A DNA stretch of 64,000 bases. Source: Nemertoderma westbladi (taxonomy: Eukaryota > Animalia > Xenacoelomorpha). The translations under genes were made by a program, and so were the position numbers. The stretch's first letter is position 1. Each line of letters begins with the position of its first letter. Under the pieces are notes generated by a model, which was not told where the DNA came from, ran no database searches, and saw only the letters and a list, made by a program, of their open reading frames with translations. The stretch is taken from contig JAUCBJ010000144.1 in the NCBI GenBank assembly GCA_032718475.1, positions 1 to 64,000 of the forward strand, written 5' to 3'. This document shows, piece by piece, positions 1 through 64,000 of this stretch.

Positions 1-929
1 GTATATATACAAAAGACAAAACACAATGGTATATATACAAATACAAAACACAAAGGTATATATGCAAAAGACAAAACACAAAGGAATATATACAAAAGAC
101 AAAACACAAAGGTATATATACAAAAGACAAAACACAAAGGTATATATACAAAAGACAAAACACAAAGGTATATATACAAAAGACAAAACACAAAGGTATA
201 TATACAAAAGACAAAACACAATGGTATATATACAAATACAAAACACAAAGGTATATATACAAAAGACAAAACACAAAGGTATATATACAAAAGACAAAAC
301 ACAAAGGTATATATACAAAAGACAAAGCACAAAGGTATATATACAAAAGACAAAACACAAAGGTATATATACAGCAGACAAAACACAAAGGTATATATAC
401 AAAAGACAAAACACAAAGGTATATATACAAAAGACAAAACACAAAGGTATATATACAAAAGACAAAACACAATGGTATATATACAAATACAAAACACAAA
501 GGTATATATGCAAAAGACAAAACACAAAGGAATATATACAAAAGACAAAACACAAAGGTATATATACAAAAGACAAAACACAAAGGTATATATACAAAAG
601 ACAAAACACAAAGGTATATATACAAAAGACAAAACACAAAGGTATATATACAAAAGACAAAACACAAAGGTATATATACAAAAGACAAAACACAAAGGTA
701 TATATACAAAAGACAAAACACAAAGGTATATATACAATAGACAAAACACAAAGGTATATATACAAAAGACAAAACACAAAGGTATATATACAAAAGACAA
801 AACACAAAGGTATATATACAAAAGACAAAACACAATGGTATATATACAAAAGACAAAACACAAAGGTAAATATACAAAAGACAAAAAACAAAGGTATATA
901 TACAAAAGACAAAACACAAAGGTATATAT
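1..929. repeat. 28-bp tandem satellite (GGTATATATACAAAAGACAAAACACAAA)n, left part; runs off window start
   Basis: Near-perfect head-to-tail units; the 28-aa periodicity of the ORF translations equals 3 x 28 nt. Confidence 0.97.
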
Positions 930-2936
930 GGCTCATTCCAAAGTAAAGTACGGGACATTCGTACACAATTTTGAACTTTGATTGCCTGTACAATGTTATC
1001 CACAGCACATATGTGCACAAAATTTTGCTTGGATTGAACTTTCGAATATCAGCTTTGATTTCGCGAAGATTATGGCGTGACTTAGTCACTTTTGAGAAAA
1101 CACCAGCTTGTCCAATCAAGGTAAAGTACGGATTCGTACGAAATGGTTTTTTTTATTTTATGATTTTAATTCTAAAATTTAGCGAATTGTGCGCAGGTAC
1201 AGTGTTGAGTTGATGTTTAGGATAAAGCTGTATTATTAAGCTTAAATAAAAATATAAATATAAGACGAATTGCTGCATTGCTAATTTTTTACAGTGTTGT
1301 TTGTGTGGTAAAGTATGGGACATTGCTAAGTAAAGTACGGGACCTGTACGAATTTTATGGTCAAAATGGTCTCTTACACTTAACCTAACAGTAATTTCTG
1401 GATAATTAGTGATAATAAAGTGCAACTAAGTATTTCCAACCAAGATATGGAAACAAAATGTGGGGCGGCCCACAAATTGACCCGAAGTCTAAGCATATGT
1501 GCCCTTGAGGAGTTGTATGTCATCTGTCAAATTTTTGATCGCTAATACTGTATAACTCGGTCATTTTTAGATGAAATTAAACCAAACCTGGTACGTATGA
1601 AGTCTGTCAAACGTTTGGAAAGAATCTGAAGTTTAAGGAATTAAAGGTCACATATCAGACAGTCTGTCTGTTGGTACCGATAGTTTCAAAATTTTGATAA
1701 AACCGAAATAAGTCCGCCAATCATTGATGAAATATAACCAAACTTGGTACACATGTAGTCTGTAAAAAGTTTAGAAATTCTTTCCATTTTTCTTAAAATG
1801 TATCAATTACTCTACTTGCCGACCTTATCTGCTAAAAAACTTAATTTTTTTTAATTTGTTGTAAAGTACGGGACTTTACATGCATAAACTCAAAGATTAG
1901 TTAACTGATGAATGATTCTTAGTTCAAATACATACTTCTATGCTTCCCCCTACTATCACCCTAAAGCATTATAACACTCCTGCCCTCCAGGTTTCATATA
2001 TTACATTAATACAGTGCACTAAAATGTAATCGCCATTATAATGGTAAAGTATGGAACAATTTTCAATTGGCCGTCATGATGTTTCTGAGGGAGTAGATTA
2101 TGAAACTACAGGTAATTGTTTCTTAAGATGACGCAACACAAACGTTCTTTGCATTCCACTGGGTGATTGGGCTGAGTTAGACTACTATGTGTATAAATTA
2201 AAAATTTCACTAATTTTTGGTAAAGTATGGGACTTTACATGCATAAACCCAAAGATTTCTTGACTGAGGAATGATTCTCAGTTCAAATATAGACTCCTAT
2301 TCTTACGGCCGACTATGACCTTATAGTATTATATCACTCATGGCTTCACATATTACATTAATACAGTGCACTAATATAATCGCCATTTTAATGGTAAAGT
2401 ATGGGACAATTTTCAATTGGCCGCCATGATATTTCTGAGGGAGTGAAGATGAAACTAATTGTTTTATACGATGACGCAACACAAACGTGCTTTGCATTCC
2501 ACTGGGTGATTAGGCCTGGTTACATCTCTGTGAATAAACTCAAAATTTCACTATTTTAGGTAAAGTATGGGACATCACAAGATTAACTTTATCGATTTCA
2601 TTACAGAGGAATGAAACACTGGTAAAATTAAATGAAACCAAAAAAATTCGAAAATGGGTTTGTTTTTGATTTGGTACATGCTCAGAAATGTTAATTTATT
2701 GGTCATAGGAAGTGCCTACAGGAAACGAAACTTTTGCACACTTTTATTCACATTGTGTGCAGAGCAGGTGCATAATTTGTAATTCGACTATTTTTGATAA
2801 ACCACCTGTGTTGATACAATTTTTAGCACTGAATTCATGAAGTACGATAAATTTTGACCTAAAATAAGTATAAATTCAAAGCTACATCTCATTTTTAGAA
2901 ATTAGTGGGGAGGTTGACCTTTTCATGGAATGAGCC
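930..2936. mobile_element. Non-autonomous TIR DNA transposon inserted in the satellite, 4-bp TSD ATAT (Sola1-like target; superfamily not certain)
   Basis: TIRs GGCTCATTCCA (930-940) / TGGAATGAGCC (2926-2936). Removing the element and one ATAT restores a satellite unit. About 9 internal GTAAAGTAYGGGAC motifs and an internal ~350-bp duplication; no transposase ORF. Confidence 0.85.
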
Positions 2937-3920
2937 ATATACAACAGACAAAACACATAGGTATATATACAACAGACAAAACACAAAGGTATATATACAA
3001 AAGACAAAACACAAAGGTATATATACAAAAGACAAAACACAAAGGTATATATACAAAAGACAAAACACAAAGGTATATATACAAAAGACAAAACACAAAG
3101 GTATATATACAAAAGACAAAACACAAAGGTATATATACAACAGACAAAACACAAAGGTATATATACAAAAGACAAAACACAAAGGTATATATACAAAAGA
3201 CAAAACACAAAGGTATATATACAAAAGACAAAACACAAAGGTATATATACAAAAGACAAAACACAAAGGTATATATACAAAAGACAAAACACAATGGTAT
3301 ATATACAAATACAAAACACAAAGGTATATATACAAAAGACAAAACACAAAGGTATATATACAAAAGACAAAACACAAAGGTATATATACAAAAGACAAAA
3401 CACAAAGGTATATATACAAAAGACAAAACACAAAGGTATATATACAAAAGACAAAACACAAAGGTATATATACAAAAGACAAAACACAAAGGTATATATA
3501 CAACAGACAAAACACAAAGGTATATATACAAAAGACAAAACACAAAGGTATATATAGAAAGACAAAACACAAAGGTATATATACAAAAGACAAAACACAA
3601 AGGTATATATACAAAAGACAAAACACAAAGGTATATATACAACAGACAAAACACAAAGGTATATATACAAAAGACAAAACACAAAGGTATATATACAAAA
3701 GACAAAACACGAAGGTACAGTATATATACAAAAGACAAAACACAAAGGTATATATACAAAAGACAAAACACAAAGGTATATATACAAAAGACAAAACACA
3801 AAGGTATATATACAAAAGACAAAACACGAAAGTACAGTATATATACAAAAGACAAAACACAAAGGTATATATACAAAAGACAACACACAAAAGTATATAT
3901 ACAAAAGACAAAACCAAAGT
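2937..3920. repeat. 28-bp tandem satellite, right part
   Basis: Same unit as 1-929, degenerating at the right edge. Confidence 0.97.
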
Positions 3921-5137
3921 ACAATTAGTTATACAGTAGCACAAAGTCGTATTACTGAGAACCCGGCAACACTCCGTCGTGATGGGGTTGCACTGCCATA
4001 ACTGCCATATTAAATTACACATTTCTGAGACAAGAGCAGAGAGAATAAATTAAAAGAAGATAGCATCCATACAAATAATCACATATGTGGGGCGCAGCAA
4101 TGAAAATTCATCCCTCTCCAGGGGAAATCGACGCCAATAAACTATAACCTGTTTTATTGATTTTCGTTTTGGTTTGGTTAGAATACCAATGTAACTTGCT
4201 CCTTTCCCTTAATGGAGACGAGATATTAATCCACCGAGATAGGATTTGTGTTCATTTTTCCCCCTCTATGCAAATAAGTCAGGTTCGAGTTGCCTGAAAA
4301 TATCAGCTACAGTATGTTATGGTTCATTACTATAAAATACTCCACAGTTCTATATTGTAGGGGGAGGAAATATTTATCCTCCAAAGACATATATTGTGTC
4401 GAGTTTCGTACAGTAGCACATACTGCACCGCACCGGTGTGCTCCACAATATTACAAATTGTAGTTGGAAAATTACAAAATCAATATTGGTATTTTAACCC
4501 AGCGGGATATTTTTTATCCATTGTATAGTAATGTAGCAGTGCTGTACTGTGTAACTACAGTAGGGAATACTTCCACACATGTTTTCAAACAGCTTTATAA
4601 AGATACGGCATAGATACTCGTCATCACATAGGTCTTACATTTGGTATGTTTTCAATGTACCGTTATTGCTTATTGGTGTATAGTTAAGGTACATTTTTAC
4701 CTTTTATCATAGTAGTAAAACAATAAAGTATAACTTTTTTCACCCTTCTCGAGGTATTATATTTACCGAGCGCCAGTTAATAAAGGGTAGAGATAATTTT
4801 GAAACTAAAATGGTCTACTTCCTGTATTGGTTTAAAAGAAGAATGAAATAGCGTTACAAAAGAAATTTAATATCAGTATTTTTACTATATTGCTTCCATA
4901 GTTACGCCTACTGTAATTCCAACTATTGTACTCTTCAACTCCTAATTCTGCCTTACTACACGTTAAATGATTTAAAGTAACTTTTACATAAACCAATATG
5001 GGATATTGAGTTATGATTTTGAAGACGCCTTTCAGTTGCAGACTGCAAAGTCTAAAGTTGCAATACCTGTTAACTTATGGCTATGCCAGCTTACACCACC
5101 ATGCAATACACAATTGGCAAGCCCAATGCAGCGTACA

Positions 5138-5640
5138 TTAAGAATGCTATGCCGGCTTATCAACAAAGTTGCACCGCCACAACTCCCTATCCCCATGGCT
5201 TTCGCGAGATTTTCTGCATCTAAAATGCCAGTGTCTTTTAAGAGGCATCTCAAGAAAGTCATGGGCTGTCCACCATGCTTATTTTTCCATGGGGCTGTGG
5301 CTGCCAAAACAATAGATTGTGAACTGGCTGGTCCTCGCGGCGAAAGCAATGTCCTGCAAAGCGGAGGAGGCTTCATTCTAGTGGCAAGCTTGGGGGAACC
5401 CATGAGACATCTTCAATGCTATATAGTGTCTGGTTGGTGATATGTGCATTGTACTTGACACAATGAACCCGACGTAGCATTCTTGTGAATTTGCCATCCA
5501 GAGATTTGGTGTCCTCGGCAGTTAGAGCCTTAAATGGAGTCCCATAGAGAAGTACTGGAACTACTGCTGCTCTAAATAATCGGACCTTAAGTTTCCGATG
5601 AATTCTGTGAGACTCCCATATCCTGGAAAGCCCATACAAT
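5138..5640 (-). mobile_element. 3' fragment of RTE-like non-LTR retrotransposon, frameshifted
   Basis: Translates to LKVRLFRAAVVPVLLYG...SLDGKFTRMLRRV; homologous to 23440-24356 and to 49559-49742/62817-63012. Confidence 0.8.
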
Positions 5641-6553
5641 GCTGCATCCTTGCTGTTGGCGGGAACCAAGCTCTTTGATGTGCTGATTGCTACAGTACCG
5701 GTGCAACAACACAGTATAGGAATGTGAAACTCAAATTTGGCAATACTGGGTAGTACAGTGGCCCGGGTGACGAAAATGTTTTTTTGAAAAGTTTTTTGAA
5801 ATTATTAGCTTATTTGACATTGACAGAGGAAATAAATGTTTCAATTTTTGAATAAAATATAAGAAATTCCACCAAAAATATTTTCACATTTTATTTTTTT
5901 TTGCTGGGTAAAAATAAAATCATTGCCACCCTTCGGGAAAATATTCTACCCGGATATTAGGCCTATTCATATTAAATGTCGGTAAATGTGTGAATATGGC
6001 GGTCTGGAATTCCCCGAAGGAACAGCGTGTTGAAAATGTTATGTTGCTAATTTGCTATTGTTTTAGGTTGAATACAGTATTTAGATATTTCTTTCTGAAT
6101 TCCAACATACAGTAATTTGTAAATTTGTAAAAATGATCAAGATTTGAGATTAGAGTATATTCCCTCAACGGTAGGCCTACAACAGTAAGCGTACAGAAAG
6201 TTAAATTACGCTTAAGGGAGGTACTGCCAACTCGTGCAAACGCAATACAGAATTGAATTTCTGCCAATTAATAATAGCGGCAGAAAGTGCTTCTTTCCGA
6301 TATTATCTTCATATCGAAGAACATTACTTTATTCGACAAAATCGTTTGACTTATTCTTGTGTATCTTCTTAACCCTTCTGCTTTTTTTATTACTTTAAAT
6401 TTGTCTTACATACGTTCAACCCTCATGCAGTTACACAATGGGTTAAATATATTTACCTAAAAGTATATTTCATACTTTATCTATATTTAATACATATTAT
6501 TTGTATACTTTTGTATACAAAATACATACTTGTATTATTTAAATGAATGCATT

Positions 6554-8323
6554 ATGTCAAGTTCTAAACCCGAAGTACTAGTCTCACCTGTACACACCAG
6601 GGAACTTCCTTTATCAAAAAGCAGACTAAGTAGGCCAAGAATAGAACCCTATCACCATGGACCAATTGGAGACCTGCTCAAAAGGGCCTACTATAAATAC
6701 AAACACAATACCGCCTATATGTTCCACGAGACCAACGAAGAGATCACCTTTGGCACATTGTACCAGGAGGCAACTCAATTTGCCGCCGGATTACTGGAGC
6801 TGGGGTTGGGAAGTGGCGAACGGATTGCCATATTATCCGGGAATTCGTTGCGATGGTTGATTACATTCTGGGGTGGGGCTATCGCAGGCCTCACTGTCGT
6901 CCCTATTGACATTATGACGAACGCCAATGATCTGGCCAAAGGATTAGAGAAAATTGGAGCGAGTGCCTTGGTTACAGCCGCCGCATGGGGGCGTGATGAT
7001 TTGTATTTAAAAATTATGAGTATCTGTCCTGGAATCGAAAAATTGCCTAAGGGAGTTTTCAAATGCGATAAATTACCTGAATTGAGAAACATCATTTTTA
7101 TGGACGACAGAAAGCGACCGGGTACTTTAACATGGAAAGATGTTAATCTTCTGGGAACCAATAGAAGTGCTAAGGTGGATGTGGAGGTAAATCTACACCA
7201 CCCGGCGATGCTGTTGTTTACAAGTGGGACAACTGGCCATGCAAAAGCTGTTAAAATCTCCCATTTTTCGTTAACCAATACCATTTTCGAAAGAAAGAAA
7301 AATCCTGATTCCGAAGATATTTCTGTTAGTCTTATTGAGGCTCCGTTCTTCGGGGTAATGTTCATCGGGTCGGGACTTATTTATCCCGTGGTGCACGGCG
7401 AAACGATATGCGTCGCGTCAGGCTACCGCGATCCCATCAAAATTTGTGAAGCGATCGAAAAATACCAAGTGACACATCTGAACTGCGGTACACTATCGTT
7501 GATGGCGCTGCTTGACAATAAAGTCAAGTTTAATTTTGCTTCTCTTATCGACATAGTTGTAGCGGGAATGCCGGTTGCTTACGTTCTGTGCAAGAAAGTG
7601 GAATCCGCCTTGCCGAACGTTAAGGTGCGACATATGTATGGACTGACAGAAACATCATTAATAGCTCTCGGGAATATTGATGACACCGAAGAAATGAGGT
7701 TTGCCAACGAGGGTATACCTGCTGTTGGTGTGGAAGTGAAAATAACCAACGAAAAAGATGAAATTGTCGACATTAATGAATTAGGCGAAATTAAAATTAA
7801 GAGTGAACTCATTACAAAGGGTTACTGGAACGATATTGAAAACACGAAAAAAATGGTATCGGAAGATGGGTGGCTCAACACAGAAGACTTCGGCCACATG
7901 GACATCAACGGGTACATCACGGTTCTCGGTCGATGTAAAGATATGATTAAAAACGAGAAACTGAAAGTCAACATAATACCCAGCCAAGTGGAGGCGGCAC
8001 TGTGGACAAATCCCAAGGTTTACGAAAGTAGCGTGTTCGGTATCTACGACAAAGCGCGATCCATGGAAAGTGTAGCAGCAGCTATCATATTGTTCCCGGG
8101 AAGGGAAAGTTCAGAAGCGGAGATTATACATTTCCTAAAAGCAATCATCTCGGAATACAAAATTCCAGATTTCGTCTTCTTCGTAAAAGAATTCCCTAAA
8201 ACGGCGACGGGCAAAGTGAAAGTAAATGTTTTACGAGCAATGTTGCTAAACACTGAACAGCTGACGCTATCCCCAGTAAAATTATTTATGTGCTGGGAGA
8301 ATTGTTCCTGTGTTATATTATGA
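6554..8323 (+). CDS. Intronless acyl-CoA synthetase / AMP-binding enzyme (ACSF2-like), ~589 aa, C-terminal CaaX-like CVIL
   Basis: Adenylate-forming motifs LFTSGTTGHAK, YGLTE, GWLNTED, GRCKDMI, PKTATGKV; first in-frame ATG at 6554 (the ORF track starts at a TTG at 6530). Confidence 0.9.
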   Translation: MSSSKPEVLVSPVHTRELPLSKSRLSRPRIEPYHHGPIGDLLKRAYYKYKHNTAYMFHETNEEITFGTLYQEATQFAAGLLELGLGSGERIAILSGNSLRWLITFWGGAIAGLTVVPIDIMTNANDLAKGLEKIGASALVTAAAWGRDDLYLKIMSICPGIEKLPKGVFKCDKLPELRNIIFMDDRKRPGTLTWKDVNLLGTNRSAKVDVEVNLHHPAMLLFTSGTTGHAKAVKISHFSLTNTIFERKKNPDSEDISVSLIEAPFFGVMFIGSGLIYPVVHGETICVASGYRDPIKICEAIEKYQVTHLNCGTLSLMALLDNKVKFNFASLIDIVVAGMPVAYVLCKKVESALPNVKVRHMYGLTETSLIALGNIDDTEEMRFANEGIPAVGVEVKITNEKDEIVDINELGEIKIKSELITKGYWNDIENTKKMVSEDGWLNTEDFGHMDINGYITVLGRCKDMIKNEKLKVNIIPSQVEAALWTNPKVYESSVFGIYDKARSMESVAAAIILFPGRESSEAEIIHFLKAIISEYKIPDFVFFVKEFPKTATGKVKVNVLRAMLLNTEQLTLSPVKLFMCWENCSCVIL

Positions 8324-9099
8324 GCTAATCATTATTAACAATACTTCGTTTTTCAATATTTTGATTTCTAATGGATGTCTTACTAGTTCGACAGTTACGT
8401 AAAAGACCAACCCTACCAAGCAAAAGCAATCAAAACGGTACTATTTAGATTGCGTAATATATAAACGGCTTACCAATTACTGGTATTGCTAACTACACTA
8501 CTTAACTAAATGGCAATCTAACACCAATAACGATACCGTTGGTACGGTATTGATATTATTACCTTTATATATTTCTGACATTGCCCTAAACTCCAGCCCC
8601 ACCCGTAGCAGTGTCCCGTAAATATTAATCGATGGTTCTACAGTGTGATGCTCACCTTTGCCAATGACCCATGCAGTTAGGCCCACGCTGTACGAAACTT
8701 CACTTATAAAACTGCAGTAGTAAACTACAGGTTTGGCTCTACTACAACTGCACTACCTAACATTATGTCAATTTATCATCTCACACAAACAATAATCATT
8801 TGTAAGTCCAATAGTTGCTAGTTGCTTTCCAATAGTTGGTTTTGGGGTTGGAATAATTTTTCTCCTCTCAGTGACATAGATTATTTTCTCAAAATGTAAT
8901 AAATATGCACTTTAGTAAAACATCCATTGTTTTTATGTCGTAACATTCATTATTATTTTATTGGTGATTGGGGTGGTAGTTTGGTAGTGAATATTGTTTG
9001 TAAAGATAAAGACCAGTAAATGGGTAGGCCAAATTAATAATATAATATGCTAATATGGGTGAATCAACATTTTTGAAGATTCTATGTTTTTTCCATTTA

Positions 9100-10830
9100 T
9101 TATAACGCCTACTTTGCCCACAGGAACAATGAATTCCCGGGGACCCAGTACGGAACACTCAATCCATTAGTGGGGAACGAGAACCTCGACCTGGTAGGTA
9201 ACATGGCCCATAACCATGACCCATAATGGAGCATCAATACAAGGCCAGGACCTAGCAAGGAACAATCAATAGATGGCCCAGTGCGGAACAGTTAATTCAT
9301 GATGAAGGGGGACAAATCAATCCACGGAAAAAGACCCATTACGGTATAATAAATTCTTTACAAAGCCGCGGGAACAATCAATCCATGACACAGGATGAAT
9401 CAATCAATCCATGATCCAGCAGTTAATAATCTATTTATAAGAACATTGGTAAGGTATAAAATAGGTATAAAACCATTGACTGACCATTGGTTTTGCAGCT
9501 CATCTGCCGGGCTACTCCTTGTACCGCTGCTGCCAAGTGCAGGTTGCAGTGAGTGATCTCGAATGGGAAAGGAGAGTGCTCTACTCCTGGCCTGCCATTA
9601 GTAGATATAGATTACCATCTTCCTGATCAGGCCAAGCAGCCACTGGTCCGAGGTCTATGTAACCAAGGCCTTAAAGATACCCTAAAGGTGTTGGAAACTT
9701 ATTGGTAAAATATACTATCAATCTATATTCAGCATGCTTTATCAACAAAATTGCAAAAAAATACAACCCCCCAACACCCATGTTCTCGCGATATTATCCG
9801 CATCTTCAAGGCCAATGCCTTTTGCCAAAACAAGACGATGATCACTGGAGAAGGAGTGAACTACCGGGGCGGTCTGTCACTGTAATTAAGTCAAAATACT
9901 TTGTGCATAATCCCTGATCTAAGGGCCTAAATAAACTTTACAATTACAGTGTTTACAATTCTTTCAATGGTCTGAATTTTGGTTAACAGTATTGCTGCAG
10001 ACACAAGCCGATGCTGATTATTGATGCAAAATGGTATTAAAATCTCGCAAGGAAGTTGGGAATGTATTCTGATAAACTCCATGACAATCCATAGCTGCTT
10101 GTAGATGATTGTTTCCACAGCACAGGTCAGAATCACCTTTTAGGAAACTAAAAGGTACAGTCTTACAAAACGTGTGAAATAGCAACGGATGATGCGATTG
10201 GTCTCTTTTTTCCGAAGTTGCCTGTGCAGTTAGAATCATCAATAGACAATTCCTCCATTACCATTAGGCCATAGTATCAACGACTGAGCTGAGGCAAGTT
10301 CCTTAATCAGAACCGCATCGATCTGCATCCTGTGTTGTTGAACTCCCACTCGCTAAAACGAAACCATGCCTATGGGCTCGCCTTGTCGGACTGCAGTTCG
10401 AGGGTAACTGGGGTTAGTCGAGTGACTTGAATAGGTTTACGATCTAATCACTGATATAAAAAGTTTTAAAAACGAATCACTCGACAACAAATTAAGTATA
10501 TATAAATCCTTTACTCTCTCAACATTTGTGATTTACACACCATAAGTTGGAGGACACAAGGGGAGTTGAGAGGGTGGGGGTGTGTAGGAGTGTACGGGAT
10601 GATCAATCCATGGCTCAGAGGGTAACAAATCAATCATTAACAAAGCGAGGTAAAATCAATCAATGGCCCAAAAGATAACAATCAATCCACGATACAGCAG
10701 GGTAAATCAATCCATGGCCCGGGACCCAACAAGGAACAAGCAATCCATGATCCAACAGGGAGCACCCAATCCCTGTTCCAGCAGGGAACACCCAATCCCT
10801 GTTCCAGCAGGGAACATGCCGCAACGGACA
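9100..10830. repeat. Two clusters (about 9100-9425 and 10600-10830) of degenerate ~30-bp repeats with core AACAATCAATCCATGG
   Basis: Recurrent CAATCAATCCAT/CAATCCATGG motifs separated by about 1.2 kb of unrelated sequence. Confidence 0.6.
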
Positions 10831-10983
10831 ATGCCAATGGCTATTAACAAATGCAACTTGGGAATGATAAAACAACTCAAAAAGATAAATTCTGGGTCAC
10901 CTTATGAATCTTTACAATGACAATATTCTTAAAAAAAGATATTAACAAACTGTGATATTAAATTTAAGATACACGGTGATAAA

Positions 10984-11270
10984 TTATTTAGTTAGTATGC
11001 AGGGCTCCATTCCCACGGTGACCCCAGCACCAGATCTCCCACTGCACATACTGTAATGCTCCGACCATTGGTTCGTTTTGGGGTCGTAGACTTCGACAGA
11101 GGACAGGAAATCGTGACCATCGTAGCCCCCCAGTACGAAGAGTTTACCCTGTATCTCAGCGACGCCCAATGCACTGCGGGGTCGCAACATTGGAGCGACC
11201 GTGGTCCAACTGTCCCTCAGTATATCGTACCGCTCCACAGATCGCAGCTGACTCTGTCCATCGTAGCCCC
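10984..11270 (-). CDS. KEAP1: KEAP1 exon 4 (Kelch 5-6 and C-terminal MEPC, stop)
   Basis: Acceptor CCCGTTAG then G|GG GGC TAC ([16 protein letters not shown]); ends [15 protein letters not shown] as in vertebrate Keap1. Confidence 0.92.
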
Positions 11271-11724
11271 CTAACGGGAGAAATAGGAAATTATTAATTT
11301 CACTATATACAAATAAATATACATGAGTAAAATAATGGCCTTGTAATTAAATGTGTGGTTGAATGCCGAGGCAATCCCAAGGCTCCACTCTCTTATCTAT
11401 AAGACAGGAAAGGCCAGGGCGTCACTCTAACTCGAAAGGTTGAACAGTGCGTAACTCGGTTCTCATTATATACCGTTGGGTTGGCGAAACCACTAACATC
11501 GGTAATTATCTAGCATAGCATAGGGACACAGGGAAACACCATTATTAAATTATTTAAACCGCCTTCACTAGCATTTGAACCTGCGCGCTAATAACTAATG
11601 TAATGCTCTCAGGGACTCCGTGGCTGAGTTCAATTCCATATGATATATTATTAGTAATTTCAATTTCAATTTCAATTGAAATAAGGATAAGGGCTTTGGT
11701 TAAGGAGTAGAAAAAATGTGTAAG

Positions 11725-11815
11725 GGGGTCACTGGGGTTTGAACCAGCGCAATACCTTACCGTTACAGGCTCATGGCTATCGTAGACAGCGCGTTTACAG
11801 GTTCAGCCACTTCCT
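11725..11815 (-). mobile_element. tRNA-derived SINE-like head in KEAP1 intron 3
   Basis: A-box-like GTGGCTGAAC and B-box GGTTCAAACCC on the minus strand; no clean cloverleaf. Confidence 0.4.
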
Positions 11816-12168
11816 TGCTAAATTATATATTTTATATCGAAAGCTGAACTTGTTAGCGCGCTAACTGATGGAGGCACACTGGGTTGAGGGCTATAGCGTT
11901 AGTTCAACCCCCAGTGAAGTCCGTCCATAATTTTTCCAATTATAAACAAAAGCTTGTGAACAAAAACCGATATATTTTAATTATTACAGCTGCATTACGT
12001 TCAACTGAAATTAAATAATTCCCATATTATAGTATATAGATGAAGTTGGTAAGACTAGGAGGAACATTTATAAATATTTGAGCCAATTCGGAATTTACTA
12101 AAAACAAACGAAGTTAAATGATGTTATTGAGTAACACGTTATTGTCGCCGAGTGGTACTAAAGCTCAC

Positions 12169-12564
12169 CTATAACGTATATGGAGTCGGCACTGCAGACG
12201 ACCCCCGAGCCGCTCCTCGCCGTGTGCAGGTCGGCGATCCGGGACCAGGAGTCCTCCTCCGGTACGTAGATCTCGGCGGATCGCAGTCGGTTGACGCCAT
12301 CGAACCCTCCGATCGCGTAGAGTATCCGGTTGTGTACGGCGACCCCGCACCCGATCCGTTTGGACCCCATCCCCGCCACGAAGCTCCACTTCCCCTCGTC
12401 CGTGTCGTAGCGTTCCACGCTGTCTAGTAGCACGGTTCCGTGCGAGCCCCCTACCGCGTACAGCTGTCCGTCCAGCACGGTGAGACCGACGCGGTTCCGT
12501 GGAGAGTTCATAGGGGTCTTCGAGCTCCACAGGTTCTGCAGCGGATCGTAACAATCCAGTGAGG
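12169..12564 (-). CDS. KEAP1: KEAP1 exon 3 (Kelch 2-5)
   Basis: TTTTTAG acceptor and G|GTGAG donor, phase 1 to 1; SLDCYDP, PRNRVG, GGSHG, GGFDGVNRL. Confidence 0.93.
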
Positions 12565-13394
12565 CTAAAAAGTAAAGCAAAATGTCTACTAAGCGGAACA
12601 TAGATATCAGAACATAGTTATAGTAGTGCAGTGCCTTCAAGCCTTCAATATTTTACAATATATTTTTTCACCATTTGGTACATTTTGAGGGGGGGGGGGG
12701 GGGGGGGGGGGCATAGGAATTTCCAAAAAACAATTTGGGCCACCCTAATGCGCCTTCGCACATGTCGTCTTATTGAAATACAAAATTATCAATAAAAACA
12801 AAACGCCATAGACTCCAAAAATTATTTCTTTACCAAATGTTCCCATCAACACATAGAGTATTTGTACCAGGTATCAAATTAAGTAACTGAAAGCAGCAAA
12901 AGTTATTCGAGGTCAAAGTTTTCAAGCTTTCCACCTGCCAAAGAATGTCAATTTTGCCAAGTACCGGTATCTTCATTTTGAGATATTTCTGACACAAACT
13001 GACTTGATTTTCGTAATCAAGGCATCAAAATACCCCTAGGGTGTACCTTATACGATCTTAGACAACATACAAACTGTAATAGAACCAAAACAACAAAACA
13101 TTTGACATGGAATTGCCCTTTATACTTCGGCAGATTTTTATTACAATTATTTTATAAAATAGGCAATTCCAAACTTGTCGCTTAATCCGGGGACAGGTTA
13201 TTCTACACTTATCGATCATTTATTATACAAAATTAATTTATGCCAACTGTTACGAACTACTTTGTTGCGGCAATTTGGTTTAACTTAATTCAAAAAAAGG
13301 CGATAAAACACAACAAAGTTGATTGTGAAACATGTTTCTATGTACCACCCCCCCCCCCCCCCCCCCGCACACATAATGCCGCAGGCAACTATAC

Positions 13395-13992
13395 CTGAGT
13401 CAATGTTCCCAGACTGGCAGTTGTTCCGCCCACCGACGGCGTATATCAACCCGCGGATAGCGACGGCACCCAACCCGCTCCGGGGTATCGGCAGGTCCGC
13501 CAACCGGACCCACACGTTCTCCCCAACGTTGTAACTCTCCACCGTGTTGAGCGAATGCCGGAAGTAGCCGCCCACCGTGTATATAACGGAGGCTGCGAAG
13601 GGTTTCCGCAGGGGAATCCGACAGCAACGCGGGTTGTGCATCGTGAGGTCCTGGAATACCTTCTCGAGATATAGTTTACAACTGGGTTCGCAACGGATCA
13701 GGTCGCAGTTGAGCATCTCGTTCTTAAGGAACCGCGGGGTCAGACAGTGGCACCGCACGATGGACAGAACGTCCTTTAGGTTCCGTTTACGCGCCGGTAT
13801 GTCGTACTTGACCCAGTCCAGACACGCGGTGTACGCCTCGCTCTCGCTGCAGATGTTCAACTCCTCCATGTTGACGAGCACCATGAGTTTTTCGCAGGTC
13901 ACGTGGAAGAACTCGTCGGTTTTCGTCACCTCGCGGAAATGTTTGCAGATGAAACGTCGGGCTATCTCTTGGAGACGACGCAGACCGAACTC
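13395..13992 (-). CDS. KEAP1: KEAP1 exon 2 (BACK/IVR and Kelch 1-2)
   Basis: CATCAG acceptor and G|GTATAG donor; VRCHCLTPRFL, GGYFRHSL and GGRNN are Keap1-diagnostic. Confidence 0.93.
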
Positions 13993-14423
13993 CTGATGGA
14001 GAAAAATTTATTTAATGTAAAAAATAAATAAAATAAAACTGTGGTAGACTTAGAATTTATCTTAATCTCATGCTTTATTTTTAAAATGGCTGTTGTTGGA
14101 TACTTTTTTACTTGTTTCTAACACAAGGGCACACATCACGGAAGGCTTCCGCAGGGGTAAACGCCTCGCAAACAACCGGCAATAAGGTGGCAATTAGCTG
14201 TAGTAATGGCGTAGTGAACTGTAGTATATAAAAACACCAGTTTTCGGCGCAATTATTACCAATTCAGCTATTTGCTGTAATAAATTATTTTCGTGGTTCA
14301 TGCTCTCAAAAAATATTAAATTTTTCAATTTTTTCATTATATATGTACCAGTACCACTGTCTCTGCCATCTGCCTGCATCTCTGACAACCCGCCACCACT
14401 CCCTGCAGCCCTGCCCTACATAC

Positions 14424-14918
14424 CTGCGCATATTGCTCGATACCAATACAGTTTCCAGGATCGAGTTGACGCTCTAGGAACGAACCGCACGCTTCCACAA
14501 CGTGACGTACTTGCAGCATTACCGCCGCGGGGAGCAGCTTAAGCACGTTGCACTGGTGTATAGTAACGGAAGAGGTGTACATAAACTCGATTAGAGTGTT
14601 CATTATGTTAGCGGGGACCTCCTGAATGAGGACAGAGTTCCGATGTGATTCATCGAAACTGCTGGCGAACATCGCGCGGAAGTACTCGCTACTCGAGGCG
14701 AGTACCACCTTGTGGGCCGCAAACTCCGAGTTCTCCGCCTGGATCCGGATGTCGCATAGCGAACCGACTTGCCGCAGTTCGTTCATGGATCGGAACGCGT
14801 CCGCGGGATGGTGGTCGCTCGTGAAGGTCATTGACCCGTCCGCTGATTCGTAGTACGGGAGTGCGGAACAGGTGCAACACCGTGCTCTAGAGGCGCTGGA
14901 AGCGGGCGTCATTGCCAT
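14424..14918 (-). CDS. KEAP1: KEAP1 exon 1 (BTB); spliced CDS 1776 nt, 591 aa
   Basis: LCDI...FAAHKVVLASSSEYFRAMF; CAG|GTATGT donor, phase 0; all four exons join in frame. Confidence 0.92.
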
Positions 14919-16602
14919 TATTGCGATTTACATTACCGGCTGACCGGTTGCCGGTACGTAGCATTCGTGGTCGCTGCCATTATACAGTTATAGGTCACAT
15001 AATCACACCACCCTTCTCTGTTCTCATCTCATCACATCAGTAGTACTGTACTGTATTGTAGTGTGTAGTAGGTAGTGGCGTAGTGCAGTAAGCAAATATT
15101 TTTTATAATTCAAATTCACATCATTACAATTTATTTTATTGGTAGATTGGTCCTTTTTAAGCCTAATTTGTAATCCAGATTAATCAGTTAATCAGTTAAT
15201 ACAGTAATAGGCTATATTACTACAGTAGGCCTATAAATTTCACTGAATATTCACTGTTCAGTTATTAGAGAACAACAGTCATTTTAATAGAAAAAGAATA
15301 ATGCATTTATTTCAACCATGACTGCATGCTGGCATGGTATCATGGCCTACTATATAGTATAGTATAATATATAGTAGGCCATGATGGTATCTATCCTCTG
15401 CTATCTGGCTGGCTATCTACTTCTGTACTTGCGGACTTGGGTGAGTACGGAGTATATACTTACTAGATTACACAGACACAGACTAACATATGTATACTGC
15501 TAATATACAAGTAGGCCTACAGTATTTCTTCATATGTCAGAATGACTCTTTTTTTTCCGATATTTAATTTCTCAGACTAATATTATGTAAACTAAAAACA
15601 TTTCAAAGATTTTTTTAACACAATTTATTCTTCTAGAATATAGATACCAATAATCTAAAACAAATTGGCAATTAACAATAAAATAATTCGGATTTTTTTG
15701 TCTTATTTAGAAAAATCTATCGTTCCTTAATTTCCAATGGTATCTTTCCTTATTGACAACAAGGGCGTTTATCCCTTGTCAATGGACTTTGTCTTTGTCA
15801 AGGAGTTACTGTAATGGCGCAAAATGGTTGTCTAACAATTTTGTCAAACAAAAAATTTGTCTAACATCCATAGAAAATGAGCAGGATATAGTAGCAGCAG
15901 TGTTTTCTAAACAACACAATAATAATAAACAAAAATAGATTTACAGTAGTAGGCCTACGGTATGCGTAAACGTTGCATTGACCACTTATTTAACTTAGAG
16001 TACGACCAACTTACAGACTTACGCAACTATTTAAACATTTATTTTCTTGTATTGGACCATTAAAAACAAACTGTTATGTGCCATGCGAACCACTTTCAAG
16101 AGCCAAGATATGATACTGTACTGGATACTGATACATACAGTAGTGATAAGGTAGGCTAGGCTATCTCAGCGAGGAAAGACGCAGTATTGTTTTACAAATA
16201 ATAAGACTCTTGACTATTTCAATTACAAAGGCTATGTGTGGATTTCGCTGAAACTGAATTGGGCGGCCTTCTATATACTGTAGAGCGTACGCAATTTTCT
16301 GCATAAAGTCAAATTCTACAGAAAGCCGTTAACATATATACTGTACAACTGTACAAAACAGACATCAAGGTTTAAACACGTAAATTAAATCCCCCGCGGC
16401 TTGTTTGGGAGCTTCGAGAAAGTGGTTCCAGATTTTGGCCCATGTGAAGTATACTATATTTCTGCTGTTATACTCAGAACTTCACTTTGCAGTGAAGAAA
16501 TGATACCAGGTTTTCACTAAAAACCCAGGTTACAGGTTTTTTAAGAGCCCAACTCCAATTCAGGTTACAGACAGGCTATGGAACTATCCAAAAACAGTAA
16601 AC

Positions 16603-16720
16603 GAATTAGTATCTGTAACAGTTTATAAGATAGAATTAGTATCTGTAACAGTTTATAAGATAGAATTAGTATCTGTAACAGTTTATACAGTGCCGGCACT
16701 GAGTTTATAAGATAGAATTA
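16603..16720. repeat. 30-bp tandem repeat (GAATTAGTATCTGTAACAGTTTATAAGATA), about 3 copies
   Basis: Direct reading. Confidence 0.85.
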
Positions 16721-17137
16721 AGTGCTAAAAAACACTAAATAAGGAGAAATTAAAAAATTAATATATGAAATTACAATATAAATTCGACCGAAAAGTGAAA
16801 AACTGGTATTCTTTACATTGGCGCAGATTTCAGTATTCTTGGACTTAGAGGCACCACTCCGTGTTGTGTAGATAGTGGCGTACATTGAAAAAATTGAAAA
16901 AACTGTTCACCCGCGCATAATGGTCTCATATGAAAATTAATGAAATAATGTTTTGTTTATTGTTTGTGTTAGAAAACACCGTCACCGTAACCTGCTCCTT
17001 GCCAATGTTTTAAATTATATTCAATTTATAAACACTCTGAAAACAATATTTGGTGCCATTAACTCTGGTTGTGAGGTTTATTACCTTAGGCCAAAACCAA
17101 TGGGAATGTGCAAGCATTAGTGGTATAGGATGGTGAA

Positions 17138-17935
17138 TTAACTTGCTTTGTCGCTTTTGTCGCCGTCATCTTGCTTTGCTAACAAACCCACCAAGTACCC
17201 TCTTCCAAATGTAATCAGATGATCAACCTTTACCTTTACTGTGTCATTATCATCCAATAGCCTTTTATTTTTGGGTTTTGTCTGTGGTTTAATCGTAGAG
17301 GGAGAAGTAACAGTCTGTGTTTTATTAATATTTTTGTGGATTTTTGTTGGATCTGCGAATGTTTTTTTCGATTTGGTCTGATCTGATACAGTTGGCGGAA
17401 GTAGCGGAGATTTTTTTGGAGATGCTTTTGAAGATGTATCTGCATATAGTTTGGAGGGCGATATCTTTCCTTTAAAAAAACTCCCAAAATAGTTTGTCCC
17501 AACATCGTAGAGACGTTCTGCTTGAGCTCTGGCATCATCTTCATTCGGGATATCAACAGTATCCTTAACCACGGGTGTCCGGCGGCCAGGGCTTCCGGAA
17601 ACCACACCCGAGACTGGTCCTTCTATTTTTGGAGTTTTGACATTATTTCCAGCTTCTAGAAATATGGGATCAACAGTAGTAAATTTTCCCTCAATTGTCG
17701 GCGGCGATTTCGGCGATTGAACAAACTTTTCTAGAGTTAATTTATCTGGTTTCTGTTTTCCGGGACTTGGCAACCCCTTACCAGGCGATTGAGGCTTAAA
17801 GAACATGCCTGTTAAATAACTACGACCTGCGTCTAAAAGGCGGTTTGTTTGGGTTCTGATATCAGCTTCATTGTCAGCTGGATCTATTGGTATCCACTTG
17901 GAAACCCCATAAATAATACGGGAGCCGAGACTAAT
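17138..17935 (-). CDS. Probable 3' exon of an unknown Ser/Pro/Lys-rich protein with a thrice-repeated helical motif
   Basis: Frame is open from 17935 to the stop at 17138 (beyond the listed ATG); internal repeated motif; acceptor position uncertain. Confidence 0.6.
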   Translation of the reverse strand: MSLGSRIIYGVSKWIPIDPADNEADIRTQTNRLLDAGRSYLTGMFFKPQSPGKGLPSPGKQKPDKLTLEKFVQSPKSPPTIEGKFTTVDPIFLEAGNNVKTPKIEGPVSGVVSGSPGRRTPVVKDTVDIPNEDDARAQAERLYDVGTNYFGSFFKGKISPSKLYADTSSKASPKKSPLLPPTVSDQTKSKKTFADPTKIHKNINKTQTVTSPSTIKPQTKPKNKRLLDDNDTVKVKVDHLITFGRGYLVGLLAKQDDGDKSDKAS

Positions 17936-18164
17936 TTAATTTATAGAAAATCTGTTGACAAACCTTCATAAAAGTTAAAAATGTGTTGCCGCATCAGCAT
18001 CACAATAAGTGGCAGTGTTACTAATAATTAACTGGGTTCTAAGTAATGTCACAGTCCCCCCAACACGGCATACTAACTGCCTAACCTGTCACCAAGAAAT
18101 TTTCAGAATTCTGTTGGTCCTACATATTTATGAAGAGATCCTAGACATATTTTTCTTGATTAAT

Positions 18165-19223
18165 TCAGTATAAGCTCCCGTATACTTTTGGTGGGTTAAA
18201 TTCATCCTTATCTTGTGCAATGATTGTAGATGCAGGTAAAAATTTGTGAGGAATATCAACCTTCTCCATATTTTCCTGTAACTCCTCTTTAACTTTTTTT
18301 TTACTCCCCCAAAAGAATTCTGCAGTCCTTACTTTTGCTGATTTTCTTGTGTGTTGTTGTTCCCCTCCTGGCGAATTATCTTTCGGTTTCTTTTCCGTTG
18401 CGCTACTTTTTGATACAGGAGATCTGCTTAATGATTGAGACAATCTGTGGTAAATACGTTGGAATGACAGGCCGACATTGGCCCCTGCAGCGCCAGGTTT
18501 TGATGCGGTTCTAGATTCCGTTTGAGCTGACTGTCCCGTATGATACACACCGACAGGAATCCCTGGCAGAAGGTCCGCGTGATACGAGGTTTGCCGAGAT
18601 AAGAACTTGCCGGTACCTTGCAGATCTGTAGCGGCCAGACGACGATCCGCAGTCTCCAGTTCATAGTCACGCATTTTATCCAAATCCTTTCTCTTTCCTC
18701 TTTTCGATTTATTTTCTAATTCCTCCCGTTTTTCAAACAAAGTCTTGCTTTCTTCCTTCGCAGCATCTTGCGGTAGAATCGATTTGGCAATTTTAACGTT
18801 CATCTCTTGTTTGTGCGCTTCAATTAGCCTTAAAGTTTCAGAGAAATTTCCAAAATCTTCAGATACGAATTGAGAGCTTTCTAGAAGAATTTTTAAATTG
18901 TTTATAGCTGCCACCATTTCTTTCTGTAGCTTCAGTATATAATCAGCTTCGCCTTGCGAGTTACCTTTGTTTATTGTCAGATTATCTATTTTAATTTTCA
19001 ATTGTTTCACATTGTACACAAGCTCAGATATTTTCCCAAATGAATCCTTGTCTTCTTTTGAATCTTTTACATTTTCATTTGTCGTTTTAACCTTTTTGGT
19101 GTCTTTTTTGGTTTCTTTTGGATAATCACCAATTAACATATTCAAAGTCTGCTCGCCAGTCTGTCTGTGGTACTGTGCTGAATATCGTGGCATCCCGTGA
19201 CTGGTCATCTTTTTAAAGGCCAT
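18165..19223 (-). CDS. Probable first coding exon of the same unknown protein (coiled-coil/charged)
   Basis: 352-codon ATG ORF in AT-rich DNA; acceptor-like TAG just before the ATG; candidate donor AAA|GTATAC at 18186/18185. Confidence 0.6.
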   Translation of the reverse strand: MAFKKMTSHGMPRYSAQYHRQTGEQTLNMLIGDYPKETKKDTKKVKTTNENVKDSKEDKDSFGKISELVYNVKQLKIKIDNLTINKGNSQGEADYILKLQKEMVAAINNLKILLESSQFVSEDFGNFSETLRLIEAHKQEMNVKIAKSILPQDAAKEESKTLFEKREELENKSKRGKRKDLDKMRDYELETADRRLAATDLQGTGKFLSRQTSYHADLLPGIPVGVYHTGQSAQTESRTASKPGAAGANVGLSFQRIYHRLSQSLSRSPVSKSSATEKKPKDNSPGGEQQHTRKSAKVRTAEFFWGSKKKVKEELQENMEKVDIPHKFLPASTIIAQDKDEFNPPKVYGSLY

Positions 19224-21752
19224 TTCTATTCAGGTAATGTAATATTACTGTACATCTTATATTTTCCTTATATTATACTGTACCTTAATATTATTTTTAC
19301 TTTATATGACGTGTAGAGCGTGATCATACAGTAGTAAAACACCTTGGACCAGCTATAACGATATAAGTTGTCTGAAATAATCTGTCGGAATAAACTGTTT
19401 ATCCGGCCAGGCAAACTTAGGTTAAAGCTGAGCTCTGGTGTTTGCGGGCAAAGTCAGGCAACTGATTACGGTGGCCACCACAACAACTAATCTGTGCGGG
19501 ATTTAAATTCTTCGGGTATTAACCACCCCCAATCGCTCCCAGGGGGTCCTTGTCTCACAGTTTCATTATATAGATGGATTTCATATGTTTAAGTTAAGTC
19601 TACAAGCAGACTGGAGACTTTCATAATTATGCACAGTTACGTACTGGTAGACAGCCTGTCTGACTGGCACATACTTTGCGGTGACTTGGCTACTTTGCAT
19701 ATTCGTTCTATTAATGATTGATATGACTACTTGTCTCAAAGAAGAGAAAGGGGCAGGTGACAATTGCGCGTTATTCTAACCAAAAAAGTAAAGTTAATAG
19801 TATAGGTTACAGTTTTACAGCTGTTGTTTCATATTTGCCTAGATTTTCCCCTGGAGTGGAATGTATTTTGATTGATTCAAAAGTCCCCCCCCCCCCCCCC
19901 CCCTCCATCTGATTTTCCGTTATACTGTATTTCACGGCAACGGCAGATTGAAATTTCCGTCAATTTTCAACACATAAGTTCACGACAGATATTTCCCAAA
20001 CGAAATAAAACGGAATAAAAAGTATTCTACTCTAGCTAGCAAAATTAATAGTATAAATGTTTTGTAGTGTACCGGAGTTAGAATGCATGCCCTAGTATAA
20101 AAGTACTGTATATACAGCCTATACTATTATTCATATGCTTAATTACCTTATTAGCACCACTTTCGTTAGCAAAATTTGTATAGAAATTCTTACAGGTTAA
20201 ACCGGTATACAAATTTCCAAAAGTTATATAGTATAACTATTACTGTATATACTGTACTACGTCATTGTTCATAAAATAGCACATTATAGCGTTACGGCGT
20301 CGATCGGGAAATAATAAAACGAGGGCCGTAAAACCATTAATGTGCTAATTATGAACAATAGCAAATAGCTAATTTTATTTATTTGTGGGGAATTATTTGT
20401 AGTTATGCACTCAAACTTTCTAGAACAGTGACGCGGTGACATACTGGATATATTGGAAATACACAGTAAAATGTATGGCGTAGGGACATACTGAGAAATA
20501 ATGTCGCACTGCGATATAAAGCTGGAAAATATGTCGCCCTGGCAATTTGGTAGTGCAAAATTAATTAAGTACAAACTAGAAAGCAAGCAAGCTGGCTTTA
20601 AACGAACCTGCCCCTCAAACCAGTACCCTGAGTGAGCGAAAATGAAAACACGAAAATTGCCATCAACTCAACGATAGAAACGTTCGACGAACGAAACTGG
20701 TTCTCATGAGGGCCTAGTAAGCTATTACTATTGATTGAATGGATAGGCCCAAACTGCACATAAGTACTGTATATTAATTGCTAAATTTATTACTCTCTCA
20801 CTCTATCATATACAGTAATCAAACATATACTGTTAGTATGTATACTGTAAAACCCTGCCAGCTGAATATCTCTTCCCAATGAATCCTATGGGAATATCTA
20901 TAAGGTTACTCACTGCTATGTTAGGTGTGAGGCCAGCTGATTGAAATGTAAGCACTGGGCCGTTCAATTGTTTTATACACGGAGATTGATGATAATGAAT
21001 GAGGAGGGACACAACTAACACTACGTTTGTCTATGGACGCTCTCCTTACAGCCAGCATCTTGCTGGCTTTTCTACTTGAATCATATTATTCTGCATCCAA
21101 TAATTTACTCTTTTAGACGAATTTGCGCGTTTTTTTTGCCGGACTAAAAAATTTTGGCGACGTTCTGTGCGAGATTAGCGATATTTGAAAAGATTCTGAG
21201 CCTCAAATATGTTACACAAATGACTGAATAGCCAAATAAATAGTTAGTGCATACTCGATGAGTTGAAATCGATGAAATTCTACTTTAAATTTTCAAACCG
21301 CTATTTTTCAGTGACCCCGTGATCGAAACACCACAAAAAAATACAGTCTTGTGCGCAACCAAAATTCATGTAAGCCTAGAGTTTGTTATTAAAATTGTTG
21401 CGTACCTGCTTGAGTTTTTGAGATATGGGATGGTCATACACACACACACACACACACATAACCACATCGTGTTTTTGAACGGCTCAACTTTTGTCAAGAA
21501 CTACCCTGGTCTATTAATAGGCAGGTTCGTTATAAATAAAAATTCGTACAACCGATTGTATTTATTGTCATCCTAATTATGTACCGCCTATTCTAGAATG
21601 TATGTAACTTTTACGAATTTTTATATAACTTTTAAGAATTTTCATGTAACTTTTACGAATTTTTATACAACTTTTAATACAAGTTTTGGTCTCACTTACT
21701 ATACAATATTGCTATCATCTAGAGTTATCTCAAGACCTATTCTAGAAGTTTA

Positions 21753-23142
21753 TCTATATCTAAAGCTCAAATTGTTTATGTATGTATGTATGTTTGTTTG
21801 TTCCTCTATCTCCTCCTAAACTTCTGGCTCTCGCGATATGAGGAAAATACCGTTGGATTCAGCGTGGTCCTGGGCTCTGTATAAAGTAATTTTAAGAAAA
21901 ATACATTAATTAGTTTTTGCAAAAAATGAAATAAACGAAAAGTGCCATAGACGCAATGGTAAAATAACACCAATAACAGCTGGTGTTCATGATGAAAAAT
22001 GGCTTATGTAATGGATTTCTACTCAGGTTGAATCGATGAGGTTGCCAAGATTATTGTACTTAATACACCCATACTGTTTGCTTAGGCCCTACTGCCTAAA
22101 CTCCACCCCTTATTCTTCATAGGATAGCCTTAGTGTGTGTTAAATATTTCATACAGCTGATAGCCTTATCAGTAAGTTAATAAAAAGCCAGCTATAAGAA
22201 CAAACAAACGAAGTGTAGTTGGGTCATTCATTATTATTATCCTACAACAGTAAAGTAATTACATAAGCCATTTTTCATCATGAACACCAGCTGTTATTGG
22301 TGTAATTTTACCATTGCGTCTATGGCACTTTTTGTTTATTTCATTTTTTGAAAAAAACTAAGGACTGTATTTTTATGAAAATTGCTTTATACACCCATTC
22401 AGACCAAACACTACAGGAGGGTAAAAAAACAACACAATTGACCGGATAGTTTCGGAGCCTTTCGTGTGACAAACAGACATATAGACAAACAAACAGACAC
22501 GATTTACTTACAGTAAGGAAATCTCAAGGTTTACAAATTAAACATTTGAACGACCCAGTGCTTAGAATAAAATCAGCTGGCTTCCCCCTAACATAGCAGT
22601 GACTGTATTAATTGCAATTCGATTAGTGTCTTTGCTTCTGAGAGACGTGCACTGTTTGAAACTCGGAACATAATAATATACCTATACCTACCTATATTAT
22701 TACCTGGCTGATTATTGTAAACTGATTTTAGTATAGTAGTGTTGAAGTATTTGTGAGGTAGTTGTAGGCATGGATAGCATAACGAAACGAAAAGGAAACG
22801 AAGCATATTTGGAAAATATATACATATTTGGGTAATAATAATAATAATAATGATATTCTCCATATTTGATGTAAATGTAAACGGAGTAAATTATTTACTT
22901 CAATACATCCAACCCTTTTGCTTTCCAGTTCCCGGCACCATTGCAATGTAATAGACAAGGGCGGATTACGTTAGAACTAAAATAAGGAACTAAGGCAATA
23001 CTGATAGTAAATTAGTACTACATACAGTACAATAGAGCAACTGGAATACCTTGCATTTCACCTGCCGGGACGTTACGAACGTTACCAGTATATTGCCTAT
23101 AAAACTCCAAGGCTGTAAGACATAAAACAACAACAACAAGTT

Positions 23143-23173
<31 letters not shown>

Positions 23174-23398
23174 ACACCGTCCTTTATATTGATAGAATTA
23201 TACTGTACTATGTTTTATTATATTCTATTATGTATTACATTTATACTACACTATCAAGGCGTATGTAAGGTTTATTTGATATAATCAAACATTTTAATAA
23301 ACTAAATTTGAGAGCATCCACAGTTGTAGTACCTATAGTATAATAGATACTACTGTAGACTAGCAAGCCTGGCGCGCGAAGCGCGCCTTGTTTGCTAG
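21753..23398 (+). mobile_element. Non-autonomous Helitron-like element containing a ~130-bp inverted repeat (21879-22012 / 22258-22392)
   Basis: A|TCTATA 5' end followed by (GTAT)n; 3' GC hairpin GGCGCGC-GAA-GCGCGCC (23371-23387) followed by CTAG|T. That both ends belong to one element is inferred. Confidence 0.5.
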
Positions 23399-23439
23399 TA
23401 GTTACTAAACTAAACTTAGCTAAATTAAAACTACACTTG

Positions 23440-24356
23440 CGCCATTCTTGTTCATAATTGTGGTTGACTATGTTCTACGCATGTCCTTAGATCATCATAA
23501 TGATGATGGGGTGATGGTAACTCCACCTACTGGCTCCAGAAGTCGAGGAAATCCTGCCAAGTACCTAACTTATCTAGACTTTGCTGGTGACGTAGGAGTA
23601 CTCTCAGAATCACTAGAGAGAGCCCAACGGCTCCTCAGCTCATTAGAACATGCTGCTTCTAGTGTTGGTCTTTTTATTAACTCCAAAAAGACCAACATTT
23701 TGACAGTTAACTTTGAAAGTCCTCAACAGGTCTCTGACCGGATGAGCATAAGATCAAAGGATGCTTGAGCATGTGGACGACTTCTGTTACGTGGGGTCAT
23801 GGATCCGGAAGTCCGGCACGGCAAGGACCTTCGAATAGGTAAGGGAAAGGCATCGGAAGCCTTGAATGTTTCCAGGATTTGGAAGTCAGGTAGAATTAAT
23901 CGGAAATTTAAGGTCCGATTATTTAGAGCAGCAGTAGTACCGGTACTCCTCTATGGGAGTCCATGCTGGGCTCTAACTGCTGAGGACACCAAATCTATGG
24001 ATGGCACATTCACAAGAATGCGACGCCGGGTTCATTGTGTCAAGTACAATGCACACAACTCCAACCAGACACTATATAACATTGGAGGTGTCTCATTGGT
24101 TCCCCCAAGCTTGACACTAGAACAAAATTGCCTCCGCTTGGCAGGACTTTGCTTTCGCCGTGAGGACCAGCCAGTGCATAATCTTGTACTTTGGCAGCCT
24201 CATGGAGTGAATAAGCATGGTGGACAGCCCATGACTTTCTTGAGACGCATCTTAAAGGACACTGGCCTTGATGATGCGGATGATCTAGCAAATGTCATGG
24301 GTGATAGGGAGTTGTGGTGGCGCAATTTTGTCGAAAAGCCGGCACAGCATTCTTAA
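23440..24356 (+). mobile_element. 5'-truncated RTE-like LINE with degenerate RT C-terminal half
   Basis: LFIIVVDYVLR...LDFAGDV (F/YADD mutated)...VGLFINSKKT; frameshift near 23760. Confidence 0.85.
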
Positions 24357-24585
24357 AAATGAAGCTGCAATGCAGCATGTCTATCCTACAGTAGTACTGT
24401 AGTAGTATAGTTACTAAGTTAGTGATAACATTGCTGCAGCTGCAGCTATAGGCAGCAACGCCTTTTGTTGCGTTACAGGGATATCACCATAACCCTAAGG
24501 CTGATAAGTTTTCATACTGGAACAAAATTTAATAAGTCGTATTTTGTGCACAATGTGGCTTGCACATGCATGTAATGTACATTCC

Positions 24586-24648
24586 ACAAACAAACGAACG
24601 AATACCTCTTGTTAGCGCAAGATGGCGATGCCTCAATCACCTAGCAAC
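24586..24648 (+). promoter_or_regulatory. Putative DZANK1 promoter: forkhead-like, YY1-like (CAAGATGGCG) and RFX X-box-like (ATCACCTAGCAAC) sites
   Basis: Motif cluster about 0.85 kb upstream of the ATG of a ciliary gene; 5'UTR acceptor TTCTTGACAG at 25359. Confidence 0.5.
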
Positions 24649-25469
24649 AACATAAACGATCAGTGTATTGGAATACAAGCTCTTGCTGACATTGTCATTG
24701 TGCATTGGTACCGGTGTCGTACGCCGCAGTATTGTTGATTCAGCATCAGCTCATCAGCAGTTTGCTATCCATTCACCATTGTTGATCCTTACTATATTGG
24801 GTAGATATTTACATTTCTCACGTATTCTATACTACTGGTAGGGCCTAGGTATTAGTAATGAGCTATTGTCTCATGCGTACCGTATCTCAGTATCTGGCCA
24901 CTTTACAGAATAGCACTAGGAATATTCTAGTTGTGAGGCACGGTTAGGGTACCTGCTTACTGTTACAAAGTCAGCGTAACTGTTTTGCGTAAACGGGCCG
25001 GGCCGTGACCGGGACCGCCGATAGGTGAAGGTGAAGCGTGAAGGTGATGGCTCAAACAGGCTCATTTATTGATTTATAATAATTCTGATATGCTGAATTC
25101 ATTAACTAACCATTGAATTGTATATAGTAGTATGACAGTTTCTTTATTGTGTACTAGCTTTAATAAAAAAAAACACTGGCACTGGTAGGCCTATACGAAA
25201 TTTTTTAAGAAAATATCAAACAGTTTACACAGACTACACCATTTAGGCCTAAATAATATATTATTATTTCTTATTATTAATAATACATTATTATTTAAAG
25301 AATGTATTATTGTATACGGTATCATTTTAATACAAATTATTTATTTTGTTCTTGACAGATTTAAATTGGAATAGTATTGACAACTTCGTTATACTGCGAT
25401 ATATCGGTAACAAATTGTTGATTTCTCGTTTATAATTAATGGCCAGAAACTAATTGCGTCCCAGTATCC

Positions 25470-26313
25470 ATGGCTGCCGGATCAATCCAAGTGCCGCTGA
25501 TAATTCCACTCCGCGCCCCGACGCCCGGGCGCTCCAAGTTCCACATCGACACGAACACGGCCATCGAGCTGCGTACCGACTCGTCGGGATGCGACCTGTA
25601 CTACACGGTGGACGGAAGTCGACCGGACCCCTTCTCCAACCTCGGGAAGCGGTGCACCGCCCGATACACTGGGCCCTTCACGCTCCCCGAGGGAAAAATA
25701 GTGGTCAAGGCGATTGCGATAACGTCGGACAACCTGCGGGAGAGCGGGGTGAACACTAAGAAAATGGTGGTGGACTACGAGAAACCAGAGTTTACCATGG
25801 CCGTGGATGACGATAAAGAGTTCCGTAAGGAGGTTGCTAGAGAACGCAAACGTGCGAGTAAGTACAAAGAGCGAGCGAACGAGCATAGAGAGAACTGGAT
25901 GGAGAGAGTGAGTGGTTCGGATAACCGGGTTAGTTACCCTGGAGCGCGGTTCACACAGACGCGACTAGCGGCCTGCGATACTAACTCCACGGTCTCCACT
26001 GTGTCTACTCGACCTCGCCCGAAGGATTACAACGCCATCCAGCGGGCCGCGAGAGACACCGATTTCCTGCACTGTATCTACTGCTACGCGCCCCGACCTG
26101 CGGACCCGTTCTCGAAGTTCTGCGTGGCGTGCGGTTCCGGATTGCCGGCGGTTCCCTCCACCCCGGGGTCCCAGATGGCGCCCCCGGACAGCGGAACCGT
26201 CCGGATGTGTCTCGAGTGTAAGGGGATGGTTCCTAGTAAGGCAATGTATTGTTTGTTCTGCGAAGCACCAATTCAACCCCAGCACCAACCCCAAGCCAGT
26301 ATTAAACTTAAAG
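25470..26313 (+). CDS. DZANK1: DZANK1 coding exon 1
   Basis: MAAGSIQVPLIIPLR...YYTVDGSRP...LPEGKIVVKAIA N-terminus and CxxC zinc ribbons; ends at an AAG|GCAAGT donor. Confidence 0.9.
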
Positions 26314-26639
26314 GCAAGTATCTATATTATGTGCACTACAATAATAATTCCCGAGATATTATTTATTATGATTATAGTATACTTCCTACACATACACAAT
26401 TCAGGTTGGCCACTTTAGATATCAGGATTTTGCACTTTAATAATTTTTTGGTGAAAAATTAATACAGATTTATGGGGAGTTAATATAGTTACTGTTTGTG
26501 TTTACTTGAAATCATTGCCGGCGTATTTGTAAGATTGCACCGTGAATCGTACACTATACAGTGTTTTAGTCTTTATTATGTTCCTATGGCAGGTATTTTC
26601 AATTAAATAAAATGGTGGTAAAATAATAGAGAATATTAT

Positions 26640-27870
26640 AAACGAAAACATTTGACGACATGAAGTTTGTCTTTGAATTTTGAATTTTATTGGTTTCCAC
26701 ATCTGCATTTTTTAAATTTATGTCCAAATTACAAAAGCTATCCTTATAAAATATATTGGCCTCAGGTGTCATGTGTCAATATAGAAAAGTTGTAATTCAT
26801 CCGCTAATAATATCTACTATTTTTAATTAATTGAACCTTAAATGGGAGCTATTTTTCCACCAAAACTACCATATTGCAAGTATACGTACCAATTTCTGGT
26901 CGAATAAAGTTTTTTCTAGATGAAGTTGGTGATAAATTATTACTGATTTCTGTCTAATTACGTTAGTTAATATCAGAATCGTGTGAGGGACTAAATAGTG
27001 CTGGATCGGGCAGGGAAATCATCTTTAAGCTAAAACTGTATTATGGAAACAATTGAATACGGGTGACAATGCGCCTAGAATCGTGAGTCGAATCTCGAGT
27101 TGGGATATTTTCATATGATATCAACCATAAACCTCCCTTGAAACTATTGGGATTTAATTTGTATTTATAGAGGTCGAATATAACTGGCCCTAAAAGGTAA
27201 AATAACAATCCGAGGAATTACTGTGCGCATCGTAGCGACGTAAAATAGGAACCAAACGTACGACAGAATCTTCTTACGTCATATTCAATTGTTTCCAGGC
27301 AGTTTTTTTCTAACAAACCCTATTTTAATTTACTAATATTAGTTAGGAAACTATCCACTGTCACAGTCATAGCGAATAAGAGAGAATTGGTAGATAAGAT
27401 ACCGCACCGGTACGGTACTCTTATTTACTTTCTAACGAACGCATTTACTAGTTAAACTAAACTTAAACTTACCAGAAGAGGGAACTTCCTAAAAACAAAC
27501 AACCATACACCGTCGCTAGAGATAAGGCTATCATACGGTAAATAAATAACCATGATTATGAACTGCAAAGATTCATAATAACAGGCGGTCTCGTTAAGTG
27601 TTTCTTATTTGCGGAAATGAGAACTAACTCTCAGGTTAAGCGAAAAATTGCGACAAATTTATTGCGCCTTAATTTTTGTACATTTCACACCAAAATTAGT
27701 TACACTTTCGGGATGGCGGGTTTAATAGTATTACGATAAGTTACAGGCCGGTTCCTAACATTAATTACAACTGTCATGATGTCGATATAATGGAAATTTT
27801 AGTCATTACCAATTAAATTCTGGAAATATGTATTATTTGTTAACTAGACAAATACACTCGTTCCCAAGTT
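26640..27870 (-). pseudogene. CDS-deleted tandem duplicate of the SOCS locus
   Basis: 26647-27010 matches the SOCS 3'UTR and last codons (28856-29229); about 27260-27870 matches the SOCS upstream region about 30620-31310. Confidence 0.75.
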
Positions 27871-29210
27871 TTCTTCATACTGAGGAATCTGTTTTCTGAG
27901 TAATTTTCGCCTTACAGTAACTTTGGATAAAATTCGCCCTTATTTGTTTGGGACACCTTTATTTTGAACCAATTTATTTGGGATCTATTAAGTCCTTAGT
28001 TAGTCTTTGGGCCTGACAAAAAAATTGCTAGCAAAAGAACAAACTCCACCCAGCACTAAACCCATGCGCCCAACCAACATGTGGGGAGGGAGGGGGGGGG
28101 GGGGGGGGGGGGGGGGAATTATTACAGATTTATGTTCATAGAGTAAAAGTTTAAAGTTTAATTTAAATGATTTGCCTGTTTCACTCTCCCTAATACAGTA
28201 TATAGCTCATTGCAGCGTGTTTGTAATATATAAATGATGATAATAATACATAATTATTATTGACAATAAGTTTCTTTTATTCAATTTAAAAACCGCCCTT
28301 GGTTATAAAATAGTAAAGATTACAACACTTTTCATTGTACGATTTACGTTAATATTTAAATTAAATTACATTGGGTAATGGCAGTGCACAATGCTCCGGA
28401 ATAATATAGTGTCGTAATTCAATGACCCCCCACCCCACCCCACCTAACAATTTAAATGCGATTGCATGAAATTTGAAACAAGAGTTAGGTTTTCTGGCTC
28501 ACGCACCAAGGAGGAGGGAAGTGAAACTAACTCTATTTCAAATTGAATACAATTTCATTAAGTAACAAATGTTTATTTTGTTGTGGCGAGGGGAGGGAGT
28601 TTTCATTGAATTAAGACACTGTATTCCGGGTCATGGTGTATATATGTTTCTGTATGAAAATATATAACATTTTTAGAGACAAAACGATAATTTGATTGTA
28701 TTTGCAGAGGTTCAAAATTATACCAACTACAGTGAAGTTCTATATAATATCATAAATTATTGTATATATTATATAATTTTGCAATACATTCAATATATCA
28801 TGCATATCTTCTCAAAATTTAATTGAACGTAAATTAAAGCACTCAATTACAATTCAAACATTTGACGACATGAAGTTTTATCCTTATTGACAATTTTAAA
28901 TTGTGCTGGTTTCCACCTGCATGTTTGTAACATTTTTATGTCCAAATTACAAAACCTATCCATATAAAAAATATATCCCCTTAACATTGCAGAACAGTAC
29001 AGAAAATTTATTCGCTATTAATATCTGTTGTTTCTAATAATTTATCTATAAAACCAAATGGGAGCTATTTTTCCACCAAAACTACCATATTGCAAGTATA
29101 CGTACCAATTTCTGGTCGAATAAAGTTTTTTCTAGATGAAGTTGGTGATAAATTATTACTGATTTCTGTCTAATTACGTTAGTTAATATCAGAATCGTGT
29201 GAGTTGAGGA

Positions 29211-29798
29211 CTAAATAGTGCTGGATCGGCTGTTTCTATCCCAGTATTGACTCATTCGAAGGTAAGTCTTGAGGCAATTTGGTAAATCCAGTTTATCGAT
29301 TTTGTCAAGTCGAATGTGGCAACGAATTACAAAGCGGCACAGATGTTTGAGAGTAGGAACGTCTGTATACCGAGATACTGGTTGGAGCGGGTGGGAACTA
29401 AATCCCATACCTTCTCTGGAACGATGCATTTTCTCTTCAATTAACTCAACAATTCCACCGGCGTTTTGGATGGATTCGCAATCAATTCTGCTGTGCAACA
29501 CTATATATTTCCATTTGTAAGAGAAAGTGAACATAAAATGGTCATGGGAACTGTCTCTTACTAAGAAACTTCCCACCGGTTTATCTATCAGGATTGTTTC
29601 TGCTTCTTTAGCGGACATTGACCCCCAATACCAGCTGACCCGAAACCATTTTAATTGCTCGAAACTTCTGTGCCACCAGTTTATCTGTGGTGGTTTATGT
29701 AGAACAGGTCTTTCTGTTAGGCGCTCTGGTGACGTCAGAGGGAGACTGTATGTTCTTTTTGGAATTCTGGGTGGATCGTTTTCGTCACGTTCACTCAT
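29211..29798 (-). CDS. SOCS-family protein (SH2 + SOCS box), SOCS6/7-like, 195 aa, nested antisense in the DZANK1 intron
   Basis: WYWG...GSFLVRDSS SH2 core; PVSR...PTLKHLCRFVIR...LDLPNCLKTYL SOCS box. Confidence 0.88.
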   Translation of the reverse strand: MSERDENDPPRIPKRTYSLPLTSPERLTERPVLHKPPQINWWHRSFEQLKWFRVSWYWGSMSAKEAETILIDKPVGSFLVRDSSHDHFMFTFSYKWKYIVLHSRIDCESIQNAGGIVELIEEKMHRSREGMGFSSHPLQPVSRYTDVPTLKHLCRFVIRCHIRLDKIDKLDLPNCLKTYLRMSQYWDRNSRSSTI

Positions 29799-29969
29799 TT
29801 TCTAGCAGTTATATTTTGGTAAATTAGTTTTCAATAATATATAATAAAATGAAACGATAATATATAAACGATAATAAAATACATAAAACAATTTGATAGA
29901 CAATTGGCGATTGAAAATTAAACTTTATACCAACCAAGTCTACAAGCTACATTGATATAGAGGTACAGT

Positions 29970-29978
29970 TTCCACGAA
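29970..29978. promoter_or_regulatory. STAT GAS-like site TTCCACGAA upstream of the SOCS gene
   Basis: Matches TTC-N3-GAA, about 170 bp 5' of the SOCS ATG; short motif that could occur by chance. Confidence 0.35.
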
Positions 29979-31846
29979 ATTGAGATGCGATTATTATCAA
30001 TTCGAAACGCGGTGATATTGACATGCTACAGCATACTGTAGCATCTTAATGTGCAGCTGCAATGCAGCAGACCGCCTTATAGATAGATAATATGTATGAA
30101 CTTGATACACTAATATATTTTATATTATATTTACAATATTATTATTAACACAATCTATGAAATACTATTTATAGGACTCAAATTTTCACGTAATATGGTT
30201 GGCTAACGAATAATTTTGGAAAGAATAATTGAATAAGGGGTGACAATGTAACAGGCGAGGTAGTGAAGTTGGGTTAGCCCGGGAAACTAATTTGGAAAAT
30301 CGGCTGTCATTAATTAATAAAGTTTTTATTAATTTTATTAAGCAATTATTTGTATTAATTTATTAAAGGGGTTTTACACAAGCCAATATACTACTGTAGG
30401 TTATCTAAATGGTTTCCGGCTTCCTTTAAGAATTTGTGATTTTAGGGTCAAACCCTATTTAAAAATATTATTTTCAAATATCTCTAAAACATAATAACAA
30501 TAAGAAAACATAATTATTGTTAACATAAACAAAACATAATAATAATAAAACAAAACATAATATAACAATTCGATCCAAATACTGCGTATCGTATGTAAAA
30601 TAGGGACTAAACAATGACAGACCTTGTTACGCCATATTCAATTGTTTCCAGGCAGTTTTTCCTCACCAACTCTATTTTAATTTACTTATATTAATTATTT
30701 AGGAATCTATCCACTGTCACACTCGCAGCGAATAAGAAAGAATGAGTAGAGATGGGATACCGGTATATCTTATATACTAAAACTAACTACTCGACAACGC
30801 ATTTAGGATAAACTAAAACTAAACTTTCTACAACTGTAGAGGGAATTTTATAAAACAAACAACGCTAAACCCATTGACTGCTGTTAGAGATAAGGGTATC
30901 AGACGGTAAATGCCCGATAATAATTGCGTAAGGTACATTCACAATAATTGGCTGACGCCTTGGTTATTTACCGAAATGCGACAAAGCCAAATCACAAGGT
31001 ATGGCGAAAATATCCGGCATATTTATTGCGCTATAAATTTTGTAGATTTCACACCAAAATTAGTTAGATACAAAGTTGCTGATCACAAAGTTGACAATTA
31101 ATTTGCACTTACACAGTTGGAATTATCGCAACGATTGCCTTCCAGATTGGTGGGTTTCATGTTATTACGGTAAGTAATTGGCCAGTTCCTCTATTAATTA
31201 CAACTATCATGGCAATAAATATAACGTTACTCGTTGTCTTAAGTAAACAAATATATTCCGGATATGTATTACCTGTTAATTAGGTGTTAACTGGACAAAC
31301 ACTCGTTCCCATAACTAACAACCAAAAACGAACTTAAACCTAAACATCTTAACGCACTAAACTAATGCGTTTACCGGTTTTGTACTTATCAATAATTACA
31401 AAATCCTCCTCTCAACACAGAATCAATTAATAGGTCCCTAACCCTCAATTCATCACATCTCTTCTTATTTGGAGTAGGACCATCACTGTTTGAGATTTTT
31501 AAGGTAGACTTAAGAGTTGTTACAGTATATACTTAGTAGGCCTATTCGGCATCAACAAGTTCTGTAATACCGCTCAACATTATTATGTTTAATACCAATC
31601 GATATCCAGGCTGATTCAAGATATGACCAAAAAAGTCATAGGTTTCGTTCGTTTTTTTGGTACAGTTAGATCCCATTTCTTGGGGTGTATACTTGGAGGC
31701 AGATTGGGTAACTGCAGTCGATTTAAGCCAAAACTCATTCTGAGGTCTAGAATATATGTACCAGACCAGGTATCAATCAGGGAGAAAGAATTATAAACAA
31801 TAAAACGAAATTTCTGATGGTTTTAATTTCAGCCCACTAGCGGTAG

Positions 31847-32231
31847 GGGGCCGTCCAAGTATGACGTCAGCACTTTAGGGGGGGGGGGGGGGGTGGGAAA
31901 ATCTGATGACGTGCTGATGAGGGGAGGGGAGGGGGTCAGCCAAAATCTGATGTCGGCATGTTCATTTATAGGTGCTAGAAGAGATATAGCAGAAGAGTAA
32001 ATAGCTTGCCTATTTTAATTGTTCGAAGCCCCCGAAGGCCCGTAGCACGACCTTCTGTTTCAGTTACCAGTCACCATGTTTCAGTGATTAGGACGCGAAA
32101 TTTTTTTAATCTGATTTAGGGGGGGAGGGGGGGGGGGGGGGGGTCAACGCATATCTGATGACATCTGATTTAGGGGAGGGAGGGGGTCAACATTTTGGGG
32201 AAAAGTGCAGACGTCATACTTGGACGGCCCC
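31847..32231. mobile_element. MITE (PIF/Harbinger-like), 3-bp TSD TAG
   Basis: TIRs GGGGCCGTCCAAGTATGACGTC / GACGTCATACTTGGACGGCCCC flanked by TAG; internal poly-G tracts. Confidence 0.85.
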
Positions 32232-33039
32232 TAGACTAGATAACTGCCAACGAATTAGCACCCCCACAAAGATGCTGCCATACGGATGGATGGTCGAGCA
32301 TGTATTTCTGGCAAGTTTCAGCTTATGTGAACGGCGAGTTCAAATGAGCGAAGGACTTTCAGACATTTCGCCCTCTAGCGGCAAACTGGAGAACTACACA
32401 CCGAGTATCGTCCCCACAAAAACGCAGGCTGTGTTCTATTACATATCTCACAAGCTTTAGATTGAACCGATCATGAATAACGAAATGAGAAAATGATTTC
32501 ACTATCAGACATTTCACCCTCCGACGGCAGACTGGAGAACTTAGGCCTATTAGCTAGCTTCCTTTGGGGCTAATCAGTCTGAAAAAAGGGAAATAATTTA
32601 TTTATTCATGGCAAAATGAAATAGGAATACAAAATAGTATTGGACCTTCTGCTAATAATGTTCTATCATTATCACTTGTTCCTATGACAATATAAATAAA
32701 TTTTGTACCAACTCTGCTAAACTGTGCCTAACGAAAATGATGTAATTTAAATGATGCCTGAAAATTATCTAAAAATCGGCGGAGGATATTTTTATCTAAA
32801 ATCGAATGGGCGGAGCCGGAGGATATTTGTTTTTTTTTAATATATGGTCAAAGGACCGCTTATTGTATATTATATAAGCATCTAGGTTACTAGGTACCGG
32901 TACCACGGATTAGGCCATGTGTATAGGCCTAATAGCATAGTTCATAAACTGAAAGTAATTCGCTACAAAAGTGTATTTGCCATAACAGTGTCACGCTTCT
33001 TGTTGATATTATAATATGTTTGCAATTTAATTATTTTAG

Positions 33040-34499
33040 GTAAGAGAGTTTGTTTGAACTGCGGTGCCGGGAACCCGTCCAATATGAGTAGCTGCATCGT
33101 CTGCGAGGCGAATCTGCGGGAGCCGACGGAGAGTTCGATCAACCGTGGAAGTTCGGCACCGATCGTTGCAAACCGGGACTCGTTGCTCGTCGGCTGCGTC
33201 AAGTGCGGCCGAGTCAACAACCCGGACGCGCGGTACTGCGACTGGTGCGGCGCGCAGCCACAGGGCCGGCCGGCGCTGCTGAATGAGTGCGGTAAGTGCG
33301 GCGGCCGCAACGGAATAGCGTCGCGGTTCTGTTCCACGTGCGGCGCGTTGCTCGAGCCGCCGGCGCGCATCGATCCCCGTAACAGCGGGTTGACGCTGTC
33401 CCGGGGCGAGCCGATGGCCGAGTCTGTCCGGAAGTATGCCGGCGCGCCGGCTAGTTGGACACCGATATCGTTACCGGTGGGAAAGATAATCGGTAAGAAA
33501 GAAAGCGGGACCCAAACCGTCGGGTTGTTCTATCCGTCGAACAAGGAGTTGGATAAAAGTCGTTTGGTACAGGAGACAAAGAGGATCATAGAGGAGGGAG
33601 TGTCGACCACCTCGAAGAAATGGAACCCGACGGCGGTAAGTCCGGGACGCGGCTACTGGCGGCAACAGATCGAGCACATCTGCGGGAACCTCCGGGCCTA
33701 CACGTCCGGACAGAGCGACTTCCGGGCGGCCATCTCGGAAGGTCGGATGGGCCGGATGCTGAGCGGGAGCGTCCGGGAGGACGGCCACGAGCTCAGCGTC
33801 ACGCTGAACTTCCCATTGCGACAACAGCGGGACGACCCGTTGCGCGGGAAGAATCTCAACGTGACGTCGCAGGGGAAGTTTCTATCGGAGGTTATCGGCT
33901 CGACGCGACATCAGCTGACCACTTCGGACGATTCCGGGACCGAGTTCGAGTCGGTTACCACGGAAACAGAACCGAAAGGTAAGTTTTTAGGAAATAAAAA
34001 GCGTAAGAAGATAAAGAAGAAAGTCTTCGATGTCGATTTGTCTCCAGCAGATCGTCTTCTTCTTAAGGAGGTTGGGGATTCCGGGAGAGGGGACGTGGAG
34101 ACGTTGCGGCAGCTGATAGACGAGGGAGCGGAACCCAACATCCTCGACGAGAAGGGGTTCCCGGCGCTGTTCCTGGCGGTGCGGAACAACCACGTGGACG
34201 CGATCGGGACGCTGGTCTCCGCCGGTGCCGACCTGAAGCGGCGAGCGGGGCCTCGGGGCAACTCGGCGCTGCACGAGGCCGTGTTGTTGGGGCCCGCGGG
34301 GCAGGAAGCCATAGACGCCTTGCTAACCGCCGGGGCCAATACCAAGTGGCGCAACGATAAAGGGGAGACGCCATACGATCTCGCCGTGCAGGGCGGTTAC
34401 GATAGTATCGTTAATATGTTCGCGAGTAACGTAGGGCAACAGCTGCTCGATAAGATAAACAAACCGAAACGAGGATCCATTAGTGTCGACGTTTTCTAG
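33040..34499 (+). CDS. DZANK1: DZANK1 coding exon 2 (zinc ribbons and ankyrin repeats); spliced protein about 767 aa
   Basis: TTTTAG acceptor, phase 1, gives IKLK-G-KRVCLNCGAGNP; TQTVGLFYPS, SPGRGYWRQQ, ankyrin GNSALHEA. Confidence 0.92.
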
Positions 34500-35989
34500 G
34501 AGGTTTCGTGTGTAGCATTGATGCGGGGCTGTGGCGGTGTACTGTTGTGATTTATTCCACACAATTTGATTTATTTAAAATTTAATTTGTTGGAGGTGGG
34601 TGGGGGGAGGGGGGGGGGGGGGGGCGACCACGAATTTCGGTTTGACTGTAATGTGTGTAATTTTTTGACGGTTAATTACATGTTAAATAATTAATTTAAA
34701 ACAATTAAATAATAATAATACTTTAATAAATTCATTATAGTTGCATCTTAAATAATAATGTATTACATTATTCTCATTGGTCGATATATTTATTATATTT
34801 AGGCCCGATATAATTTTATCTTCTGTAAAATCGATCGATAATAGTAAAAATATCTTCGCTTTATTATGTGGTTTAAACTTATTAAACAAACATTAATTAT
34901 TATTTCCAGTATTATTGATGTTTTATATGTTTCTACCGAACCATAAATTCGTTTATTCTTCAACATTCCACATTGCCACTCATTGTCGTTGAATTCGATA
35001 TATTTATTGATGTAATCATTCTGATGATTAATTAATTGAACGTAAATGAATTTTCTACATTGTTACCTTTCTTTTTAAATGTTTAGTATTTATTTATATT
35101 TAGTTGTTAGGTGATAATTAACTATTGTCATGTTTTATTTGTAAATTAGCACGTTTTTTTATATATATTATGTCTCTGTTAAATATATTACACATGATCC
35201 ACCAACTATAATGAAAATGAATTATTCCGTGTAACTTACGTCAAGGGCATTCGCATCCTCGTAGTCCATATGAACATTCTGCTCGAAAAAAATCGAGCAA
35301 TTTTTATTTCGCAGTTTCAAGGAAAGTAACCTTATTTTTCAAATTAAATTTCACATTTTCAATAAAAAGCGAAAAGTTTTTTTCGTAAATAAGGTATAAT
35401 AGATGGACAATAAATAGCACAAGTAACATTATGAACAAGTAAAAAAAGGCCCAATTTTACAAGTTTGAACCTTCCTGAGCAAAACTTTATTTCCGAAGTC
35501 AGTTTTAAGTTTTTAAAAAATCTGGTCTGTTTGTATGATATATGTTGGTCTCTTTGTCAAAATAAAAGAAAAGCACATCACCTAACTAAATGTTTTGCTA
35601 CGGTTGGGGAGTTTTCAAGATCGCTGAAGGGCTTTCCATAAATGACGTCACGGGGGAGGGAGGGGATCGAAGATTTCGTGACAAATTGTTACACGGGGGG
35701 GGGGGGGGGGGGGGTCATCCATTTTGTGATTTCTTCACATTGATCATGGTTATAGAATATATCCGTACGAGCCAATATTTGACTGAAGTTGTAAAGTGTA
35801 GTAACTATTTGTTAAGCGCGACAAACTGACAGACATAAAGAGAGACGCTGCTCCGTCAAATTATAAAATTGATATCGAAAATAGAGTCCGAACAATAAAA
35901 TCCATACAAACAAACAATCCAAACAAATAAATAAAGATATTTTTTTAGCCAATAATAGGCGCCTTTGAGGCAAACTTGAGTTTTTCAGT

Positions 35990-36062
35990 TCCTTCTTGGT
36001 GTAGTGGTTGCATTGAATTCACATCTCTCCGGAGGTCGTGGGTTCGATGCCAGCATGGGGTC
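35990..36062 (+). mobile_element. tRNA-derived SINE head / tRNA pseudogene
   Basis: A box TGGTGTAGTGG and B box GGTTCGATGCC at tRNA-like spacing; anticodon arm does not pair. Confidence 0.5.
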
Positions 36063-36867
36063 CCGGGGAGTTTTCGTTCTGTCTTGCATCCTTAAATGGT
36101 AGCTAAAGTAAATAAAAACTATATTGGAATGGGGTATGGGGATTCCACTGAGTAATTTTTAAGTACAATTAATTAGGGCCTACTTAAATCTTATAAGTAG
36201 AAAATGACAAAATTTCATGAAAGGACACGCTAAAAATTCAGTTTTTAGTGCAACTAACATAATTACCACATTTAGCGTTGAATAAAAGTCTGTGGTCGCA
36301 ATATTCGCTTAATTAATCTTTTTGGTTACCACAACTGCAATTCCCGTACTACAATTATTAAACATACGGGTTGCCTTCCCGAGTACGAATACTTCCCGAG
36401 TAAGTTCGTATATCTTAAAATGTATATTCAAATCAAACTAAATTGTGAAGGGTAATTAAGGTTCTGTCTATTACAATTAAATAATGTTATTATTATTATT
36501 GTTATATAATTTCTGTTATTATCTTGGATTTCATTGTTATTCTATTCATTTTGTATTGAGATAAAAAAATATTGGGGAAAAAAAACATTAAGAAAAAAAC
36601 ATTGAGAAAAAAATAAGTGTAATTTTTTCTCAATGTTTTAGTGGTAGAAAAAATAAACACTCTTTACTTACATCTGTTGGGGCAGCCAGCAAAAAGAGCC
36701 ATACTAATAAGACGCTTGCTTATTGTATATTTCTTAAAATCATTGGCTTGGGTTTGGGTATTTAGAGAGTCTTTATAATTAGCTAAATTATTTCGTTGAG
36801 GCATTGACATTGTAAATTAATGCAATAATATTTCAGTATCAATACTATCGGCATAAGGTAAGCATAA

Positions 36868-39053
36868 GGTACAGTGGATTGTTTATGGTACAGTGGGTTG
36901 TTTATGGTACAGTGGGTTGTTTATGGTACTGTGGGTTGTTTATGGCACAGTGGGTTGTTTATGGTACAGTGGGTTGTTTATGGCACAGTTGGTTGTTTAT
37001 GATACAGTGGGTTGTTTATGGTACAGTGGGTTGTTTATGGTACAGTGGGTTGTTTATGGTACAGTGGGTTGTTTATGGTACAGTGGGTTGTTTATGGTAC
37101 AGTGGGTTGTTTATGGTACAGTGGGTTGTGGGTTGTTTATGGTACAGTGGGTTGTTTATGGTACAGTGTGTTGTTTATGGTACAGTGTGTTGTTTATGGT
37201 ACAGTGGGTTGTTTATGGTACAGTGGTTTGTTTATGGTACAGTGGGTTGTTTATGGTACAGTGTGTTGTTTATGGTGCAGTGTGTTGTTTATGGTACAGT
37301 GGGTTGTTTATGGTACAGTGGTTTGTTTATGGTACAGTGGGTTGTTTATGGTACAGTGTGTTGTTTATGGTACAGTGGGTTGTTTATGGTACAGTGGGTT
37401 GTTTATGGTACAGTGGGTTGTTTATGGTACAGTGGGTTGTTTATGGTACAGTGTGTTGTTTATGGTACATTGGGTTGTTTATGGTACAGTGGGTTGTTTA
37501 TGGTACATTGGGTTGTTTATGGTACAGTGGGTTGTTTATGGTACAGTGGGCTGTTTATGGTACAGTGTGTTGTTTATGGTACAGTGGGTTGTTTATGGTA
37601 CAGTGTGTTGTTTATGGTACAGTGGGTTGTTTATGGTACAGTGGGTTGTTTATGGTACAGTGGGTTGTTTATGGTACAGTGGGTTGTTTATGGTACATTG
37701 GGTTGTTTATGGTACAGTGGGTTGTTTATGGTACAGTGGTTTGTTTATGGTACAGTGGGTTGTTTATGGTACAGTGGGTTGTTTATGGTACAGTGTGTTG
37801 TTTATGGTACAGTGGGTTGTTTATGGTACAGTGGGTTGTTTATGATACAGTGGGTTGTTTATGGTACAGTGGGTTGTTTATGGTACAGTGGGTTGTTTAT
37901 GGTACAGTGGGTTGTTTATGGTACAGTGAGTTGTTTATGGTACAGTGGGTTGTTTATTGTACAGTGGGTTGTTTATGGTACAGTGGGTTGTTTATGGTAG
38001 AGTGGGTTGTTTATGGTACAGTGGGTTGTTTATGGTACAGTGGGTTGTTTATGGTACAGTGGGTTGTTTATGGTACAGTGGGTTGTTTATGGTACAGTGG
38101 GTTGTTTATGGTACAGCGGGTTGTTTATGGTACAGTGGGTTGTTTATGGTACAGTGGGTTGTTTATGGTACAGTGGGTTGTTTATGGTACAGTGGGTTGT
38201 TTCTGATACAATGGGTTGTTTATGATACAGTGGGTTGTTTATGGTACAGTGGGTTGTTTATGGTACAGTGGGTTGTTTATGGTACAGTGGGTTGTTTATG
38301 GTACAGTGGGTTGTTTATGGTACAGTGGGTTGTTTATGGTACAGTGGGTTGTTTATGGTACAGTGGGTTGTTTCTGATACAGTGGGTTGTTTATGGTATA
38401 GTGGGTTGTTTATGGTACAGTGGGTTGTTTATGGTACAGTGGGTTGTTTATGGTACAGTGGGTTGTTTATGGTACAGCGGGTTGTTTATGGTACAGTGGG
38501 TTGTTTATGGTACAGTGGGTTGTTTATGGTACAGTGGGTTGTTTATGGTACAGTGGGTTGTTTCTGATACAATGGGTTGTTTATGATACAGTGGGTTGTT
38601 TATGGTACAGTGGGTTGTTTATGGTACAGTGGGTTGTTTATGGTGCAGTGGCTTGTTTATGGTACAGTGTGTTGTTTATGCTACAGTGTGTTGTTTATGG
38701 TACAGTGGGTTGTTTCTGATACAGTGGGTTGTTTATGGTATAGTGGGTTGTTTATGGTACAGTGGGTTGTTTATGGTACAGTGGGTTGTTTATGGTACAG
38801 TGGGTTGTTTATGGTACAGTGGGTTGTTTATGGTACAGTGGGTTGTTTATGGTACAGTGGCTTGTTTATGGTACAGTGGCTTGTTTATGGTACAGTGGGT
38901 TGTTTATGGTACAGTGGGTTGTTTATGGTACAGTGGGTTGTTTATGATACAGTGGGTTGTTTATGGTACAGTGGGTTGTTTATGGTACAGTGGGTTGTTT
39001 ATGGTACAGTGGGTTGTTTATGGTACAGTGGGTTGTTTATGGTACAGTGGGTT
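36868..39053. repeat. 19-bp minisatellite (GGTACAGTGGGTTGTTTAT)n, roughly 115 copies
   Basis: Direct reading; 19-aa periodicity in ORFs. Confidence 0.97.
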
Positions 39054-40262
39054 TAGCGTAAATCTCTCACTTTTCTGCTTTTAAATGTAAGAGGACAGGA
39101 GTATACTTTTTTCTTTCTCAAAAAATATATGGTGCGCGTCGTCGTCGTCCCATTCAGCCATTGCGGATCCGCACCTGTGTGGCTGTCAGGCTGTGCGTAG
39201 GTTAGTTGAATACAGCAATAGACTGATAGTTGTTACCGCAAGCAAACACGTACTGGCGTACCACAGTCTGAGTGTCTGCAGGTCTGGCAGTATTCATGTA
39301 TTCCGGTATTCAGGCAGTCAGGTATTGCAGTACAGCAGTTAGGCAGTACAGCAGTAGGCAGTAGGTTCCAACTACAAACGACTACATGACTACTGGTCTG
39401 CTGGTAGAATGGACATGGATTAGGCTATATCTGTAATACCAGGTTGCCATCTGGCCAGTGCTGCAGTCCTGTAGTGGCCATGGCATGGCAGCCAAGTTCA
39501 AGTCTGAAAGTACTGCAGTACTGATACTGACAGACTGAAGTAGGCCTATGTAATAATTACGGTCGCTACCGGTTACACCTGTACACGCAACACCAACACG
39601 GCTGCACGAGCTGACGACAGGACGAGTGCACGGTACATACAGACATCAGGACATACTGACATAAGACAGTAAGAAATGAGAGTCTGACTGTCTGAGAGGC
39701 AGTCAGACTCAGACAGTGAGTCACTGCGTCAGTCAGTCAGTCAGTAGGTACGTCAGTACGTGGCACCGGCACCGGCAGTTAGGTACAATGGCCAAATCTG
39801 GCAATGATTGTGATTGCAATATTTGGCAACCAAGCAAAATCTGGCGACATTTCTGATTGCCTGATTTGGCAACTATATAAAGCCGTTGTTGCCATATTTG
39901 GCAACTTAACTAACTCATTGAATAGCCTATGGCTTATATGGTTCTGCGTCATTAAGTCCTTCTATGGCAGTATGGTCATTCCTTAGATCCTGAAATGTTA
40001 ATGTTAGGCCTAGACAGCTAGAAAAAAGGGGTAGGGCCAGGCAGGTTACAGGTTATACTTAGACCGTTAAGTTCTAACTTCTAACCAATACTGAATACAG
40101 CAATATATCCTAATAAATGAGGTGAGAGTGTGAGTCAAAAACACAAACACAGACTGACTGGTTTATTTTTGCTAGTAATCTCTGGCGCTGCTTGGGGAGG
40201 TGGTTGATTGTTGTTTGTACCAATAATAGTTTAGTAGTTAAAGATTGTAACTGTCTGACTGT

Positions 40263-42676
40263 CAGTCAGGGAGATCATCAATTTTGGGGTTACCCCAAAT
40301 TTCGAATTCTGGTAATAGGCTGTCGAAAATTGGGGTTTTTTGTTCAAATTTGAGGTATTTTTAGGCTCATAATAACGAGTGTTGCTGCGACTTAGGGAAA
40401 CTGTTGGAGCAACTTTTACTTTTAATATGTTAAAATATATTGTAAAATAAGAACTTTCATCGATGCAATAAAATATTTCACCGATGCAAACATGCTTTTA
40501 TTGGGGGGCGAAAATTGAAATTTGAGGTTAAACCTCAAATTTGAGATAAAACCTCAAATTTCGCCAGTCTTTACAACATCACCAGCCTGCCAGCAGTAGG
40601 GTGTAGCAGTAGGCTTTGCTGCTTAGTGCTTATAGAGCTTGGTGATAATGGGTGACCAGTGTAACCAGTGACCAATGTGACATGACATGTTTAAAACTTT
40701 AATGATTGTTAACTCCTTTAGTGATTGGTGAGAAAAATGCAGAAGACTAGAGAAATTCGCTATACTATTCGCCTTACTGCCTTACTGTTGGTAAGAAGAA
40801 CAGTAGACCAAAGCCTCACTGTTGGGAGATTCAAGCTCACACAGCTGCACAGTCACAGACTCAGGAAGGCCTACTATATCTTGTAGATGTCAGGATGTTG
40901 AATCAATTCCAGAATTTGGAAGTTTACATATTCTGGCATTCATCTGTTCTGTTCATCATTCACATCACACATCTTCGGAAAAAAATATGTTTTCTGGTTG
41001 TTGATGTCCTCTTTAAAACTTTGTGTACATCAAATGAAGCCATTCCTCTCCTGACAGCCTGAAGACTTATGTAATATTCGCCTGCCCTAGCTCTATCTGT
41101 CAATTGGAATACTGTACCATCATTCTTCCACAGTTTGGAGCCCATTTCTAGAGAAATGTTGCCGCAAAGGTTGACGTGGTTTATACAATATATGTGGACT
41201 TGATTATTTTGTTAGTTATTCTATACGACTGGAGACTCTAAAGGCCATGCCCCGCCCATCTGCCCATGCTCCCATGTCTGCATGTCCCATACATCACCTC
41301 TTCTTATCCAGTTATCAGGGCCATTAACATATGGAACATGCTGGACCTGGAACACAGTAGAAACATCATCATCACTAATCGCTATTCTTTTAAACAGTCT
41401 TTAGACTCTGCTTTCTTATCAAGACATCTGAAATGTTTTAGAAATCTAAATGACTGTTTGTTTATACTATACATACATACATCCTTTTAAATTGACCTTA
41501 TGAGGAACCAGAATCATTTATAACTTGGGCAAAAAGTATAACCTTTTTCACTAACCTATTCTCGAGGCTTTATCTCATCTCTGGCTGGAGTACACCTTGC
41601 ACTCTTGCAGGCATTAAATTTGCATTGCAATAGTGTGTAGGGATGGATTTTGCTCAACTTTCGATCAAAAATTTGATCAACACATTCAATGAAATTTTAG
41701 AAATTCCTCCAAAAATATTTTGGCACTTTGTCAAATCAAATAGGTGACCCTCCTAATCTGCTAATCCTGAAATCACCAGCTAATCCTGAAATTTAGTGCA
41801 GGTGATATCAATATTCCTAACTCTTGTTTATTGTTTTTTGGTTACTTTCAACTCACTTCTGTAACCTGCTCCTTTGCTAACCCTGTAACCGGGCACTAGT
41901 GAAAGTGACTTTAGTTTAGGTGATTTCAGGATTAGCAGATTAGGAGCTAGGAGGGTCCCCTATTTGACACAAATGCCAATGTTTTATTTTACTTTTTTTA
42001 CCGGGAGAAAAAGTGAAATCAATGCAAAATTATGGCTCTATGGTACATTATTATGTGGCAATATTATTCAATATTATTGCAGGTTGCTGTGTTGCCGACT
42101 TTGCAAAAGCTGTGCCCAACAAAAAGTTACAATATTCAGATATTATGGGGACAACTTTTTCCCTACCAGTAGGAAAAAAAAGTAGGCCTACTACTTTTTC
42201 TCCCGATTTTATGGCATATTCAAGCAAAAAAGTAACAATATAAAAATATAAGTTCTTTAAGCTCTGTACTTCGTTTTATATGTCTACCATCTGATCATAC
42301 CACCCCACTGCACCCCTACCGCCCTGCCAGTAGCCTTTTTAAGTATAAGCCTTTTTAAACTAATACTGTATATGTTTTAAATATTATATTTCACAACACT
42401 CAGACACTAGGCCTACATCAGTTTATTTTTTTACCTTTGCAATACAGTAACAAGCTAACAACTGAACAACTACTGAACAAGGCCAACTATGACTTCTGGC
42501 CAATTATGACTATTCTGTCTGTATCTGACTGACTATGCTGCTATGAAATTCAAATTTGGGGTAAAACTCCAATTTAGAGAATTAACCTAACCTTGTATTA
42601 AATTTGAGGTAATTCCAAAATTGGGTCTATAATTTGAAATTTGAGGTATTCTCAAATTTGATGATCTCCCTGACTG
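40263..42676. mobile_element. Non-autonomous DNA transposon B nested in A, CAGT...ACTG ends, 5-bp TSD ACTGT
   Basis: TIR CAGTCAGGGAGATCATCAA; ACTGT at 40258-40262 and 42677-42681; subterminal AATTTGRGGT repeats. Confidence 0.85.
41736..41967. mobile_element. Small MITE nested in B
   Basis: Inverted ends TCAAATAGGTGACCCTCCTAATCTGCTAATCCTGAAATCACC and its near-reverse complement; TSD not resolved. Confidence 0.65.
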
Positions 42677-43932
42677 ACTGTGTAATGCTGATACAATTGC
42701 CCAGCAATCTAAATCATCCTTCACTCTATATATCACTGTATCAGTTCAGTATATCTCACAGTCTCAGTATCTATCTTTCCATTCCTACATCATTACATAC
42801 AGACAGACAGACATATAACAGTATAATGAAAATAATTTCATCCCGTTTTTCATTAGCAGATTAGGGCCTACTAGAAACAATTTGGTTGAATCCCTTAAAT
42901 GCCTTCAGCCTTAACACGCGTTTTGGTTTTCTCAGTCTTTCTAAATTTTAACACTTTTTCTTCTGTCACGCCGTTTCTCAAACTTTAATGCCCCCTTGCC
43001 TTCTTGCTGCCTTTTGGTGATGTTCACGTTCTGACGTTGTCAAATATTATTACGTTTATTTCCATTTCAGTCTTTTAAGCATGTGATTCTTTAGTTTTGT
43101 TTATGCCTATAATACCATATCATATACCAGTCAGCCAGTCTACCAGTACGGTATCTGTTACAGACTCATCCATCTGTCCATTAACATATTAACAACATAT
43201 CAAATACATTCTGACATTTCATCAACTAATGTTTATAAATCATCACAACTCGACAAGGGTAAGCAAGCAGTAAGCAATTTTGAAGTAATTTATAATGACA
43301 GAGTTACTGACAGGCTGACAGGGCTGCACAATAATAATTGTTGCCAAAAATGGCAACCATTATTTTTCTTTAATTCTAATGGTTGCCAAAAATGGCAATA
43401 ATTATTTTAGGCACATTTCGGCCTATTGCTAAGAGAAATTCACACGATGATTTTTTTTCTTATACGGTCAATTATATTTAAATTTCGCGCTCTTTTCACT
43501 TACCTATTTACCAAAATGCGATTTTGCTTCTGGGCGTGCGAAAATTAGAAAAACCAAAAGTTGCCAGATTTGGCAATAAACATTGCCATATGTGGCAACT
43601 TTTGAGGTTGCCAGATTTGGCCATTGTACCTAACTGACCGGTCAGCCGGCAGCCGGTAGCGCAGTCAGGCGGGGGTCCTACGAATTACCCAAAAAAACAC
43701 AATATTACCCAAAAAAAACACAAAAATACACAAAAAAATACAAAAAATTACACAAAAAAAACACAAAAATACACAAAAAAAACACAAAAAGATTTCTTAA
43801 TTAATGGAAAGGAGCAGGTTACTGCCTGACTGCAGTCAGGAACACTGCTGCACTGGTCACAATTGACAATATGTCCAATTTACAGCCAGAATGTGTCCGC
43901 GGAAAACGCTCTCAGAGTGAAATTTCTCCAGA

Positions 43933-46900
43933 CAGTAGGGAACATACCCTTAAATAAGCTCCAAAAGTGGGTTCCTATTTAAGGAAAATGGCTCTTATTT
44001 AGGGGTTTTTGGGCCTTTTTTGGATATTTTTTCGATATAATATGCAATAACTTGTTTCAGGAAAAAATACCGCATAATTTTATTTCACAATGTAAAAGTT
44101 GGGTCTTTCTTGAACATAAAGCAAAAAACCAGAAAACATTTCACCGTCCGGTTTTTTTTCTACAAGCGTTTTAAAATTGCATCAAAAATACGACTAGTTC
44201 CTAAATAAGGGGGATTTTTTAAATTTACCTTATTTAAGATATCGAAATTGTACACATAAATACTAAAAGTCCCTAAATAAGAACTTTTTGACCTGGGTTT
44301 CTTATTTAGGAATACAATTGTATTCCAAAATCTGCACATTCCTTAAATAAAATAAATATTCCTTATTCCTTACAGTATGTGTTACACTTCTTTCATAATT
44401 CTTTGATTTATGTCAGTCTGTATATTGCTAATTGTTGGGATAAGAATAAGGACAATGGTTGCACTGCACTCTATAAATCCTCTATAGAATATCGTATCAT
44501 AATGAAGTTGCTAGCACTGGCATTCTTACCTCACACGGTAGCATAGAATAGCCCATTGATATTCAAAAGAATAGCCCATCGCCCATCTGAGCGCACATAC
44601 ATTGTCACGTATTTCGATGAAACACGACTCAAGTAACTGGACATCGCCGCACAGTTTCGAAAAACTAACTTGTGTCCTGCATTTCCTCTTCTGCTCCGCG
44701 TGACGCCCCACTTAGATGGATTGTCCACAATGTCATGTCAATAGGCACAAAGATGGTTCGGTTGGGCAGCTGATAGACGTTATGAAGGTTAAAGATGATG
44801 ACTGGATGACGTTTTGGCTCAACTGGCTCAGGCAGGAGTGGGACACGTTCGTGGGACCTTTGCGCAGCATGAAGTGAGCAAAGCCTTAGCTAGCCCTAGC
44901 TGATAGGGGCCCCACCCCATTCAGCCATTAACATGTTGTCTTTCGTTAGTCAGAGGTCGTTCAACACAATACTCGTATCCTTAATTTGCCTCATAGCGTT
45001 CGTTTGTTTTTTACCAAACTTCAGATTATTTCAAATCTTTTGACAGACTACATACATACTAAGTTTCGTTTAATTTCATTAAGGAATGACCGAGTTATTA
45101 GCGATAAAAAATTTACAACGACGACAGACAACTCGTTAATGCACCCATATGCTAAGGCTTCGCTCACTTGAACGTGGCTCTCCACCACATTCAATCCGGT
45201 TCGACGCAGTTTGTTGCTCGTTGTTGCTCATTGTTGCTCATTGCTGTTCGTTGTGCTTTATTATTTCTCATTGTTGGTCATTGTTGCTCATTGTTGGTCA
45301 TTGTTGCTCGTTGTTGGTCATTGTTGCTTGTTGGTGCTCATTGTTGCTCGTTAGTTGTACTTTATTATTGCTCGTTGTTGCTCGTTGTACTCTATCTGTC
45401 TATTATTGCTCGTTGTTGCTCATTATTGCTCATTGTTACTCGTTGTTGTACTTTATTATTGGTCGTTCAATCGTTGTTCCTCATTGTTGCTCGTTGTTTC
45501 TCGTTGTTGTACTTTATTATTGCCCATTGTTGCTCGTTGTTGCTCAATATTACTCGTTGTTGCTCGTTCAGTCATTGTTGCTCATTGTTGCTCGTTGTTG
45601 TACTTTATTATTGCTCATTGTTGCTCAATATATCTCGTTGTTGCTTAATATAACTCGTTGTTGCTCGTTCAGTCGTTTTTGCTCATTATTGCTCGTTGTT
45701 TCTCGTTGTTGCTCATTGTTGCTCGTTGTTGTTCTTTATTATTGCTCAGTGTTTCTCATTGTTGCTCGTTGTTGCTCAATGTTACTCGTTGTTATACTTT
45801 ATTATTGCTCAATGTTACTCGTTGTTACTCATTGTCATTGTTGCTCATTGTTACTCGTTCCTCATGTCCTAATTATTGGTCGCTGTTTCTCGTTGTTGTA
45901 CTTTATTATTGCTCATTGTTGCTCGTTGTTTCTCGGTTTTGTACTTTATTATTGCTCATTGTTGCTCAATATATCTCGTTGTTGTTCAATATAACTCGTT
46001 GTTGCTCGTTCAGTCGTTGTTGCTCATTATTGCTCATTGTTGCTCGTTGTTGTTCTTTATTATTGCTCATTGTTGCTCAGTGTTTCTCATTGTTGCTCGT
46101 TGTTGCTCAATGTTACTCGTTGTTATACTTTATTATTGCTCAATGTTACTCGTTGTTACTCATTGTCATTGTTGCTCATTGTTACTCGTTGTTCCTCATG
46201 TCCTCATTATTGGTCGTTGTTTCTCGTTGTTGTACTTTATTATTGCTCATTGTTGCTCGTTGTTTATCGTTGTTGTACTTTATTATTGCTCATTGTTGCT
46301 CGTTGTTTCTCGTTGTTGTACTTTATTATTGCTCGTTCAGTCTATGTTCCTCATTGTTGCTCGCTGTTTCTCGTTGTTGCTCATTGTTGCTCGTTGTTGC
46401 TCATTATTTCTCATTGTTACTCGTTGTTGCTCATTGTTGCTCGTTGTTGTACTTTATTATTGCTCGTTCAGTCGTTATTCCTCATTGTTGCTCACTGTTT
46501 CTCGTTGTTGCTCATTGTTGCTCGTTGTTGTACTTTATTATTACTCATTGTTGCTCGGTGTTTCTCAATGTTGCTCGTTGTTGCTCGTTCAGTCGTTGTT
46601 CCTTATTATTGCTCATTGTTGTTCGTTGTTTCTAGCTGTTGCTCATTGTTGCTCGTTGTTGTACTTTATTATTGCTCATTTTTGCTCGTTGTTGCTCATT
46701 GTTTCTCATTGTTGCTCAATGTTACTCGTCGTAGTCGTAGTTGCTCATTGTTACTCGTTGTTGCTCATTCAGTCGTTTTCCTCATTATTGCTCGTTGTTG
46801 TACTTTATTATTGCTCAATGTTACTCGTTGTTGCTAATTGTTGCTCGTTGTTACTCGTTGTTTTGTTACTCATTGTTCATTCGTTGCTCGTTGTTGCTTA

Positions 46901-47781
46901 TTTTTGGTCATTGTTGCTCGTTGTGCATTTTTGCACCTATCCAATTAAGCTCAGAAGCTCCCTTATCTCTGCATCTTACAATGTCCTGTCAAGGTTAGGC
47001 GGGTAGGAGGTCATAACTGTTATAAGCAGGCAGATAAGGGCAGAAGGAGGACGGGGCTGGGAGACGAGGTTATAAGAGACATAATATAAGGATATTTAAT
47101 TTAATTTATTTAATTTAATATATAAGAAATGAGGCCAGTATTGGTTGACAGAAGGAGATACGCAATGCGTATCCTATTGCGCCTCATAATAGCCTCTCGT
47201 CAACAAGTCAACCCCATAGACTAGCGGCACTGGCTGTTTCAGCTGACGGGGCTCTGTCGAAAACGCGTCCCTGATGCAGTAAGGGCCCTCTTTTGAGGAG
47301 CAATATTATTATTGTCGCGGACCGGAACTGCTTCTACTCTCTGTGAGAAATGAGAAATATTTAATTTATTTAAGGAGTATGCAGATTTTGGAATGAAATT
47401 GTATACCTAAATAAGAAACCCATGTCAAAAAGTTCTTATTTAAGGACTTTTAGTATTTGTGTACAATTTCGATGTCTTAAATAAGGTAAATTTAAAAAAT
47501 CCCTCTTATTTAGGAACTGGTCGTATTTTTGATGCAATTTTAAAACGCTTGTAGAAAAAAAACCGGACGGTGAAATGTTTTCTGGTTTTTTGCATTATGT
47601 TCAAGAAAGAACCAACTTTTATATTGTGAAATAAAATTATGCGGTATTTTTTACTGAAACAAGTTCTTGCATATTATGTCGAAAAAATATCCAAAAAATG
47701 CCCAAAAACCCCTAAATAAGAGCCATTTTCCTTAAATAAGAACCCACTTTTGGAGCTTATTTAAGGGTATGTTCCCTACTG
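43933..47781. mobile_element. Non-autonomous DNA transposon C nested in the MULE, ~420-bp TIRs, CAGT...ACTG ends, 5-bp TSD CCAGA
   Basis: TIRs about 43933-44352 and 47365-47781 starting CAGTAGGGAACATACCC; CCAGA at 43928-43932 and 47782-47786. Confidence 0.9.
45210..46925. repeat. Degenerate 10-bp minisatellite (TTGTTGCTCR)n with higher-order variants
   Basis: Direct reading. Confidence 0.93.
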
Positions 47782-49558
47782 CCAGAAAACAATGCTAAAT
47801 TTCATTTGAAAACCGGCAGTGAAATTTTAACATTGGCATTTTAAAAATTATGCCAGTAGGCCCTATGCCATTAGAATCGCCATAAAATTATGTATAAATT
47901 AATTTGAGAATTAGAATCTCATCGTTCTGTCGTTGGGATAACTATCATAATATTAAAAATAAAAATGTGCCCAGCTTCTGCTTTGAGTACTAGTGGAGTT
48001 ACAGCCTAAATATGTCCGGAAATATAATCGCAGCCTGTGAAGGACAAATAGTGGCTGTATGGACACTTTCTGGCTGTGAATATATGGAAAATTTTTGGCT
48101 GAGCTTCAGCCAGAAAGTGACCAGTGTTACTAACTGTACTGCAGTAGAAGGCTTTTCTAACCAAAACAATAAACGATAACCAAAGAACATAGGTTACACT
48201 TAGTCTTATTTTTCCAACCCTATCATGCCTATAGGATATAAATTATTTTTGTCTTTTGGGGTTTTTGGGTAATATTGCAGTATTGTGTTTTTTTGTCTTT
48301 TATTGTGTTTTTTTTGGTAAATTTTTGTGTTTTTTTGTATTTTTGTGTGTTTTTTTTGTGTATTTTTGGGTAATTTTGTGTTTTTTTGGGTAATTCGTAG
48401 GACCGGTCAGGCGGTAGGCAGGCAGGCTGGCAGGTAGGTCTGTAAGTAGTTGCCAAGTCTGATAGTGATTGTACAGTCTGACAGTCGGTGAGAAGTCAAA
48501 AATTGGACTTGAGTCCAAAATTGGACTTCGACTCCAGTTCAAGTCCAAAATTGGACTTCTGTGAGTCCAATATTGGACTTCAAATCAGCCAATTGTTCCA
48601 GGCAGGGCCTTGGGTAATTGGATCGGGCGGGATTTTTTTTCTTAAATCGAAAATATATCAAAAAATAAGAGTTTTGAACAGGGGGACCTGAAATTCACCA
48701 GGCAGCCAGGGGGAACTTTTTTTATAAGGCTTTGAATTTTTACAAAAGTCCAATATTGGACTTTAATTCCAATTTTGGACGTGACATTGAGAATCGAACT
48801 TAAAGGTACATGAAGCATGACAGATGAGAGACAGCCAGACAGCTGTTAAGTTATGGAAAGTTACCTTTGCAGCTCTGTATGTATCTGCAGTGTAATGACT
48901 GTACTGTACTTAGAATATAATGGTACATTCTAGCATTCTAGGTACTTTGTACTTTACGTTTAGCATATTGTTTAGTTTACAATTTACATTCATGTTACCG
49001 TATGTCTAACCTTACAGCCTTATGTACCCAGGACTTTATAGTGTCTTTAGGACTAGATTAGATTATGCTCCAACAAATATTTAATTACAAATTATAGTTG
49101 GTGGATACTGGTAGCAATGCCAGGTTAGCCAACTGCAGCTGCTGCTAAGGCTAACTACAGTACAAGCTACGATTTCGTCTAAGGCTATAGGAGCCCTATC
49201 AGAAAGAAATACTACAAGTTGATGCTACCACCATCTCTTCTAATTTTTCCATACAACAGGCAGACAGGGAGGGTATTTTAAAACGGCTGGATAACAGGAT
49301 AATGAAATGGGATTAGTCACTGATTAACGTGTTGGGGTCTCCACATAATAAGTACAGAAGTAACAAGTAACACACGTCATAATCATAAACCAATTGAGGG
49401 AAAGGAACAGGTTACAGAGGCAGGCTTTTCTAACTAAAACAATAAACGCCCACTTTTGACTTTACCAATTGAAGGAGCCCTATAACCTCACCACATACTA
49501 CTACTACAATCAGCATGATTCATTGCAGCTGCATTATATATATAGGCCCTATAATGTA

Positions 49559-49742
49559 TTAAGAATGCTGTGCCGGCTTGTTGACAAAAGTGCGCCTCCA
49601 CAACTCCCTTACACTCTTAATAGTCTTAAAGCCTTATCAGTATCACCCATGACATTTGCTAGATCATCCGCATCTTCAAGGCCAGTGTCCTTTAAGACAG
49701 TAAGAAAGATGCGTCTCAAGAAAGTCATGGGCTGTCCACCAT
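49559..49742 (-). mobile_element. RTE-like LINE 3' end, interrupted by the LTR element
   Basis: Homologous to 24225-24356; continues after 62816. Confidence 0.85.
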
Positions 49743-50972
49743 TGTTCGCGCTTTTGAAGACCTTTAGCAGTTTAACCTGCCAAAATTTATATGTCTTTTA
49801 GTTAATTAAAACCACTTTAGCATACGACAATAATTTATGCTAATACGCAAAACATTAGCCGAAGTCAGCCCATGCGCGATCATTCACCCGATGGATCTAC
49901 ACCCGGGAGACTGAATTCGGATGCTTGAATTGTATTATTACAGTGTAAGGTTGCAGTGTATACCTAATGTATTATTCGATAGATCGTTAATAATTAATCT
50001 CTGACAGATATTATTGGCTTTCGGGAAATATTAACAGTTCCTTTAGGACGTGGCGCTTTATCTATTTAAACAGAACTAAGACTTATACTAAAACGCAACG
50101 ATACTGCTTATGATTAAAGTATAAAGCGTATTCTTTAGGAAATACTTTGTTACCAATCACGATCATACACACTATTCTGCCGACAGTCAGTACATTTGAT
50201 CACACATAAAGAGAGCAGTAATTGACTCACGTAGGGTCTGCTAAATAACATTGGATTCAATACACACCACATTAATATAAATCGCAATTGTTATGTATAG
50301 CCGGTCTCTCTAACCTGTAGTGTTATCAAGAAAATTGGGAATTGGGTGATTTATCCGTATTATCCAAATAGCAATATTTCCATCAACAAATAGGTACAAT
50401 TAATAACTGACGGTAAAATAACAGTACAAGCAATATGATTAATGCATTTAAGATTGATTAAATTGATCGGTAGTTAGTTAGGTAACAGTTTATACTTTCG
50501 ATAATTCAAGCAGTTTACTATAGTTCTTACTAAAAGGCCGGTGTTTCTGGCTTAGACAGCAATAACAACAAAGTATCAAGAAAAAACCGTAAGACTGAAC
50601 ACTCTCCTTATGATCGACTAAAAGCTACACGTCGACAGGAAAAATCGCTCTGATTGGCTCAAGCCAAACAAAGAACCGTGCATCTAATGGCTGTTTCCAT
50701 GTCAGCAACCAGCTGTTAGATGTCGTAATATGAATCATCACGGCTAAGCTGTGAAAGGTAGTTGGTGCATTACAAGTTTTTTGCCTTACCATGTCCACCA
50801 AAACACGTATATAGCAGAATGATTTTTATGTCCGTTAAAACACCTGTAAAGGTACCTTGCGGGCGAGGGGAATATATATACAGTCCGAGAACCCTTTTAG
50901 AGTATTCCAGCGCCTGGGGGGGAACTGGCCAGCAAAGGCAAACGTATCAGTTATCCCACAAAAGCTTTTACA
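49743..50972 (-). repeat. 3' LTR (1230 bp)
   Basis: Direct repeat of 61587-62816; preceded on the minus strand by the purine-rich GGGAGCGG (PPT-like, 50973-50980). Confidence 0.96.
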
Positions 50973-51050
50973 CCGCTCCCAGAAAATGGGATTTAAGTCT
51001 ATAAAATATACAAAATCACAGTTTCTAAAATACAAAAATACTCTAAACAG

Positions 51051-53177
51051 TTAGTCTTTCTTGCGCGGACGGCGTTTACGCAGTTTTTTGAAGCTAGCAA
51101 GAGTCCTTTTCTCTTTGGGGCGAGCCACTTTACTAGGAGGGCTATAACTCCTGGGTGAAGGGTGCAATATGATTGCATCAGAAGGTATGGGATTGCGATC
51201 GGTATATCCGCCGGTCGAAGTACCGGGTTGATTGACATCAACGTCAGGGGAGAGGGGTCTAACGGCTTTGAGAGCTCGTTTCAAGACAGCCGCTCTTACG
51301 GGTCCTTTACGAGTGGTCTGAACGAGGGCCGTGGGTGGACCATAGGCAGTTAGAAACTTCCTTGGTTTAATGGTTCTTTCTAACTCGCGTTCGCGGGCTC
51401 GATACTCGTAAGGCCGTCGATATACTTCTTGTAACTCAGGGTGTGAGTTGACGAATAAGTCTCCATAGGCAGGGTCTTGACGGATAAAGTTTATTAAGTT
51501 GTAAGACTGGATGTCACTCGGATTAATGCTCCTGAGGAATTTGCGTACATATTTGGTTGAAATACATTCTCCAACGCGTTTCAATAGTTCATAACTTGAT
51601 AGGCGCGATTTCTGCTCGACGGAGGCAAACAAATATGGATGGAACGCATAAACTCCTTCGTAGGCGCGTCCAGGATAATAGCGATGGCGTGAATCACAAT
51701 GTAAATCAGCGTTCGCTTCCCAAGCTCTGATATAACGTAGTACAATCATTTCATCTACGCTCTCTAAATCATGGTTGAAGGGACAATCAAAGCTGGCGTG
51801 TCCTTTTAATTGACAATGATGGCATTGAGTCATAAATTGGGGGCAGACGGCAAAAATGTGCAAATTATTAAGCCGACAATATGCACAATAGATTTCCATC
51901 GACGGTTGCTCGTGGAAATAGGAACAAAGATCGTTGGTGTCCATGGACGTAATATGGTCTCTCGATGCGCACAGCCGACAACGTTGTCGAGAAACATAAT
52001 TGGCATGGCGATAATCATACGCAGTAAGACACTGTGGACCTTGATACCATTCCAATATATAGTCGCTATCGCTACTCCGAGCCGTGGGGGGCTGAATCTC
52101 TTCCGATTCTAAACATATGGGTTCGTCTTCCCCTTGTATAGTTGAGGTAGGTATGGCCGTCTCCTCAAGTGGACCTACCGTCTGAATTTCCACGACAGAA
52201 TAACCGGTGGGGATCCGAGGTCTTTGGATAACCGAGGAGTGCAGGTTTATCACACAAATGTCTCGGAAAATAGCGAATCCAGCGCTATCCAACTTCTCCG
52301 CAGCTGAGTCTCTTAAGCTGAGCTTGGTCAAAGCGCGGTCTTTGAATTGGCTATCCACGTTGCGAAACGGGGTTAAAAACCGTCGGAAACATTCAAAGCG
52401 GATGAATTTATTATGTTCATCTAGCTTAGCGAGTTTGGTCCCAAGGATTAATGGATGGGCGCGTATAGTACGACTGCACACATCGGCTAGCCAACCGGAA
52501 AGTGCGGTGTTTTCGAAGATTGTGTAGATAGCTAAGGAGGGACGGAGTGGAACACTCATGAAGCTATACACGGCGCCAGGTGCGGTCAACGGTCCGTCAA
52601 AGTATAATCGAGAATAATGGTCTCCGTATACTTGTTGATAGTTGATGGGATTTCCGACCTTGAAATTCCACCCGTATTCCTGAAAGGCAAGATGTCCGAT
52701 GGAAGTTCGTTGCACCTTTGTAATGTTGCTAGACACATTAGCATACATGGTGCGAAAGAAACCTCGGCCTTCGGCCCAAGGCGCTATCAGCTGAGTATCC
52801 ACGAAAGGATAGGGGATATTCTCCATATTCCGAAAGTCGTTTTGGAGATCTCCATAAACAGCTGAGCCGATTTTAACGATTCTTTCGTTGAATAACATCT
52901 CGAGAACGGGTTGGGGTAACATCGATCCATCGATACCCATGGCCGGTTTGCGTTCGGTGTCAATGACGTAACGCTGCGCGAGTTCGAATTGTCCATGTCG
53001 GAGATTCTTTTGCGTTTCGGTGAGAGTTTCGAAGGAATAATCGATCGCGTCGGAACACGCTCGCGTAAACACGTGAGTGGAGCCAGCTAATCCGCGTATC
53101 AAGCTATCCACAAACGCTTGTAAAGGTAGAGTATATCGCTCTCTAATACCAAGGTCATCTTCTATCAATTCCGTCAT
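51051..53177 (-). CDS. LTR-element ORF2 (708 aa): DEDDy 3'-5' exonuclease-like N-terminal domain, three CCHC-like zinc knuckles, basic tail
   Basis: VIDTE (Exo I), LPQPVLEMLFNERIVKIGSAVYGD (Exo II), PLT...VYSFMS (Exo III-like); CRLC..H..C, CAYC..H..C, CHHCQLKGHASFDC. The ORF is certain; the domain call is from motif recognition only. Confidence 0.65.
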   Translation of the reverse strand: MTELIEDDLGIRERYTLPLQAFVDSLIRGLAGSTHVFTRACSDAIDYSFETLTETQKNLRHGQFELAQRYVIDTERKPAMGIDGSMLPQPVLEMLFNERIVKIGSAVYGDLQNDFRNMENIPYPFVDTQLIAPWAEGRGFFRTMYANVSSNITKVQRTSIGHLAFQEYGWNFKVGNPINYQQVYGDHYSRLYFDGPLTAPGAVYSFMSVPLRPSLAIYTIFENTALSGWLADVCSRTIRAHPLILGTKLAKLDEHNKFIRFECFRRFLTPFRNVDSQFKDRALTKLSLRDSAAEKLDSAGFAIFRDICVINLHSSVIQRPRIPTGYSVVEIQTVGPLEETAIPTSTIQGEDEPICLESEEIQPPTARSSDSDYILEWYQGPQCLTAYDYRHANYVSRQRCRLCASRDHITSMDTNDLCSYFHEQPSMEIYCAYCRLNNLHIFAVCPQFMTQCHHCQLKGHASFDCPFNHDLESVDEMIVLRYIRAWEANADLHCDSRHRYYPGRAYEGVYAFHPYLFASVEQKSRLSSYELLKRVGECISTKYVRKFLRSINPSDIQSYNLINFIRQDPAYGDLFVNSHPELQEVYRRPYEYRARERELERTIKPRKFLTAYGPPTALVQTTRKGPVRAAVLKRALKAVRPLSPDVDVNQPGTSTGGYTDRNPIPSDAIILHPSPRSYSPPSKVARPKEKRTLASFKKLRKRRPRKKD

Positions 53178-53220
53178 ATCTGCTATCTGAGTTTGTTAAT
53201 ATCAATATAAGTTAATATTT

Positions 53221-53376
53221 TAGGCAAGCGGGCGTCGCTGCCTACTCGGCTTTTTGCCCCCGGACAGTGGGTTTCTCAGCGCCGATGTACCGTTGTCGCG
53301 GTGTTTACGCCAACATGTAGCAACAGCACGACAACGATAACCGGCACAAGTCCCACCACTGTCCGTCCCAAAAGCT
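53221..53376 (-). other. Structured RNA element (long hairpin plus small hairpin) just 5' of ORF2
   Basis: Nested complementary arms GGACAGTGG/CCACTGTCC and TATCGTTGTCGTG/CGCGACAACGGTA, whose mismatches are G-U pairs only on the minus strand. Confidence 0.7.
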
Positions 53377-54796
53377 TGAATCCACTTGAGGTTATCTCGG
53401 TAGAGTTAGGGCTACTTTACAATTGCGATTAGCTACTGTAAACACACTTTAGTAGTAACATTCACCTATAAACGCACAAATTCCATACAATCGTTACTTA
53501 CTGCACACATGCATGCCATTTGTCCGTTAGTCAGTGTCTTCCAGAATGTCACGTTATTACTATGTATCCTTGGATACCAATAGTGCGCTATGTATACTCT
53601 TATGCTACGCAATGGGGCAAGCTTTTTATTGTTCCTTTTAACTTGCTTCTAATTCTAGCGTGGGTGTTGCCATGGTGACATTATGGAAAACTAGCGGTAG
53701 AATTAGGGCAATTCTCATGCATACAGATCTGGGATGTTATTTAATAGTAATTCTTTAATTGTCAATATCCTCTTTATGCATGATTTTATAAATTTTATCG
53801 GCTATTGACTATATGTTGGAGATTCTCGCGCTCTAGTACACTCAATATGAATCTCCGCTCCCATGATCTATTAATTACTGGAATTTTGGGAATGTTATAA
53901 ATTGCACAAAATGACAATTTATGAAATTCATTCGAATATGAATTTAAATTTATTCCCGTGAATTTTATTATTTGATGTTAAAATTGACACAATTTGATTC
54001 CAGAGCAGGTCTGGGGACATAGGATCCTTAATTCTATGAAAATTGTCTTTTAAGAGTATCGGTAAGTGCTACGATATCTTAATCGACTAGAATTGTTAAC
54101 GGATCTGAATTTTACAGATTTTAATAAATATTAAATTAATATTTAGGATGGGCACCGATTTATTCCAGAACTTGTCTGGGGACGTTAACCACTGATTCTA
54201 GAATTTGTCTTTCAAGTATATCGGTGGGTGCCACGATATCTTAATCGACTAGAATTACAGATGGTCAAAAGTTTAACAGATTTATTTGCGATTTACGCTA
54301 CTGTTAGAGGGACATCACGCTACTATATGTATTATTTGTTATAAGGTAGAAGAGCAATATCGCACGAAGCAATGTCAGTGTGAAGAGGCAAGTCGTTTCC
54401 AAGGTCTACCCAGAGCTTGGTTTAGCCGAGACACGAGGATCTGAACTTTGCATTCCTAATACTCTGCCTACCAATAATACTTAAATATAGTAGTGGCTTT
54501 ATTGTACTTTAAGAAGTACTGACATGTCATCTTACTATAGTCTCGCATTTATAATATAATACGGACAGTAAGGAAAGAGAAAAGAATTATTTCTCGCCGT
54601 CGCACTAGATATATTATGTAATTACGTAATAAACACTAATATATTGCACTAATCTACTAAATAATCTAAATAACATTCCACTAAATAAAATTAAATAAAA
54701 CGATTATAATAAAGTACATAATAATCCATACCTAAATATAAAATAATAATAAAAAAAATATAAAATAATATAGTCACACACCCACTCCATATATAA

Positions 54797-57700
54797 TTAC
54801 GTTATGGAGTCCCTAGATCTTTGTCGAATTAGGGAAGTGGTCGTAGGAAGAGTATCCTGCCTTCCATGGTTTCCGGACAGTTTTCGGTCTCTTTCCAGTA
54901 AACCTAAGCGACCAGCTGGGCGATTAGGCTGTCGTGTTACTTCCTCCGCTCCCTTGGCCTGTCTAATCTCCTCAGTGGTAAGATGAGGAGGCCATTCATC
55001 TTCTTCTTTACTTAGGGAGTCGGGTCCACCTAACCAGCCGGGAGTATCTATCCTTTCTTGAGGAGTTGCTCTTCTGGAATCGATGTCGGCTGGATTAATC
55101 GTCCCAAGGCAATGTCTCCATTGATCTACATTGGAGTTAATATCGTCATTATCTGAGGAGTATGGTGTTCCCTCAGTTGGATCGTCCACATCACTGCTCT
55201 CCACTTCCCCCTTTACTTGGTATACCTGTTGTTGAGGTAATCTCTCTTTGAGAGTTCTACGGGAAGGGCCAGTGAAGTACCAACCTACTCTAGTTCTTAC
55301 CGCATAAGTTTGTAATGGCTGCGGTTGAGCAGGCCGTTTCTCTAATGGCTCGAGCGCCTCATGCGCGTTTTGGCCGATGAGTATTTGCACTCCAGGATAA
55401 TCGGTTTGGAATCGAGGTATCTCAAGATGTTGGATGCACTCGTCCTCGTCCCAGTTATAAGGTTCTGCTTGAGTAGTAGCAAAGTTCTTTATAGCCACCA
55501 TTTTTACTGACCTTATACCTTGTGTTCCTAACTTATCCTGGGGGGTGGACAACACACCTACATAGTAATCTGCCGTTAGGGTAGATTTCCAAACCTGCAT
55601 AATTCCTGACATATTCAATTTAGTCCGGAACTTGGGTTGTCCAGCAAAGATATCTTCGGCTAGTTCTTGATCGATGAATGTTCCTGTGCTGCCGGAGTCA
55701 AGTAGGGCGTTCACTATGTAACTCTTGTTGGGACCATGAACTCGAACTTGCACTACAGGAAATTCTCTTATTCCTATGTTGGAAGTTGGAACTTTCCAAG
55801 ATGGTTGTTTGTCAAAAGGAGTTGGAGTAAACTCGTCAGTGTCCTTTTCATCCGTAAGTGCTCGATACACTGTGGTATTTATTAGATAACAGGATTCGTT
55901 GGCATCGGAGAATTCGTCTGTATAGAATCCTTCCCACTCAGAACCTTGGTCAGTGTCGTTCACATCACTGAATTGGACATGTAGTTCGGGCTCACTTACC
56001 TGACTCGGGTTGTCTCGTTCGAACTCACTGTGTAACAAAATGTGATGTTTCGCGCCACACTTTGCACACTTTGCGTCAGAGTAACAGGTTCGCCGTTGGT
56101 GTCCTGATCTGAGGCAATTATAGCATAACCGCTTATTCCACAGGACTGTACGTCTGTCTACAGGGGATTTCTTTAGAAATTCAGCACACGCACTCAAACG
56201 GTGAGGCCCGTCGCACAGCGCACATTTTGGTTTGATGTTACTCACCTTAACTTGGTTAACGTTATGCACTCTCGTTCTTTCTTCGGGCTTTCTTCCGTGA
56301 ATTCTCTTAGGAGACGTAGGAGGAGTTGTTGTTACCTGTTCTCTCCTGTCACTGGTTCGAGACTTGTATTTACTTACGTCTTTATAGGTCTTGTTGTCAT
56401 AGTAAGATTTTGCTGTGTCTTTCCCGCTGTCCTCTTCTTGAGAAGCTTGGCTTTCGCCGTCGTCAGTATAACACACTGGTATTATCCTTCTCCTAGAATC
56501 GGGTTTCTCACTTACCTTATTTTCCGATGTTTTCTCTCTGGCCTGCCTTATGAGTTGTAATTTTACTTCACTATCTAAGAAAGACATGAGATCAGCCATG
56601 GTTGGACTTCGTCGTTGTTGTTCATTCATGTACAACACTTTCTTGTCCCAGCGTGTACATACTCCACCCTTTGGTAAAGTAGAGACTACGGCTCCAATAA
56701 CCATGGAACTCTGGTATTCGTGCGACTTACCTAACCAGTCCAGTTGTCTACAGATCTCTTGAATTTCATCGGAAAACTCTATAATCCCACTACTAAGGAA
56801 GTGTCGGGGGGCTACTAATTTTGTATACAAATACTTAGCTATGTTATCTTTGTTACCATACCTGATGTTTAATGTATCCCAAACTTGTTTTAATCCATCT
56901 GGATGTCCAATAAACTTTAACGCCATTAACTTGGGAGGTCCTTCCAAACACTTGATGAGGAATCTAAGTTTCTCTCCGTTGGATAGTACAGAATTCTGTA
57001 TGCTATCTTTGTAATATTCGTTGAAAGGTAACCATTTCATCTCATCTCCATTGAATTTGACGATCTCTCCCACTTTGACCGCTTGGCGGGCTTCTGTTCT
57101 AGCCATCTGACGCGTAAAGCTTTCTTGGGCCATCGTGTTATTTAATATCGAATTATCGGTATATAAATTTCTCGGATCATTATCAGATCTATAGGGAATA
57201 TCATTAATAACAAGTCTATAATCACCCTTAATAGGGTTTGCTATAGGAGTTTCAACTTCACTAGCAGTATAGATGCGTGTAGGCTCTACACCTTGCGCAT
57301 GTAATACTTCAGACCTAACGGGTTGACACAATGTTACAGGGGGCATTGGTATGCCTTTTTGTATATTGACTAATTTGTCGCGTTCTAGCGCGATACTTTG
57401 CTGCACTTCTTGCAACTCTGCTCTACTTTCCCTCACCGTTCCCTTAAGTTGGTGGACAGTCTCCTGCATCTGTCCTAACAGGAGATTCATCCCCCGCCGT
57501 CCCTCTTCCACCCACTCAACCGCCGAAGCGGGAGTCGCCAACATAGTAGCGGGCTGACGCGGGACGACGGGAGACAAATTATTGATTTCTCTCTCTGCTA
57601 TCTGGACAGGGGTATTTGCATGGACTGTTCCACCGGGTACAGGCAGTGTAGTACTATGTAAAGGGAATTTAGAGTTAAGCTCTGGAAGTGTAGGGGTCTC

Positions 57701-59446
57701 TAGCACAGAAGTGACTTTGGGAACTACAGGCCTAATTATTTCAGGTTCATCGACTATAGTAGGGAGTCTTTTGACCTGGATAAATTGTTCTATGGGTTCT
57801 GCACTACCTAAATCTGTGCTAGTTAGCTGTCTTTTAACAGCTGGGGGCAAATCAGGCAATTTGCGACGGTAATATGTTTTTCTACGCCTACTTAGATGAG
57901 ATCTATTTCCTCCGCTGTCAGGATCGGTAGTATCGCCTTCCTCCGAGGATGTGTATCCTTGACGCTTGGGAGTAGATTTTCTCATCATCTGCATTTGATT
58001 AGCAGTAAACTGTTTATTTATACTGTCTTGCGTCTCTTGCAGCTTTTCCAACTCCAATTGGATAGTCGCCTCAGACGCTCTCCGTTCTGCTTCTGCCACT
58101 GTTGCCTTTCTTTCGGCTTCCGCCGTTTTTCTTTCTTCTTCTGCTTCTGCCGCTTTTGCCTTTCTTTCGGCTTCCGCCGCTTTTCTTTCTTCTTCTGCTT
58201 CTGCCGCTTTTGCCTTTCTTTCGGCTTCTGCTTCTTTTCTTTCTGCTTCTGCTTCCGCCGCCGCTGCTGCTGCTACCTTTCTTCTCTCTATCAGTTCTTT
58301 CTTTACTTGTTCTTCTCGGACTCTAATGAGGCGGAGTTTTTCATCACATTCAGCTTGGTTTGCAGCTAACATTTCGGCATCGATTGAGTCCAATATAAGC
58401 TTGGTTCCTTCACTATTAGGGGAAAGTCCATGCAGCCGTCTCCTCAACTCTTCGTCTCCTAGGAATCGCTGATAGTCGGACAAATAAATGTCGATAGCGT
58501 CTCTAGTTCGCGGTTTCTCGGCGGCCTCTTCGCTTTCTGCTTGAGAAAGGGTGACATCAATTTGTTCTTCACAAGTTGATCTCTCAGCCAGCTGGGATTT
58601 CCACGTGGCCGTTTCCTGTACTTTGAGATCTACCCGATGTAGCCAAGTTTTGACAGCAACCTGCAGCGACGTGTCCTGTCTTCTTTTGGAAGTTTCCTCA
58701 AAGGCTGAGAGGATTAGTCGAATGCGTAGGGTTCTTTCACGTACTTGGTATAGCAGCTCTTCCTGCTCTTGAGGTCCTTGAAGTTGTCGAAACAGTTGTT
58801 CTTCCAAGCGCTCCAAGGAGCCGAAGAATCCCTGCACATATCCTGCTGCCGACCTCTTCCAAACAGCTGGATCCATTGTATCTTTTGCCACTCCCATCCT
58901 GTGTATATCTTCCCAAGTAGCCTCGGACATATCAAACGGAAGTCCGAGTCCGGGAAAGTTCCATTGTGATTCAACAATAGATATCAATTCTTCCCTGGCG
59001 TATCCCGCGTAATTATCTTGGGTCGCTCGCTTATTCTTCGCCCAGTCGGCTTGATGTTCCTCCACCGCAATGAATATCGTAGTTAGCACTGCAGCGGGAA
59101 GGGTAAGAAGGGGGTCCGAGTAGACTGTAGCAGCCATCTGCACTCCATGTTCGGGAGTCAGCTCTACAGTATCCGAACTGCTGGAGCTATCGGGTCGCTG
59201 GGAAGTAGGTTCTTGACCAAGATGTTGCTGCGATAAGACAACTGCCTCTTCCCGTTTTACCTGTGCCCGAGTGCCTATGATGGACCTATGGTGGACTAGC
59301 CTAGGGTCTGATACTACTGGAGGGATGACCTTTTTTACAGTAGGAGGTGAGCCGAACTTCTCTCTTATTCGCTCTACACTCCTATCTGAATCACAGATAG
59401 TGGTCTCGATCAGACTGTCCGACAGGTTTTTCTGAGTGTCAGACAT
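54797..59446 (-). CDS. BEL/Pao Gag-protease polyprotein (1549 aa) with vestigial pol tail; no RT or integrase core
   Basis: Capsid-like KFNGDEMKWLPF...KLRFLIKCLEG; triple knuckle CALC..H..C / CYNC..GH..C / CAKCGAKHHILLH; protease ALLDSGS; AVRTRVGWYFTGP. Confidence 0.93.
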   Translation of the reverse strand: MSDTQKNLSDSLIETTICDSDRSVERIREKFGSPPTVKKVIPPVVSDPRLVHHRSIIGTRAQVKREEAVVLSQQHLGQEPTSQRPDSSSSSDTVELTPEHGVQMAATVYSDPLLTLPAAVLTTIFIAVEEHQADWAKNKRATQDNYAGYAREELISIVESQWNFPGLGLPFDMSEATWEDIHRMGVAKDTMDPAVWKRSAAGYVQGFFGSLERLEEQLFRQLQGPQEQEELLYQVRERTLRIRLILSAFEETSKRRQDTSLQVAVKTWLHRVDLKVQETATWKSQLAERSTCEEQIDVTLSQAESEEAAEKPRTRDAIDIYLSDYQRFLGDEELRRRLHGLSPNSEGTKLILDSIDAEMLAANQAECDEKLRLIRVREEQVKKELIERRKVAAAAAAEAEAERKEAEAERKAKAAEAEEERKAAEAERKAKAAEAEEERKTAEAERKATVAEAERRASEATIQLELEKLQETQDSINKQFTANQMQMMRKSTPKRQGYTSSEEGDTTDPDSGGNRSHLSRRRKTYYRRKLPDLPPAVKRQLTSTDLGSAEPIEQFIQVKRLPTIVDEPEIIRPVVPKVTSVLETPTLPELNSKFPLHSTTLPVPGGTVHANTPVQIAEREINNLSPVVPRQPATMLATPASAVEWVEEGRRGMNLLLGQMQETVHQLKGTVRESRAELQEVQQSIALERDKLVNIQKGIPMPPVTLCQPVRSEVLHAQGVEPTRIYTASEVETPIANPIKGDYRLVINDIPYRSDNDPRNLYTDNSILNNTMAQESFTRQMARTEARQAVKVGEIVKFNGDEMKWLPFNEYYKDSIQNSVLSNGEKLRFLIKCLEGPPKLMALKFIGHPDGLKQVWDTLNIRYGNKDNIAKYLYTKLVAPRHFLSSGIIEFSDEIQEICRQLDWLGKSHEYQSSMVIGAVVSTLPKGGVCTRWDKKVLYMNEQQRRSPTMADLMSFLDSEVKLQLIRQAREKTSENKVSEKPDSRRRIIPVCYTDDGESQASQEEDSGKDTAKSYYDNKTYKDVSKYKSRTSDRREQVTTTPPTSPKRIHGRKPEERTRVHNVNQVKVSNIKPKCALCDGPHRLSACAEFLKKSPVDRRTVLWNKRLCYNCLRSGHQRRTCYSDAKCAKCGAKHHILLHSEFERDNPSQVSEPELHVQFSDVNDTDQGSEWEGFYTDEFSDANESCYLINTTVYRALTDEKDTDEFTPTPFDKQPSWKVPTSNIGIREFPVVQVRVHGPNKSYIVNALLDSGSTGTFIDQELAEDIFAGQPKFRTKLNMSGIMQVWKSTLTADYYVGVLSTPQDKLGTQGIRSVKMVAIKNFATTQAEPYNWDEDECIQHLEIPRFQTDYPGVQILIGQNAHEALEPLEKRPAQPQPLQTYAVRTRVGWYFTGPSRRTLKERLPQQQVYQVKGEVESSDVDDPTEGTPYSSDNDDINSNVDQWRHCLGTINPADIDSRRATPQERIDTPGWLGGPDSLSKEEDEWPPHLTTEEIRQAKGAEEVTRQPNRPAGRLGLLERDRKLSGNHGRQDTLPTTTSLIRQRSRDSIT

Positions 59447-61574
59447 GTTTAGTTATATAGTTGAATGCCTACTACTATAGTTTCAGTTAAAGCAAGTCTG
59501 GTAATTCAGTATGACCGCAAGCCTAGCGATTTATTACCGGTACCGTTACTCAGTGGAACGTGATATATATACAATATATTAGAATACCGGTATGCTTATA
59601 ATATATAAGTGTTATTACAGACTAGATGTGTCACAGAGTACCGGTATAATTTTAGCACAAATATAGAAATAAATATAATAAGCCTATGGTAAGTACCGGT
59701 ATGTCAATTATTTTTAGAATAATTGAATTTCTGAATATTTTGGGGTTACTTCGTTACTTTAACTTACTTTATTACCGTTATTTAAGCAGTAGTCCAACTG
59801 ACAGTGAGACCTAGTTGTTGTATGGCAGGCCTACTATTTATAAATCGTTTGAGTTGATTTATAATATTTATATACCCGTTATATGGGTTTTTGTCAATAT
59901 TTGAAATAAATGTTATTATTTCTGGGGGAGTCACTACACAGAAGCTGAACGCCTCTCAGTGAAGTGCTATTTATTTGACACTAAAACTGATAATTCTAAT
60001 TTACCTAAGTTACTTAATACTACAAATTACTTACGATACGGGTGAGATTAATTCTCTAATTAAACACAACAAAATATTACGTACGAAATTTTTAGGGTAA
60101 TTTTACAGGAAGTCTACAAACCAGTCCAACAAAGGGTTAGATTTCTGGCTATTACAAAGGACAGGGTACTACGGTATTTAAATAATAAGTAGTAGTAAAT
60201 ATATTGTACTGTCCAGATAGGAAAATACCACCGCCTGACGACCTATAACCGTATCGCTATAGGTACTACGTTATGTATCACGGATTGTTCCTACCCAGAA
60301 GCTAATAGAGCTAACGAATGTGCCTATCAACCACTTTACAACACAAATATACTGCCTACACTAATTACTTCGGAAGGCACTGTACACTAAACCCTAAATT
60401 AGGTACAAGTACCGGTATAACAAATAATCAGTAGTTAAATATACTTGAACAGTTAAAAGAACCACGGCATCTGCTGGAGTGACCGAAGCACAAAGTCGTC
60501 AGTCTTTACCTACGCCAAGCAGCCCTGATGTAGTACCGGGGTTAGTTTAACTATAACGGTATGTATAACAAGCACAATTACTGTAGGAATAAACTTGGGG
60601 ACATGAATGTTGCGAATAATCGCATAAACTCTGAATAATAAATATTACGCTACCCGTACAGAATACTCAAACAAATACAAACCAAACGCTGGCAGACTAC
60701 TATTAAGCCTAAACAAACTACTGTATGTGCAGATTCTGAAACTGTTAGTTAGTATGCGTTCTAACACGGTAGTACGACTTACTCTTTAAGAGGGGATTGA
60801 CCTTACCGCTTATGGCTGCCCCAACTTACTAACGGCACTTGATCAGACCAACTCTACACACGCAGCAATCCCTTCAGACCTAAAAATAGCTAGACAACAA
60901 TCCAGCCTACAAATATTTGAGTAATAACTATTACGGTACCTGAACAGACCACACAAACAAGCACAGGCTAAAACACTGGCAGACTACGATCAAGCCTAGA
61001 TAAACTACAGTATATGCAGACTCTGAAACTGTTAGTTAGTATGCGTTCTATCACGGTAGTACGACTTACTCTTTAAGAGGGGATTGACCTTACCGCTTAT
61101 GGCTGCCCCAACTTACTAACGGCACTTTATCAGACAAACTCTACACACGCCGTAATCTCTCCAAACCCAACCACAGTCAGACAGCAGCTCAGCCTACAAT
61201 TATCTGAACAATCTGAGCAGACTTACACGTCTTCAGCTCAATATTAACTTACTAGGAAATAAAACTGACAGAAATAAGTAAGCTCCAAAAGAAACAAGGG
61301 GTGTACAGTCCCTAATCTCTTAAACAGCCTACCGGTATACAATAATCAAAATCGAATAATACTAAATGTACTTGTACAGCAGTACCGGTACCGGTGATGA
61401 CAGTTAGGCCTACTGACCTACAAAGTACCGGTTCAGTTTTACCGGTCACTACGGTATTTTGCAACCTTATTGCCTACTGCAATAAGATTATAAACTGTTA
61501 CTGTTCGACAGAACAGTATTAAGCTGTATTTAATGCCTACACTTGCAACCTTATTGCCTACTGCAATAAGATTA

Positions 61575-61586
61575 ATAAACTGTTAC
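61575..61586 (-). other. Non-tRNA primer-binding site (GTAACAGTTTAT), putative self-priming
   Basis: Abuts the 5' LTR CA end; exact reverse complement of minus-strand LTR 62326-62337. Confidence 0.75.
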
Positions 61587-62816
61587 TGTTCGCGCTTTTG
61601 AAGACCTTTAGCAGTTTAACCTGCCAAAATTTATATGTCTTTTAGTTAATTAAAACCACTTTAGCATACGACAATAATTTATGCTAATACGCAAAACATT
61701 AGCCGAAGTCAGCCCATGCGCGATCATTCACCCGATGGATCTACACCCGGGAGACTGAATTCGGATGCTTGAATTGTATTATTACAGTGTAAGGTTGCAG
61801 TGTATACCTAATGTATTATTCGATAGATCGTTAATAATTAATCTCTGACAGATATTATTGGCTTTCGGGAAATATTAACAGTTCCTTTAGGACGTGGCGC
61901 TTTATCTATTTAAACAGAACTAAGACTTATACTAAAACGCAACGATACTGCTTATGATTAAAGTATAAAGCGTATTCTTTAGGAAATACTTTGTTACCAA
62001 TCACGATCATACACACTATTCTGCCGACAGTCAGTACATTTGATCACACATAAAGAGAGCAGTAATTGACTCACGTAGGGTCTGCTAAATAACATTGGAT
62101 TCAATACACACCACATTAATATAAATCGCAATTGTTATGTATAGCCGGTCTCTCTAACCTGTAGTGTTATCAAGAAAATTGGGAATTGGGTGATTTATCC
62201 GTATTATCCAAATAGCAATATTTCCATCAACAAATAGGTACAATTAATAACTGACGGTAAAATAACAGTACAAGCAATATGATTAATGCATTTAAGATTG
62301 ATTAAATTGATCGGTAGTTAGTTAGGTAACAGTTTATACTTTCGATAATTCAAGCAGTTTACTATAGTTCTTACTAAAAGGCCGGTGTTTCTGGCTTAGA
62401 CAGCAATAACAACAAAGTATCAAGAAAAAACCGTAAGACTGAACACTCTCCTTATGATCGACTAAAAGCTACACGTCGACAGGAAAAATCGCTCTGATTG
62501 GCTCAAGCCAAACAAAGAACCGTGCATCTAATGGCTGTTTCCATGTCAGCAACCAGCTGTTAGATGTCGTAATATGAATCATCACGGCTAAGCTGTGAAA
62601 GGTAGTTGGTGCATTACAAGTTTTTTGCCTTACCATGTCCGCCAAAACACGTATATAGCAGAATGATTTTTATGTCCGTTAAAACACCTGTAAAGGTACC
62701 TTGCGGGCGAGGGGAATATATATACAGTCCGAGAACCCTTTTAGAGTATTCCAGCGCCTGGGGGGGAACTGGCCAGCAAAGGCAAACGTATCAGTTATCC
62801 CACAAAAGCTTTTACA
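61587..62816 (-). repeat. 5' LTR (1230 bp)
   Basis: Direct repeat of 49743-50972. Confidence 0.96.
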
Positions 62817-63012
62817 ACCATGCTTATTCACTCCATGAGGTGCACTGGCTGGTCCTCACGGCTTAAAGCGATGTCCTGCAAAGCGGAGGCGGCTTTGTTC
62901 TAGTGTCAAGCTTGGGGGAACCAATGACTGAATGAGACACCTCCAACTCCAATGTTATATAGTGTCTGGTTGGAGATGCAGAGATGTGTGCATTGTACTT
63001 GACACAGTGAAC
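62817..63012 (-). mobile_element. RTE-like LINE fragment, continuation of 49559-49742
   Basis: Homologous to 24030-24220, with small insertions and a deletion. Confidence 0.85.
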
Positions 63013-63137
63013 CTAATCAAAACAATTAGTCAATAAACATTAACTCAATAACACAATAGGTTACAGTTTACAGCTTAGTCTTATTTTTGCCATACGAAAA
63101 TACCACAGGTATGGCAGTATGGGTCTGTGGGTATGAA

Positions 63138-63232
63138 TTAGCGTTAGACCGGAGCCAGATTTTTGCCGGAGCCGGAACCGGACCGGGTAAATTCCAAAAG
63201 TACCGGAGCCGGAACCGGAGCCGGACCGGGTA
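63138..63232. mobile_element. hAT-like terminal fragment with (CCGGAR)n subterminal repeats
   Basis: TAGCGTTAGACCGGAGCC followed by CCGGAG/CCGGAA arrays; no partner end found. Confidence 0.35.
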
Positions 63233-63516
63233 GGTAAATTTAAAAAAAATATATTGAGGCCTGGTATGACTGTATGACCTAAAGGTACCGGTACCGTGCA
63301 CTGTCAGACTGTACTATAATACGACCTGGCATGTTGCAGTTAGTCCACTACACAGCTACATTTAGTGAGCCAACTTCTCCACTTTCTGACAGTCTGAATT
63401 TGTTTATACTTTATACTCATAAACCAGTACATTACGGTCTGACTGTAGTCGGGTAGTTTTATTACATATTAAATCTAACAAAACAATAGATCAACGATGC
63501 AATAGAAGAATGGTTG

Positions 63517-63965
63517 GGGTCCTACGAATTACCCCAAAATACTCCAAAATACCCCAAAATAGTCAAAAATTACCCCAAAATACCCCAAAAAGGCTAAAAA
63601 ATTACCCCAAAATACCCCAAAATAAGCTAACAATGTTTTTTAACAGCGAGGGAAAGGAGCAGGTTACAGTGGCAAGTTTTTTTTAACCAAAACAATAAAC
63701 GAGAGTGAAGAAAAATTTTTTAATTATTTTGGGGTAATTCGTCATTATTTTGGGGTAATTCGTCATTTTATCTTATTTTCGCGTAAATTAAATTTCCAAA
63801 ACAAAGGCTCAAAAAAAAGTATTTTGGGGTAATTCTAAACTATTTTGGGGTATTTTTGGGTAAATATAAACTATTTTGGGGTATTTTGGGGTAGTTTTAT
63901 ACTATTTTGGGGTCTTTTGGGGTGTTTTGGGGTATTTTGGGGTAATTCGTACTGTCGTAGGACCG
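63517..63965. mobile_element. MULE-like MITE, 9-bp TSD GAATGGTTG
   Basis: Same termini as 43673-48405; TSD at 63508-63516 and 63966-63974. Confidence 0.9.
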
Positions 63966-64000
63966 GAATGGTTGCAGGGTTGATAGCATCAACTCAGTCT

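What the first reader, a model, noticed from the sequence alone, without database searches (positions are those of the whole stretch)
39170..49710. Dense 8-bp scars N5-CAG/CTG-N5: excision footprints matching the resident 5-bp-TSD transposons
Seen: more than 40 perfect cases by eye of a 5-mer repeated around CAG or CTG, e.g. ACTGA-CAG-ACTGA (39526), TAAGA-CAG-TAAGA (39662), TCTGA-CTG-TCTGA (39683), ACTGT-CTG-ACTGT (40250). About 11 fall in 39170-39770 alone, where uniform composition predicts about 2 per 64 kb. Three are demonstrably 8-bp insertions relative to sister copies in this window: AATGA-CTG-AATGA (62923) and AGATG-CAG-AGATG (62974) in the LINE, and TCGTA-CTG-TCGTA (63947) in the MULE TIR. 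Established: retention of 3 terminal nt between TSDs is the Tc1/mariner footprint (TA-CAG/CTG-TA), whereas 5-bp-TSD hAT5 and Transib are expected to excise via flanking hairpins. Inference: a transposase with Tc1-like staggered cleavage but a 5-bp non-TA target, so active that its scars build local sequence.
Basis: partly seen in the sequence, partly recalled or inferred. Interest (0 to 1): 0.85.

Follow-up and report, generated by a model that had tools for sequence, protein, structure and literature searches.

The report
Eight-base scars of five-base-target transposons
Parts of this animal's non-coding DNA are packed with a five-letter word repeated around CAG or CTG, eight-letter insertions that are most likely the scars left when a family of jumping genes that ends in CAG and duplicates five letters on landing cut itself out, which would point to a way of cutting that I did not find described for such elements.

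Summary
N5-CAG/CTG-N5 occurs 91 times in the window (67 in the stated range) against 2.7 in shuffles. The excess is specific to a 5-base repeat and to this spacer. Five cases are +8 insertions against sister copies in the window. Collapsing scars also restores the exact target duplication of a fourth element. Four non-coding elements begin CAGT, end ACTG and carry 5-bp target duplications. Public contigs show one site empty and scar-only, while the window has scar plus element. Best reading (0.8): these are excision footprints from a break 3 nt inside one strand, rejoined as in Sleeping Beauty but at a 5-bp target that prefers N-CWG-N, so each scar makes a new preferred site. No transposase was found. 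hAT5 is the likeliest family (about 0.5) and Transib fails. The scar fixes the cutting geometry, not the chemistry. Scars sit in local hot spots (two upstream of gene starts) and are absent from a young 13-kb LTR element, so high present activity is not shown. The scan noted TA-type scars in other genomes before; my two word searches listed no 5-bp form.

The parts
39070..39775 (.). Densest scar cluster in low-depth (apparently single-copy) DNA: 18 visible plus 2 nested scars, 22% of the bases
   Evidence: a contig of run X1 matches 39060-39801 with no difference, contigs of X2 and X3 cover it with 21 and 9 gap letters at unlisted places
39776..43636 (.). Element A: non-coding TIR element, CAGTTAGGTAC...GTACCTAACTG, 5-bp TSD ACCGG, subterminal GTTGCCA x10; contains B and 28 scars
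   Evidence: contig depth far above the flank
40250..40262 (.). Scar ACTGT-CTG-ACTGT whose second copy is the left TSD of element B; site seen empty, scar-only and scar-plus-element
40263..42676 (.). Element B: CAGTCAGGGAGATC...GATCTCCCTGACTG, TSD ACTGT, subterminal AAATTTG x13; nested in A
43673..48405 (.). MULE-like host element (9-bp TSD GTCAGGCGG) into which D and C are nested; not a scar maker
   Evidence: superfamily label inferred from TSD length
43833..48136 (.). Element D: CAGTCAGGAACACTGGTCAC / CAGTTAGTAACACTGGTCAC ends (18 of 20), TSD TACTG; visible only after collapsing the scars at 43821 (across the junction) and 43843 (inside the left TIR)
   Evidence: empty-site paralogues at about 63650 and 49405
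43933..47781 (.). Element C: CAGTAGGGAAC...GTTCCCTACTG, 443-bp TIRs 94% alike, TSD CCAGA, subterminal TAAATAAG repeats; carries a 10-bp satellite (45211-46924)
44917..44929 (.). Scar CCATT-CAG-CCATT missing (8 left out) in most other copies of C in three runs
   Evidence: X1 1003 of 1003 depth, X3 5000 of 5134, X2 754 of 2159, X4 0 of 65
47782..49742 (.). Further scars (11), including 49693 in a LINE copy (12-nt gap against the sister copy = 8-nt scar plus 4)
62817..64000 (.). Continuation of the same hot region beyond the LTR insertion: 10 scars, with 62923, 62974 and 63947 exact +8 insertions
14401..16356 (.). Second hot spot: 10 scars; 9 lie upstream of the start of a BTB-BACK-Kelch (Keap1-like) gene on the minus strand, one about 15 nt from the first ATG, and one is in the predicted first intron
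   Evidence: gene structure read from ORFs, no RNA data
24392..24895 (.). Two scars 0.6-1.1 kb upstream of the DZANK1-like start at about 25471
49743..62816 (-). Young LTR retroelement (LTRs 99.9% alike, TSD ACCAT, DUF1759 ORF) splitting the hot region; no scar in 402 CWG; serves as internal clock and control

Best explanation
The N5-CAG/CTG-N5 words are eight-base insertions, most likely excision footprints of the resident cut-and-paste elements that start CAGT, end ACTG and duplicate five bases. Shown: the words, their +8 nature, four such elements with 5-bp duplications, and a preference for N-CWG-N among the duplicated 5-mers. Inferred steps: (1) a transposase encoded elsewhere inserts the element with a 5-nt stagger; (2) on excision it breaks the transferred strand at the tip and the other strand 3 nt inside, so both flanks keep a 3'-CAG overhang; (3) the two overhangs pair with one A:A mismatch and are ligated, and repair gives CAG or CTG about equally; (4) the net change per visit is +8 nt, and the new N-CWG-N word is itself a preferred target, so scars nest and chain; (5) visits are confined to local hot spots, possibly open germline chromatin (untested). 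The enzyme is most likely of the hAT5 group (about 0.5), otherwise a Tc1/pogo-like enzyme with a 5-bp stagger (about 0.2) or something unclassified (about 0.3).
For: 91 against 2.7 expected, specific to k=5 and to the CWG spacer. Spacer = first or last three bases of 4 of 4 elements; repeat length = their TSD length. Exact +8 gaps against sister copies at 62923, 62974, 63947, 43843 (other TIR arm) and, with 4 extra bases, 49693. Collapsing scars restores element D with an exact TSD, a result not used to define the pattern. Public contigs: B site empty (X4 joint 40249-42677; X2 loose end) and scar-only (X3 joint 40256-42676; X1 variant with one mismatch), against scar plus B in the window; the 44917 scar is absent in most C copies of X1 and X3; an X1 contig has a scar CAATA-CTG-CAATA that the window lacks. 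CAG:CTG = 48:36, p=0.23 against 1:1. The period-8 match is exactly 5 long in 53 of 84 and 8 or more in 5 of 84. Longer cores are rare: CAGCTG 0, CATG 1, CAGT/ACTG 1 against 86 CWG in 12,940 bases. Palindromic target bias: N-CWG-N in 19 of 84 against 3-4% background; no G at position 2 and no C at position 4 in 74 of 84 against about 65%; TSDs of B and C are N-CWG-N. Sleeping Beauty leaves TA-CAG/CTG-TA after a cut a few nt inside the non-transferred strand (PMC6943129, PMC5224488, passages).
Against: No transposase: 120 frames of 38 aa or more from the hot regions gave no transposase family, and TIR scans found nothing usable. The cleanest link, one site seen both as N5-element-N5 and as N5-CWG-N5, was not obtained. 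The scar-only form at the B site is best read as the state before B arrived. The forms compared are copies of a multi-copy element rather than proven alleles, and the tool marks both joints 'between: not known'. Of the two 8-nt gaps among the 12 rows shown (146 more not shown), one (40764) is not a recognisable scar. Re-targeting of old scars is no more than proportional: 6 of 19 N-CWG-N targets sit in an older scar with at most one mismatch, against 27% of all CWG in hot regions. TSDs of A (ACCGG) and D (TACTG) are not N-CWG-N. Two other gene starts (acyl-CoA synthetase-like about 6554, SOCS-like about 29800) have no scars upstream. Hot regions were delimited from the scars themselves, so rates inside them are inflated.
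Confidence: 0.8

Rival explanations
1. Same elements, different route. Excision is blunt or hairpin-type, and the scar comes from interrupted gap repair off a sister chromatid that still carries the element, or from collapse of the element by deletion, leaving a few terminal bases between the two TSD copies.
For: Also explains the terminal bases and both TSD copies; some shorter classes are elevated in hot regions (N5-CA/TG-N5 19 against 2.8; N5-C/G-N5 38 against 8.1).
Against: It predicts a spread of lengths and longer remnants: CAGT/ACTG 1, CATG 1, CAGCTG 0 against 86. The shorter classes are not spacer-specific (C/G 5.6 against A/T 4.5 per 1000; CA/TG 8.3 within a range of 2.5-10.8).
Confidence: 0.1
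2. The scars come from an insertion mechanism unrelated to these elements, for example a repair polymerase adding CAG at 5-nt staggered breaks, and the match to the element ends is coincidence.
For: No transposase seen and no strict occupied/footprint pair; hot regions have a general 2-3.5-fold excess of short duplications.
Against: 4 of 4 elements with 5-bp TSDs end in exactly these three bases; one scar is continuous with an element's TSD; I know of no such mechanism (recall, not searched).
Confidence: 0.06
3. Slippage or ordinary 8-bp tandem duplication in CAG-rich, low-complexity DNA.
For: 2 of 84 are pure 4-nt repeats (TCAG)n and (ACAG)n; 4 of the 91 lie in a satellite.
Against: The inserted CWG is not templated by the empty site; the match stops at 5 in 53 of 84; control spacers give 2-10 against 84.
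Confidence: 0.03
4. Assembly or sequencing artefact.
For: Run X1 may be the source of the window and so is not independent.
Against: Contigs of a second sample cover 39060-39693 with 2 substitutions and 21 gap letters, and 39664-39801 identically; no scar in two long coding exons or in the LTR element.
Confidence: 0.01

Closest known systems
Sleeping Beauty / Tc1-mariner canonical footprint TA-CAG-TA or TA-CTG-TA (PMC6943129 and PMC5224488, passages read)
   Same: Three terminal bases kept between both TSD copies, CAG or CTG; the elements here start CAGT, as I recall many Tc1/pogo elements do (recalled).
   Different: Target is a variable 5-mer with N-CWG-N bias, not TA; net gain +8 rather than +5; no transposase seen.
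hAT5 group of hAT transposons (PMC9004415 and PMC12730594, passages read; original Repbase Reports 2007 not seen)
   Same: 5-bp TSD; invertebrate host; third terminal base G as in hAT ends (PMC1131882, supplementary legend passage); short subterminal repeats as described for Hermes (PMC10368747, passages).
   Different: Studied hATs leave heterogeneous, flank-derived hairpin footprints (TcBuster, PMC3499496; pathway summary in PMC5499845; passages); here the core is constant and element-derived. I found no hAT5 terminal sequence or footprint to compare.
Transib / RAG (PMC1131882, passages)
   Same: 5-bp TSD; some families have palindromic target bias (cCAWTGc).
   Different: Transib ends are invariably CAC (heptamer CACAATG); these are CAG. 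The flank-hairpin route keeps no element bases.

Membership tests
hAT5 | 5-bp TSD | tested here: met
   4 of 4 elements: ACCGG, ACTGT, CCAGA, TACTG; feature from PMC9004415 and PMC12730594 passages
hAT5 | hAT-type terminus, third base G | tested here: met
   All ends CAGT; rule from PMC1131882 passage. Weak, since Tc1-type ends share it (recalled).
hAT5 | hAT transposase (BED finger, DDE, hAT dimerisation domain) in the Blackjack-related lineage | not testable with these tools
   Elements are non-coding: 0 of 120 frames hit a transposase family; no genome held; TIR scans empty
hAT5 | Terminal and subterminal sequence like described hAT5 consensus elements | not testable with these tools
   No hAT5 sequence in the passages read or in the one supplement searched
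canonical hAT (Ac, Hermes, TcBuster) | 8-bp TSD | tested here: not met
   TSDs are 5 bp
canonical hAT (Ac, Hermes, TcBuster) | Heterogeneous hairpin-type footprints built from flank sequence | tested here: not met
   Constant CWG core independent of flank; contrast PMC3499496
Transib | 5-bp TSD | tested here: met
Transib | CAC termini with heptamer-spacer-nonamer | tested here: not met
   Ends are CAGT in 8 of 8; rule
Tc1/mariner | TA target duplication | tested here: not met
   TSDs are variable 5-mers
Tc1/mariner | Footprint = 2-4 terminal bases between TSD copies (works-like feature) | tested here: met
   3-nt CAG/CTG core, 48:36; definition
Tc1/mariner | DD34E/D-type transposase, two hydrolyses without hairpin | not testable with these tools
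   No enzyme found; a scar cannot tell hydrolysis from a shifted hairpin (PMC6943129 itself notes a hairpin route that would give canonical footprints)

The most novel reading that the evidence does not exclude
A eukaryotic transposase lineage, either hAT5 having moved its first cut from the flank to 3 nt inside the element or a Tc1/pogo-like enzyme having traded TA for a 5-bp stagger, combines cohesive 3-nt excision with a 5-bp target whose preferred core (CWG) is the very word its scar writes. It acts as a self-seeding, locus-targeted mutator that grows promoter-proximal DNA in 8-bp steps, and it leaves a countable record of germline visits and of their order.
Probability: 0.45. Interest if true: 0.8.

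Novelty: new variant of a known kind. Interest (0 to 1): 0.64.

Why it matters
TSD length and donor-cutting geometry are used as fixed traits of transposon superfamilies. The two 5-bp-TSD groups I could check in print (Transib, hAT5) belong to lineages described as making flank hairpins, which keep no element bases. A uniform N5-CWG-N5 scar would be direct genomic evidence that one 5-bp group cuts differently, and it gives an exact prediction for an excision assay. It also defines a recognisable mutational signature (+8 nt) that supplies 2-22% of the bases in the hot stretches, falls next to gene starts, hides TIRs and TSDs from annotation (element D), and can be used to order nested insertions and map where transposases act in the germline.

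Tried and rejected
Transposase search: Pfam scan of 120 frames from 39060-45200, 46930-49750 and 62810-64000 gave only sub-threshold unrelated hits (the satellite 45200-46930 was left out). Collapsing scars opened no ORF above 102 aa. TIR scans: metagenome contigs 0 and 0, prokaryote genomes 0, viral contigs 0 and 0 for 19-20-mers. The 14 single matches to a 16-mer diverge from element C within three further bases and each locus holds only one, so they were rejected as chance. A homologue search with the acyl-CoA synthetase-like ORF gave nothing above 35% identity, so no contig of this organism was reached that way. No whole genome is held. The tool for contigs around a protein was closed, so loci of other animals were not examined as controls. 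Only one laying of public contigs was obtained, so indels in the single-copy cluster and at the Keap1-like promoter remain unlisted. No RNA holder listed. Rfam: none in 39000-50000; tRNA: none. A graded footprint series (N5-C-N5, N5-CA-N5) was tested and not established. Preferential re-landing in old scars beyond the N-CWG-N bias was not shown (12 of 84 against 10.8%, p=0.2; with one mismatch 22 of 84 against 14.8%, p=0.005, confounded by clustering). Reading the elements as 8-bp-TSD hATs starting at the internal TAGGG fails, because the 8-mers on the two sides differ. Three papers sought by recalled id were not held. PMC6004678 had no passage for the terms.
Full report
Observation. A scan of the window finds 91 perfect N5-C[AT]G-N5 words, 54 with CAG and 37 with CTG, 67 of them in 39170-49710 and 16 in 39170-39770. 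Dinucleotide shuffles in 1-kb blocks give 2.7 for the window (max 6 of 40) and 0.67 for the range (max 4 of 100). The excess is a spike at repeat length 5 (k=6: 1; k=7-10: 0; k=4: 19 against 8.9, five of them satellite copies) and at this spacer (46.7 per 1000 occurrences after masking; 17.1 for CCC/GGG; 9.7 or less for the other 30 classes). Fourteen unrelated viral loci give 4 of 2122. Seven of the 91 are redundant (three satellite copies, two mirrored TIR arms, two chain links) and were dropped for statistics, leaving 84.

Host and distribution. The window is animal DNA: ORFs match BTB, BACK and Kelch, SH2 and SOCS box, and a double-zinc-ribbon ankyrin protein whose best listed relatives are 32-40% identical invertebrate proteins. 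Scars are confined to 14401-16344, 24392-24883, 39070-49693 and 62923-63970. The last two are one region split by an LTR element at 49743-62816 whose LTRs are 99.9% alike and which has 0 scars in 402 CWG, against 51 in 258 at 39060-45200. Stretches 4000-14299, 16401-24299 and 25001-36860 have 0 of 284, 244 and 263, although much of them appears non-coding, so selection alone is unlikely to explain the pattern. The LINE copy in the hot region has 3 scars in 381 bases, while its two sisters have 0 in 506 and 0 in 588: these scars were acquired in place. Two clusters lie just upstream of predicted starts (Keap1-like about 14920, DZANK1-like about 25471); two other gene starts have none; no RNA data were available.

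They are insertions. Against sister copies, 62923, 62974 and 63947 are exact 8-nt gaps, and 49693 is a 12-nt gap made of a scar plus 4 bases. 43843 is an 8-nt gap against the other arm of the same TIR. The inserted CWG is absent from the empty site, and the period-8 match is 5 long in 53 of 84, 6 in 21, 7 in 5 and 8 or more in 5, so these are not 8-bp tandem duplications. Iterative collapse reveals 6 older scars interrupted by younger ones, against none for seven control spacers, and accounts for 22% of 39060-39775 and 2-10% of the other hot stretches.

The elements. Three TIR elements with exact 5-bp TSDs are visible directly: A 39776-43636 (ACCGG), B 40263-42676 inside A (ACTGT) and C 43933-47781 (CCAGA). 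After collapse a fourth appears, D 43833-48136, with TSD TACTG on both sides. One scar had landed across its left junction and one inside its TIR, and two paralogues show the empty site. All eight ends begin CAGT, and the ends of A, B and C carry short subterminal repeats. None codes for anything recognisable. The spacer of the scars equals their first or last three bases, and the repeat length equals their TSD.

Public contigs (four runs, at most three samples; X1 may be the window's source; tables were cut to the best rows). Depth over A, B and C is tens to hundreds of times that of the adjoining contig, so they are repeats (the tool cautions that this is no copy number). At the B site, X4 joins 40249 to 42677 and an X2 contig ends with the 15 letters that precede 40250, which is the empty single ACTGT. 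X3 joins 40256 to 42676, which is ACTGT-CTG-ACTGT without B, and X1 shows the same with one mismatch. An X2 row with four letters between is ambiguous in strand. The window has scar plus B plus TSD. The scar at 44917 is left out in X1 (1003 of 1003 depth), X3 (5000 of 5134) and part of X2 (754 of 2159), and is not left out in X4. An X1 contig has CAATA-CTG-CAATA where the window has CAATA. At 40778 most copies in X1-X3 read CAG where the window reads CTG. Against the reading: both joints are marked 'between: not known'; the forms are copies of a repeat rather than proven alleles; B with plain TSDs and no scar was not among the rows shown; the 8-nt gap at 40764 is not a recognisable scar; and the gap at the 41304 scar is 7 nt.

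Target. Among 84 duplicated 5-mers, 19 are N-CWG-N (3-4% expected, p about 1e-10), and 74 avoid G at position 2 and C at position 4 (about 65% expected, p about 5e-6). The bias is palindromic, as expected of a dimeric integrase. Every scar therefore writes a new preferred word. Six of the 19 such targets are the centre of an older scar with at most one mismatch, in line with the 27% of hot-region CWG that look scar-derived. Feedback is thus plausible but not more than proportional. The idea of testing this came from earlier finding e1-9988772.

Mechanism. Sleeping Beauty cuts the non-transferred strand a few nucleotides inside the element, leaves 3' overhangs and is repaired to TA-CAG-TA or TA-CTG-TA (PMC6943129, PMC5224488; passages). 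The same geometry at a 5-bp target gives exactly the words seen, with the middle base set by repair of an A:A mismatch; observed 48:36. Longer cores are nearly absent and shorter ones are not spacer-specific, which favours direct joining of 3-nt cohesive ends over interrupted gap repair. The scar does not reveal chemistry: two hydrolyses, a flank hairpin with a CAG loop opened at a fixed place, or a hairpin on the element end would all leave it (inference; the three pathways are summarised in PMC5499845, passages).

Comparison. Transib has 5-bp TSDs but invariant CAC ends (PMC1131882, passages): not met. hAT5 has 5-bp TSDs and sits in the Blackjack-related lineage (PMC9004415, PMC12730594; passages), and hAT ends have G at position 3: both met. 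The protein could not be tested, and studied hATs leave heterogeneous flank-derived footprints (PMC3499496, passages). Tc1/mariner fits the footprint but not the TA target. So the elements work like Sleeping Beauty at the donor site and like hAT5 or Transib at the target; membership is open, with hAT5 about 0.5.

Not found in print. Ten full-text searches, covering hAT5 with TSD or excision, excision footprint with 5-bp target and CAG, footprints with indel spectra, and CAGT-ended non-autonomous elements, listed no report of this scar or of any hAT5 footprint. I saw most hits only as listings with abstract starts. The library lacks most subscription journals and Repbase Reports. One supplement was searched (no hit; the supplement store gave no answer), and bioRxiv supplements are closed, so hAT5 end sequences may be in files I could not see. 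Other papers opened gave nothing decisive: PMC10368747 and PMC4763223 (passages on hAT ends and hairpins), 10.64898/2026.07.01.735963 (one naming passage), PMC6004678 (no passage).

Verdict. Real, strongly non-random and most likely excision footprints of the resident 5-bp-TSD elements (0.8). A new variant of a known kind: the footprint type is textbook, while its combination with a 5-bp, CWG-centred target and its density are not described in what I could search. The enzyme, present activity and the cause of the hot spots remain open.

Noticed in passing
window 4001-32000 and 59001-62000, scattered: TACAGTA/TACTGTA is also in excess (19 against 2.7 in the hot regions) and has a different distribution, with clusters at 15001-17000 and 19001-21000; probably ordinary TA-type Tc1/mariner footprints from a second family.
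   Followed up: partly
window, hot regions and 59001-62000: TAGGCCTA is enriched (7 against 0.35 in hot regions) and ACCGGT clusters at 59001-62000; these could be 2+2-nt footprints at TA.
   Followed up: no
window 49743-62816: Young LTR retroelement on the minus strand inserted into a LINE copy: 1230-bp LTRs 99.9% alike, TSD ACCAT, a 1551-aa DUF1759 ORF (Bel/Pao-like, label recalled) and a 714-aa ORF with no Pfam match; no pol-length ORF among ORFs of 100 aa or more.
   Followed up: partly
window 43673-48405 and 63517-63965: Two MULE-like elements with GGGTCCTACGAATTACCC ends and 9-bp TSDs (GTCAGGCGG, GAATGGTTG); the first holds a three-level nest (MULE > D > C > satellite).
   Followed up: partly
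window 6491-8323: Intronless acyl-CoA synthetase-like ORF whose full-length relatives among the scored candidates are only 22-30% identical and, where named, bacterial or fungal; a divergent host gene or an old transfer.
   Followed up: no
window 25440-34499: DZANK1-like gene in few, long exons with a SOCS/SH2 gene (29211-29801, minus strand) nested between them.
   Followed up: no
window 36868-39053, 1-929, 2937-3919, 45211-46924: Satellites of 19, 28, 28 and 10 bp units; the 10-bp one carries four copies of TCGTT-CAG-TCGTT, a scar-like word amplified with the array.
   Followed up: no
window 21878-22393 and 31853-32225: Further small inverted-repeat elements without CAG ends and without scars.
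   Followed up: no
window hot regions: General 2-3.5-fold excess of 5-7-nt-period duplications with any spacer compared with the rest of the window, e.g. a 6-nt insertion at 62942 in the LINE copy; suggests frequent break repair there.
   Followed up: partly

Follow-up and report, generated by a model that had tools for sequence, protein, structure and literature searches.

Elements A, B and C, three inverted-repeat elements, were probably moved by a Tc1/Sleeping Beauty-like cutting enzyme, which is also the probable source of about 80 small scars surrounding them in the window (the whole stretch of 64,000 nucleotides analysed here). The elements, their target site duplications (TSDs), their copies, the scars and several pairs of sites before and after an event can be read directly from the DNA. 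The three elements are likely non-autonomous members of an unnamed group which combines a Tc1-like cut with a 5-bp duplication. A poorly classified or undescribed group had been proposed in an original prediction for this DNA, and published descriptions of known families set the elements apart in the same way; the scars are a new observation which goes beyond that prediction.

Element A (39776..43636; neither the elements nor the scar fields have an assigned strand) is a non-autonomous terminal inverted repeat (TIR) element of about 1.44 kb once the nested element B is subtracted. It possesses a perfect TIR of 29 bp, a TSD of ACCGG (39771-39775 and 43637-43641) and six subterminal dyads of the form TTGCC..TGGCAA (39857-39904, 43341-43398 and 43561-43598). 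Element B (40263..42676) is delimited by a perfect TIR of 19 bp and the TSD ACTGT (40258-40262 and 42677-42681), and harbors three dyads of the type AAATTTG.GG..C.CAAATTT (40280-40302, 40518-40542 and 42637-42659). Element C (43933..47781), which is itself nested in a further element D, shows a perfect TIR of 42 bp extended imperfectly to ~440 bp (43933-44375 / 47341-47781), seven TAAATAAG and six CTTATTTA palindromic subterminal units, and an internal tandem array of a 10-bp unit (45211-46924). Its TSD is CCAGA (43928-43932 and 47782-47786), the 5-bp length being read from one copy.

These boundaries and TSDs agree exactly with the original prediction, and the palindromic subterminal arrays which it mentioned are present in all three elements. 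When flank duplication lengths of 2-11 were tried, 5 alone fitted for each of A, B and C, as had been proposed; from base composition, three such 5-bp flank matches would arise by chance with a probability of ~2e-9. With up to 2 mismatches tolerated over 14 bases, no CAGT..ACTG pair in the window other than A, B and C is flanked by a 5-bp duplication. The elements had been described as unrelated ones sharing a terminal CAGT. Their interiors are indeed unrelated and CAGT is present, but all six ends read CAGTHRGG and the common end is thus longer. All three are real multi-copy inverted-repeat elements, each of them recurring in public contigs (for A, by contig depth); for C, four listed contig pieces from three runs begin exactly at 43933, with more letters outward. 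B and C were also considered as TAGGG/CAGGG-ended hAT elements with 8-bp TSDs, but inspection by eye showed that the flanks at the inner boundaries are not direct repeats, and this reading was rejected.

A scar is defined here as a pentamer, CAG or CTG, and the same pentamer again, which gives a 13-base signature. In the window, 402 duplications of five bases have a 3-base spacer; in 85 of them this spacer is CAG or CTG, where 12 are expected, and the corresponding ratios at duplication lengths of 2, 3, 4 and 6-9 do not exceed 1.1. Stricter masking leaves 84 scars in the window (~2 expected), and an analysis in 1.5-kb blocks finds 82 versus 0-6 in 20 Markov simulations. The scar-rich zones contain 463 CAG/CTG words, around which duplications of two, three, four and five bases number 41, 12, 8 and 83, and none has a length of 6-10; for seven control triplets, the number of 5-base duplications is 2-8. 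The spacer is CAG in 49 cases and CTG in 36, consistent with 50:50 (p 0.19), and no comparable excess appears for spacers of 2, 4, 5 or 6 bases. Nine of 88 scars become visible only once earlier scars are removed, which is the case for none of the duplications around five control triplets. One- and two-base scars are also present beside A, but C/G is in no excess over A/T in one-base spacers, and the CA/TG two-base spacers are only modestly raised and overlap the 3-base class.

Replication slippage or repair micro-duplication, acting independently of the elements, is a very improbable origin of the scars. Short tandem duplications without spacer do exceed the Markov null at several lengths in the window and 3 of 83 scars lie in period-4 runs. 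However, slippage does not place a constant CAG or CTG between the copies; the excess occurs at length 5 alone and with this spacer, without being shared by the control triplets, and both spacer and length equal the ends and TSDs of the neighbouring elements. The scars are likely to be attributed to the families of A, B and C.

Scars reach densities of up to 25 per kb in clusters and are almost absent elsewhere. The field left of A (39054..39775) contains 18 scars in 722 bp; from 39400 onwards, its depth is the lowest and single-copy-like, and an X1 contig covers 39400-39801 at depth 23.7 with 0 differences. A minus-strand BTB-BACK-Kelch (KEAP1-like) gene has a second cluster of 10 scars (14300..16400) around its 5′ end. 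Further fields lie to the right of D (48400..49770, nine scars) and beyond an LTR element (62820..64000, ten scars). Thirteen scars are located within A and 15 within B; those inside the three elements may have been inherited with the family rather than formed at this locus.

Comparison with the contigs reveals sites in different states. The scar CCATT-CAG-CCATT within C (44917..44929, plus strand) comprises 8 extra bases which are missing from most of the contig depth in X1 and X3; the depth lacking them amounts to 1003/1003 in X1, 5000/5134 in X3, 754/2159 in X2 and 0/65 in X4. At six positions where the window has a single pentamer (40221, 42693, 43498, 43505, 43586 and 43589), contigs of other copies have it on both sides of CTG. 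For the insertion site of B, three states are known: bare, scarred and occupied. The occupied site in the window retains a pre-existing scar, ACTGT-CTG-ACTGT (40250..40262, plus strand). In X3, a joint from 40256 to 42676 skips 2419 bases, i.e. B and one TSD, and keeps the scar, while a single pentamer is present at the X4 joint from 40249 to 42677 and at the loose ends 40254 in X3 and 42677 in X2. The suggestion that B sits in a footprint is thus borne out by contigs without B, which show both the bare pentamer and pentamer-CTG-pentamer. The scar at this site is older than B, and no scar has been linked to the excision of any named element.

By analogy, the mechanism nearest to that of A, B and C would be the Tc1/Sleeping Beauty one. 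As described in PMC6943129 and PMC5224488, Sleeping Beauty canonically leaves its three terminal bases, as CAG or CTG, flanked by the duplicated targets; for Tc1-type elements more generally, the footprint is described as 2-4 bases from the beginning or end of the element, enclosed by the duplicated targets (PMC6943129). The 84 scars have this form, and their link to A, B and C would extend the likeness to the elements themselves. The CAGT termini point in the same direction: they are common, though not exclusive, in the IS630-Tc1-mariner group (ITm), to which Tc1, Sleeping Beauty and pogo belong and where they are reported for pogo_NA (PMC3845634) and Dici (PMC13469147). Furthermore, a pogo-like protein binds subterminal repeats (PMC1636448). 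The target differs, however: TA forms part of the ITm definition as given in PMC7325037, whereas A, B and C duplicate a variable 5-mer, and none of their three intact TSDs (GC 9/15) contains TA. The scar accordingly adds 8 bases, versus 5 in Sleeping Beauty, because the target is a 5-mer rather than TA. The elements also depart from Tc1 in their dense palindromic subterminal arrays. Such arrays are more typical of hAT, CACTA and P elements than of Tc1. A 5-bp duplication may be made by the fungal Tc1-like element hupfer, for which our literature search gave no confirmation.

In the Tc1/Sleeping Beauty-like scheme, the enzyme would bind the CAGTHRGG ends together with family-specific palindromic subterminal sites. 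Its cut would be hairpin-free, with one strand broken at the end of the element and its partner three bases further in, so that a CAG overhang would stay on each flank. The two overhangs could then anneal with one central mismatch, and repair to either CAG or CTG would yield a net insertion of 8 bases. Integration would proceed with a 5-base stagger, presumably favouring N[C/A]N[G/T]N and NCWGN above all. The same cut geometry might instead belong to an enzyme outside ITm, from a different and unnamed DDE family; its fold could, for instance, be P-element-like and its cut staggered and hairpin-free. The lack of the TA target speaks for this, and P elements, on excision, leave terminal bases of their own behind at the donor site. 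The scar insert is nevertheless identical in sequence to the Sleeping Beauty footprint, and we consider a non-ITm enzyme the less likely explanation, if the most serious competitor.

The TSDs of A, B and C all conform to NCNGN, as originally predicted. This is a preference and no rule: the motif accounts for just 21/83 scars (5% of available pentamers), and the broader N[CA]N[GT]N for 51/83 (25% available), NCWGN being the most favoured target. Since the intact elements are NCNGN in 3/3 cases and the scars in just 25%, some scars may stem from other families. Each scar creates a new NCWGN word; old scars therefore probably draw new insertions, the site of B being an example. This preference also bears on the PHIS/NuwaI elements, whose 3-bp CWG duplication could have been misread as 5 bp. 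NuwaI does duplicate CWG (PMC4482050), B alone can be read in this manner and NCWGN is the favourite target, but A and C duplicate both outer bases, which are non-complementary, so that a 3-bp reading breaks the TIR, and the pentamers duplicated by scars are arbitrary. Of the explanations weighed here, this one is the least credible.

The original prediction named hAT5 as the nearest alternative. This animal hAT group, defined by Kapitonov and Jurka (2007, via PMC12730594) and placed there within an animal hAT lineage containing Blackjack, resembles A, B and C in its 5-bp TSDs, short TIRs and animal host. A search of PMC6004678 and the EDTA v2 preprint for hAT5 termini found none. A CAGT start is documented for some hAT elements, including ones with 8-bp TSDs (PMC3845634). 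If the elements were non-autonomous hAT5 members, another family or atypical hAT repair would have to account for the scars. Subterminal arrays are hAT-like, which is a further point for hAT5. Excision, however, would separate the two. In hAT elements generally it generates flank hairpins and variable flank-complementary insertions (PMC5224488 and PMC3499496), which would leave no CAG or CTG between intact duplications, whereas in the dominant scar the terminal 3 bases of the element lie between two complete duplications. In addition, the scars match A, B and C in duplication length, at one sharp value, and in terminal bases, and a second CAG-ended 5-bp family would need to be assumed. We therefore consider hAT5 improbable.

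A divergent Transib or other CMCT-clade lineage is more improbable still. CMCT lineages are described as having mostly CA..TG termini and 2-5-bp TSDs (PMC12730594), a weak criterion to which A, B and C conform, and Transib, like them, makes 5-bp TSDs (PMC1131882). According to the same account, the first three bases of Transib are a perfectly conserved CAC in an RSS-like heptamer, its targets are GC-rich and flank-hairpin excision is expected; in contrast, the ends here are CAG, scar pentamers have 38% GC as do the available ones (38%), and the scars are not hairpin-like. Both hAT5 and Transib are thus disfavoured because their relatives excise through flank hairpins. A final comparison concerns Ginger2/TDD: TDD-4 and TDD-5 also make 5-bp TSDs, but in this description Ginger termini read TGTNR, against CAGTHRGG in A, B and C, and animal Ginger2 makes 4-bp TSDs (PMC2836005).

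As noted originally, the window contains no transposase: among 108 open reading frames (all of at least 45 aa in 39700-48500 and of at least 95 aa elsewhere, tandem arrays excluded), none matches a transposase family in Pfam. The diagnostic enzymes would be a DD(34-41)E/D transposase for ITm, a hAT transposase of the Blackjack-containing lineage for hAT5, and one with C(2)C and H(3-4)H motifs for the CMCT clade. The best DZANK1 hits, at 43-46% identity, are spread over annelids, lancelet, hemichordates and vertebrates and place the host no more narrowly than among animals. Exact metagenome scans with 20-mers from the TIRs of A and C gave 0 matches each. Four matches of a C 17-mer to viral contigs diverge a few bases past the pattern and were taken as chance. 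The superfamily is unproven because neither a transposase nor an autonomous copy was found. For the enzyme itself, a relationship to ITm is about an even call; another unnamed DDE family seems unlikely by comparison, and hAT5, like all other candidates taken together, is improbable.

Our literature search found no described family in which CAGT ends and a variable 5-bp duplication go together with terminal-3-base excision scars. It is conceivable, with a likelihood slightly short of even, that the elements represent an undescribed animal lineage, either a TA-less branch of ITm or a new superfamily. Such a lineage would duplicate a variable 5-mer, excise with Sleeping Beauty geometry and home to its own scars as well as to the 5′ ends of genes. 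Having rewritten these regions with up to 25 insertions of 8 bases per kb, it would be a major indel mutator directed at regulatory DNA. If a Sleeping-Beauty-type cut is truly joined to a variable 5-bp target, excision geometry and target geometry can evolve independently of each other, and the enzyme would lend itself naturally to studying what determines target length. From the scars, the chemistry of an unclassified family can be deduced without its enzyme, and further genomes can be searched for the group by the 13-base signature. If scars cluster at gene 5′ ends throughout the genome, regulatory DNA would hold a dense fossil record of targeted transposition.

Lastly, element D (43673..48405), the host of C, has GGGTCC..GGACCG ends and a 9-bp duplication, GTCAGGCGG, for which an 8-bp reading fits too; it lies outside the CAGT group.

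The boundaries predicted for the three gene-less elements A (39776-43636), B (40263-42676) and C (43933-47781) are correct. Their perfect terminal inverted repeats (TIRs) measure 29, 19 and 42 bp, respectively, with an imperfect extension of that of C to ~440 bp, and 5 bp is the sole length of flank duplication which fits each element (ACCGG, ACTGT and CCAGA). A contains B, and C is nested in D (43673-48405). D and its 449-bp sister copy (63517-63965) both end in GGGTCC..GGACCG, are flanked by 9-bp duplications and carry 10-bp subterminal arrays; from the duplication length, we take both to be Mutator-like. A, B and C had been considered unrelated. Self-BLAST indeed revealed no mutual similarity of at least 40 bases, but the ends are common to all three, as six of six fit CAGTHRGG. 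Palindromic subterminal arrays are present in each family, with its own units. As predicted, the window contains no transposase: none of the 108 scanned ORFs matched one, and the matches obtained are host genes, LINE fragments and the DUF1759 protein of an LTR element. The interior of B also holds two small inverted-repeat units (41750-41946 and 42002-42205) and a high-depth fragment (42092-42134) from which contigs run on leftward into tRNA-like letters; this is probably a piece of a SINE.

The sequence ACTGT-CTG-ACTGT at the site of B prompted a window-wide test for such scars, in which a pentamer is duplicated around CAG or CTG. Of 402 pentamer duplications separated by three bases, 85 have one of these two words as spacer (12 expected), and no enrichment was found in the window at other duplication lengths from 2 to 9. 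After masking of the second TIR of C and of low-complexity words, 84 scars remain; a block-wise count gave 82 scars versus 0-6 in 20 simulations. In the scar-rich zones, which were picked post hoc from data already seen, 83 scars compare with no more than 5 in 200 simulations under each of three Markov orders. Lengths of the duplications flanking CAG/CTG have a sharp maximum at exactly 5. One-mismatch scars barely exceed the controls (71 versus 19-59), so that most scars look young. Beside A, shorter scar-like duplications are visible (39766-39775 and 43643-43656), one pentamer pair with a single C as spacer and one with CA.

Part of the window is covered by four public DNA runs (X1-X4), which come from three studies; one of the runs may be the source of the window itself. 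The comparison with their contigs draws on the listed 15 joints (of 65), 12 insert rows (of 45), 12 indel rows (of 230) and 24 loose ends (of 1180). Contigs lacking B confirm that this element lies in a footprint: an X3 joint skips 2419 bases (B and one duplication) and leaves ACTGT-CTG-ACTGT, and a single ACTGT is found in an X4 joint and in loose ends of X2 and X3. Four insert rows, chosen by eye among the 12 listed, carry eight scars, six of which fall where the window shows a single pentamer. Conversely, the window scar at 44917 is lacking in most of the X1 and X3 contig depth and in none of X4. The scars are thus insertions into single pentamers. Contig depth in X1 is 23.7 for the left flank versus ~610 for A, 670-850 for B and 336-1003 for the interior of C; as depth is not copy number, we read this as multi-copy, roughly tens, and no finer. 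Among the 32 contig pieces listed, four start exactly at the first base of C, one ends at the last base of A and one at the last base of B.

How could such scars arise? Tc1/mariner transposases cut the non-transferred strand a few bases inside the element, whose terminal bases are left on repair, and the footprint of Sleeping Beauty consists of CAG or CTG flanked by TA on either side (PMC6943129, PMC5224488). The window scars show the same pattern, but with a 5-bp duplication of the A/B/C type in place of TA, and their insert corresponds to the terminal bases of A, B and C. Taken together, this argues for a staggered, hairpin-free cut which would fall three bases inside the element, and for integration with a putative 5-base stagger at the target; we infer that A, B and C themselves made the scars. 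By comparison, hAT5, proposed as the nearest named alternative, agrees in its 5-bp duplication (PMC12730594), but the scar type differs from that expected of hAT, where hairpins on the flanks lead to variable, flank-complementary insertions (PMC5224488, PMC3499496). The description of hAT5 itself appeared in Repbase Reports. Among further candidates, Transib is contradicted by its CAC ends and GC-rich targets, neither of which is seen here, and flank-hairpin excision is likewise expected of it (PMC1131882). NuwaI (PMC4482050) is ruled against by duplication length and Ginger (PMC2836005) by its termini.

The system is more coherent than originally described: A-C and some 80 scars speak for a single cut-and-paste mechanism that combines excision of the Tc1 type with a 5-bp target. 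The candidate group resembles Tc1/Sleeping Beauty in its putative mode of working. Since IS630-Tc1-mariner (ITm) elements are defined in part by a TA target (PMC7325037), which does not apply here, and no transposase was found, we withhold an ITm assignment; the enzyme may lie outside ITm. The literature covered, judged by titles, abstract openings and passages and with most subscription journals and Repbase Reports outside its scope, yielded no description of CAG-ended elements with 5-bp duplications and such scars. The original prediction of a poorly classified or undescribed group is favored as far as these sources go; a description elsewhere in print may exist.

The targets recorded by the scars far outnumber the three intact elements. 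The proposed NCNGN target is enriched (21 of 83 scars versus 5% available, nearly all NCWGN), but as a preference and no strict rule. N[C/A]N[G/T]N accounts for 51 of 83 scar pentamers versus 25% available. Pentamers with G in second or C in fourth place are avoided (9 of 83 versus 34%), and GC content equals background. Nested scars (9 of 88) are consistent with the idea that scars generate new NCWGN targets.

Scar density is highly uneven. A 722-bp stretch directly left of A holds 18 scars, and A, B and C hold 13, 15 and 4, respectively. Ten scars surround the 5′ end of a BTB-BACK-Kelch gene resembling KEAP1 (14927-10984, minus strand); one 5-bp scar, at 14935, is immediately 5′ of the first ORF of this gene. 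None occurs in the first 12.3 kb of the window, in the LTR element or in long ORFs, and two are found in 20.3 kb of the middle. Frameshift selection accounts for scar-free ORFs, but not for empty introns and spacers, which argues for regional targeting, as judged from one clear gene start and two scars just upstream of a DZANK1-like ORF. The DZANK1-like gene (25440-34499) apparently has two long coding exons, and its intron carries a SOCS-box/SH2 ORF (29211-29801) in antisense orientation. By eye, the LTR element (~49770-62820) has two long near-identical terminal repeats; it contains ORFs of 1551 aa (54797-59452, DUF1759) and 714 aa (51051-53195, without Pfam match). As 49770-61400 is free of 5-bp scars, the element probably postdates them or escapes targeting.

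The remaining repeats comprise tandem arrays at 1-929 and 2937-3919 (28 bp each), 36868-39053 (19 bp) and 45211-46924 (10 bp, inside C), and LINE-type fragments at 5035-5801 and 23424-24356 (RVT_1 and DUF6451 matches), which a third at 49460-49801 resembles by eye. Short inverted-repeat elements lie at 21938-22332 and at 31847-32231, the latter with GGGGCCGTCC ends and a 3-bp TAG duplication. Separate scar-like words of the TA type exceed expectation across the whole window (TACAGTA/TACTGTA, 54 versus 10.8 expected; TAGGCCTA, 14 versus 0.7; TACCGGTA, 12 versus 0.7) and are more evenly spread than the 5-bp scars; this excess suggests further TA-targeting families.

Follow-up and report, generated by a model that had tools for sequence, protein, structure and literature searches.

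A predicted RNase D-like, zinc-knuckle accessory gene in a pol-less BEL/Pao-type LTR retrotransposon of Nemertoderma westbladi

Introduction

Why would an LTR retrotransposon that lacks pol keep a second long open reading frame (ORF), and what does this ORF encode? The question is raised by a 64,000-nucleotide stretch of Nemertoderma westbladi DNA (assembly GCA_032718475.1, contig JAUCBJ010000144.1, positions 1 to 64,000; hereafter the window), in which a 708-codon ORF sits near the 3' end of such an element. To our knowledge, non-env accessory genes of LTR retrotransposons are few and untested. Silencing suppressors are well known from plant and insect viruses, and the equivalents in animal retrotransposons that we know of are scarce. 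A DnaQ-like domain is among the known accessory domains, according to the sections of PMC6338049 considered here. In addition, DEDDy RNase D-like ORF3s have been described in the bdelloid LTR elements Juno and Vesta and in Athena/Terminon elements (Rodriguez, Kenefick and Arkhipova 2017, PMC5408684); in the parts of that paper dealing with ORF3 their function is presented as untested, and comparisons with mut-7, EXD1 and Maelstrom are already discussed.

Results and Discussion

The carrier is a very young, non-autonomous BEL/Pao-type element

The ORF lies in a very young, non-autonomous LTR retrotransposon of BEL/Pao type, for which the following features were located:

61587..62816, minus strand: 5' LTR, 1230 bp, TG...CA, 99.92% identical to the 3' LTR
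49743..50972, minus strand: 3' LTR, 1230 bp, found by self-comparison of the window
49738..49742, no strand: target-site duplication ACCAT, left copy, 5 bp
62817..62821, no strand: target-site duplication ACCAT, right copy, 5 bp
61575..61586, minus strand: primer-binding-site position, 12 bases complementary to a 12-mer within the LTR
62326..62337, minus strand: candidate self-primer, LTR position 480-491
50973..50981, minus strand: short purine-rich tract at the polypurine-tract position, directly before the 3' LTR
54797..59446, minus strand: gag-protease ORF, 1549 aa, with DUF1759, gag knuckles, aspartic protease and an in-frame tail

The LTRs are direct repeats with one difference per 1230 bases. 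Contigs from three of four runs join position 49737 to 62817 across five shared letters; since the element sits inside an older repeat, these empty-site contigs need not imply a polymorphic insertion. This older repeat (flanks 49559-49742 and 62817-63013) has further copies at about 5138-5643 and 23858-24356 and matches DUF6451.

DUF1759, an established marker of BEL/Pao gag, was matched in the gag-protease ORF at E 2.7e-12, and the aspartic protease at E 0.002. A DUF1759-type gag with knuckles, a protease, a TG..CA LTR pair and a short, 5-bp target duplication are what members of BEL/Pao (Belpaoviridae) share. Unlike autonomous members, the element has no ORF or domain for RT, the RNase H core or integrase between its LTRs, its primer site is not of tRNA type, and a nuclease-like ORF stands where some members carry env; as there is no RT, the placement is made by gag alone and not by an RT tree. 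The in-frame tail of the gag-protease ORF (54797-55120) carries a WRH..NPAD..W..GP motif at residue 1443 that had no match in Pfam and that we take to be the end of a BEL/Pao RNase H, which suggests that pol was lost through an internal in-frame deletion. The 1.6-kb spacer between this ORF and the 708-codon ORF is full of stops; a stretch within it (54409-54480) was considered as an integrase remnant and dropped, as Pfam gave no match. The first-pass annotation, made from the letters of the window, had stated that the accessory ORF was kept while pol was lost, and this agrees with the open ORF and the missing RT, RNase H and integrase.

The primer-binding-site position (61575..61586) is not complementary to a tRNA 3' end, and the 12-mer at LTR 480-491, with which it can pair, occurred in 4 of 20000 shuffled LTRs. 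This 12-mer would be the 5' end of the element RNA, and the element is a candidate self-priming BEL/Pao retrotransposon, probably self-priming.

Several other features were seen around the leader. About 29 bases upstream of the LTR 12-mer there is a TATA-like word. The primer-site unit is duplicated together with a small hairpin (61461-61586), the second copy pairing with the LTR word in a predicted fold, and contigs in three runs skip 96 bases within this duplicated region. The 2.1-kb 5' leader (59447-61574) has no sense-strand ORF longer than 57 codons and holds an internal 290-base tandem duplication (60632-61207, 85%). The rest of the window is repeat-rich and of animal type. It contains an uninterrupted 610-codon ORF with AMP-binding enzyme domains (6491-8320, plus strand; E 1e-59), large exons of two host genes, a double-zinc-ribbon/ankyrin gene and a BTB-BACK-Kelch gene (25440-26459 and 33015-34496, plus strand; 13288-14927, minus strand), and, at 43933-47781, what is probably a non-autonomous DNA transposon, a simple-repeat array (45140-47000) between the arms of a 443-base inverted repeat (94%).

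Anatomy of the accessory ORF

The 708-codon ORF was uninterrupted, on the strand of gag-protease and between it and the 3' LTR, 78 bases before which it ends, in agreement with its earlier description as an intact sense ORF. Immediately ahead of its ATG stand two AG dinucleotides. Its parts are:

51051..53177, minus strand: accessory ORF, 708 aa, ATG at 53177, stop 51051-51053
52473..53060, minus strand: predicted RNase D-like DEDDy domain, about residues 40-235, likely catalytic positions S48/E50, D110 and Y218/E222
51783..51980, minus strand: three Cys/His zinc knuckles, residues 400-465
51588..51740, minus strand: unnamed conserved segment after the knuckles, about residues 480-530
51054..51122, minus strand: Lys/Arg-rich tail, residues 686-708

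As the first-pass annotation also had it, the protein shows no transmembrane segment (best 19-residue hydropathy 1.33) and its acidic N-terminus has no signal-peptide core, which rules out an env gene. Three CCHC-like knuckles and a Lys/Arg tail had likewise been proposed, and both are present, although the knuckles are unequal: the first (400-418) is an atypical cluster, C400-X2-C-X4-H-X9-C, the second (431-445) reads C431-X2-C-X5-H-X4-C, and the third (452-465), C452-X2-C-X4-H-X4-C, is canonical. That the knuckles were derived from the gag of the same element found no support (E 0.18). The tail may serve as a nuclear signal or in RNA binding. Pfam returned a weak knuckle match and nothing else for the whole protein, PF01612 included among the models not matched.

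Homologues form a small unnamed family

A phmmer search over 1.84 billion representatives recovered two homologues, P0001 (E 8.6e-7, 29% identity) and P0002 (E 2.7e-4), and a search with the P0002 domain gave two matches among 2187 candidates, P0007 and P0002 itself. Together with their cluster members these make 20 proteins in three clusters, all unnamed. The clusters have a common layout of nuclease-like domain, variable linker, three knuckles and conserved segment, the exception being P0006, which is shorter and lacks the knuckles. Additionally, 19 of the 20 homologues carry the full DEDDy set (D-x-E, the Exo II Asp and YxxxD), while P0001 has YxxxE. Overall identity in the alignment is 21-29%, yet the Exo II motif and the knuckle residues C400, C403, H440, C445, C452, C455, H460 and C465 are invariant, as are E487, A490, R499, G508 and L526 in the segment after the knuckles.

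Among candidates with lengths near that of the query, the whole-protein search found none in 3399, and a search with a three-sequence alignment found none in 3781, although this search was insensitive, since it missed its own members too. Searched for the genomic surroundings of the homologues, metagenome contigs, viral contigs, prokaryote genomes and phages gave nothing and plasmids one unrelated match (E 0.8). PHROGs gave nothing relevant. The longest contigs carrying homologues (9.4-11.5 kb) are compatible with LTR elements but are no evidence for them.

Profiles support a DEDDy-type domain closest to RNase D

The similarity to the DEDDy superfamily was significant at the profile level and held against shuffled and reversed controls. 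In NCBIfam, residues 1-259 matched RNase D models alone (rnd, E 8e-4 and 7e-3). A four-sequence family profile matched a profile of 28 RNase D-type domains (E. coli rnd and 27 recovered from 30 loci) with 94% probability from Exo I to the 'DTQ' motif, against at most 0.85% in 100 column shuffles and 0.23% for the reversed profile, and against 14% for 20 single-domain bacterial PF01612 proteins. With the query left out, the three homologues still aligned with RNase D over the stretch between Exo I and Exo III, both included (67%), and the 708-aa protein alone scored 16.4 bits, compared to 7.2 or less in 2000 shuffles. Of the WRN/EXD/Mut-7 subgroup, to which the first-pass annotation had likened the domain, EXD2 was matched at E 0.092. 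The nearest Atlas clusters of residues 40-320 were PF01612 at 0.92, a tool for which scores of 0.9 occur in 4-10% of shuffled proteins and whose mark of 170 shared features was not reached here (162-166). The three nearest of these clusters are mostly from Nucleocytoviricota; this is a lead on where retroelements may have obtained the nuclease, not evidence of transfer.

Sequence searches of the PDB gave no match for the N-terminal half alone, and with alignments the significant matches were to the knuckles alone. AlphaFold yielded no usable model for the whole protein from the single sequence (pLDDT 32.8) or for residues 12-252 from a six-row alignment (pLDDT 33.9). Taken at the level of profiles, these data support a DEDDy-type domain whose best-scoring tested relative is RNase D. 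The DEDDy-type domain placed by the first-pass annotation at about residues 70-210 is thus supported by profiles, with limits moved to about 40-235.

The active site is likely altered

Which residues would form the active site was less direct. The first-pass annotation had taken D73/E75 as Exo I, D110 as Exo II and Y204/S208 as Exo III and had remarked on a short Exo I-II spacing. All these residues are where it had placed them and D110 does correspond to Exo II, being invariant in four families and aligned with D85 of RNase D, but D73/E75 is most likely not Exo I. It lies 14 residues from the conserved LP87, compared to 45-55 in three homologues, and 37 from D110, compared to 57 in RNase D and 68-78 in the homologues, which leaves too few residues for two core strands (strands 2-3). 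The stretch that matches Exo I together with strands 2-3 is residues 45-72, and D73 aligns beside the Asp that ends strand 3, so the short spacing appears to be an artefact of choosing D73. Summed BLOSUM62 scores of the ungapped registers were 28 for S48/E50, 12 for D73/E75, -23 for D46/S48 and -40 for H35/F37, the last of which was discarded. The best register is then S48-F-E50, with D46-Y-S48 as the alternative preferred by MAFFT, which puts D46 under the Asp of the homologues. Every tested register that leaves room for strands 2-3 lacks one Exo I carboxylate. Most likely, Exo I is S48/E50 and a Ser occupies the first catalytic Asp position.

For Exo III, where an active DEDDy enzyme has Y-x-x-x-D, the candidates are Y218-x3-E222 and Y204-x3-S208, neither of which ends in Asp. 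Y218/E222 scored 34 against 13, a margin due to the closest homologue alone (P0001, 28 versus -3), which it fits over 28 residues and beyond which it continues as a proline-free stretch. Y204/S208 is less probable, yet P0002 and P0007, which are more distant, give it a small advantage (8 and 8 versus 5 and 1), and one HMM alignment and one MAFFT run preferred it as well. Y218/E222 seems the more likely Exo III.

A Ser at the first catalytic Asp together with a Glu at the last would probably abolish two-metal catalysis, and we consider the protein of this copy rather likely to be catalytically dead. Trypanosoma brucei RNase D (TbRND) is reported to cleave no longer once one or the other of its Exo I residues is lost (D80A, E82A; PMC7797062), and BmExd1, with a Ser at its first catalytic position, is described as devoid of RNase activity while binding single-stranded RNA (PMC4712191). 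The pseudo-nuclease proposed in the first-pass annotation thus remains likely, now by virtue of the Ser at the first catalytic Asp position.

An active enzyme is the main alternative to a dead one. The family could be a 3'-5' exonuclease that processes the ends of element RNA, for example by maturing the self-primer cut from the RNA 5' end, with this copy either active through shifted acidic residues or individually damaged. The intact sets in 19 of the 20 homologues fit this, as do the presence of E50, D110, Y218 and E222, the nearby D46, two residues from S48, which would allow acidic residues to be repositioned, and a primer site that is not of tRNA type and has its 12-base complement in the LTR. 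TbRND, with the same order of domains, is also reported to trim the tails of structured RNAs (PMC7797062). However, none of the registers leaving room for strands 2-3 offers a D-x-E at Exo I; moreover, Tf1-type elements are described as self-priming, and the sections of PMC4600332 on priming report no gene of this kind in them. We regard an active exonuclease as doubtful. Of the roles that the first-pass annotation had proposed for its pseudo-nuclease, namely countering piRNA silencing, RNA traffic and trimming of the self-primer, the last is hard to reconcile with a dead active site.

An apparently abundant and young family

In three DNA runs, taken from three studies, contigs covered all bins of the element, with a depth over the accessory ORF like that over gag (summed contig depth, not copy number); full coverage at such a depth indicates that the family, which looks abundant and young, regularly carries the ORF. 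Being very young, the copy in the window says little by its own intactness. Among sister sequences, the tool selected 32 pieces for listing out of 111,766, of which 29 fall within the element. The seven listed pieces inside the accessory ORF had 184 substitutions and no gap over 1783 bases, and gaps were found in five of nine listed non-coding pieces versus none of these seven (Fisher p 0.034), a comparison affected by the richness of the non-coding stretches in slippage-prone runs. Similarly, none of the 12 listed indels (of 177) fell in either ORF, the two ORFs making up 52% of the element. These data are suggestive of frame conservation in sister contigs. The first-pass annotation had held that disruption in sister copies would speak against its reading; the seven pieces show none by gaps, but in run X4 one contig leaves out 160 bases of the ORF.

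These comparisons bear on a further explanation, namely that the ORF is a decaying passenger, a captured and once active nuclease gene that is losing its active site while riding a recent amplification. Its N-terminal strands are the most diverged part with respect to the homologues, and two of the three differences listed in the accessory ORF change a residue (among 40 listed of 1489; in gag-protease 11 were synonymous and 9 non-synonymous). Bdelloid ORF3s, in addition, are reported to show no departure from neutrality (PMC5408684). On the other hand, gap-free contigs run across the nuclease domain at about 86-87% identity (420 and 341 bases), the knuckle ligands and the Exo II motif have stayed invariant among distant homologues, and 2.1 kb of accessory ORF is still open although pol has been deleted. 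A passenger gene is, in our judgement, very unlikely.

Relation to known systems

The kind of gene described here is already published, and the idea of a DEDDy ORF3 in LTR elements is not new. Like the bdelloid ORF3s, the gene is an extra RNase D-like DEDDy ORF, without a transmembrane segment, in the third-ORF position between the pol region and the 3' LTR, a likeness of description and not of sequence. The bdelloid proteins have intact catalytic residues (DEED) and carriers with pol, and the text on them, in the parts considered, has no 'CCHC' and gives a Cys-His-Cys motif for two families alone (PMC5408684). In contrast, the element in N. westbladi has a gag of BEL/Pao type and lacks RT and integrase, and its accessory protein has three knuckles in the C-terminal part and a Ser at the presumed first Asp. 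Juno and Vesta are of gypsy type. In the literature searched (supplements, most subscription journals and Repbase reports being outside its scope) we found no DEDDy ORF in a BEL/Pao element, and the arrangement was described in rotifers alone.

The order of domains is that of TbRND, in which a DEDDy domain and a linker precede an array of CCHC fingers, and where fingers 1-2 are reported to hold nucleotides 5-9 from the RNA 3' end while the pocket takes the end itself (PMC7797062). In this regard, the best Atlas cluster of P0002 was a Euglenozoa cluster with PF01612 and zf-CCHC (0.92, 194 shared features); a match to 7c45 (E 1.3) ran through the knuckles alone. TbRND belongs to the cell, is active in mitochondria and has four canonical fingers (PMC7797062), whereas the protein studied here is encoded by a mobile element and has three knuckles (one of them atypical), a long linker and a basic tail. 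The architectures are alike, and common descent of the fusion is not implied.

The third comparison is with EXD1 and Egalitarian, pseudo-nucleases in which the DEDD fold is described as reused for RNA binding (PMC4712191; bioRxiv 10.1101/2025.08.03.668247); BmExd1 and the accessory protein would share the Ser at the first catalytic position (PMC4712191). EXD1 and Egalitarian are host genes, have Lsm or LOTUS-type partners and lack knuckles, and the accessory ORF shows no sequence sign of descent from them.

What is new here is the carrier, BEL/Pao-type, pol-less and probably self-priming, a TbRND-like RNase D plus knuckle architecture common to a small family as yet unnamed, and an active site that is likely dead while relatives have theirs intact.

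A tentative role in shielding element RNA

Our preferred reading, a serious possibility that we nevertheless offer tentatively, is that the accessory gene encodes a predicted-dead RNase D-like clamp with three knuckles that shields the element's own RNA. By analogy to TbRND, the knuckles would hold single-stranded RNA a few bases from its 3' end and the nuclease pocket would take the end. A dead pocket, as in EXD1, would bind without cutting, turning the protein into a 3'-end clamp that could protect element RNA from trimming and decay by the host at that end. An autonomous relative would copy the pol-less element in trans, and the accessory gene would be retained for the advantage that it gives to RNAs of its own family; we propose own RNA as the target since a pol-less element has most to gain in the competition for the enzymes of a helper.

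The same parts could instead serve as a decoy against silencing, in which the protein, through its dead pocket and its knuckles, binds piRNA/siRNA precursors of the host or competes with trimmers (Nibbler/Mut-7, PNLDC1, EXD1) and so lowers the silencing of the family in trans. Host DEDD pseudo-nucleases are reported to act in piRNA biogenesis (PMC4712191), a silencing role has been raised for the bdelloid ORF3s (PMC5408684), and the family seems to be abundant and young. There is, however, no sequence sign that the accessory ORF descends from EXD1 or Mut-7, the best tested match being RNase D, and a public good acting in trans would be less easily kept by a non-autonomous element. A decoy seems to us unlikely, and the clamp on own RNA is the role that we favour.

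A broader proposal, which we consider speculative and improbable as a whole, joins several of these points: that there is an undescribed retroelement family of RNase D plus zinc-knuckle proteins with active and dead forms, and that in this apparently self-priming BEL/Pao lineage the dead form would either clamp the 3' end of the self-primer or genome RNA or act as a decoy for small-RNA trimmers of the host, being kept by a pol-less family and maybe supplied to its autonomous helper.

Conclusions

DEDDy cargo is extended by this element to a BEL/Pao-type carrier, where such cargo can outlast pol. Additionally, the relatives P0002 and P0007, with intact sites, and the likely dead protein from an abundant, young family make a natural pair. 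Lastly, should the protein turn out to guard element RNA or to weaken the trimming of small RNAs, the resistance of transposons to piRNA control would be open to direct study through it.

Follow-up and report, generated by a model that had tools for sequence, protein, structure and literature searches.

High-copy LTR elements without reverse transcriptase (RT) and integrase are known from wheat, namely RLG_Sabrina_SA/WHAM (with RLG_Wilma) and RLG_Quinta (with RLG_Cereba). According to the excerpts of PMC9744471 and PMC11302176 that deal with them, Sabrina_SA retains GAG-Pro and Quinta retains GAG, and an autonomous partner is proposed to mobilise them, while they are proposed to supply Gag. 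The plant TR-GAG elements are grouped here with satellites of the same semi-autonomous type. In the mouse, the IAP 1-delta-1 element harbors an internal deletion that results in an in-frame gag-pol fusion; passages of PMC6466679 describe it as non-autonomous and as the source of most new insertions, with a fusion protein that aids in cis (citing Saito 2008).

Two further systems concern cargo and priming. In the bdelloid rotifer elements Juno and Vesta, a DEDDy-type exonuclease occupies the ORF3 slot of an LTR element, and the non-autonomous TelKA2n has lost most of pol and kept ORF3 (sections of PMC5408684). In the Tf1/sushi group, as well as in Tcn1 and the plant TAR/Houba elements, the initial 11 nt of the RNA anneal to the primer site, and cleavage by RNase H then yields the primer (sections of PMC7175516 and PMC6317226). 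The Belpaoviridae are instead primed by tRNA-Arg or tRNA-Gly at an 18-nt site, and have LTRs of 0.2-1.2 kb and genomes of 4.2-10 kb (ICTV profile, PMC8742986).

We analysed a BEL-derived element within a window of 64,000 nucleotides, the whole stretch of DNA under study. The element is probably a semi-autonomous Gag-Pro satellite of BEL/Pao origin that would borrow its Pol from an intact relative. Its more unusual features, a second ORF (ORF2) and a self-complementary primer site, were both absent from an earlier sequence-only reading of this DNA.

Anatomy and insertion of the element

The element spans positions 49743-62816 (13,074 bp) and, in its own sense, is laid out as 5' LTR, 2.1-kb leader, ORF1, 1.6-kb spacer, ORF2, and 3' LTR (Table 1). 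The two LTRs differ by one mismatch in 1230 bp (99.92% identity), and ACCAT duplicates flank them. The element is recently inserted, in agreement with the recent movement claimed from the sequence alone. The likely polypurine tract has 8 nt including one pyrimidine, compared with about 10 nt as a Belpaoviridae feature. A 287-bp tandem duplication, with copies about 86% identical, occupies 60632-61207 in the leader. A tblastn search with six intact BEL polyproteins as queries found neither RT nor integrase anywhere in the window.

Table 1. Features of the BEL-derived element, with positions in the window
Feature	Positions	Strand	Remarks
5' LTR	61587..62816	-	1230 bp, TGT...ACA
Candidate self-primer, LTR nt 480-491	62326..62337	-	12-nt complement
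Candidate primer-binding site	61575..61586	-	abuts 5' LTR; no TGG; perfect complement of LTR nt 480-491
Second LTR end and primer site (13-nt complement), with hairpin	61459..61507	-	about 85 nt downstream
ORF1, 1549 aa	54797..59446	-	long N-terminal region; coiled-coil repeats; Gag of BEL type; zinc knuckles; protease; vestiges of pol
DUF1759 (BEL/Pao Gag-associated)	56669..57055	-	E 2.7e-12, 47.3 bits vs cut-off 25.4
Gag zinc knuckles	56000..56227	-	33-46% identity to intact BEL elements
Aspartic protease	55268..55756	-	motifs: DSG (catalytic), ILIG, post-protease; Asp_protease_2 at E 0.014, short of the cut-off
Acidic low-complexity linker with junction 1	55136..55243	-	RT and most of RNase H lost, about 515 aa
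RNase H C-terminal vestige, W..NPAD..SR..W..GP..WP	54968..55138	-	~55 aa; 39-49% identity over about 50 aa
Interval with junction 2	54923..54970	-	integrase lost, about 480 aa
Integrase C-terminal tail motif RPAGRLGLLE	54893..54922	-	10 aa; shuffle test
ORF2, 708 aa	51051..53177	-	env-like slot
ORF2, likely DEDDy exonuclease-like N-terminal domain	about 53060-52450	-	
ORF2, CCHC knuckles	about 51980-51770	-	then basic C-terminus
Likely PPT, short purine-rich tract GGGAGCGG	50973..50980	-	adjoins 3' LTR
3' LTR	49743..50972	-	1230 bp
TSD ACCAT	62817..62821 and 49738-49742	.	5 bp

Public contigs carrying all or part of the queried stretch were listed for seven runs from four studies, and the best match may be the source of the window itself. 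Four runs were compared: three samples of organism A (one species) and one of organism B (a second species). An empty-site form is seen in runs X1 and X5, where loose ends at 49742 continue into the right-hand flank. The insertion target is a dispersed repeat, with copies in the window at 49559-49742, 5138-5629, and 23869-24356; because the target itself is repeated, the empty sites may represent paralogues rather than alleles.

Several other features lie elsewhere in the window. An uninterrupted 610-aa AMP-binding enzyme ORF (6491-8323, plus strand; PF00501 at E 1e-59, PF13193) could be, in this eukaryote-like window, a retrocopy or a horizontally acquired gene. Two more long single ORFs are found on the plus strand, one with a double zinc ribbon and ankyrin repeats (33015-34499) and one with Fn3-associated and double zinc ribbon domains (25440-26462). 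A 19-bp tandem satellite with more than 100 in-register copies and a strong GC skew runs from 36703 onward. Positions 43933-47781 contain 324-nt inverted arms that are 97% complementary and separated by 3.2 kb; they may belong to a foldback element or a DNA transposon.

Gag-protease, pol remnants, and copies of the family

ORF1 is open from the ATG at 59446 to the stop at 54797, so the claimed fusion of Gag-protease to pol vestiges in one unbroken frame of 1549 codons holds. It carries the BEL-type Gag and protease expected of Belpaoviridae, and its protease motifs are intact. A protein homologue search resulted in 14 matches, all of them distant BEL elements and most with BEL-type pol Pfam domains; the nearest relatives of the Gag-protease region share about 22% identity along their length. 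As a separate observation, about 800 aa precede DUF1759 in the ORF1 Gag (59446-57100) compared with about 200 in the nearest intact elements, and the domain searches placed this long stretch in no family. Within this region, five 27-nt repeats at 58085-58261 encode a coiled-coil stretch of A, E, K, and R; joints in other copies fall there, and the number of repeats is likely variable.

For the region behind the protease, a tail profile was built from 10 of these BEL polyproteins, from the post-protease motif onward. The ORF1 tail aligned to it in two pieces only. One is the post-protease motif, at profile positions 9-58 with 9.4 bits; the other, at 607-662 with 38.5 bits, is the RNase H C-terminus, with an E-value of 1.5e-14 as a figure for that single comparison. 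The tail can be aligned to BEL pol, and the RNase H signature read from the sequence alone is confirmed. In the P0001 numbering of ORF1, where the Met is residue 3, the motifs start at aa 1384 (AVRTRVGW), 1444 (QWRHCLG), 1453 (NPAD), 1472 (GWLGGP), 1486 (EWP), and 1511 (RPAGRLGLLE). The last of these, read earlier as the polyprotein-terminal RP..KL..LE motif, is the top-scoring window of the entire ORF1 protein (22.0, with the runner-up at 8.4), and its score was reached in none of 2000 shuffles of the 63-aa tail.

The spacing of these motifs reveals two losses. From the post-protease motif to NPAD there are 66 aa in ORF1 versus 560-601 aa in seven of seven references, and from NPAD to the tail motif 58 aa versus 515-580 aa in five of five. 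None of the 33 measurable BEL loci (76 fetched) has a short post-protease-to-NPAD spacing. In place of the PR-RT-RH-IN order of a Belpaoviridae Pol, ORF1 presents an RNase H end of ~55 aa and a 10-aa tail, in the expected order. A 55-aa RNase H end is insufficient to form an RNase H domain, and for this reason we read the vestige as a leftover. Of 19 conserved columns it retains 14, a number also found among intact elements (range 13-17). Its 51.7 bits compare with at least 51.8 in all 43 held-out intact segments (median 80), a comparison biased against the vestige since a motif served to select the segments, which represent other clades.

The sequence-only reading had proposed at least two frame-preserving deletions. 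The two in-frame losses stand, and either DNA deletion or a spliced RNA could account for them. The chance that two deletions both stay in frame is 1 in 9, so selection need not be invoked. A spliced origin would make the element a reverse-transcribed subgenomic RNA of a helper, mobile in trans, with pol excised in the form of two introns and the RNase H remnant surviving as an exon. Copia makes spliced gag RNA; we infer that single-ORF BEL elements need some route to excess Gag, and the kept frame at both losses, with Gag-protease joined to the natural stop region, is what a gag-boosting splice would produce. However, the 35-aa acidic linker at junction 1 is unlike any reference, and two introns are required for the retained internal island. 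We regard splicing as quite unlikely.

The public contigs place the element in a diverged multi-copy family. All 30 bins of the queried stretch were covered in four of four runs, by records whose similarity ranged from 99+ to under 90%, and within ORF1 and ORF2 there were pieces of about 80% similarity. The read tables give the best-supported rows, their depths are not copy numbers, and the loose ends of X1 are partly uncounted. Among the best-supported 12 of 187 indels, all ten of frameshift size fall outside the ORFs (p 2.6e-4, the ORFs being 56% of the queried stretch), and the two within ORF1 are of 3 nt each. Among the best-supported 40 of 1792 differences, 10 of 20 in ORF1 (p 0.032) and 7 of 10 in ORF2 (p 0.008) are synonymous versus 28% expected, and none creates a stop; these are selected rows, mostly sites at which the window departs from most records. 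The capsid-to-protease part of ORF1 (aa 881-1291) has six synonymous differences among the seven listed, and the ORF1 tail has one synonymous and four non-synonymous among five. These patterns are signs of purifying selection on Gag-protease and, more generally, of selection on both ORF1 and ORF2.

The placement of record ends bears on when pol was lost. No end or joint occurs at either junction among the best-supported 15 of 103 joints and 24 of 2472 loose ends (6 displayed per run, 4 runs). The share of aligned records that run on unlike the window is 1-6% in the three runs giving this figure. Since an intact majority should leave loose ends at the junctions, their absence there among the displayed rows indirectly favours a pol-less majority across the family.

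If the family were instead mainly autonomous, pol would have been lost by this copy or a small recent branch around the time of insertion, and the selection would be that of its intact parent. Consistent with such a recent loss, the displayed rows contain no bridging contig, the identity of the vestige to distant BEL elements remains near 40%, and both differences listed within the RNase H vestige are sites where the window departs from most records, which would also fit many records there deriving from intact copies. However, an intact majority predicts deep loose ends at four breakpoints, and 0 of the 24 displayed (of 2472) are found there; two large post-insertion deletions are unlikely given one mismatch in 1230 bp of LTR, and each of the 43 intact segments outscores the vestige. 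Recent loss is, on this evidence, unlikely.

An assembly artefact, in which an intact element had collapsed into the fused ORF, would be in keeping with the frequent misassembly of high-copy repeats and with the lack of a bridging read among the displayed rows. Such a collapse is hardly credible for a window without N, with an unbroken frame, two separate junctions, and gap-free cover in all four runs, and with no loose ends at the junctions among the 24 displayed of 2472.

Taken with the multi-copy family, the signs of purifying selection on Gag-protease and the displayed joints and ends lying off the junctions, the satellite with its own capsid proposed earlier is the favoured reading. The helper that it calls for did not turn up: neither a helper nor a close relative was present among the protein homologues, or in metagenome and viral contigs scanned for loci with Gag stretches. 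In the satellite model, the satellite RNA would be translated into Gag-protease, which would build and mature the particle. The RT/RNase H and integrase of a helper polyprotein would be co-packaged, and would copy and integrate the satellite RNA. What is left of pol, in two pieces, is probably decaying sequence stranded between the endpoints of the deletions.

ORF2 and the candidate primer site

Pfam assigned ORF2 a weak zinc knuckle only, with no exonuclease match, and a PDB search with ORF2 alone returned nothing. A language-model search with residues 60-330 retrieved 3'-5' exonuclease clusters (0.91-0.92), and the best family matches agree in 10 of 10 cases. Word-index searches gave no match to ORF2; a full-library search resulted in two relatives, P0017 and P0018 (E 8.9e-7 and 2.7e-4), which match it in the same two regions. 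Both are ENA proteins on contigs of 9-11 kb, with the same exonuclease-like and zinc-knuckle layout as ORF2. P0017 by itself weakly matches PF01612 (E 0.2), and their joint profile picks up nucleocapsid knuckles of retroviruses (E 7e-4) and gives a weak match to EXD2 (E 2.6). ORF2, P0017, and P0018 had no match in the 76 BEL loci, and locus scans with A2 (viral contigs) and with P0018 gave none either.

DEDDy exonucleases carry the motifs ExoI (DxE), ExoII (D), and ExoIII (Y..D/E). In a shallow alignment of the three sequences, three of the four catalytic positions of ORF2 look acidic and the first aligns with Ser. A by-eye placing of ExoI at IDTE was ruled out by the alignment. Two structure models had a mean pLDDT of about 31. 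ORF2 likely combines a DEDDy 3'-5' exonuclease-like domain with nucleocapsid-like zinc knuckles. Its product is likely an accessory protein that derives from an exonuclease, binds RNA and is under selection, and its catalytic activity may be impaired.

Selection on both ORFs would also suit a host-tolerated or domesticated cassette of Gag-protease and nuclease for which mobility is dispensable and which hinders intact BEL elements; the DEDD-derived EXD1 and Maelstrom act in piRNA pathways, as passages of PMC5408684 report. Ongoing mobility is indicated instead by the close identity of the LTRs, the fresh TSD, the empty sites in other records, and the many diverged copies, and we consider domestication highly improbable.

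The primer site was compared with control BEL loci. At offset 0 behind the 5' LTR, the complement to the LTR is 12 nt long, a length equalled at 2 of 10474 internal positions; six control loci have complements of 4-7 nt, over shorter targets (232-857 nt). The first TGG lies 300 nt past the 5' LTR, versus 6-36 nt in six of six control loci with a defined LTR end, and by this measure no tRNA-Arg/Gly-type primer site is found. A TATA-like word was located by eye about 29 nt upstream of the candidate self-primer, whose match itself overlaps a TATAAA. When a long fold is computed, the LTR and the primer site pair with a probability of only about 0.4. The second primer-site copy is missing from some family copies (joint 61437-61534).

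The primer site does not look tRNA-type, and self-priming is possible, as judged from a single element. Priming requires that the 3' end of the primer lie at the LTR boundary, which the candidate geometry would provide. In this scheme, the 5' end of the RNA itself (LTR nt 480-491), paired just past the LTR, is predicted to start reverse transcription in a Tf1-like manner, and the RNase H freeing the self-primer would need to act in trans. A bolder reading, which we put forward tentatively and judge rather doubtful, is that a BEL/Pao lineage swapped tRNA priming for Tf1-like self-priming and split into two partners: a high-copy satellite that provides Gag and protease together with an RNA-binding protein of exonuclease origin, and a less abundant helper that provides RT, RNase H, and integrase.

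Comparison with described elements

The element shares with Belpaoviridae (Semotivirus; BEL/Pao) a BEL-type Gag, a protease, an RNase H C-terminus, and an integrase tail, in BEL order and in one ORF. In contrast to that family, it has no RT or integrase and no tRNA-type primer site was found; its LTR of 1.23 kb is at the size limit, its total of 13.07 kb exceeds the range, and its extra ORF is not env-like. We file it as BEL-derived and not as an autonomous member of Belpaoviridae.

Repeat databases list non-autonomous BEL entries. No case of BEL self-priming, of an exonuclease ORF in a BEL element, or of a BEL Gag-protease satellite was found among the papers searched; the sections read of PMC3118150, PMC6317226, and PMC3601003 contain no such BEL case.

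With intact gag-pro, LTRs, and a TSD, and with RT and integrase absent, the element has the make-up of a satellite. In the accounts excerpted above, the wheat Sabrina_SA and Quinta resemble it in keeping Gag (or Gag-Pro) and lacking RT and integrase. These wheat elements are plant Gypsy members with proposed partners, and the Sabrina/WHAM/Wilma group has a tRNA-Asp primer site, whereas the present element derives from an animal BEL lineage, retains pol remnants in frame, and carries a nuclease-like ORF, and the searches turned up no helper for it. The mouse IAP 1-delta-1, as far as the passages describe it, is a retrovirus with one 1.9-kb deletion that includes part of gag; the BEL element has whole Gag and protease, and two missing stretches of about 1.5 kb each. 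A clean animal BEL satellite would open the questions of how single-ORF elements obtain excess Gag and whether the partners cooperate.

Juno and Vesta belong to other LTR lineages and their catalytic residues are reported, in the sections concerned, as intact (DEED), whereas ORF2 resides in a BEL-derived host, carries zinc knuckles after the domain, and has Ser aligned with the first acidic position. In TelKA2n, according to the same sections, part of gag is missing as well and the ORF3 resembles env. A DEDDy-like cargo under selection in BEL would widen the rotifer observation and would be a candidate for RNA processing or anti-silencing.

Like Tf1, the BEL element has LTR nucleotides, here 12, that complement a site right past the LTR. 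Tf1-type self-priming is described, in the sections consulted for it, in Gypsy and Copia lineages, and self-priming in BEL/Pao, if true, would extend the mechanism to a third superfamily. Gag-Pro satellites as such are already known from plants and mice; what is new here is the BEL host, the nuclease-like cargo, and the possible self-priming.

Follow-up and report, generated by a model that had tools for sequence, protein, structure and literature searches.

Results

Structure and Classification of the Element

The window, by which we mean the whole 64,000-nt stretch of Nemertoderma westbladi DNA that was analysed, contains an LTR element of 13,074 nt on its minus strand (62816-49743). Its main features are as follows.

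61587..62816, minus strand: 5' LTR, 1230 nt, TG...CA
49743..50972, minus strand: 3' LTR, 1230 nt, TG...CA, identical to the 5' LTR at 1229 of 1230 positions
62817..62821, minus strand: TSD ATGGT, 5 bp, present on both flanks (other copy at 49738-49742)
50973..50980, minus strand: short purine-rich tract at the position of a PPT, adjoining the 3' LTR
54797..59446, minus strand: ORF1, 1549 amino acids from the first Met, with Gag, protease and a remnant of Pol
51051..53177, minus strand: ORF2, 708 amino acids, with a likely degenerate DEDD-type 3'-5' exonuclease-like domain and a zinc-knuckle region

The single mismatch between the two LTRs lies at 62641. One LTR difference and an intact TSD argue for a recent insertion, which was therefore recently copied with its present PBS. 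The 5-bp length of the TSD is one that we take to fit BEL/Pao.

The product of ORF1 has a Gag region with the domain DUF1759 (PF03564, E = 2.7e-12) and three zinc knuckles, and an aspartic-protease motif that reads DSGS. Its 30 database matches are 22-40% identical; 29 of them carry BEL/Pao-type Pfam domains and one has no recorded domain. No close protein relative of the Gag-protease region was found, the best local identity being 40%, and in the Gag-protease tree the element sits on a long branch (FastTree support 0.35). A short Pol remnant lies in frame in ORF1, at 55135-54989. Using tblastn with eight relatives, we identified only this remnant (34-65 amino acids, within 55135-54929) and found neither RT nor integrase in the element. 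Since this remnant is all that is left of Pol, the element is a non-autonomous deletion derivative. It is a defective BEL/Pao derivative and not a complete member of the Belpaoviridae. The sequence-only reading had named it a BEL/Pao retrotransposon, a name that suits the type of its Gag and protease and does not extend to autonomy.

Two internal repeats were noted: a 287-nt tandem duplication (approximately 86% identical) in the leader, at 60632-61207, and a 27-nt coding repeat in Gag, at 58085-58261. There are no Rfam matches within the element, and a search run with bacterial settings found no tRNA genes in the 64-kb window.

The PBS and Its Complement in the LTR

The site at which a tRNA primer would be expected, and the LTR segment that can pair with it, are located as follows.

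61575..61586, minus strand: GTAACAGTTTAT at the PBS position, directly following the terminal CA of the LTR, without TGG
62326..62337, minus strand: candidate self-primer ATAAACTGTTAC (the 12-mer), with its 3' LTR copy at 50482-50493
61459..61507, minus strand: 50-nt duplication of the unit of U5 end, PBS and hairpin, with a second PBS at 61501-61489 that has a 13-nt complement

The earlier reading of the sequence had reported that no tRNA-type PBS beginning with TGG follows the 5' LTR, that the 12 nt found there are instead an exact complement of an LTR segment, and that the paired stretch ends on the U5 edge. All three observations hold. We found no TGG tRNA-type site in 61586-61500, the first 87 nt of the leader; GTAACAGTTTAT is the exact reverse complement of ATAAACTGTTAC (61586-61575 against 62337-62326; 12 of 12 positions); and the match begins at offset 0 from the LTR end. 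It is exactly 12 nt long, with no extension on either side, and the LTR segment lies approximately 750 nt upstream of the PBS. The accessible part of PMC6317226 defines self-priming by a PBS 0-5 nt after the LTR and a complement of at least 10 nt in the element's own LTR; the values here are offset 0 and 12 nt.

How often would such a match arise by chance? Outside the element, 14 of 99,424 positions match this LTR over at least 12 nt, and the chance calculated from composition is 2.1e-4, giving an overall figure of about 1-2 in 10,000. When offsets of 0-3 and splice joins are allowed, none of 177 leader positions reaches 12 nt.

The copy number of the unit of U5 end, PBS and hairpin (61459-61592) appears to vary among family copies, as seen from contig joints. 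The same 12-mer also occurs three times in a 30-nt tandem repeat elsewhere in the window (16615-16686), which is apparently unrelated. An alternative 11-nt primer made by splicing within this LTR, with a donor inside the 12-mer joined to 62158, was considered and rejected: the donor is poor, and 62159 is itself donor-like.

RNA Folding around the PBS

Among LTR partners of the PBS, the 12-bp helix is the best (-13.6 kcal/mol), and none of 60 shuffles does as well. Two further structures may flank it.

61547..61573, minus strand: 11-bp hairpin directly 3' of the PBS, -10.8 kcal/mol
61778..61800, minus strand: LTR segment with two possible 10-bp helices to the leader after the PBS, a possible but marginal flank of the pretzel type

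The 3' flank reaches -23.3 kcal/mol, a value equalled or bettered by 5 of 100 shuffles and by 2 of the 18 leader controls, and such a flank is found in 1 of 10 relatives; for the flank at the U5 end the figure is 1 of 60 shuffles. Whole-leader folding, which cannot represent pseudoknots, depends strongly on the ends chosen: the probability of the helix runs from 0.95 to 0, and the helix competes with the second PBS copy.

Conservation among Family Copies

Seven public runs from four studies contain the stretch or part of it, none of them recorded as RNA. Contigs from these runs show many variant copies of the family, and their depth profile defines a conserved segment.

62322..62360, minus strand: kept block holding the 12-mer, bounded by variable troughs at 62291-62318 and 62361-62374

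In run X1, depth is 375-517 thousand at 62326-62353, versus 5-8 thousand at 62298-62318 and 60-89 thousand at 62361-62374; the profile of run X5 has the same shape, and run X7 yielded no contigs. A 38-nt contig of X5 (62322-62359, record 16) shows no differences at a depth of 5562, and a subfamily with different upstream letters (record 15) retains the kept block. No substitutions are listed at 62235-62420 in the family contigs, which is not proof of identity, and none of the 40 variants listed, of 215 for the wider region, falls in the PBS. The family contigs do not link the PBS to the LTR segment. The pairing between PBS and LTR appears to be kept across family copies, and variable stretches border the kept block that contains the 12-mer.

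The variable stretch just 3' of the 12-mer (62291-62318) is poor in G. In other copies its variant letters remain G-poor and are rich in branch-point-like pentamers. Several relatives have an A/C-rich sequence after the primer segment.

Distant BEL/Pao Relatives

A metagenome scan with a BEL/Pao alignment gave 561 confirmed stretches, of which we kept the best 80, ranked by likeness to the protein P0040 and not to the window element. A repeat upstream and downstream was present in 28 of these 80 loci, and for 15 the 3' copy allowed the end of the 5' LTR to be placed (one was shifted by 1 nt to CA, and the contig of L069 stops at the LTR end). To these 15 loci we applied a uniform test, which accepts a contiguous complement, or one formed across a GT[AG]AG...YAG intron, at offsets 0-3. 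A self-complement of 10-15 nt is found in 9 of 15 loci (7 spliced, 2 contiguous), versus 3 of 877 positions in the null. The nine loci represent eight families because L048 and L050 are the same. All seven spliced cases have donors of the form GT[AG]AG, and in them only 4-9 nt of the segment come from the first exon; a segment split in this way is at least as compatible with an internal primer as with one at the 5' end.

No self-complement was found in the other six loci, namely four with uncertain LTR ends and two (L058, L066) with a tRNA-type PBS that starts with TGG after a 5-nt spacer. The latter two form their own branch in the Gag-protease tree. Both types of priming site therefore exist in BEL/Pao.

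The letters of the PBS vary between families while each PBS matches its own LTR, splice junctions included. The sequence-only reading had named co-change of PBS and LTR in related elements as a check on the pairing; the distant families keep the complementarity with different letters. L007, whose segment is contiguous, is sister to the spliced L022 and L023 (FastTree support 0.998): the 3' part of the primer is common to them, and the 5' part differs in matching ways. Of 13 hand-picked relatives, 11 have a primer segment with AC at its end, and in 10 the next letter is C, as in the window element. A wider scan of 50 loci, which has no null and contains chance matches, was used only for picking examples. 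Identity between the relatives and the window element, whose placement is poorly supported, does not exceed 27% in the Gag-protease region; the relatives therefore speak for a trait at the level of the group and not for descent from a particular clade.

A few further loci were noted in these scans. L031 and L033 have 12-nt complements approximately 97 nt apart after a CA, deep in a long internal leader. The viral-contig scans yielded nothing useful beyond L001, a phage contig with a piece of BEL/Pao integrase at its edge that is probably an assembly chimera.

Transcript Start and Promoter Motifs

Where the transcript begins matters for the position of the 12-mer within the RNA. The motifs that bear on this are listed below.

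62358..62366, minus strand: TATA-like TATAGTAAA, with its first base at 62366 (29 nt upstream of the 12-mer), not conserved among family copies
62333..62347, minus strand: two motifs within the kept block that could be rival core-promoter elements: TATAAA (62338-62333) and one of the TATCGA type (62347)
62437..62503, minus strand: alternative upstream start region, with a CCAAT box at 62501 and an initiator-like TCAGTC at 62442

We take the TATAAA and TATCGA-type strings to be core-promoter motifs, and the strings at 62501 and 62442 are presumably a CCAAT box and an initiator-like element. The TATA-like TATAGTAAA had been used to argue that the transcript starts at approximately 62337. Its spacing of 29 nt is as described, and the argument built on it finds no support. 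TATAGTAAA falls within the upstream variable trough, and contigs have loose ends at 62359, 62362 and 62376; one subfamily has other letters in its place, and another contig has a 13-nt gap near it. A TATA-like motif 15-45 nt upstream of the primer segment is found in none of the 13 relatives. Since the motif is neither conserved in the family nor present in the relatives, a start at 62337 is unsupported.

The candidates for the start are approximately 62337, 62360, 62440 and 62308. The second is the edge of the kept block, where 5-6 further base pairs can form with the leader; at the third, the initiator-like motif lies 60 nt after the CCAAT box. The canonical TATAAA overlaps the 12-mer, and if it is real the start would be at approximately 62308, which would leave the 12-mer outside the 5' end of the RNA and refute 5' self-priming. 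We regard it as unlikely that the primer is the literal 5' end of the transcript, and give an internal primer with an upstream start close to an even chance, though slightly under it.

ORF2 and a Probable LTR Splice Junction

ORF2 lies between ORF1 and the 3' LTR and is likely to encode, judging from its sequence, a degenerate protein of the DEDD-type exonuclease-like kind with zinc knuckles. An atlas search gave clusters of DNA_pol_A_exo1 and zf-CCHC as a lead (0.86). A word search found no relatives of ORF2, and a full HMMER search found two weak ones, P0031 and P0032 (E = 8.9e-7 and 2.7e-4). ORF2 is 28% identical to P0031 over 224 amino acids, and P0031 itself has a weak match to PF01612 (E = 0.2). 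Both relatives retain acidic residues at the DEDD motif positions, and two of the acidic motif positions of ORF2 look degenerate in the alignment to them. The ORF2 profile weakly matches retroviral nucleocapsid knuckles, and its structure models reach a pLDDT of only 31. It is tempting to hypothesize that ORF2, as an RNA-binding accessory protein contributed by the non-autonomous family, might help to anneal or mature the primer, an idea that we consider improbable.

One contig of run X5 joins the LTR to the region of ORF2.

53396..62158, minus strand: GT...AG interval, donor after 62159 and acceptor before 53395, in one X5 contig

In this contig, 62159 runs into letters that exactly match 53395-53375. 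The skipped interval (62158-53396) begins with GT at a CAG/GT site and ends with AG, and has a branch-like motif. The junction, which only one contig shows and whose run is listed as DNA by guess, is likely that of a spliced subgenomic mRNA for ORF2, and such a splice would place the transcript start upstream of 62159. Run X5 has 67 places with T>C, compared with 20 in X1 and 21 in X3, and its depth falls beyond approximately 62160. Possibly X5 is a run of edited RNA, though alleles can look alike. An intron ending at 62251, after an AG-free stretch with branch-like motifs, was considered as well and rejected, as X5 contigs cross 62251 unspliced (records 13 and 14).

Discussion

The complementarity between PBS and LTR is real and selected. 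We consider it probable, on the strength of the pairing and its setting, that the element primes its minus-strand DNA with its own LTR 12-mer instead of a tRNA. Minus-strand priming must start at the U5 edge. An unspliced transcript would start at or upstream of 62337, and its 12-mer would anneal to the PBS. The pairing register predicts cleavage between C62326 and C62325, which would create a 3'-OH opposite the first base after U5. As in Tf1, RNase H would probably make this cut, here that of an autonomous partner. RT acting in trans would then copy U5 and R. Because the element has no RT or RNase H of its own, both would have to be supplied in trans. When the plus strand is made, the primer would be copied too, and this would rewrite the PBS and keep the match exact, which would also explain PBSs that match even splice junctions. 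Many relatives would build the same kind of primer by splicing out an LTR intron, while the window family would carry it contiguous.

We lean, with less assurance, towards a broader proposal, namely that tRNA-independent self-priming may be a widespread and undescribed replication mode of BEL/Pao. Its primer would be an LTR RNA cut at a conserved AC/C step, built by the spliceosome in many families and ready-made in others, and the PBS would be the DNA copy of that primer. Of the Tf1-like self-priming that the sequence-only reading had put forward for a BEL/Pao element, the absence of a mature-tRNA PBS and the pairing, kept in the family and in distant families, stand; the TATA-based start is unsupported, and the element is non-autonomous.

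Several other explanations of the pairing have to be weighed. The kept 38-nt block might be a core promoter (TATAAA at 62338, start at approximately 62308) that places the 12-mer in U3, in which case it would be the 3' LTR copy (50482-50493) that pairs, to circularise the genome, to effect strand transfer or to prime from a co-packaged RNA. The block does contain a canonical TATAAA and a TATCGA-type motif, and it reaches 22 nt upstream of the 12-mer; yet the primer segments of relatives are not TATA-like and many are formed only across an intron, and a promoter would explain neither the minus-strand primer nor a pairing that ends exactly at the U5 edge. We give this reading little credence, and slightly less to priming in trans by a fragment of a host RNA, such as a tRNA half, with the LTR copy as a decoy or regulatory mimic. 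The 3' part of the 12-mer resembles what we take to be the Asn anticodon loop. Such a fragment would leave unexplained an LTR match with a chance of 1e-4, and in relatives the PBS varies freely and tracks the element's own LTR, including splice junctions. Priming by half-tRNAs does exist in copia lineages, according to the accessible part of PMC6317226.

The pairing could also be a structural switch in packaging, dimerisation, splicing or translation, with priming achieved by other means, for example by a protein or another RNA. Alternative folds exist at the PBS, where the 11-bp hairpin competes with the LTR-leader helices, and an acceptor-like CAG at 62251 and branch-point-like motifs lie just 3' of the 12-mer. 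Against a switch, the register of the pairing is at the sole place where minus-strand priming can start; moreover, no other primer site exists, and 62251 is crossed without splicing in the X5 contigs mentioned above. We rate a switch as a shade less probable than a host fragment. Lowest of all we place a chance match or a one-off template-switch artefact of a single copy. The 12-mer is AT-rich and recurs in the unrelated 30-nt repeat, and the PBS unit is duplicated; this explanation is nevertheless largely refuted by a p-value of approximately 1-2e-4, by the retention of the pairing across family copies, and by the relatives (9 of 15 versus 3 of 877).

How does the proposed self-priming compare with known systems? 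The Belpaoviridae are described in their ICTV profile as having an 18-nt PBS for tRNA-Arg or tRNA-Gly and tRNA-primed replication, although replication is called poorly understood there (PMC8742986). The element resembles them in its DUF1759 Gag, three zinc knuckles, aspartic protease, Pol remnant, TG...CA LTRs and short PPT. It differs in having no 18-nt tRNA PBS, RT or integrase, in its length (13.1 kb versus 4.2-10 kb for the group), and in an extra ORF that is not env-like. For that ORF there is a parallel in the bdelloid elements Juno and Vesta, which have an extra DEDD-type exonuclease-like ORF behind pol (their DEDDy ORF3; available portion of PMC5408684). As far as that portion describes it, their ORF3 keeps its catalytic residues, whereas ORF2 of the window has two apparently degenerate positions and a zinc-knuckle region.

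The closest self-priming systems with which we compared the element are Tf1/Tf2 (Schizosaccharomyces pombe), Tj1, Tosmo1-3 and Tcry1, together with the Tf1/sushi and Tcn1 groups within the Ty3/gypsy chromoviruses. For Tf1, experiments have demonstrated self-priming. There, the first 11 bases pair with the PBS, and the RNase H cut falls between bases 11 and 12 (available text of PMC7175516), annealing and cleavage being set in a three-duplex structure (available text of PMC10085805). Three papers, in the parts accessible (PMC6317226, PMC4600332, PMC3601003), describe the Tf1/sushi group as self-priming and predict the same of Tcn1 and of the TAR lineage of copia. The window element is not a member of the Tf1/sushi group: its proteins are not those of Ty3/gypsy chromoviruses, the Gag-protease being of the BEL/Pao type. 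Unlike Tf1, it has its candidate primer approximately 750 nt upstream of the PBS, and a 5'-terminal position for that segment is only putative; the three-duplex pretzel is marginal, relatives split the primer by an intron, and the element has no RT or RNase H of its own. In the TAR lineage of plant Ty1/copia (Houba, Osr-1), self-priming is likewise predicted from complementarity between LTR and PBS (accessible part of PMC6317226). This lineage lies outside Ty3/gypsy, so self-priming has a precedent in a second superfamily, though one of another superfamily and kingdom than the window element and in which it is also only predicted.

Full-text searches of the literature listed no report of self-priming in BEL/Pao; subscription papers, Repbase and GyDB entries and supplements lie outside that scope and may mention the trait. 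Look-up of terms in the available text of two BEL/Pao surveys (PMC3118150, PMC554778) returned no text on PBS, tRNA or priming, and the accessible parts of PMC3286476 and PMC8220671 add nothing on BEL/Pao self-priming. If the proposed self-priming is true, a self-primer would exist in a third LTR superfamily, and in animals, and the description of the Belpaoviridae would change. It would also remove the dependence on host tRNA, inform the question of which of the two priming modes is ancestral among LTR elements, and explain why PBS searches based on tRNAs miss such elements.

Other Features of the Window

Foldback or MITE-like DNA elements lie in two further regions, 43933-47781 and 40258-42681. 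One feature consists of long terminal inverted repeats (324 nt, 97%) around a tandem array with a 10-nt unit, another of a 51-nt inverted pair 2.3 kb apart. Host genes, in keeping with an animal host, occupy 6491-34499 and include an uninterrupted ORF for an AMP-binding enzyme as well as BTB-kelch, SH2-SOCS and double-zinc-ribbon/ankyrin genes.
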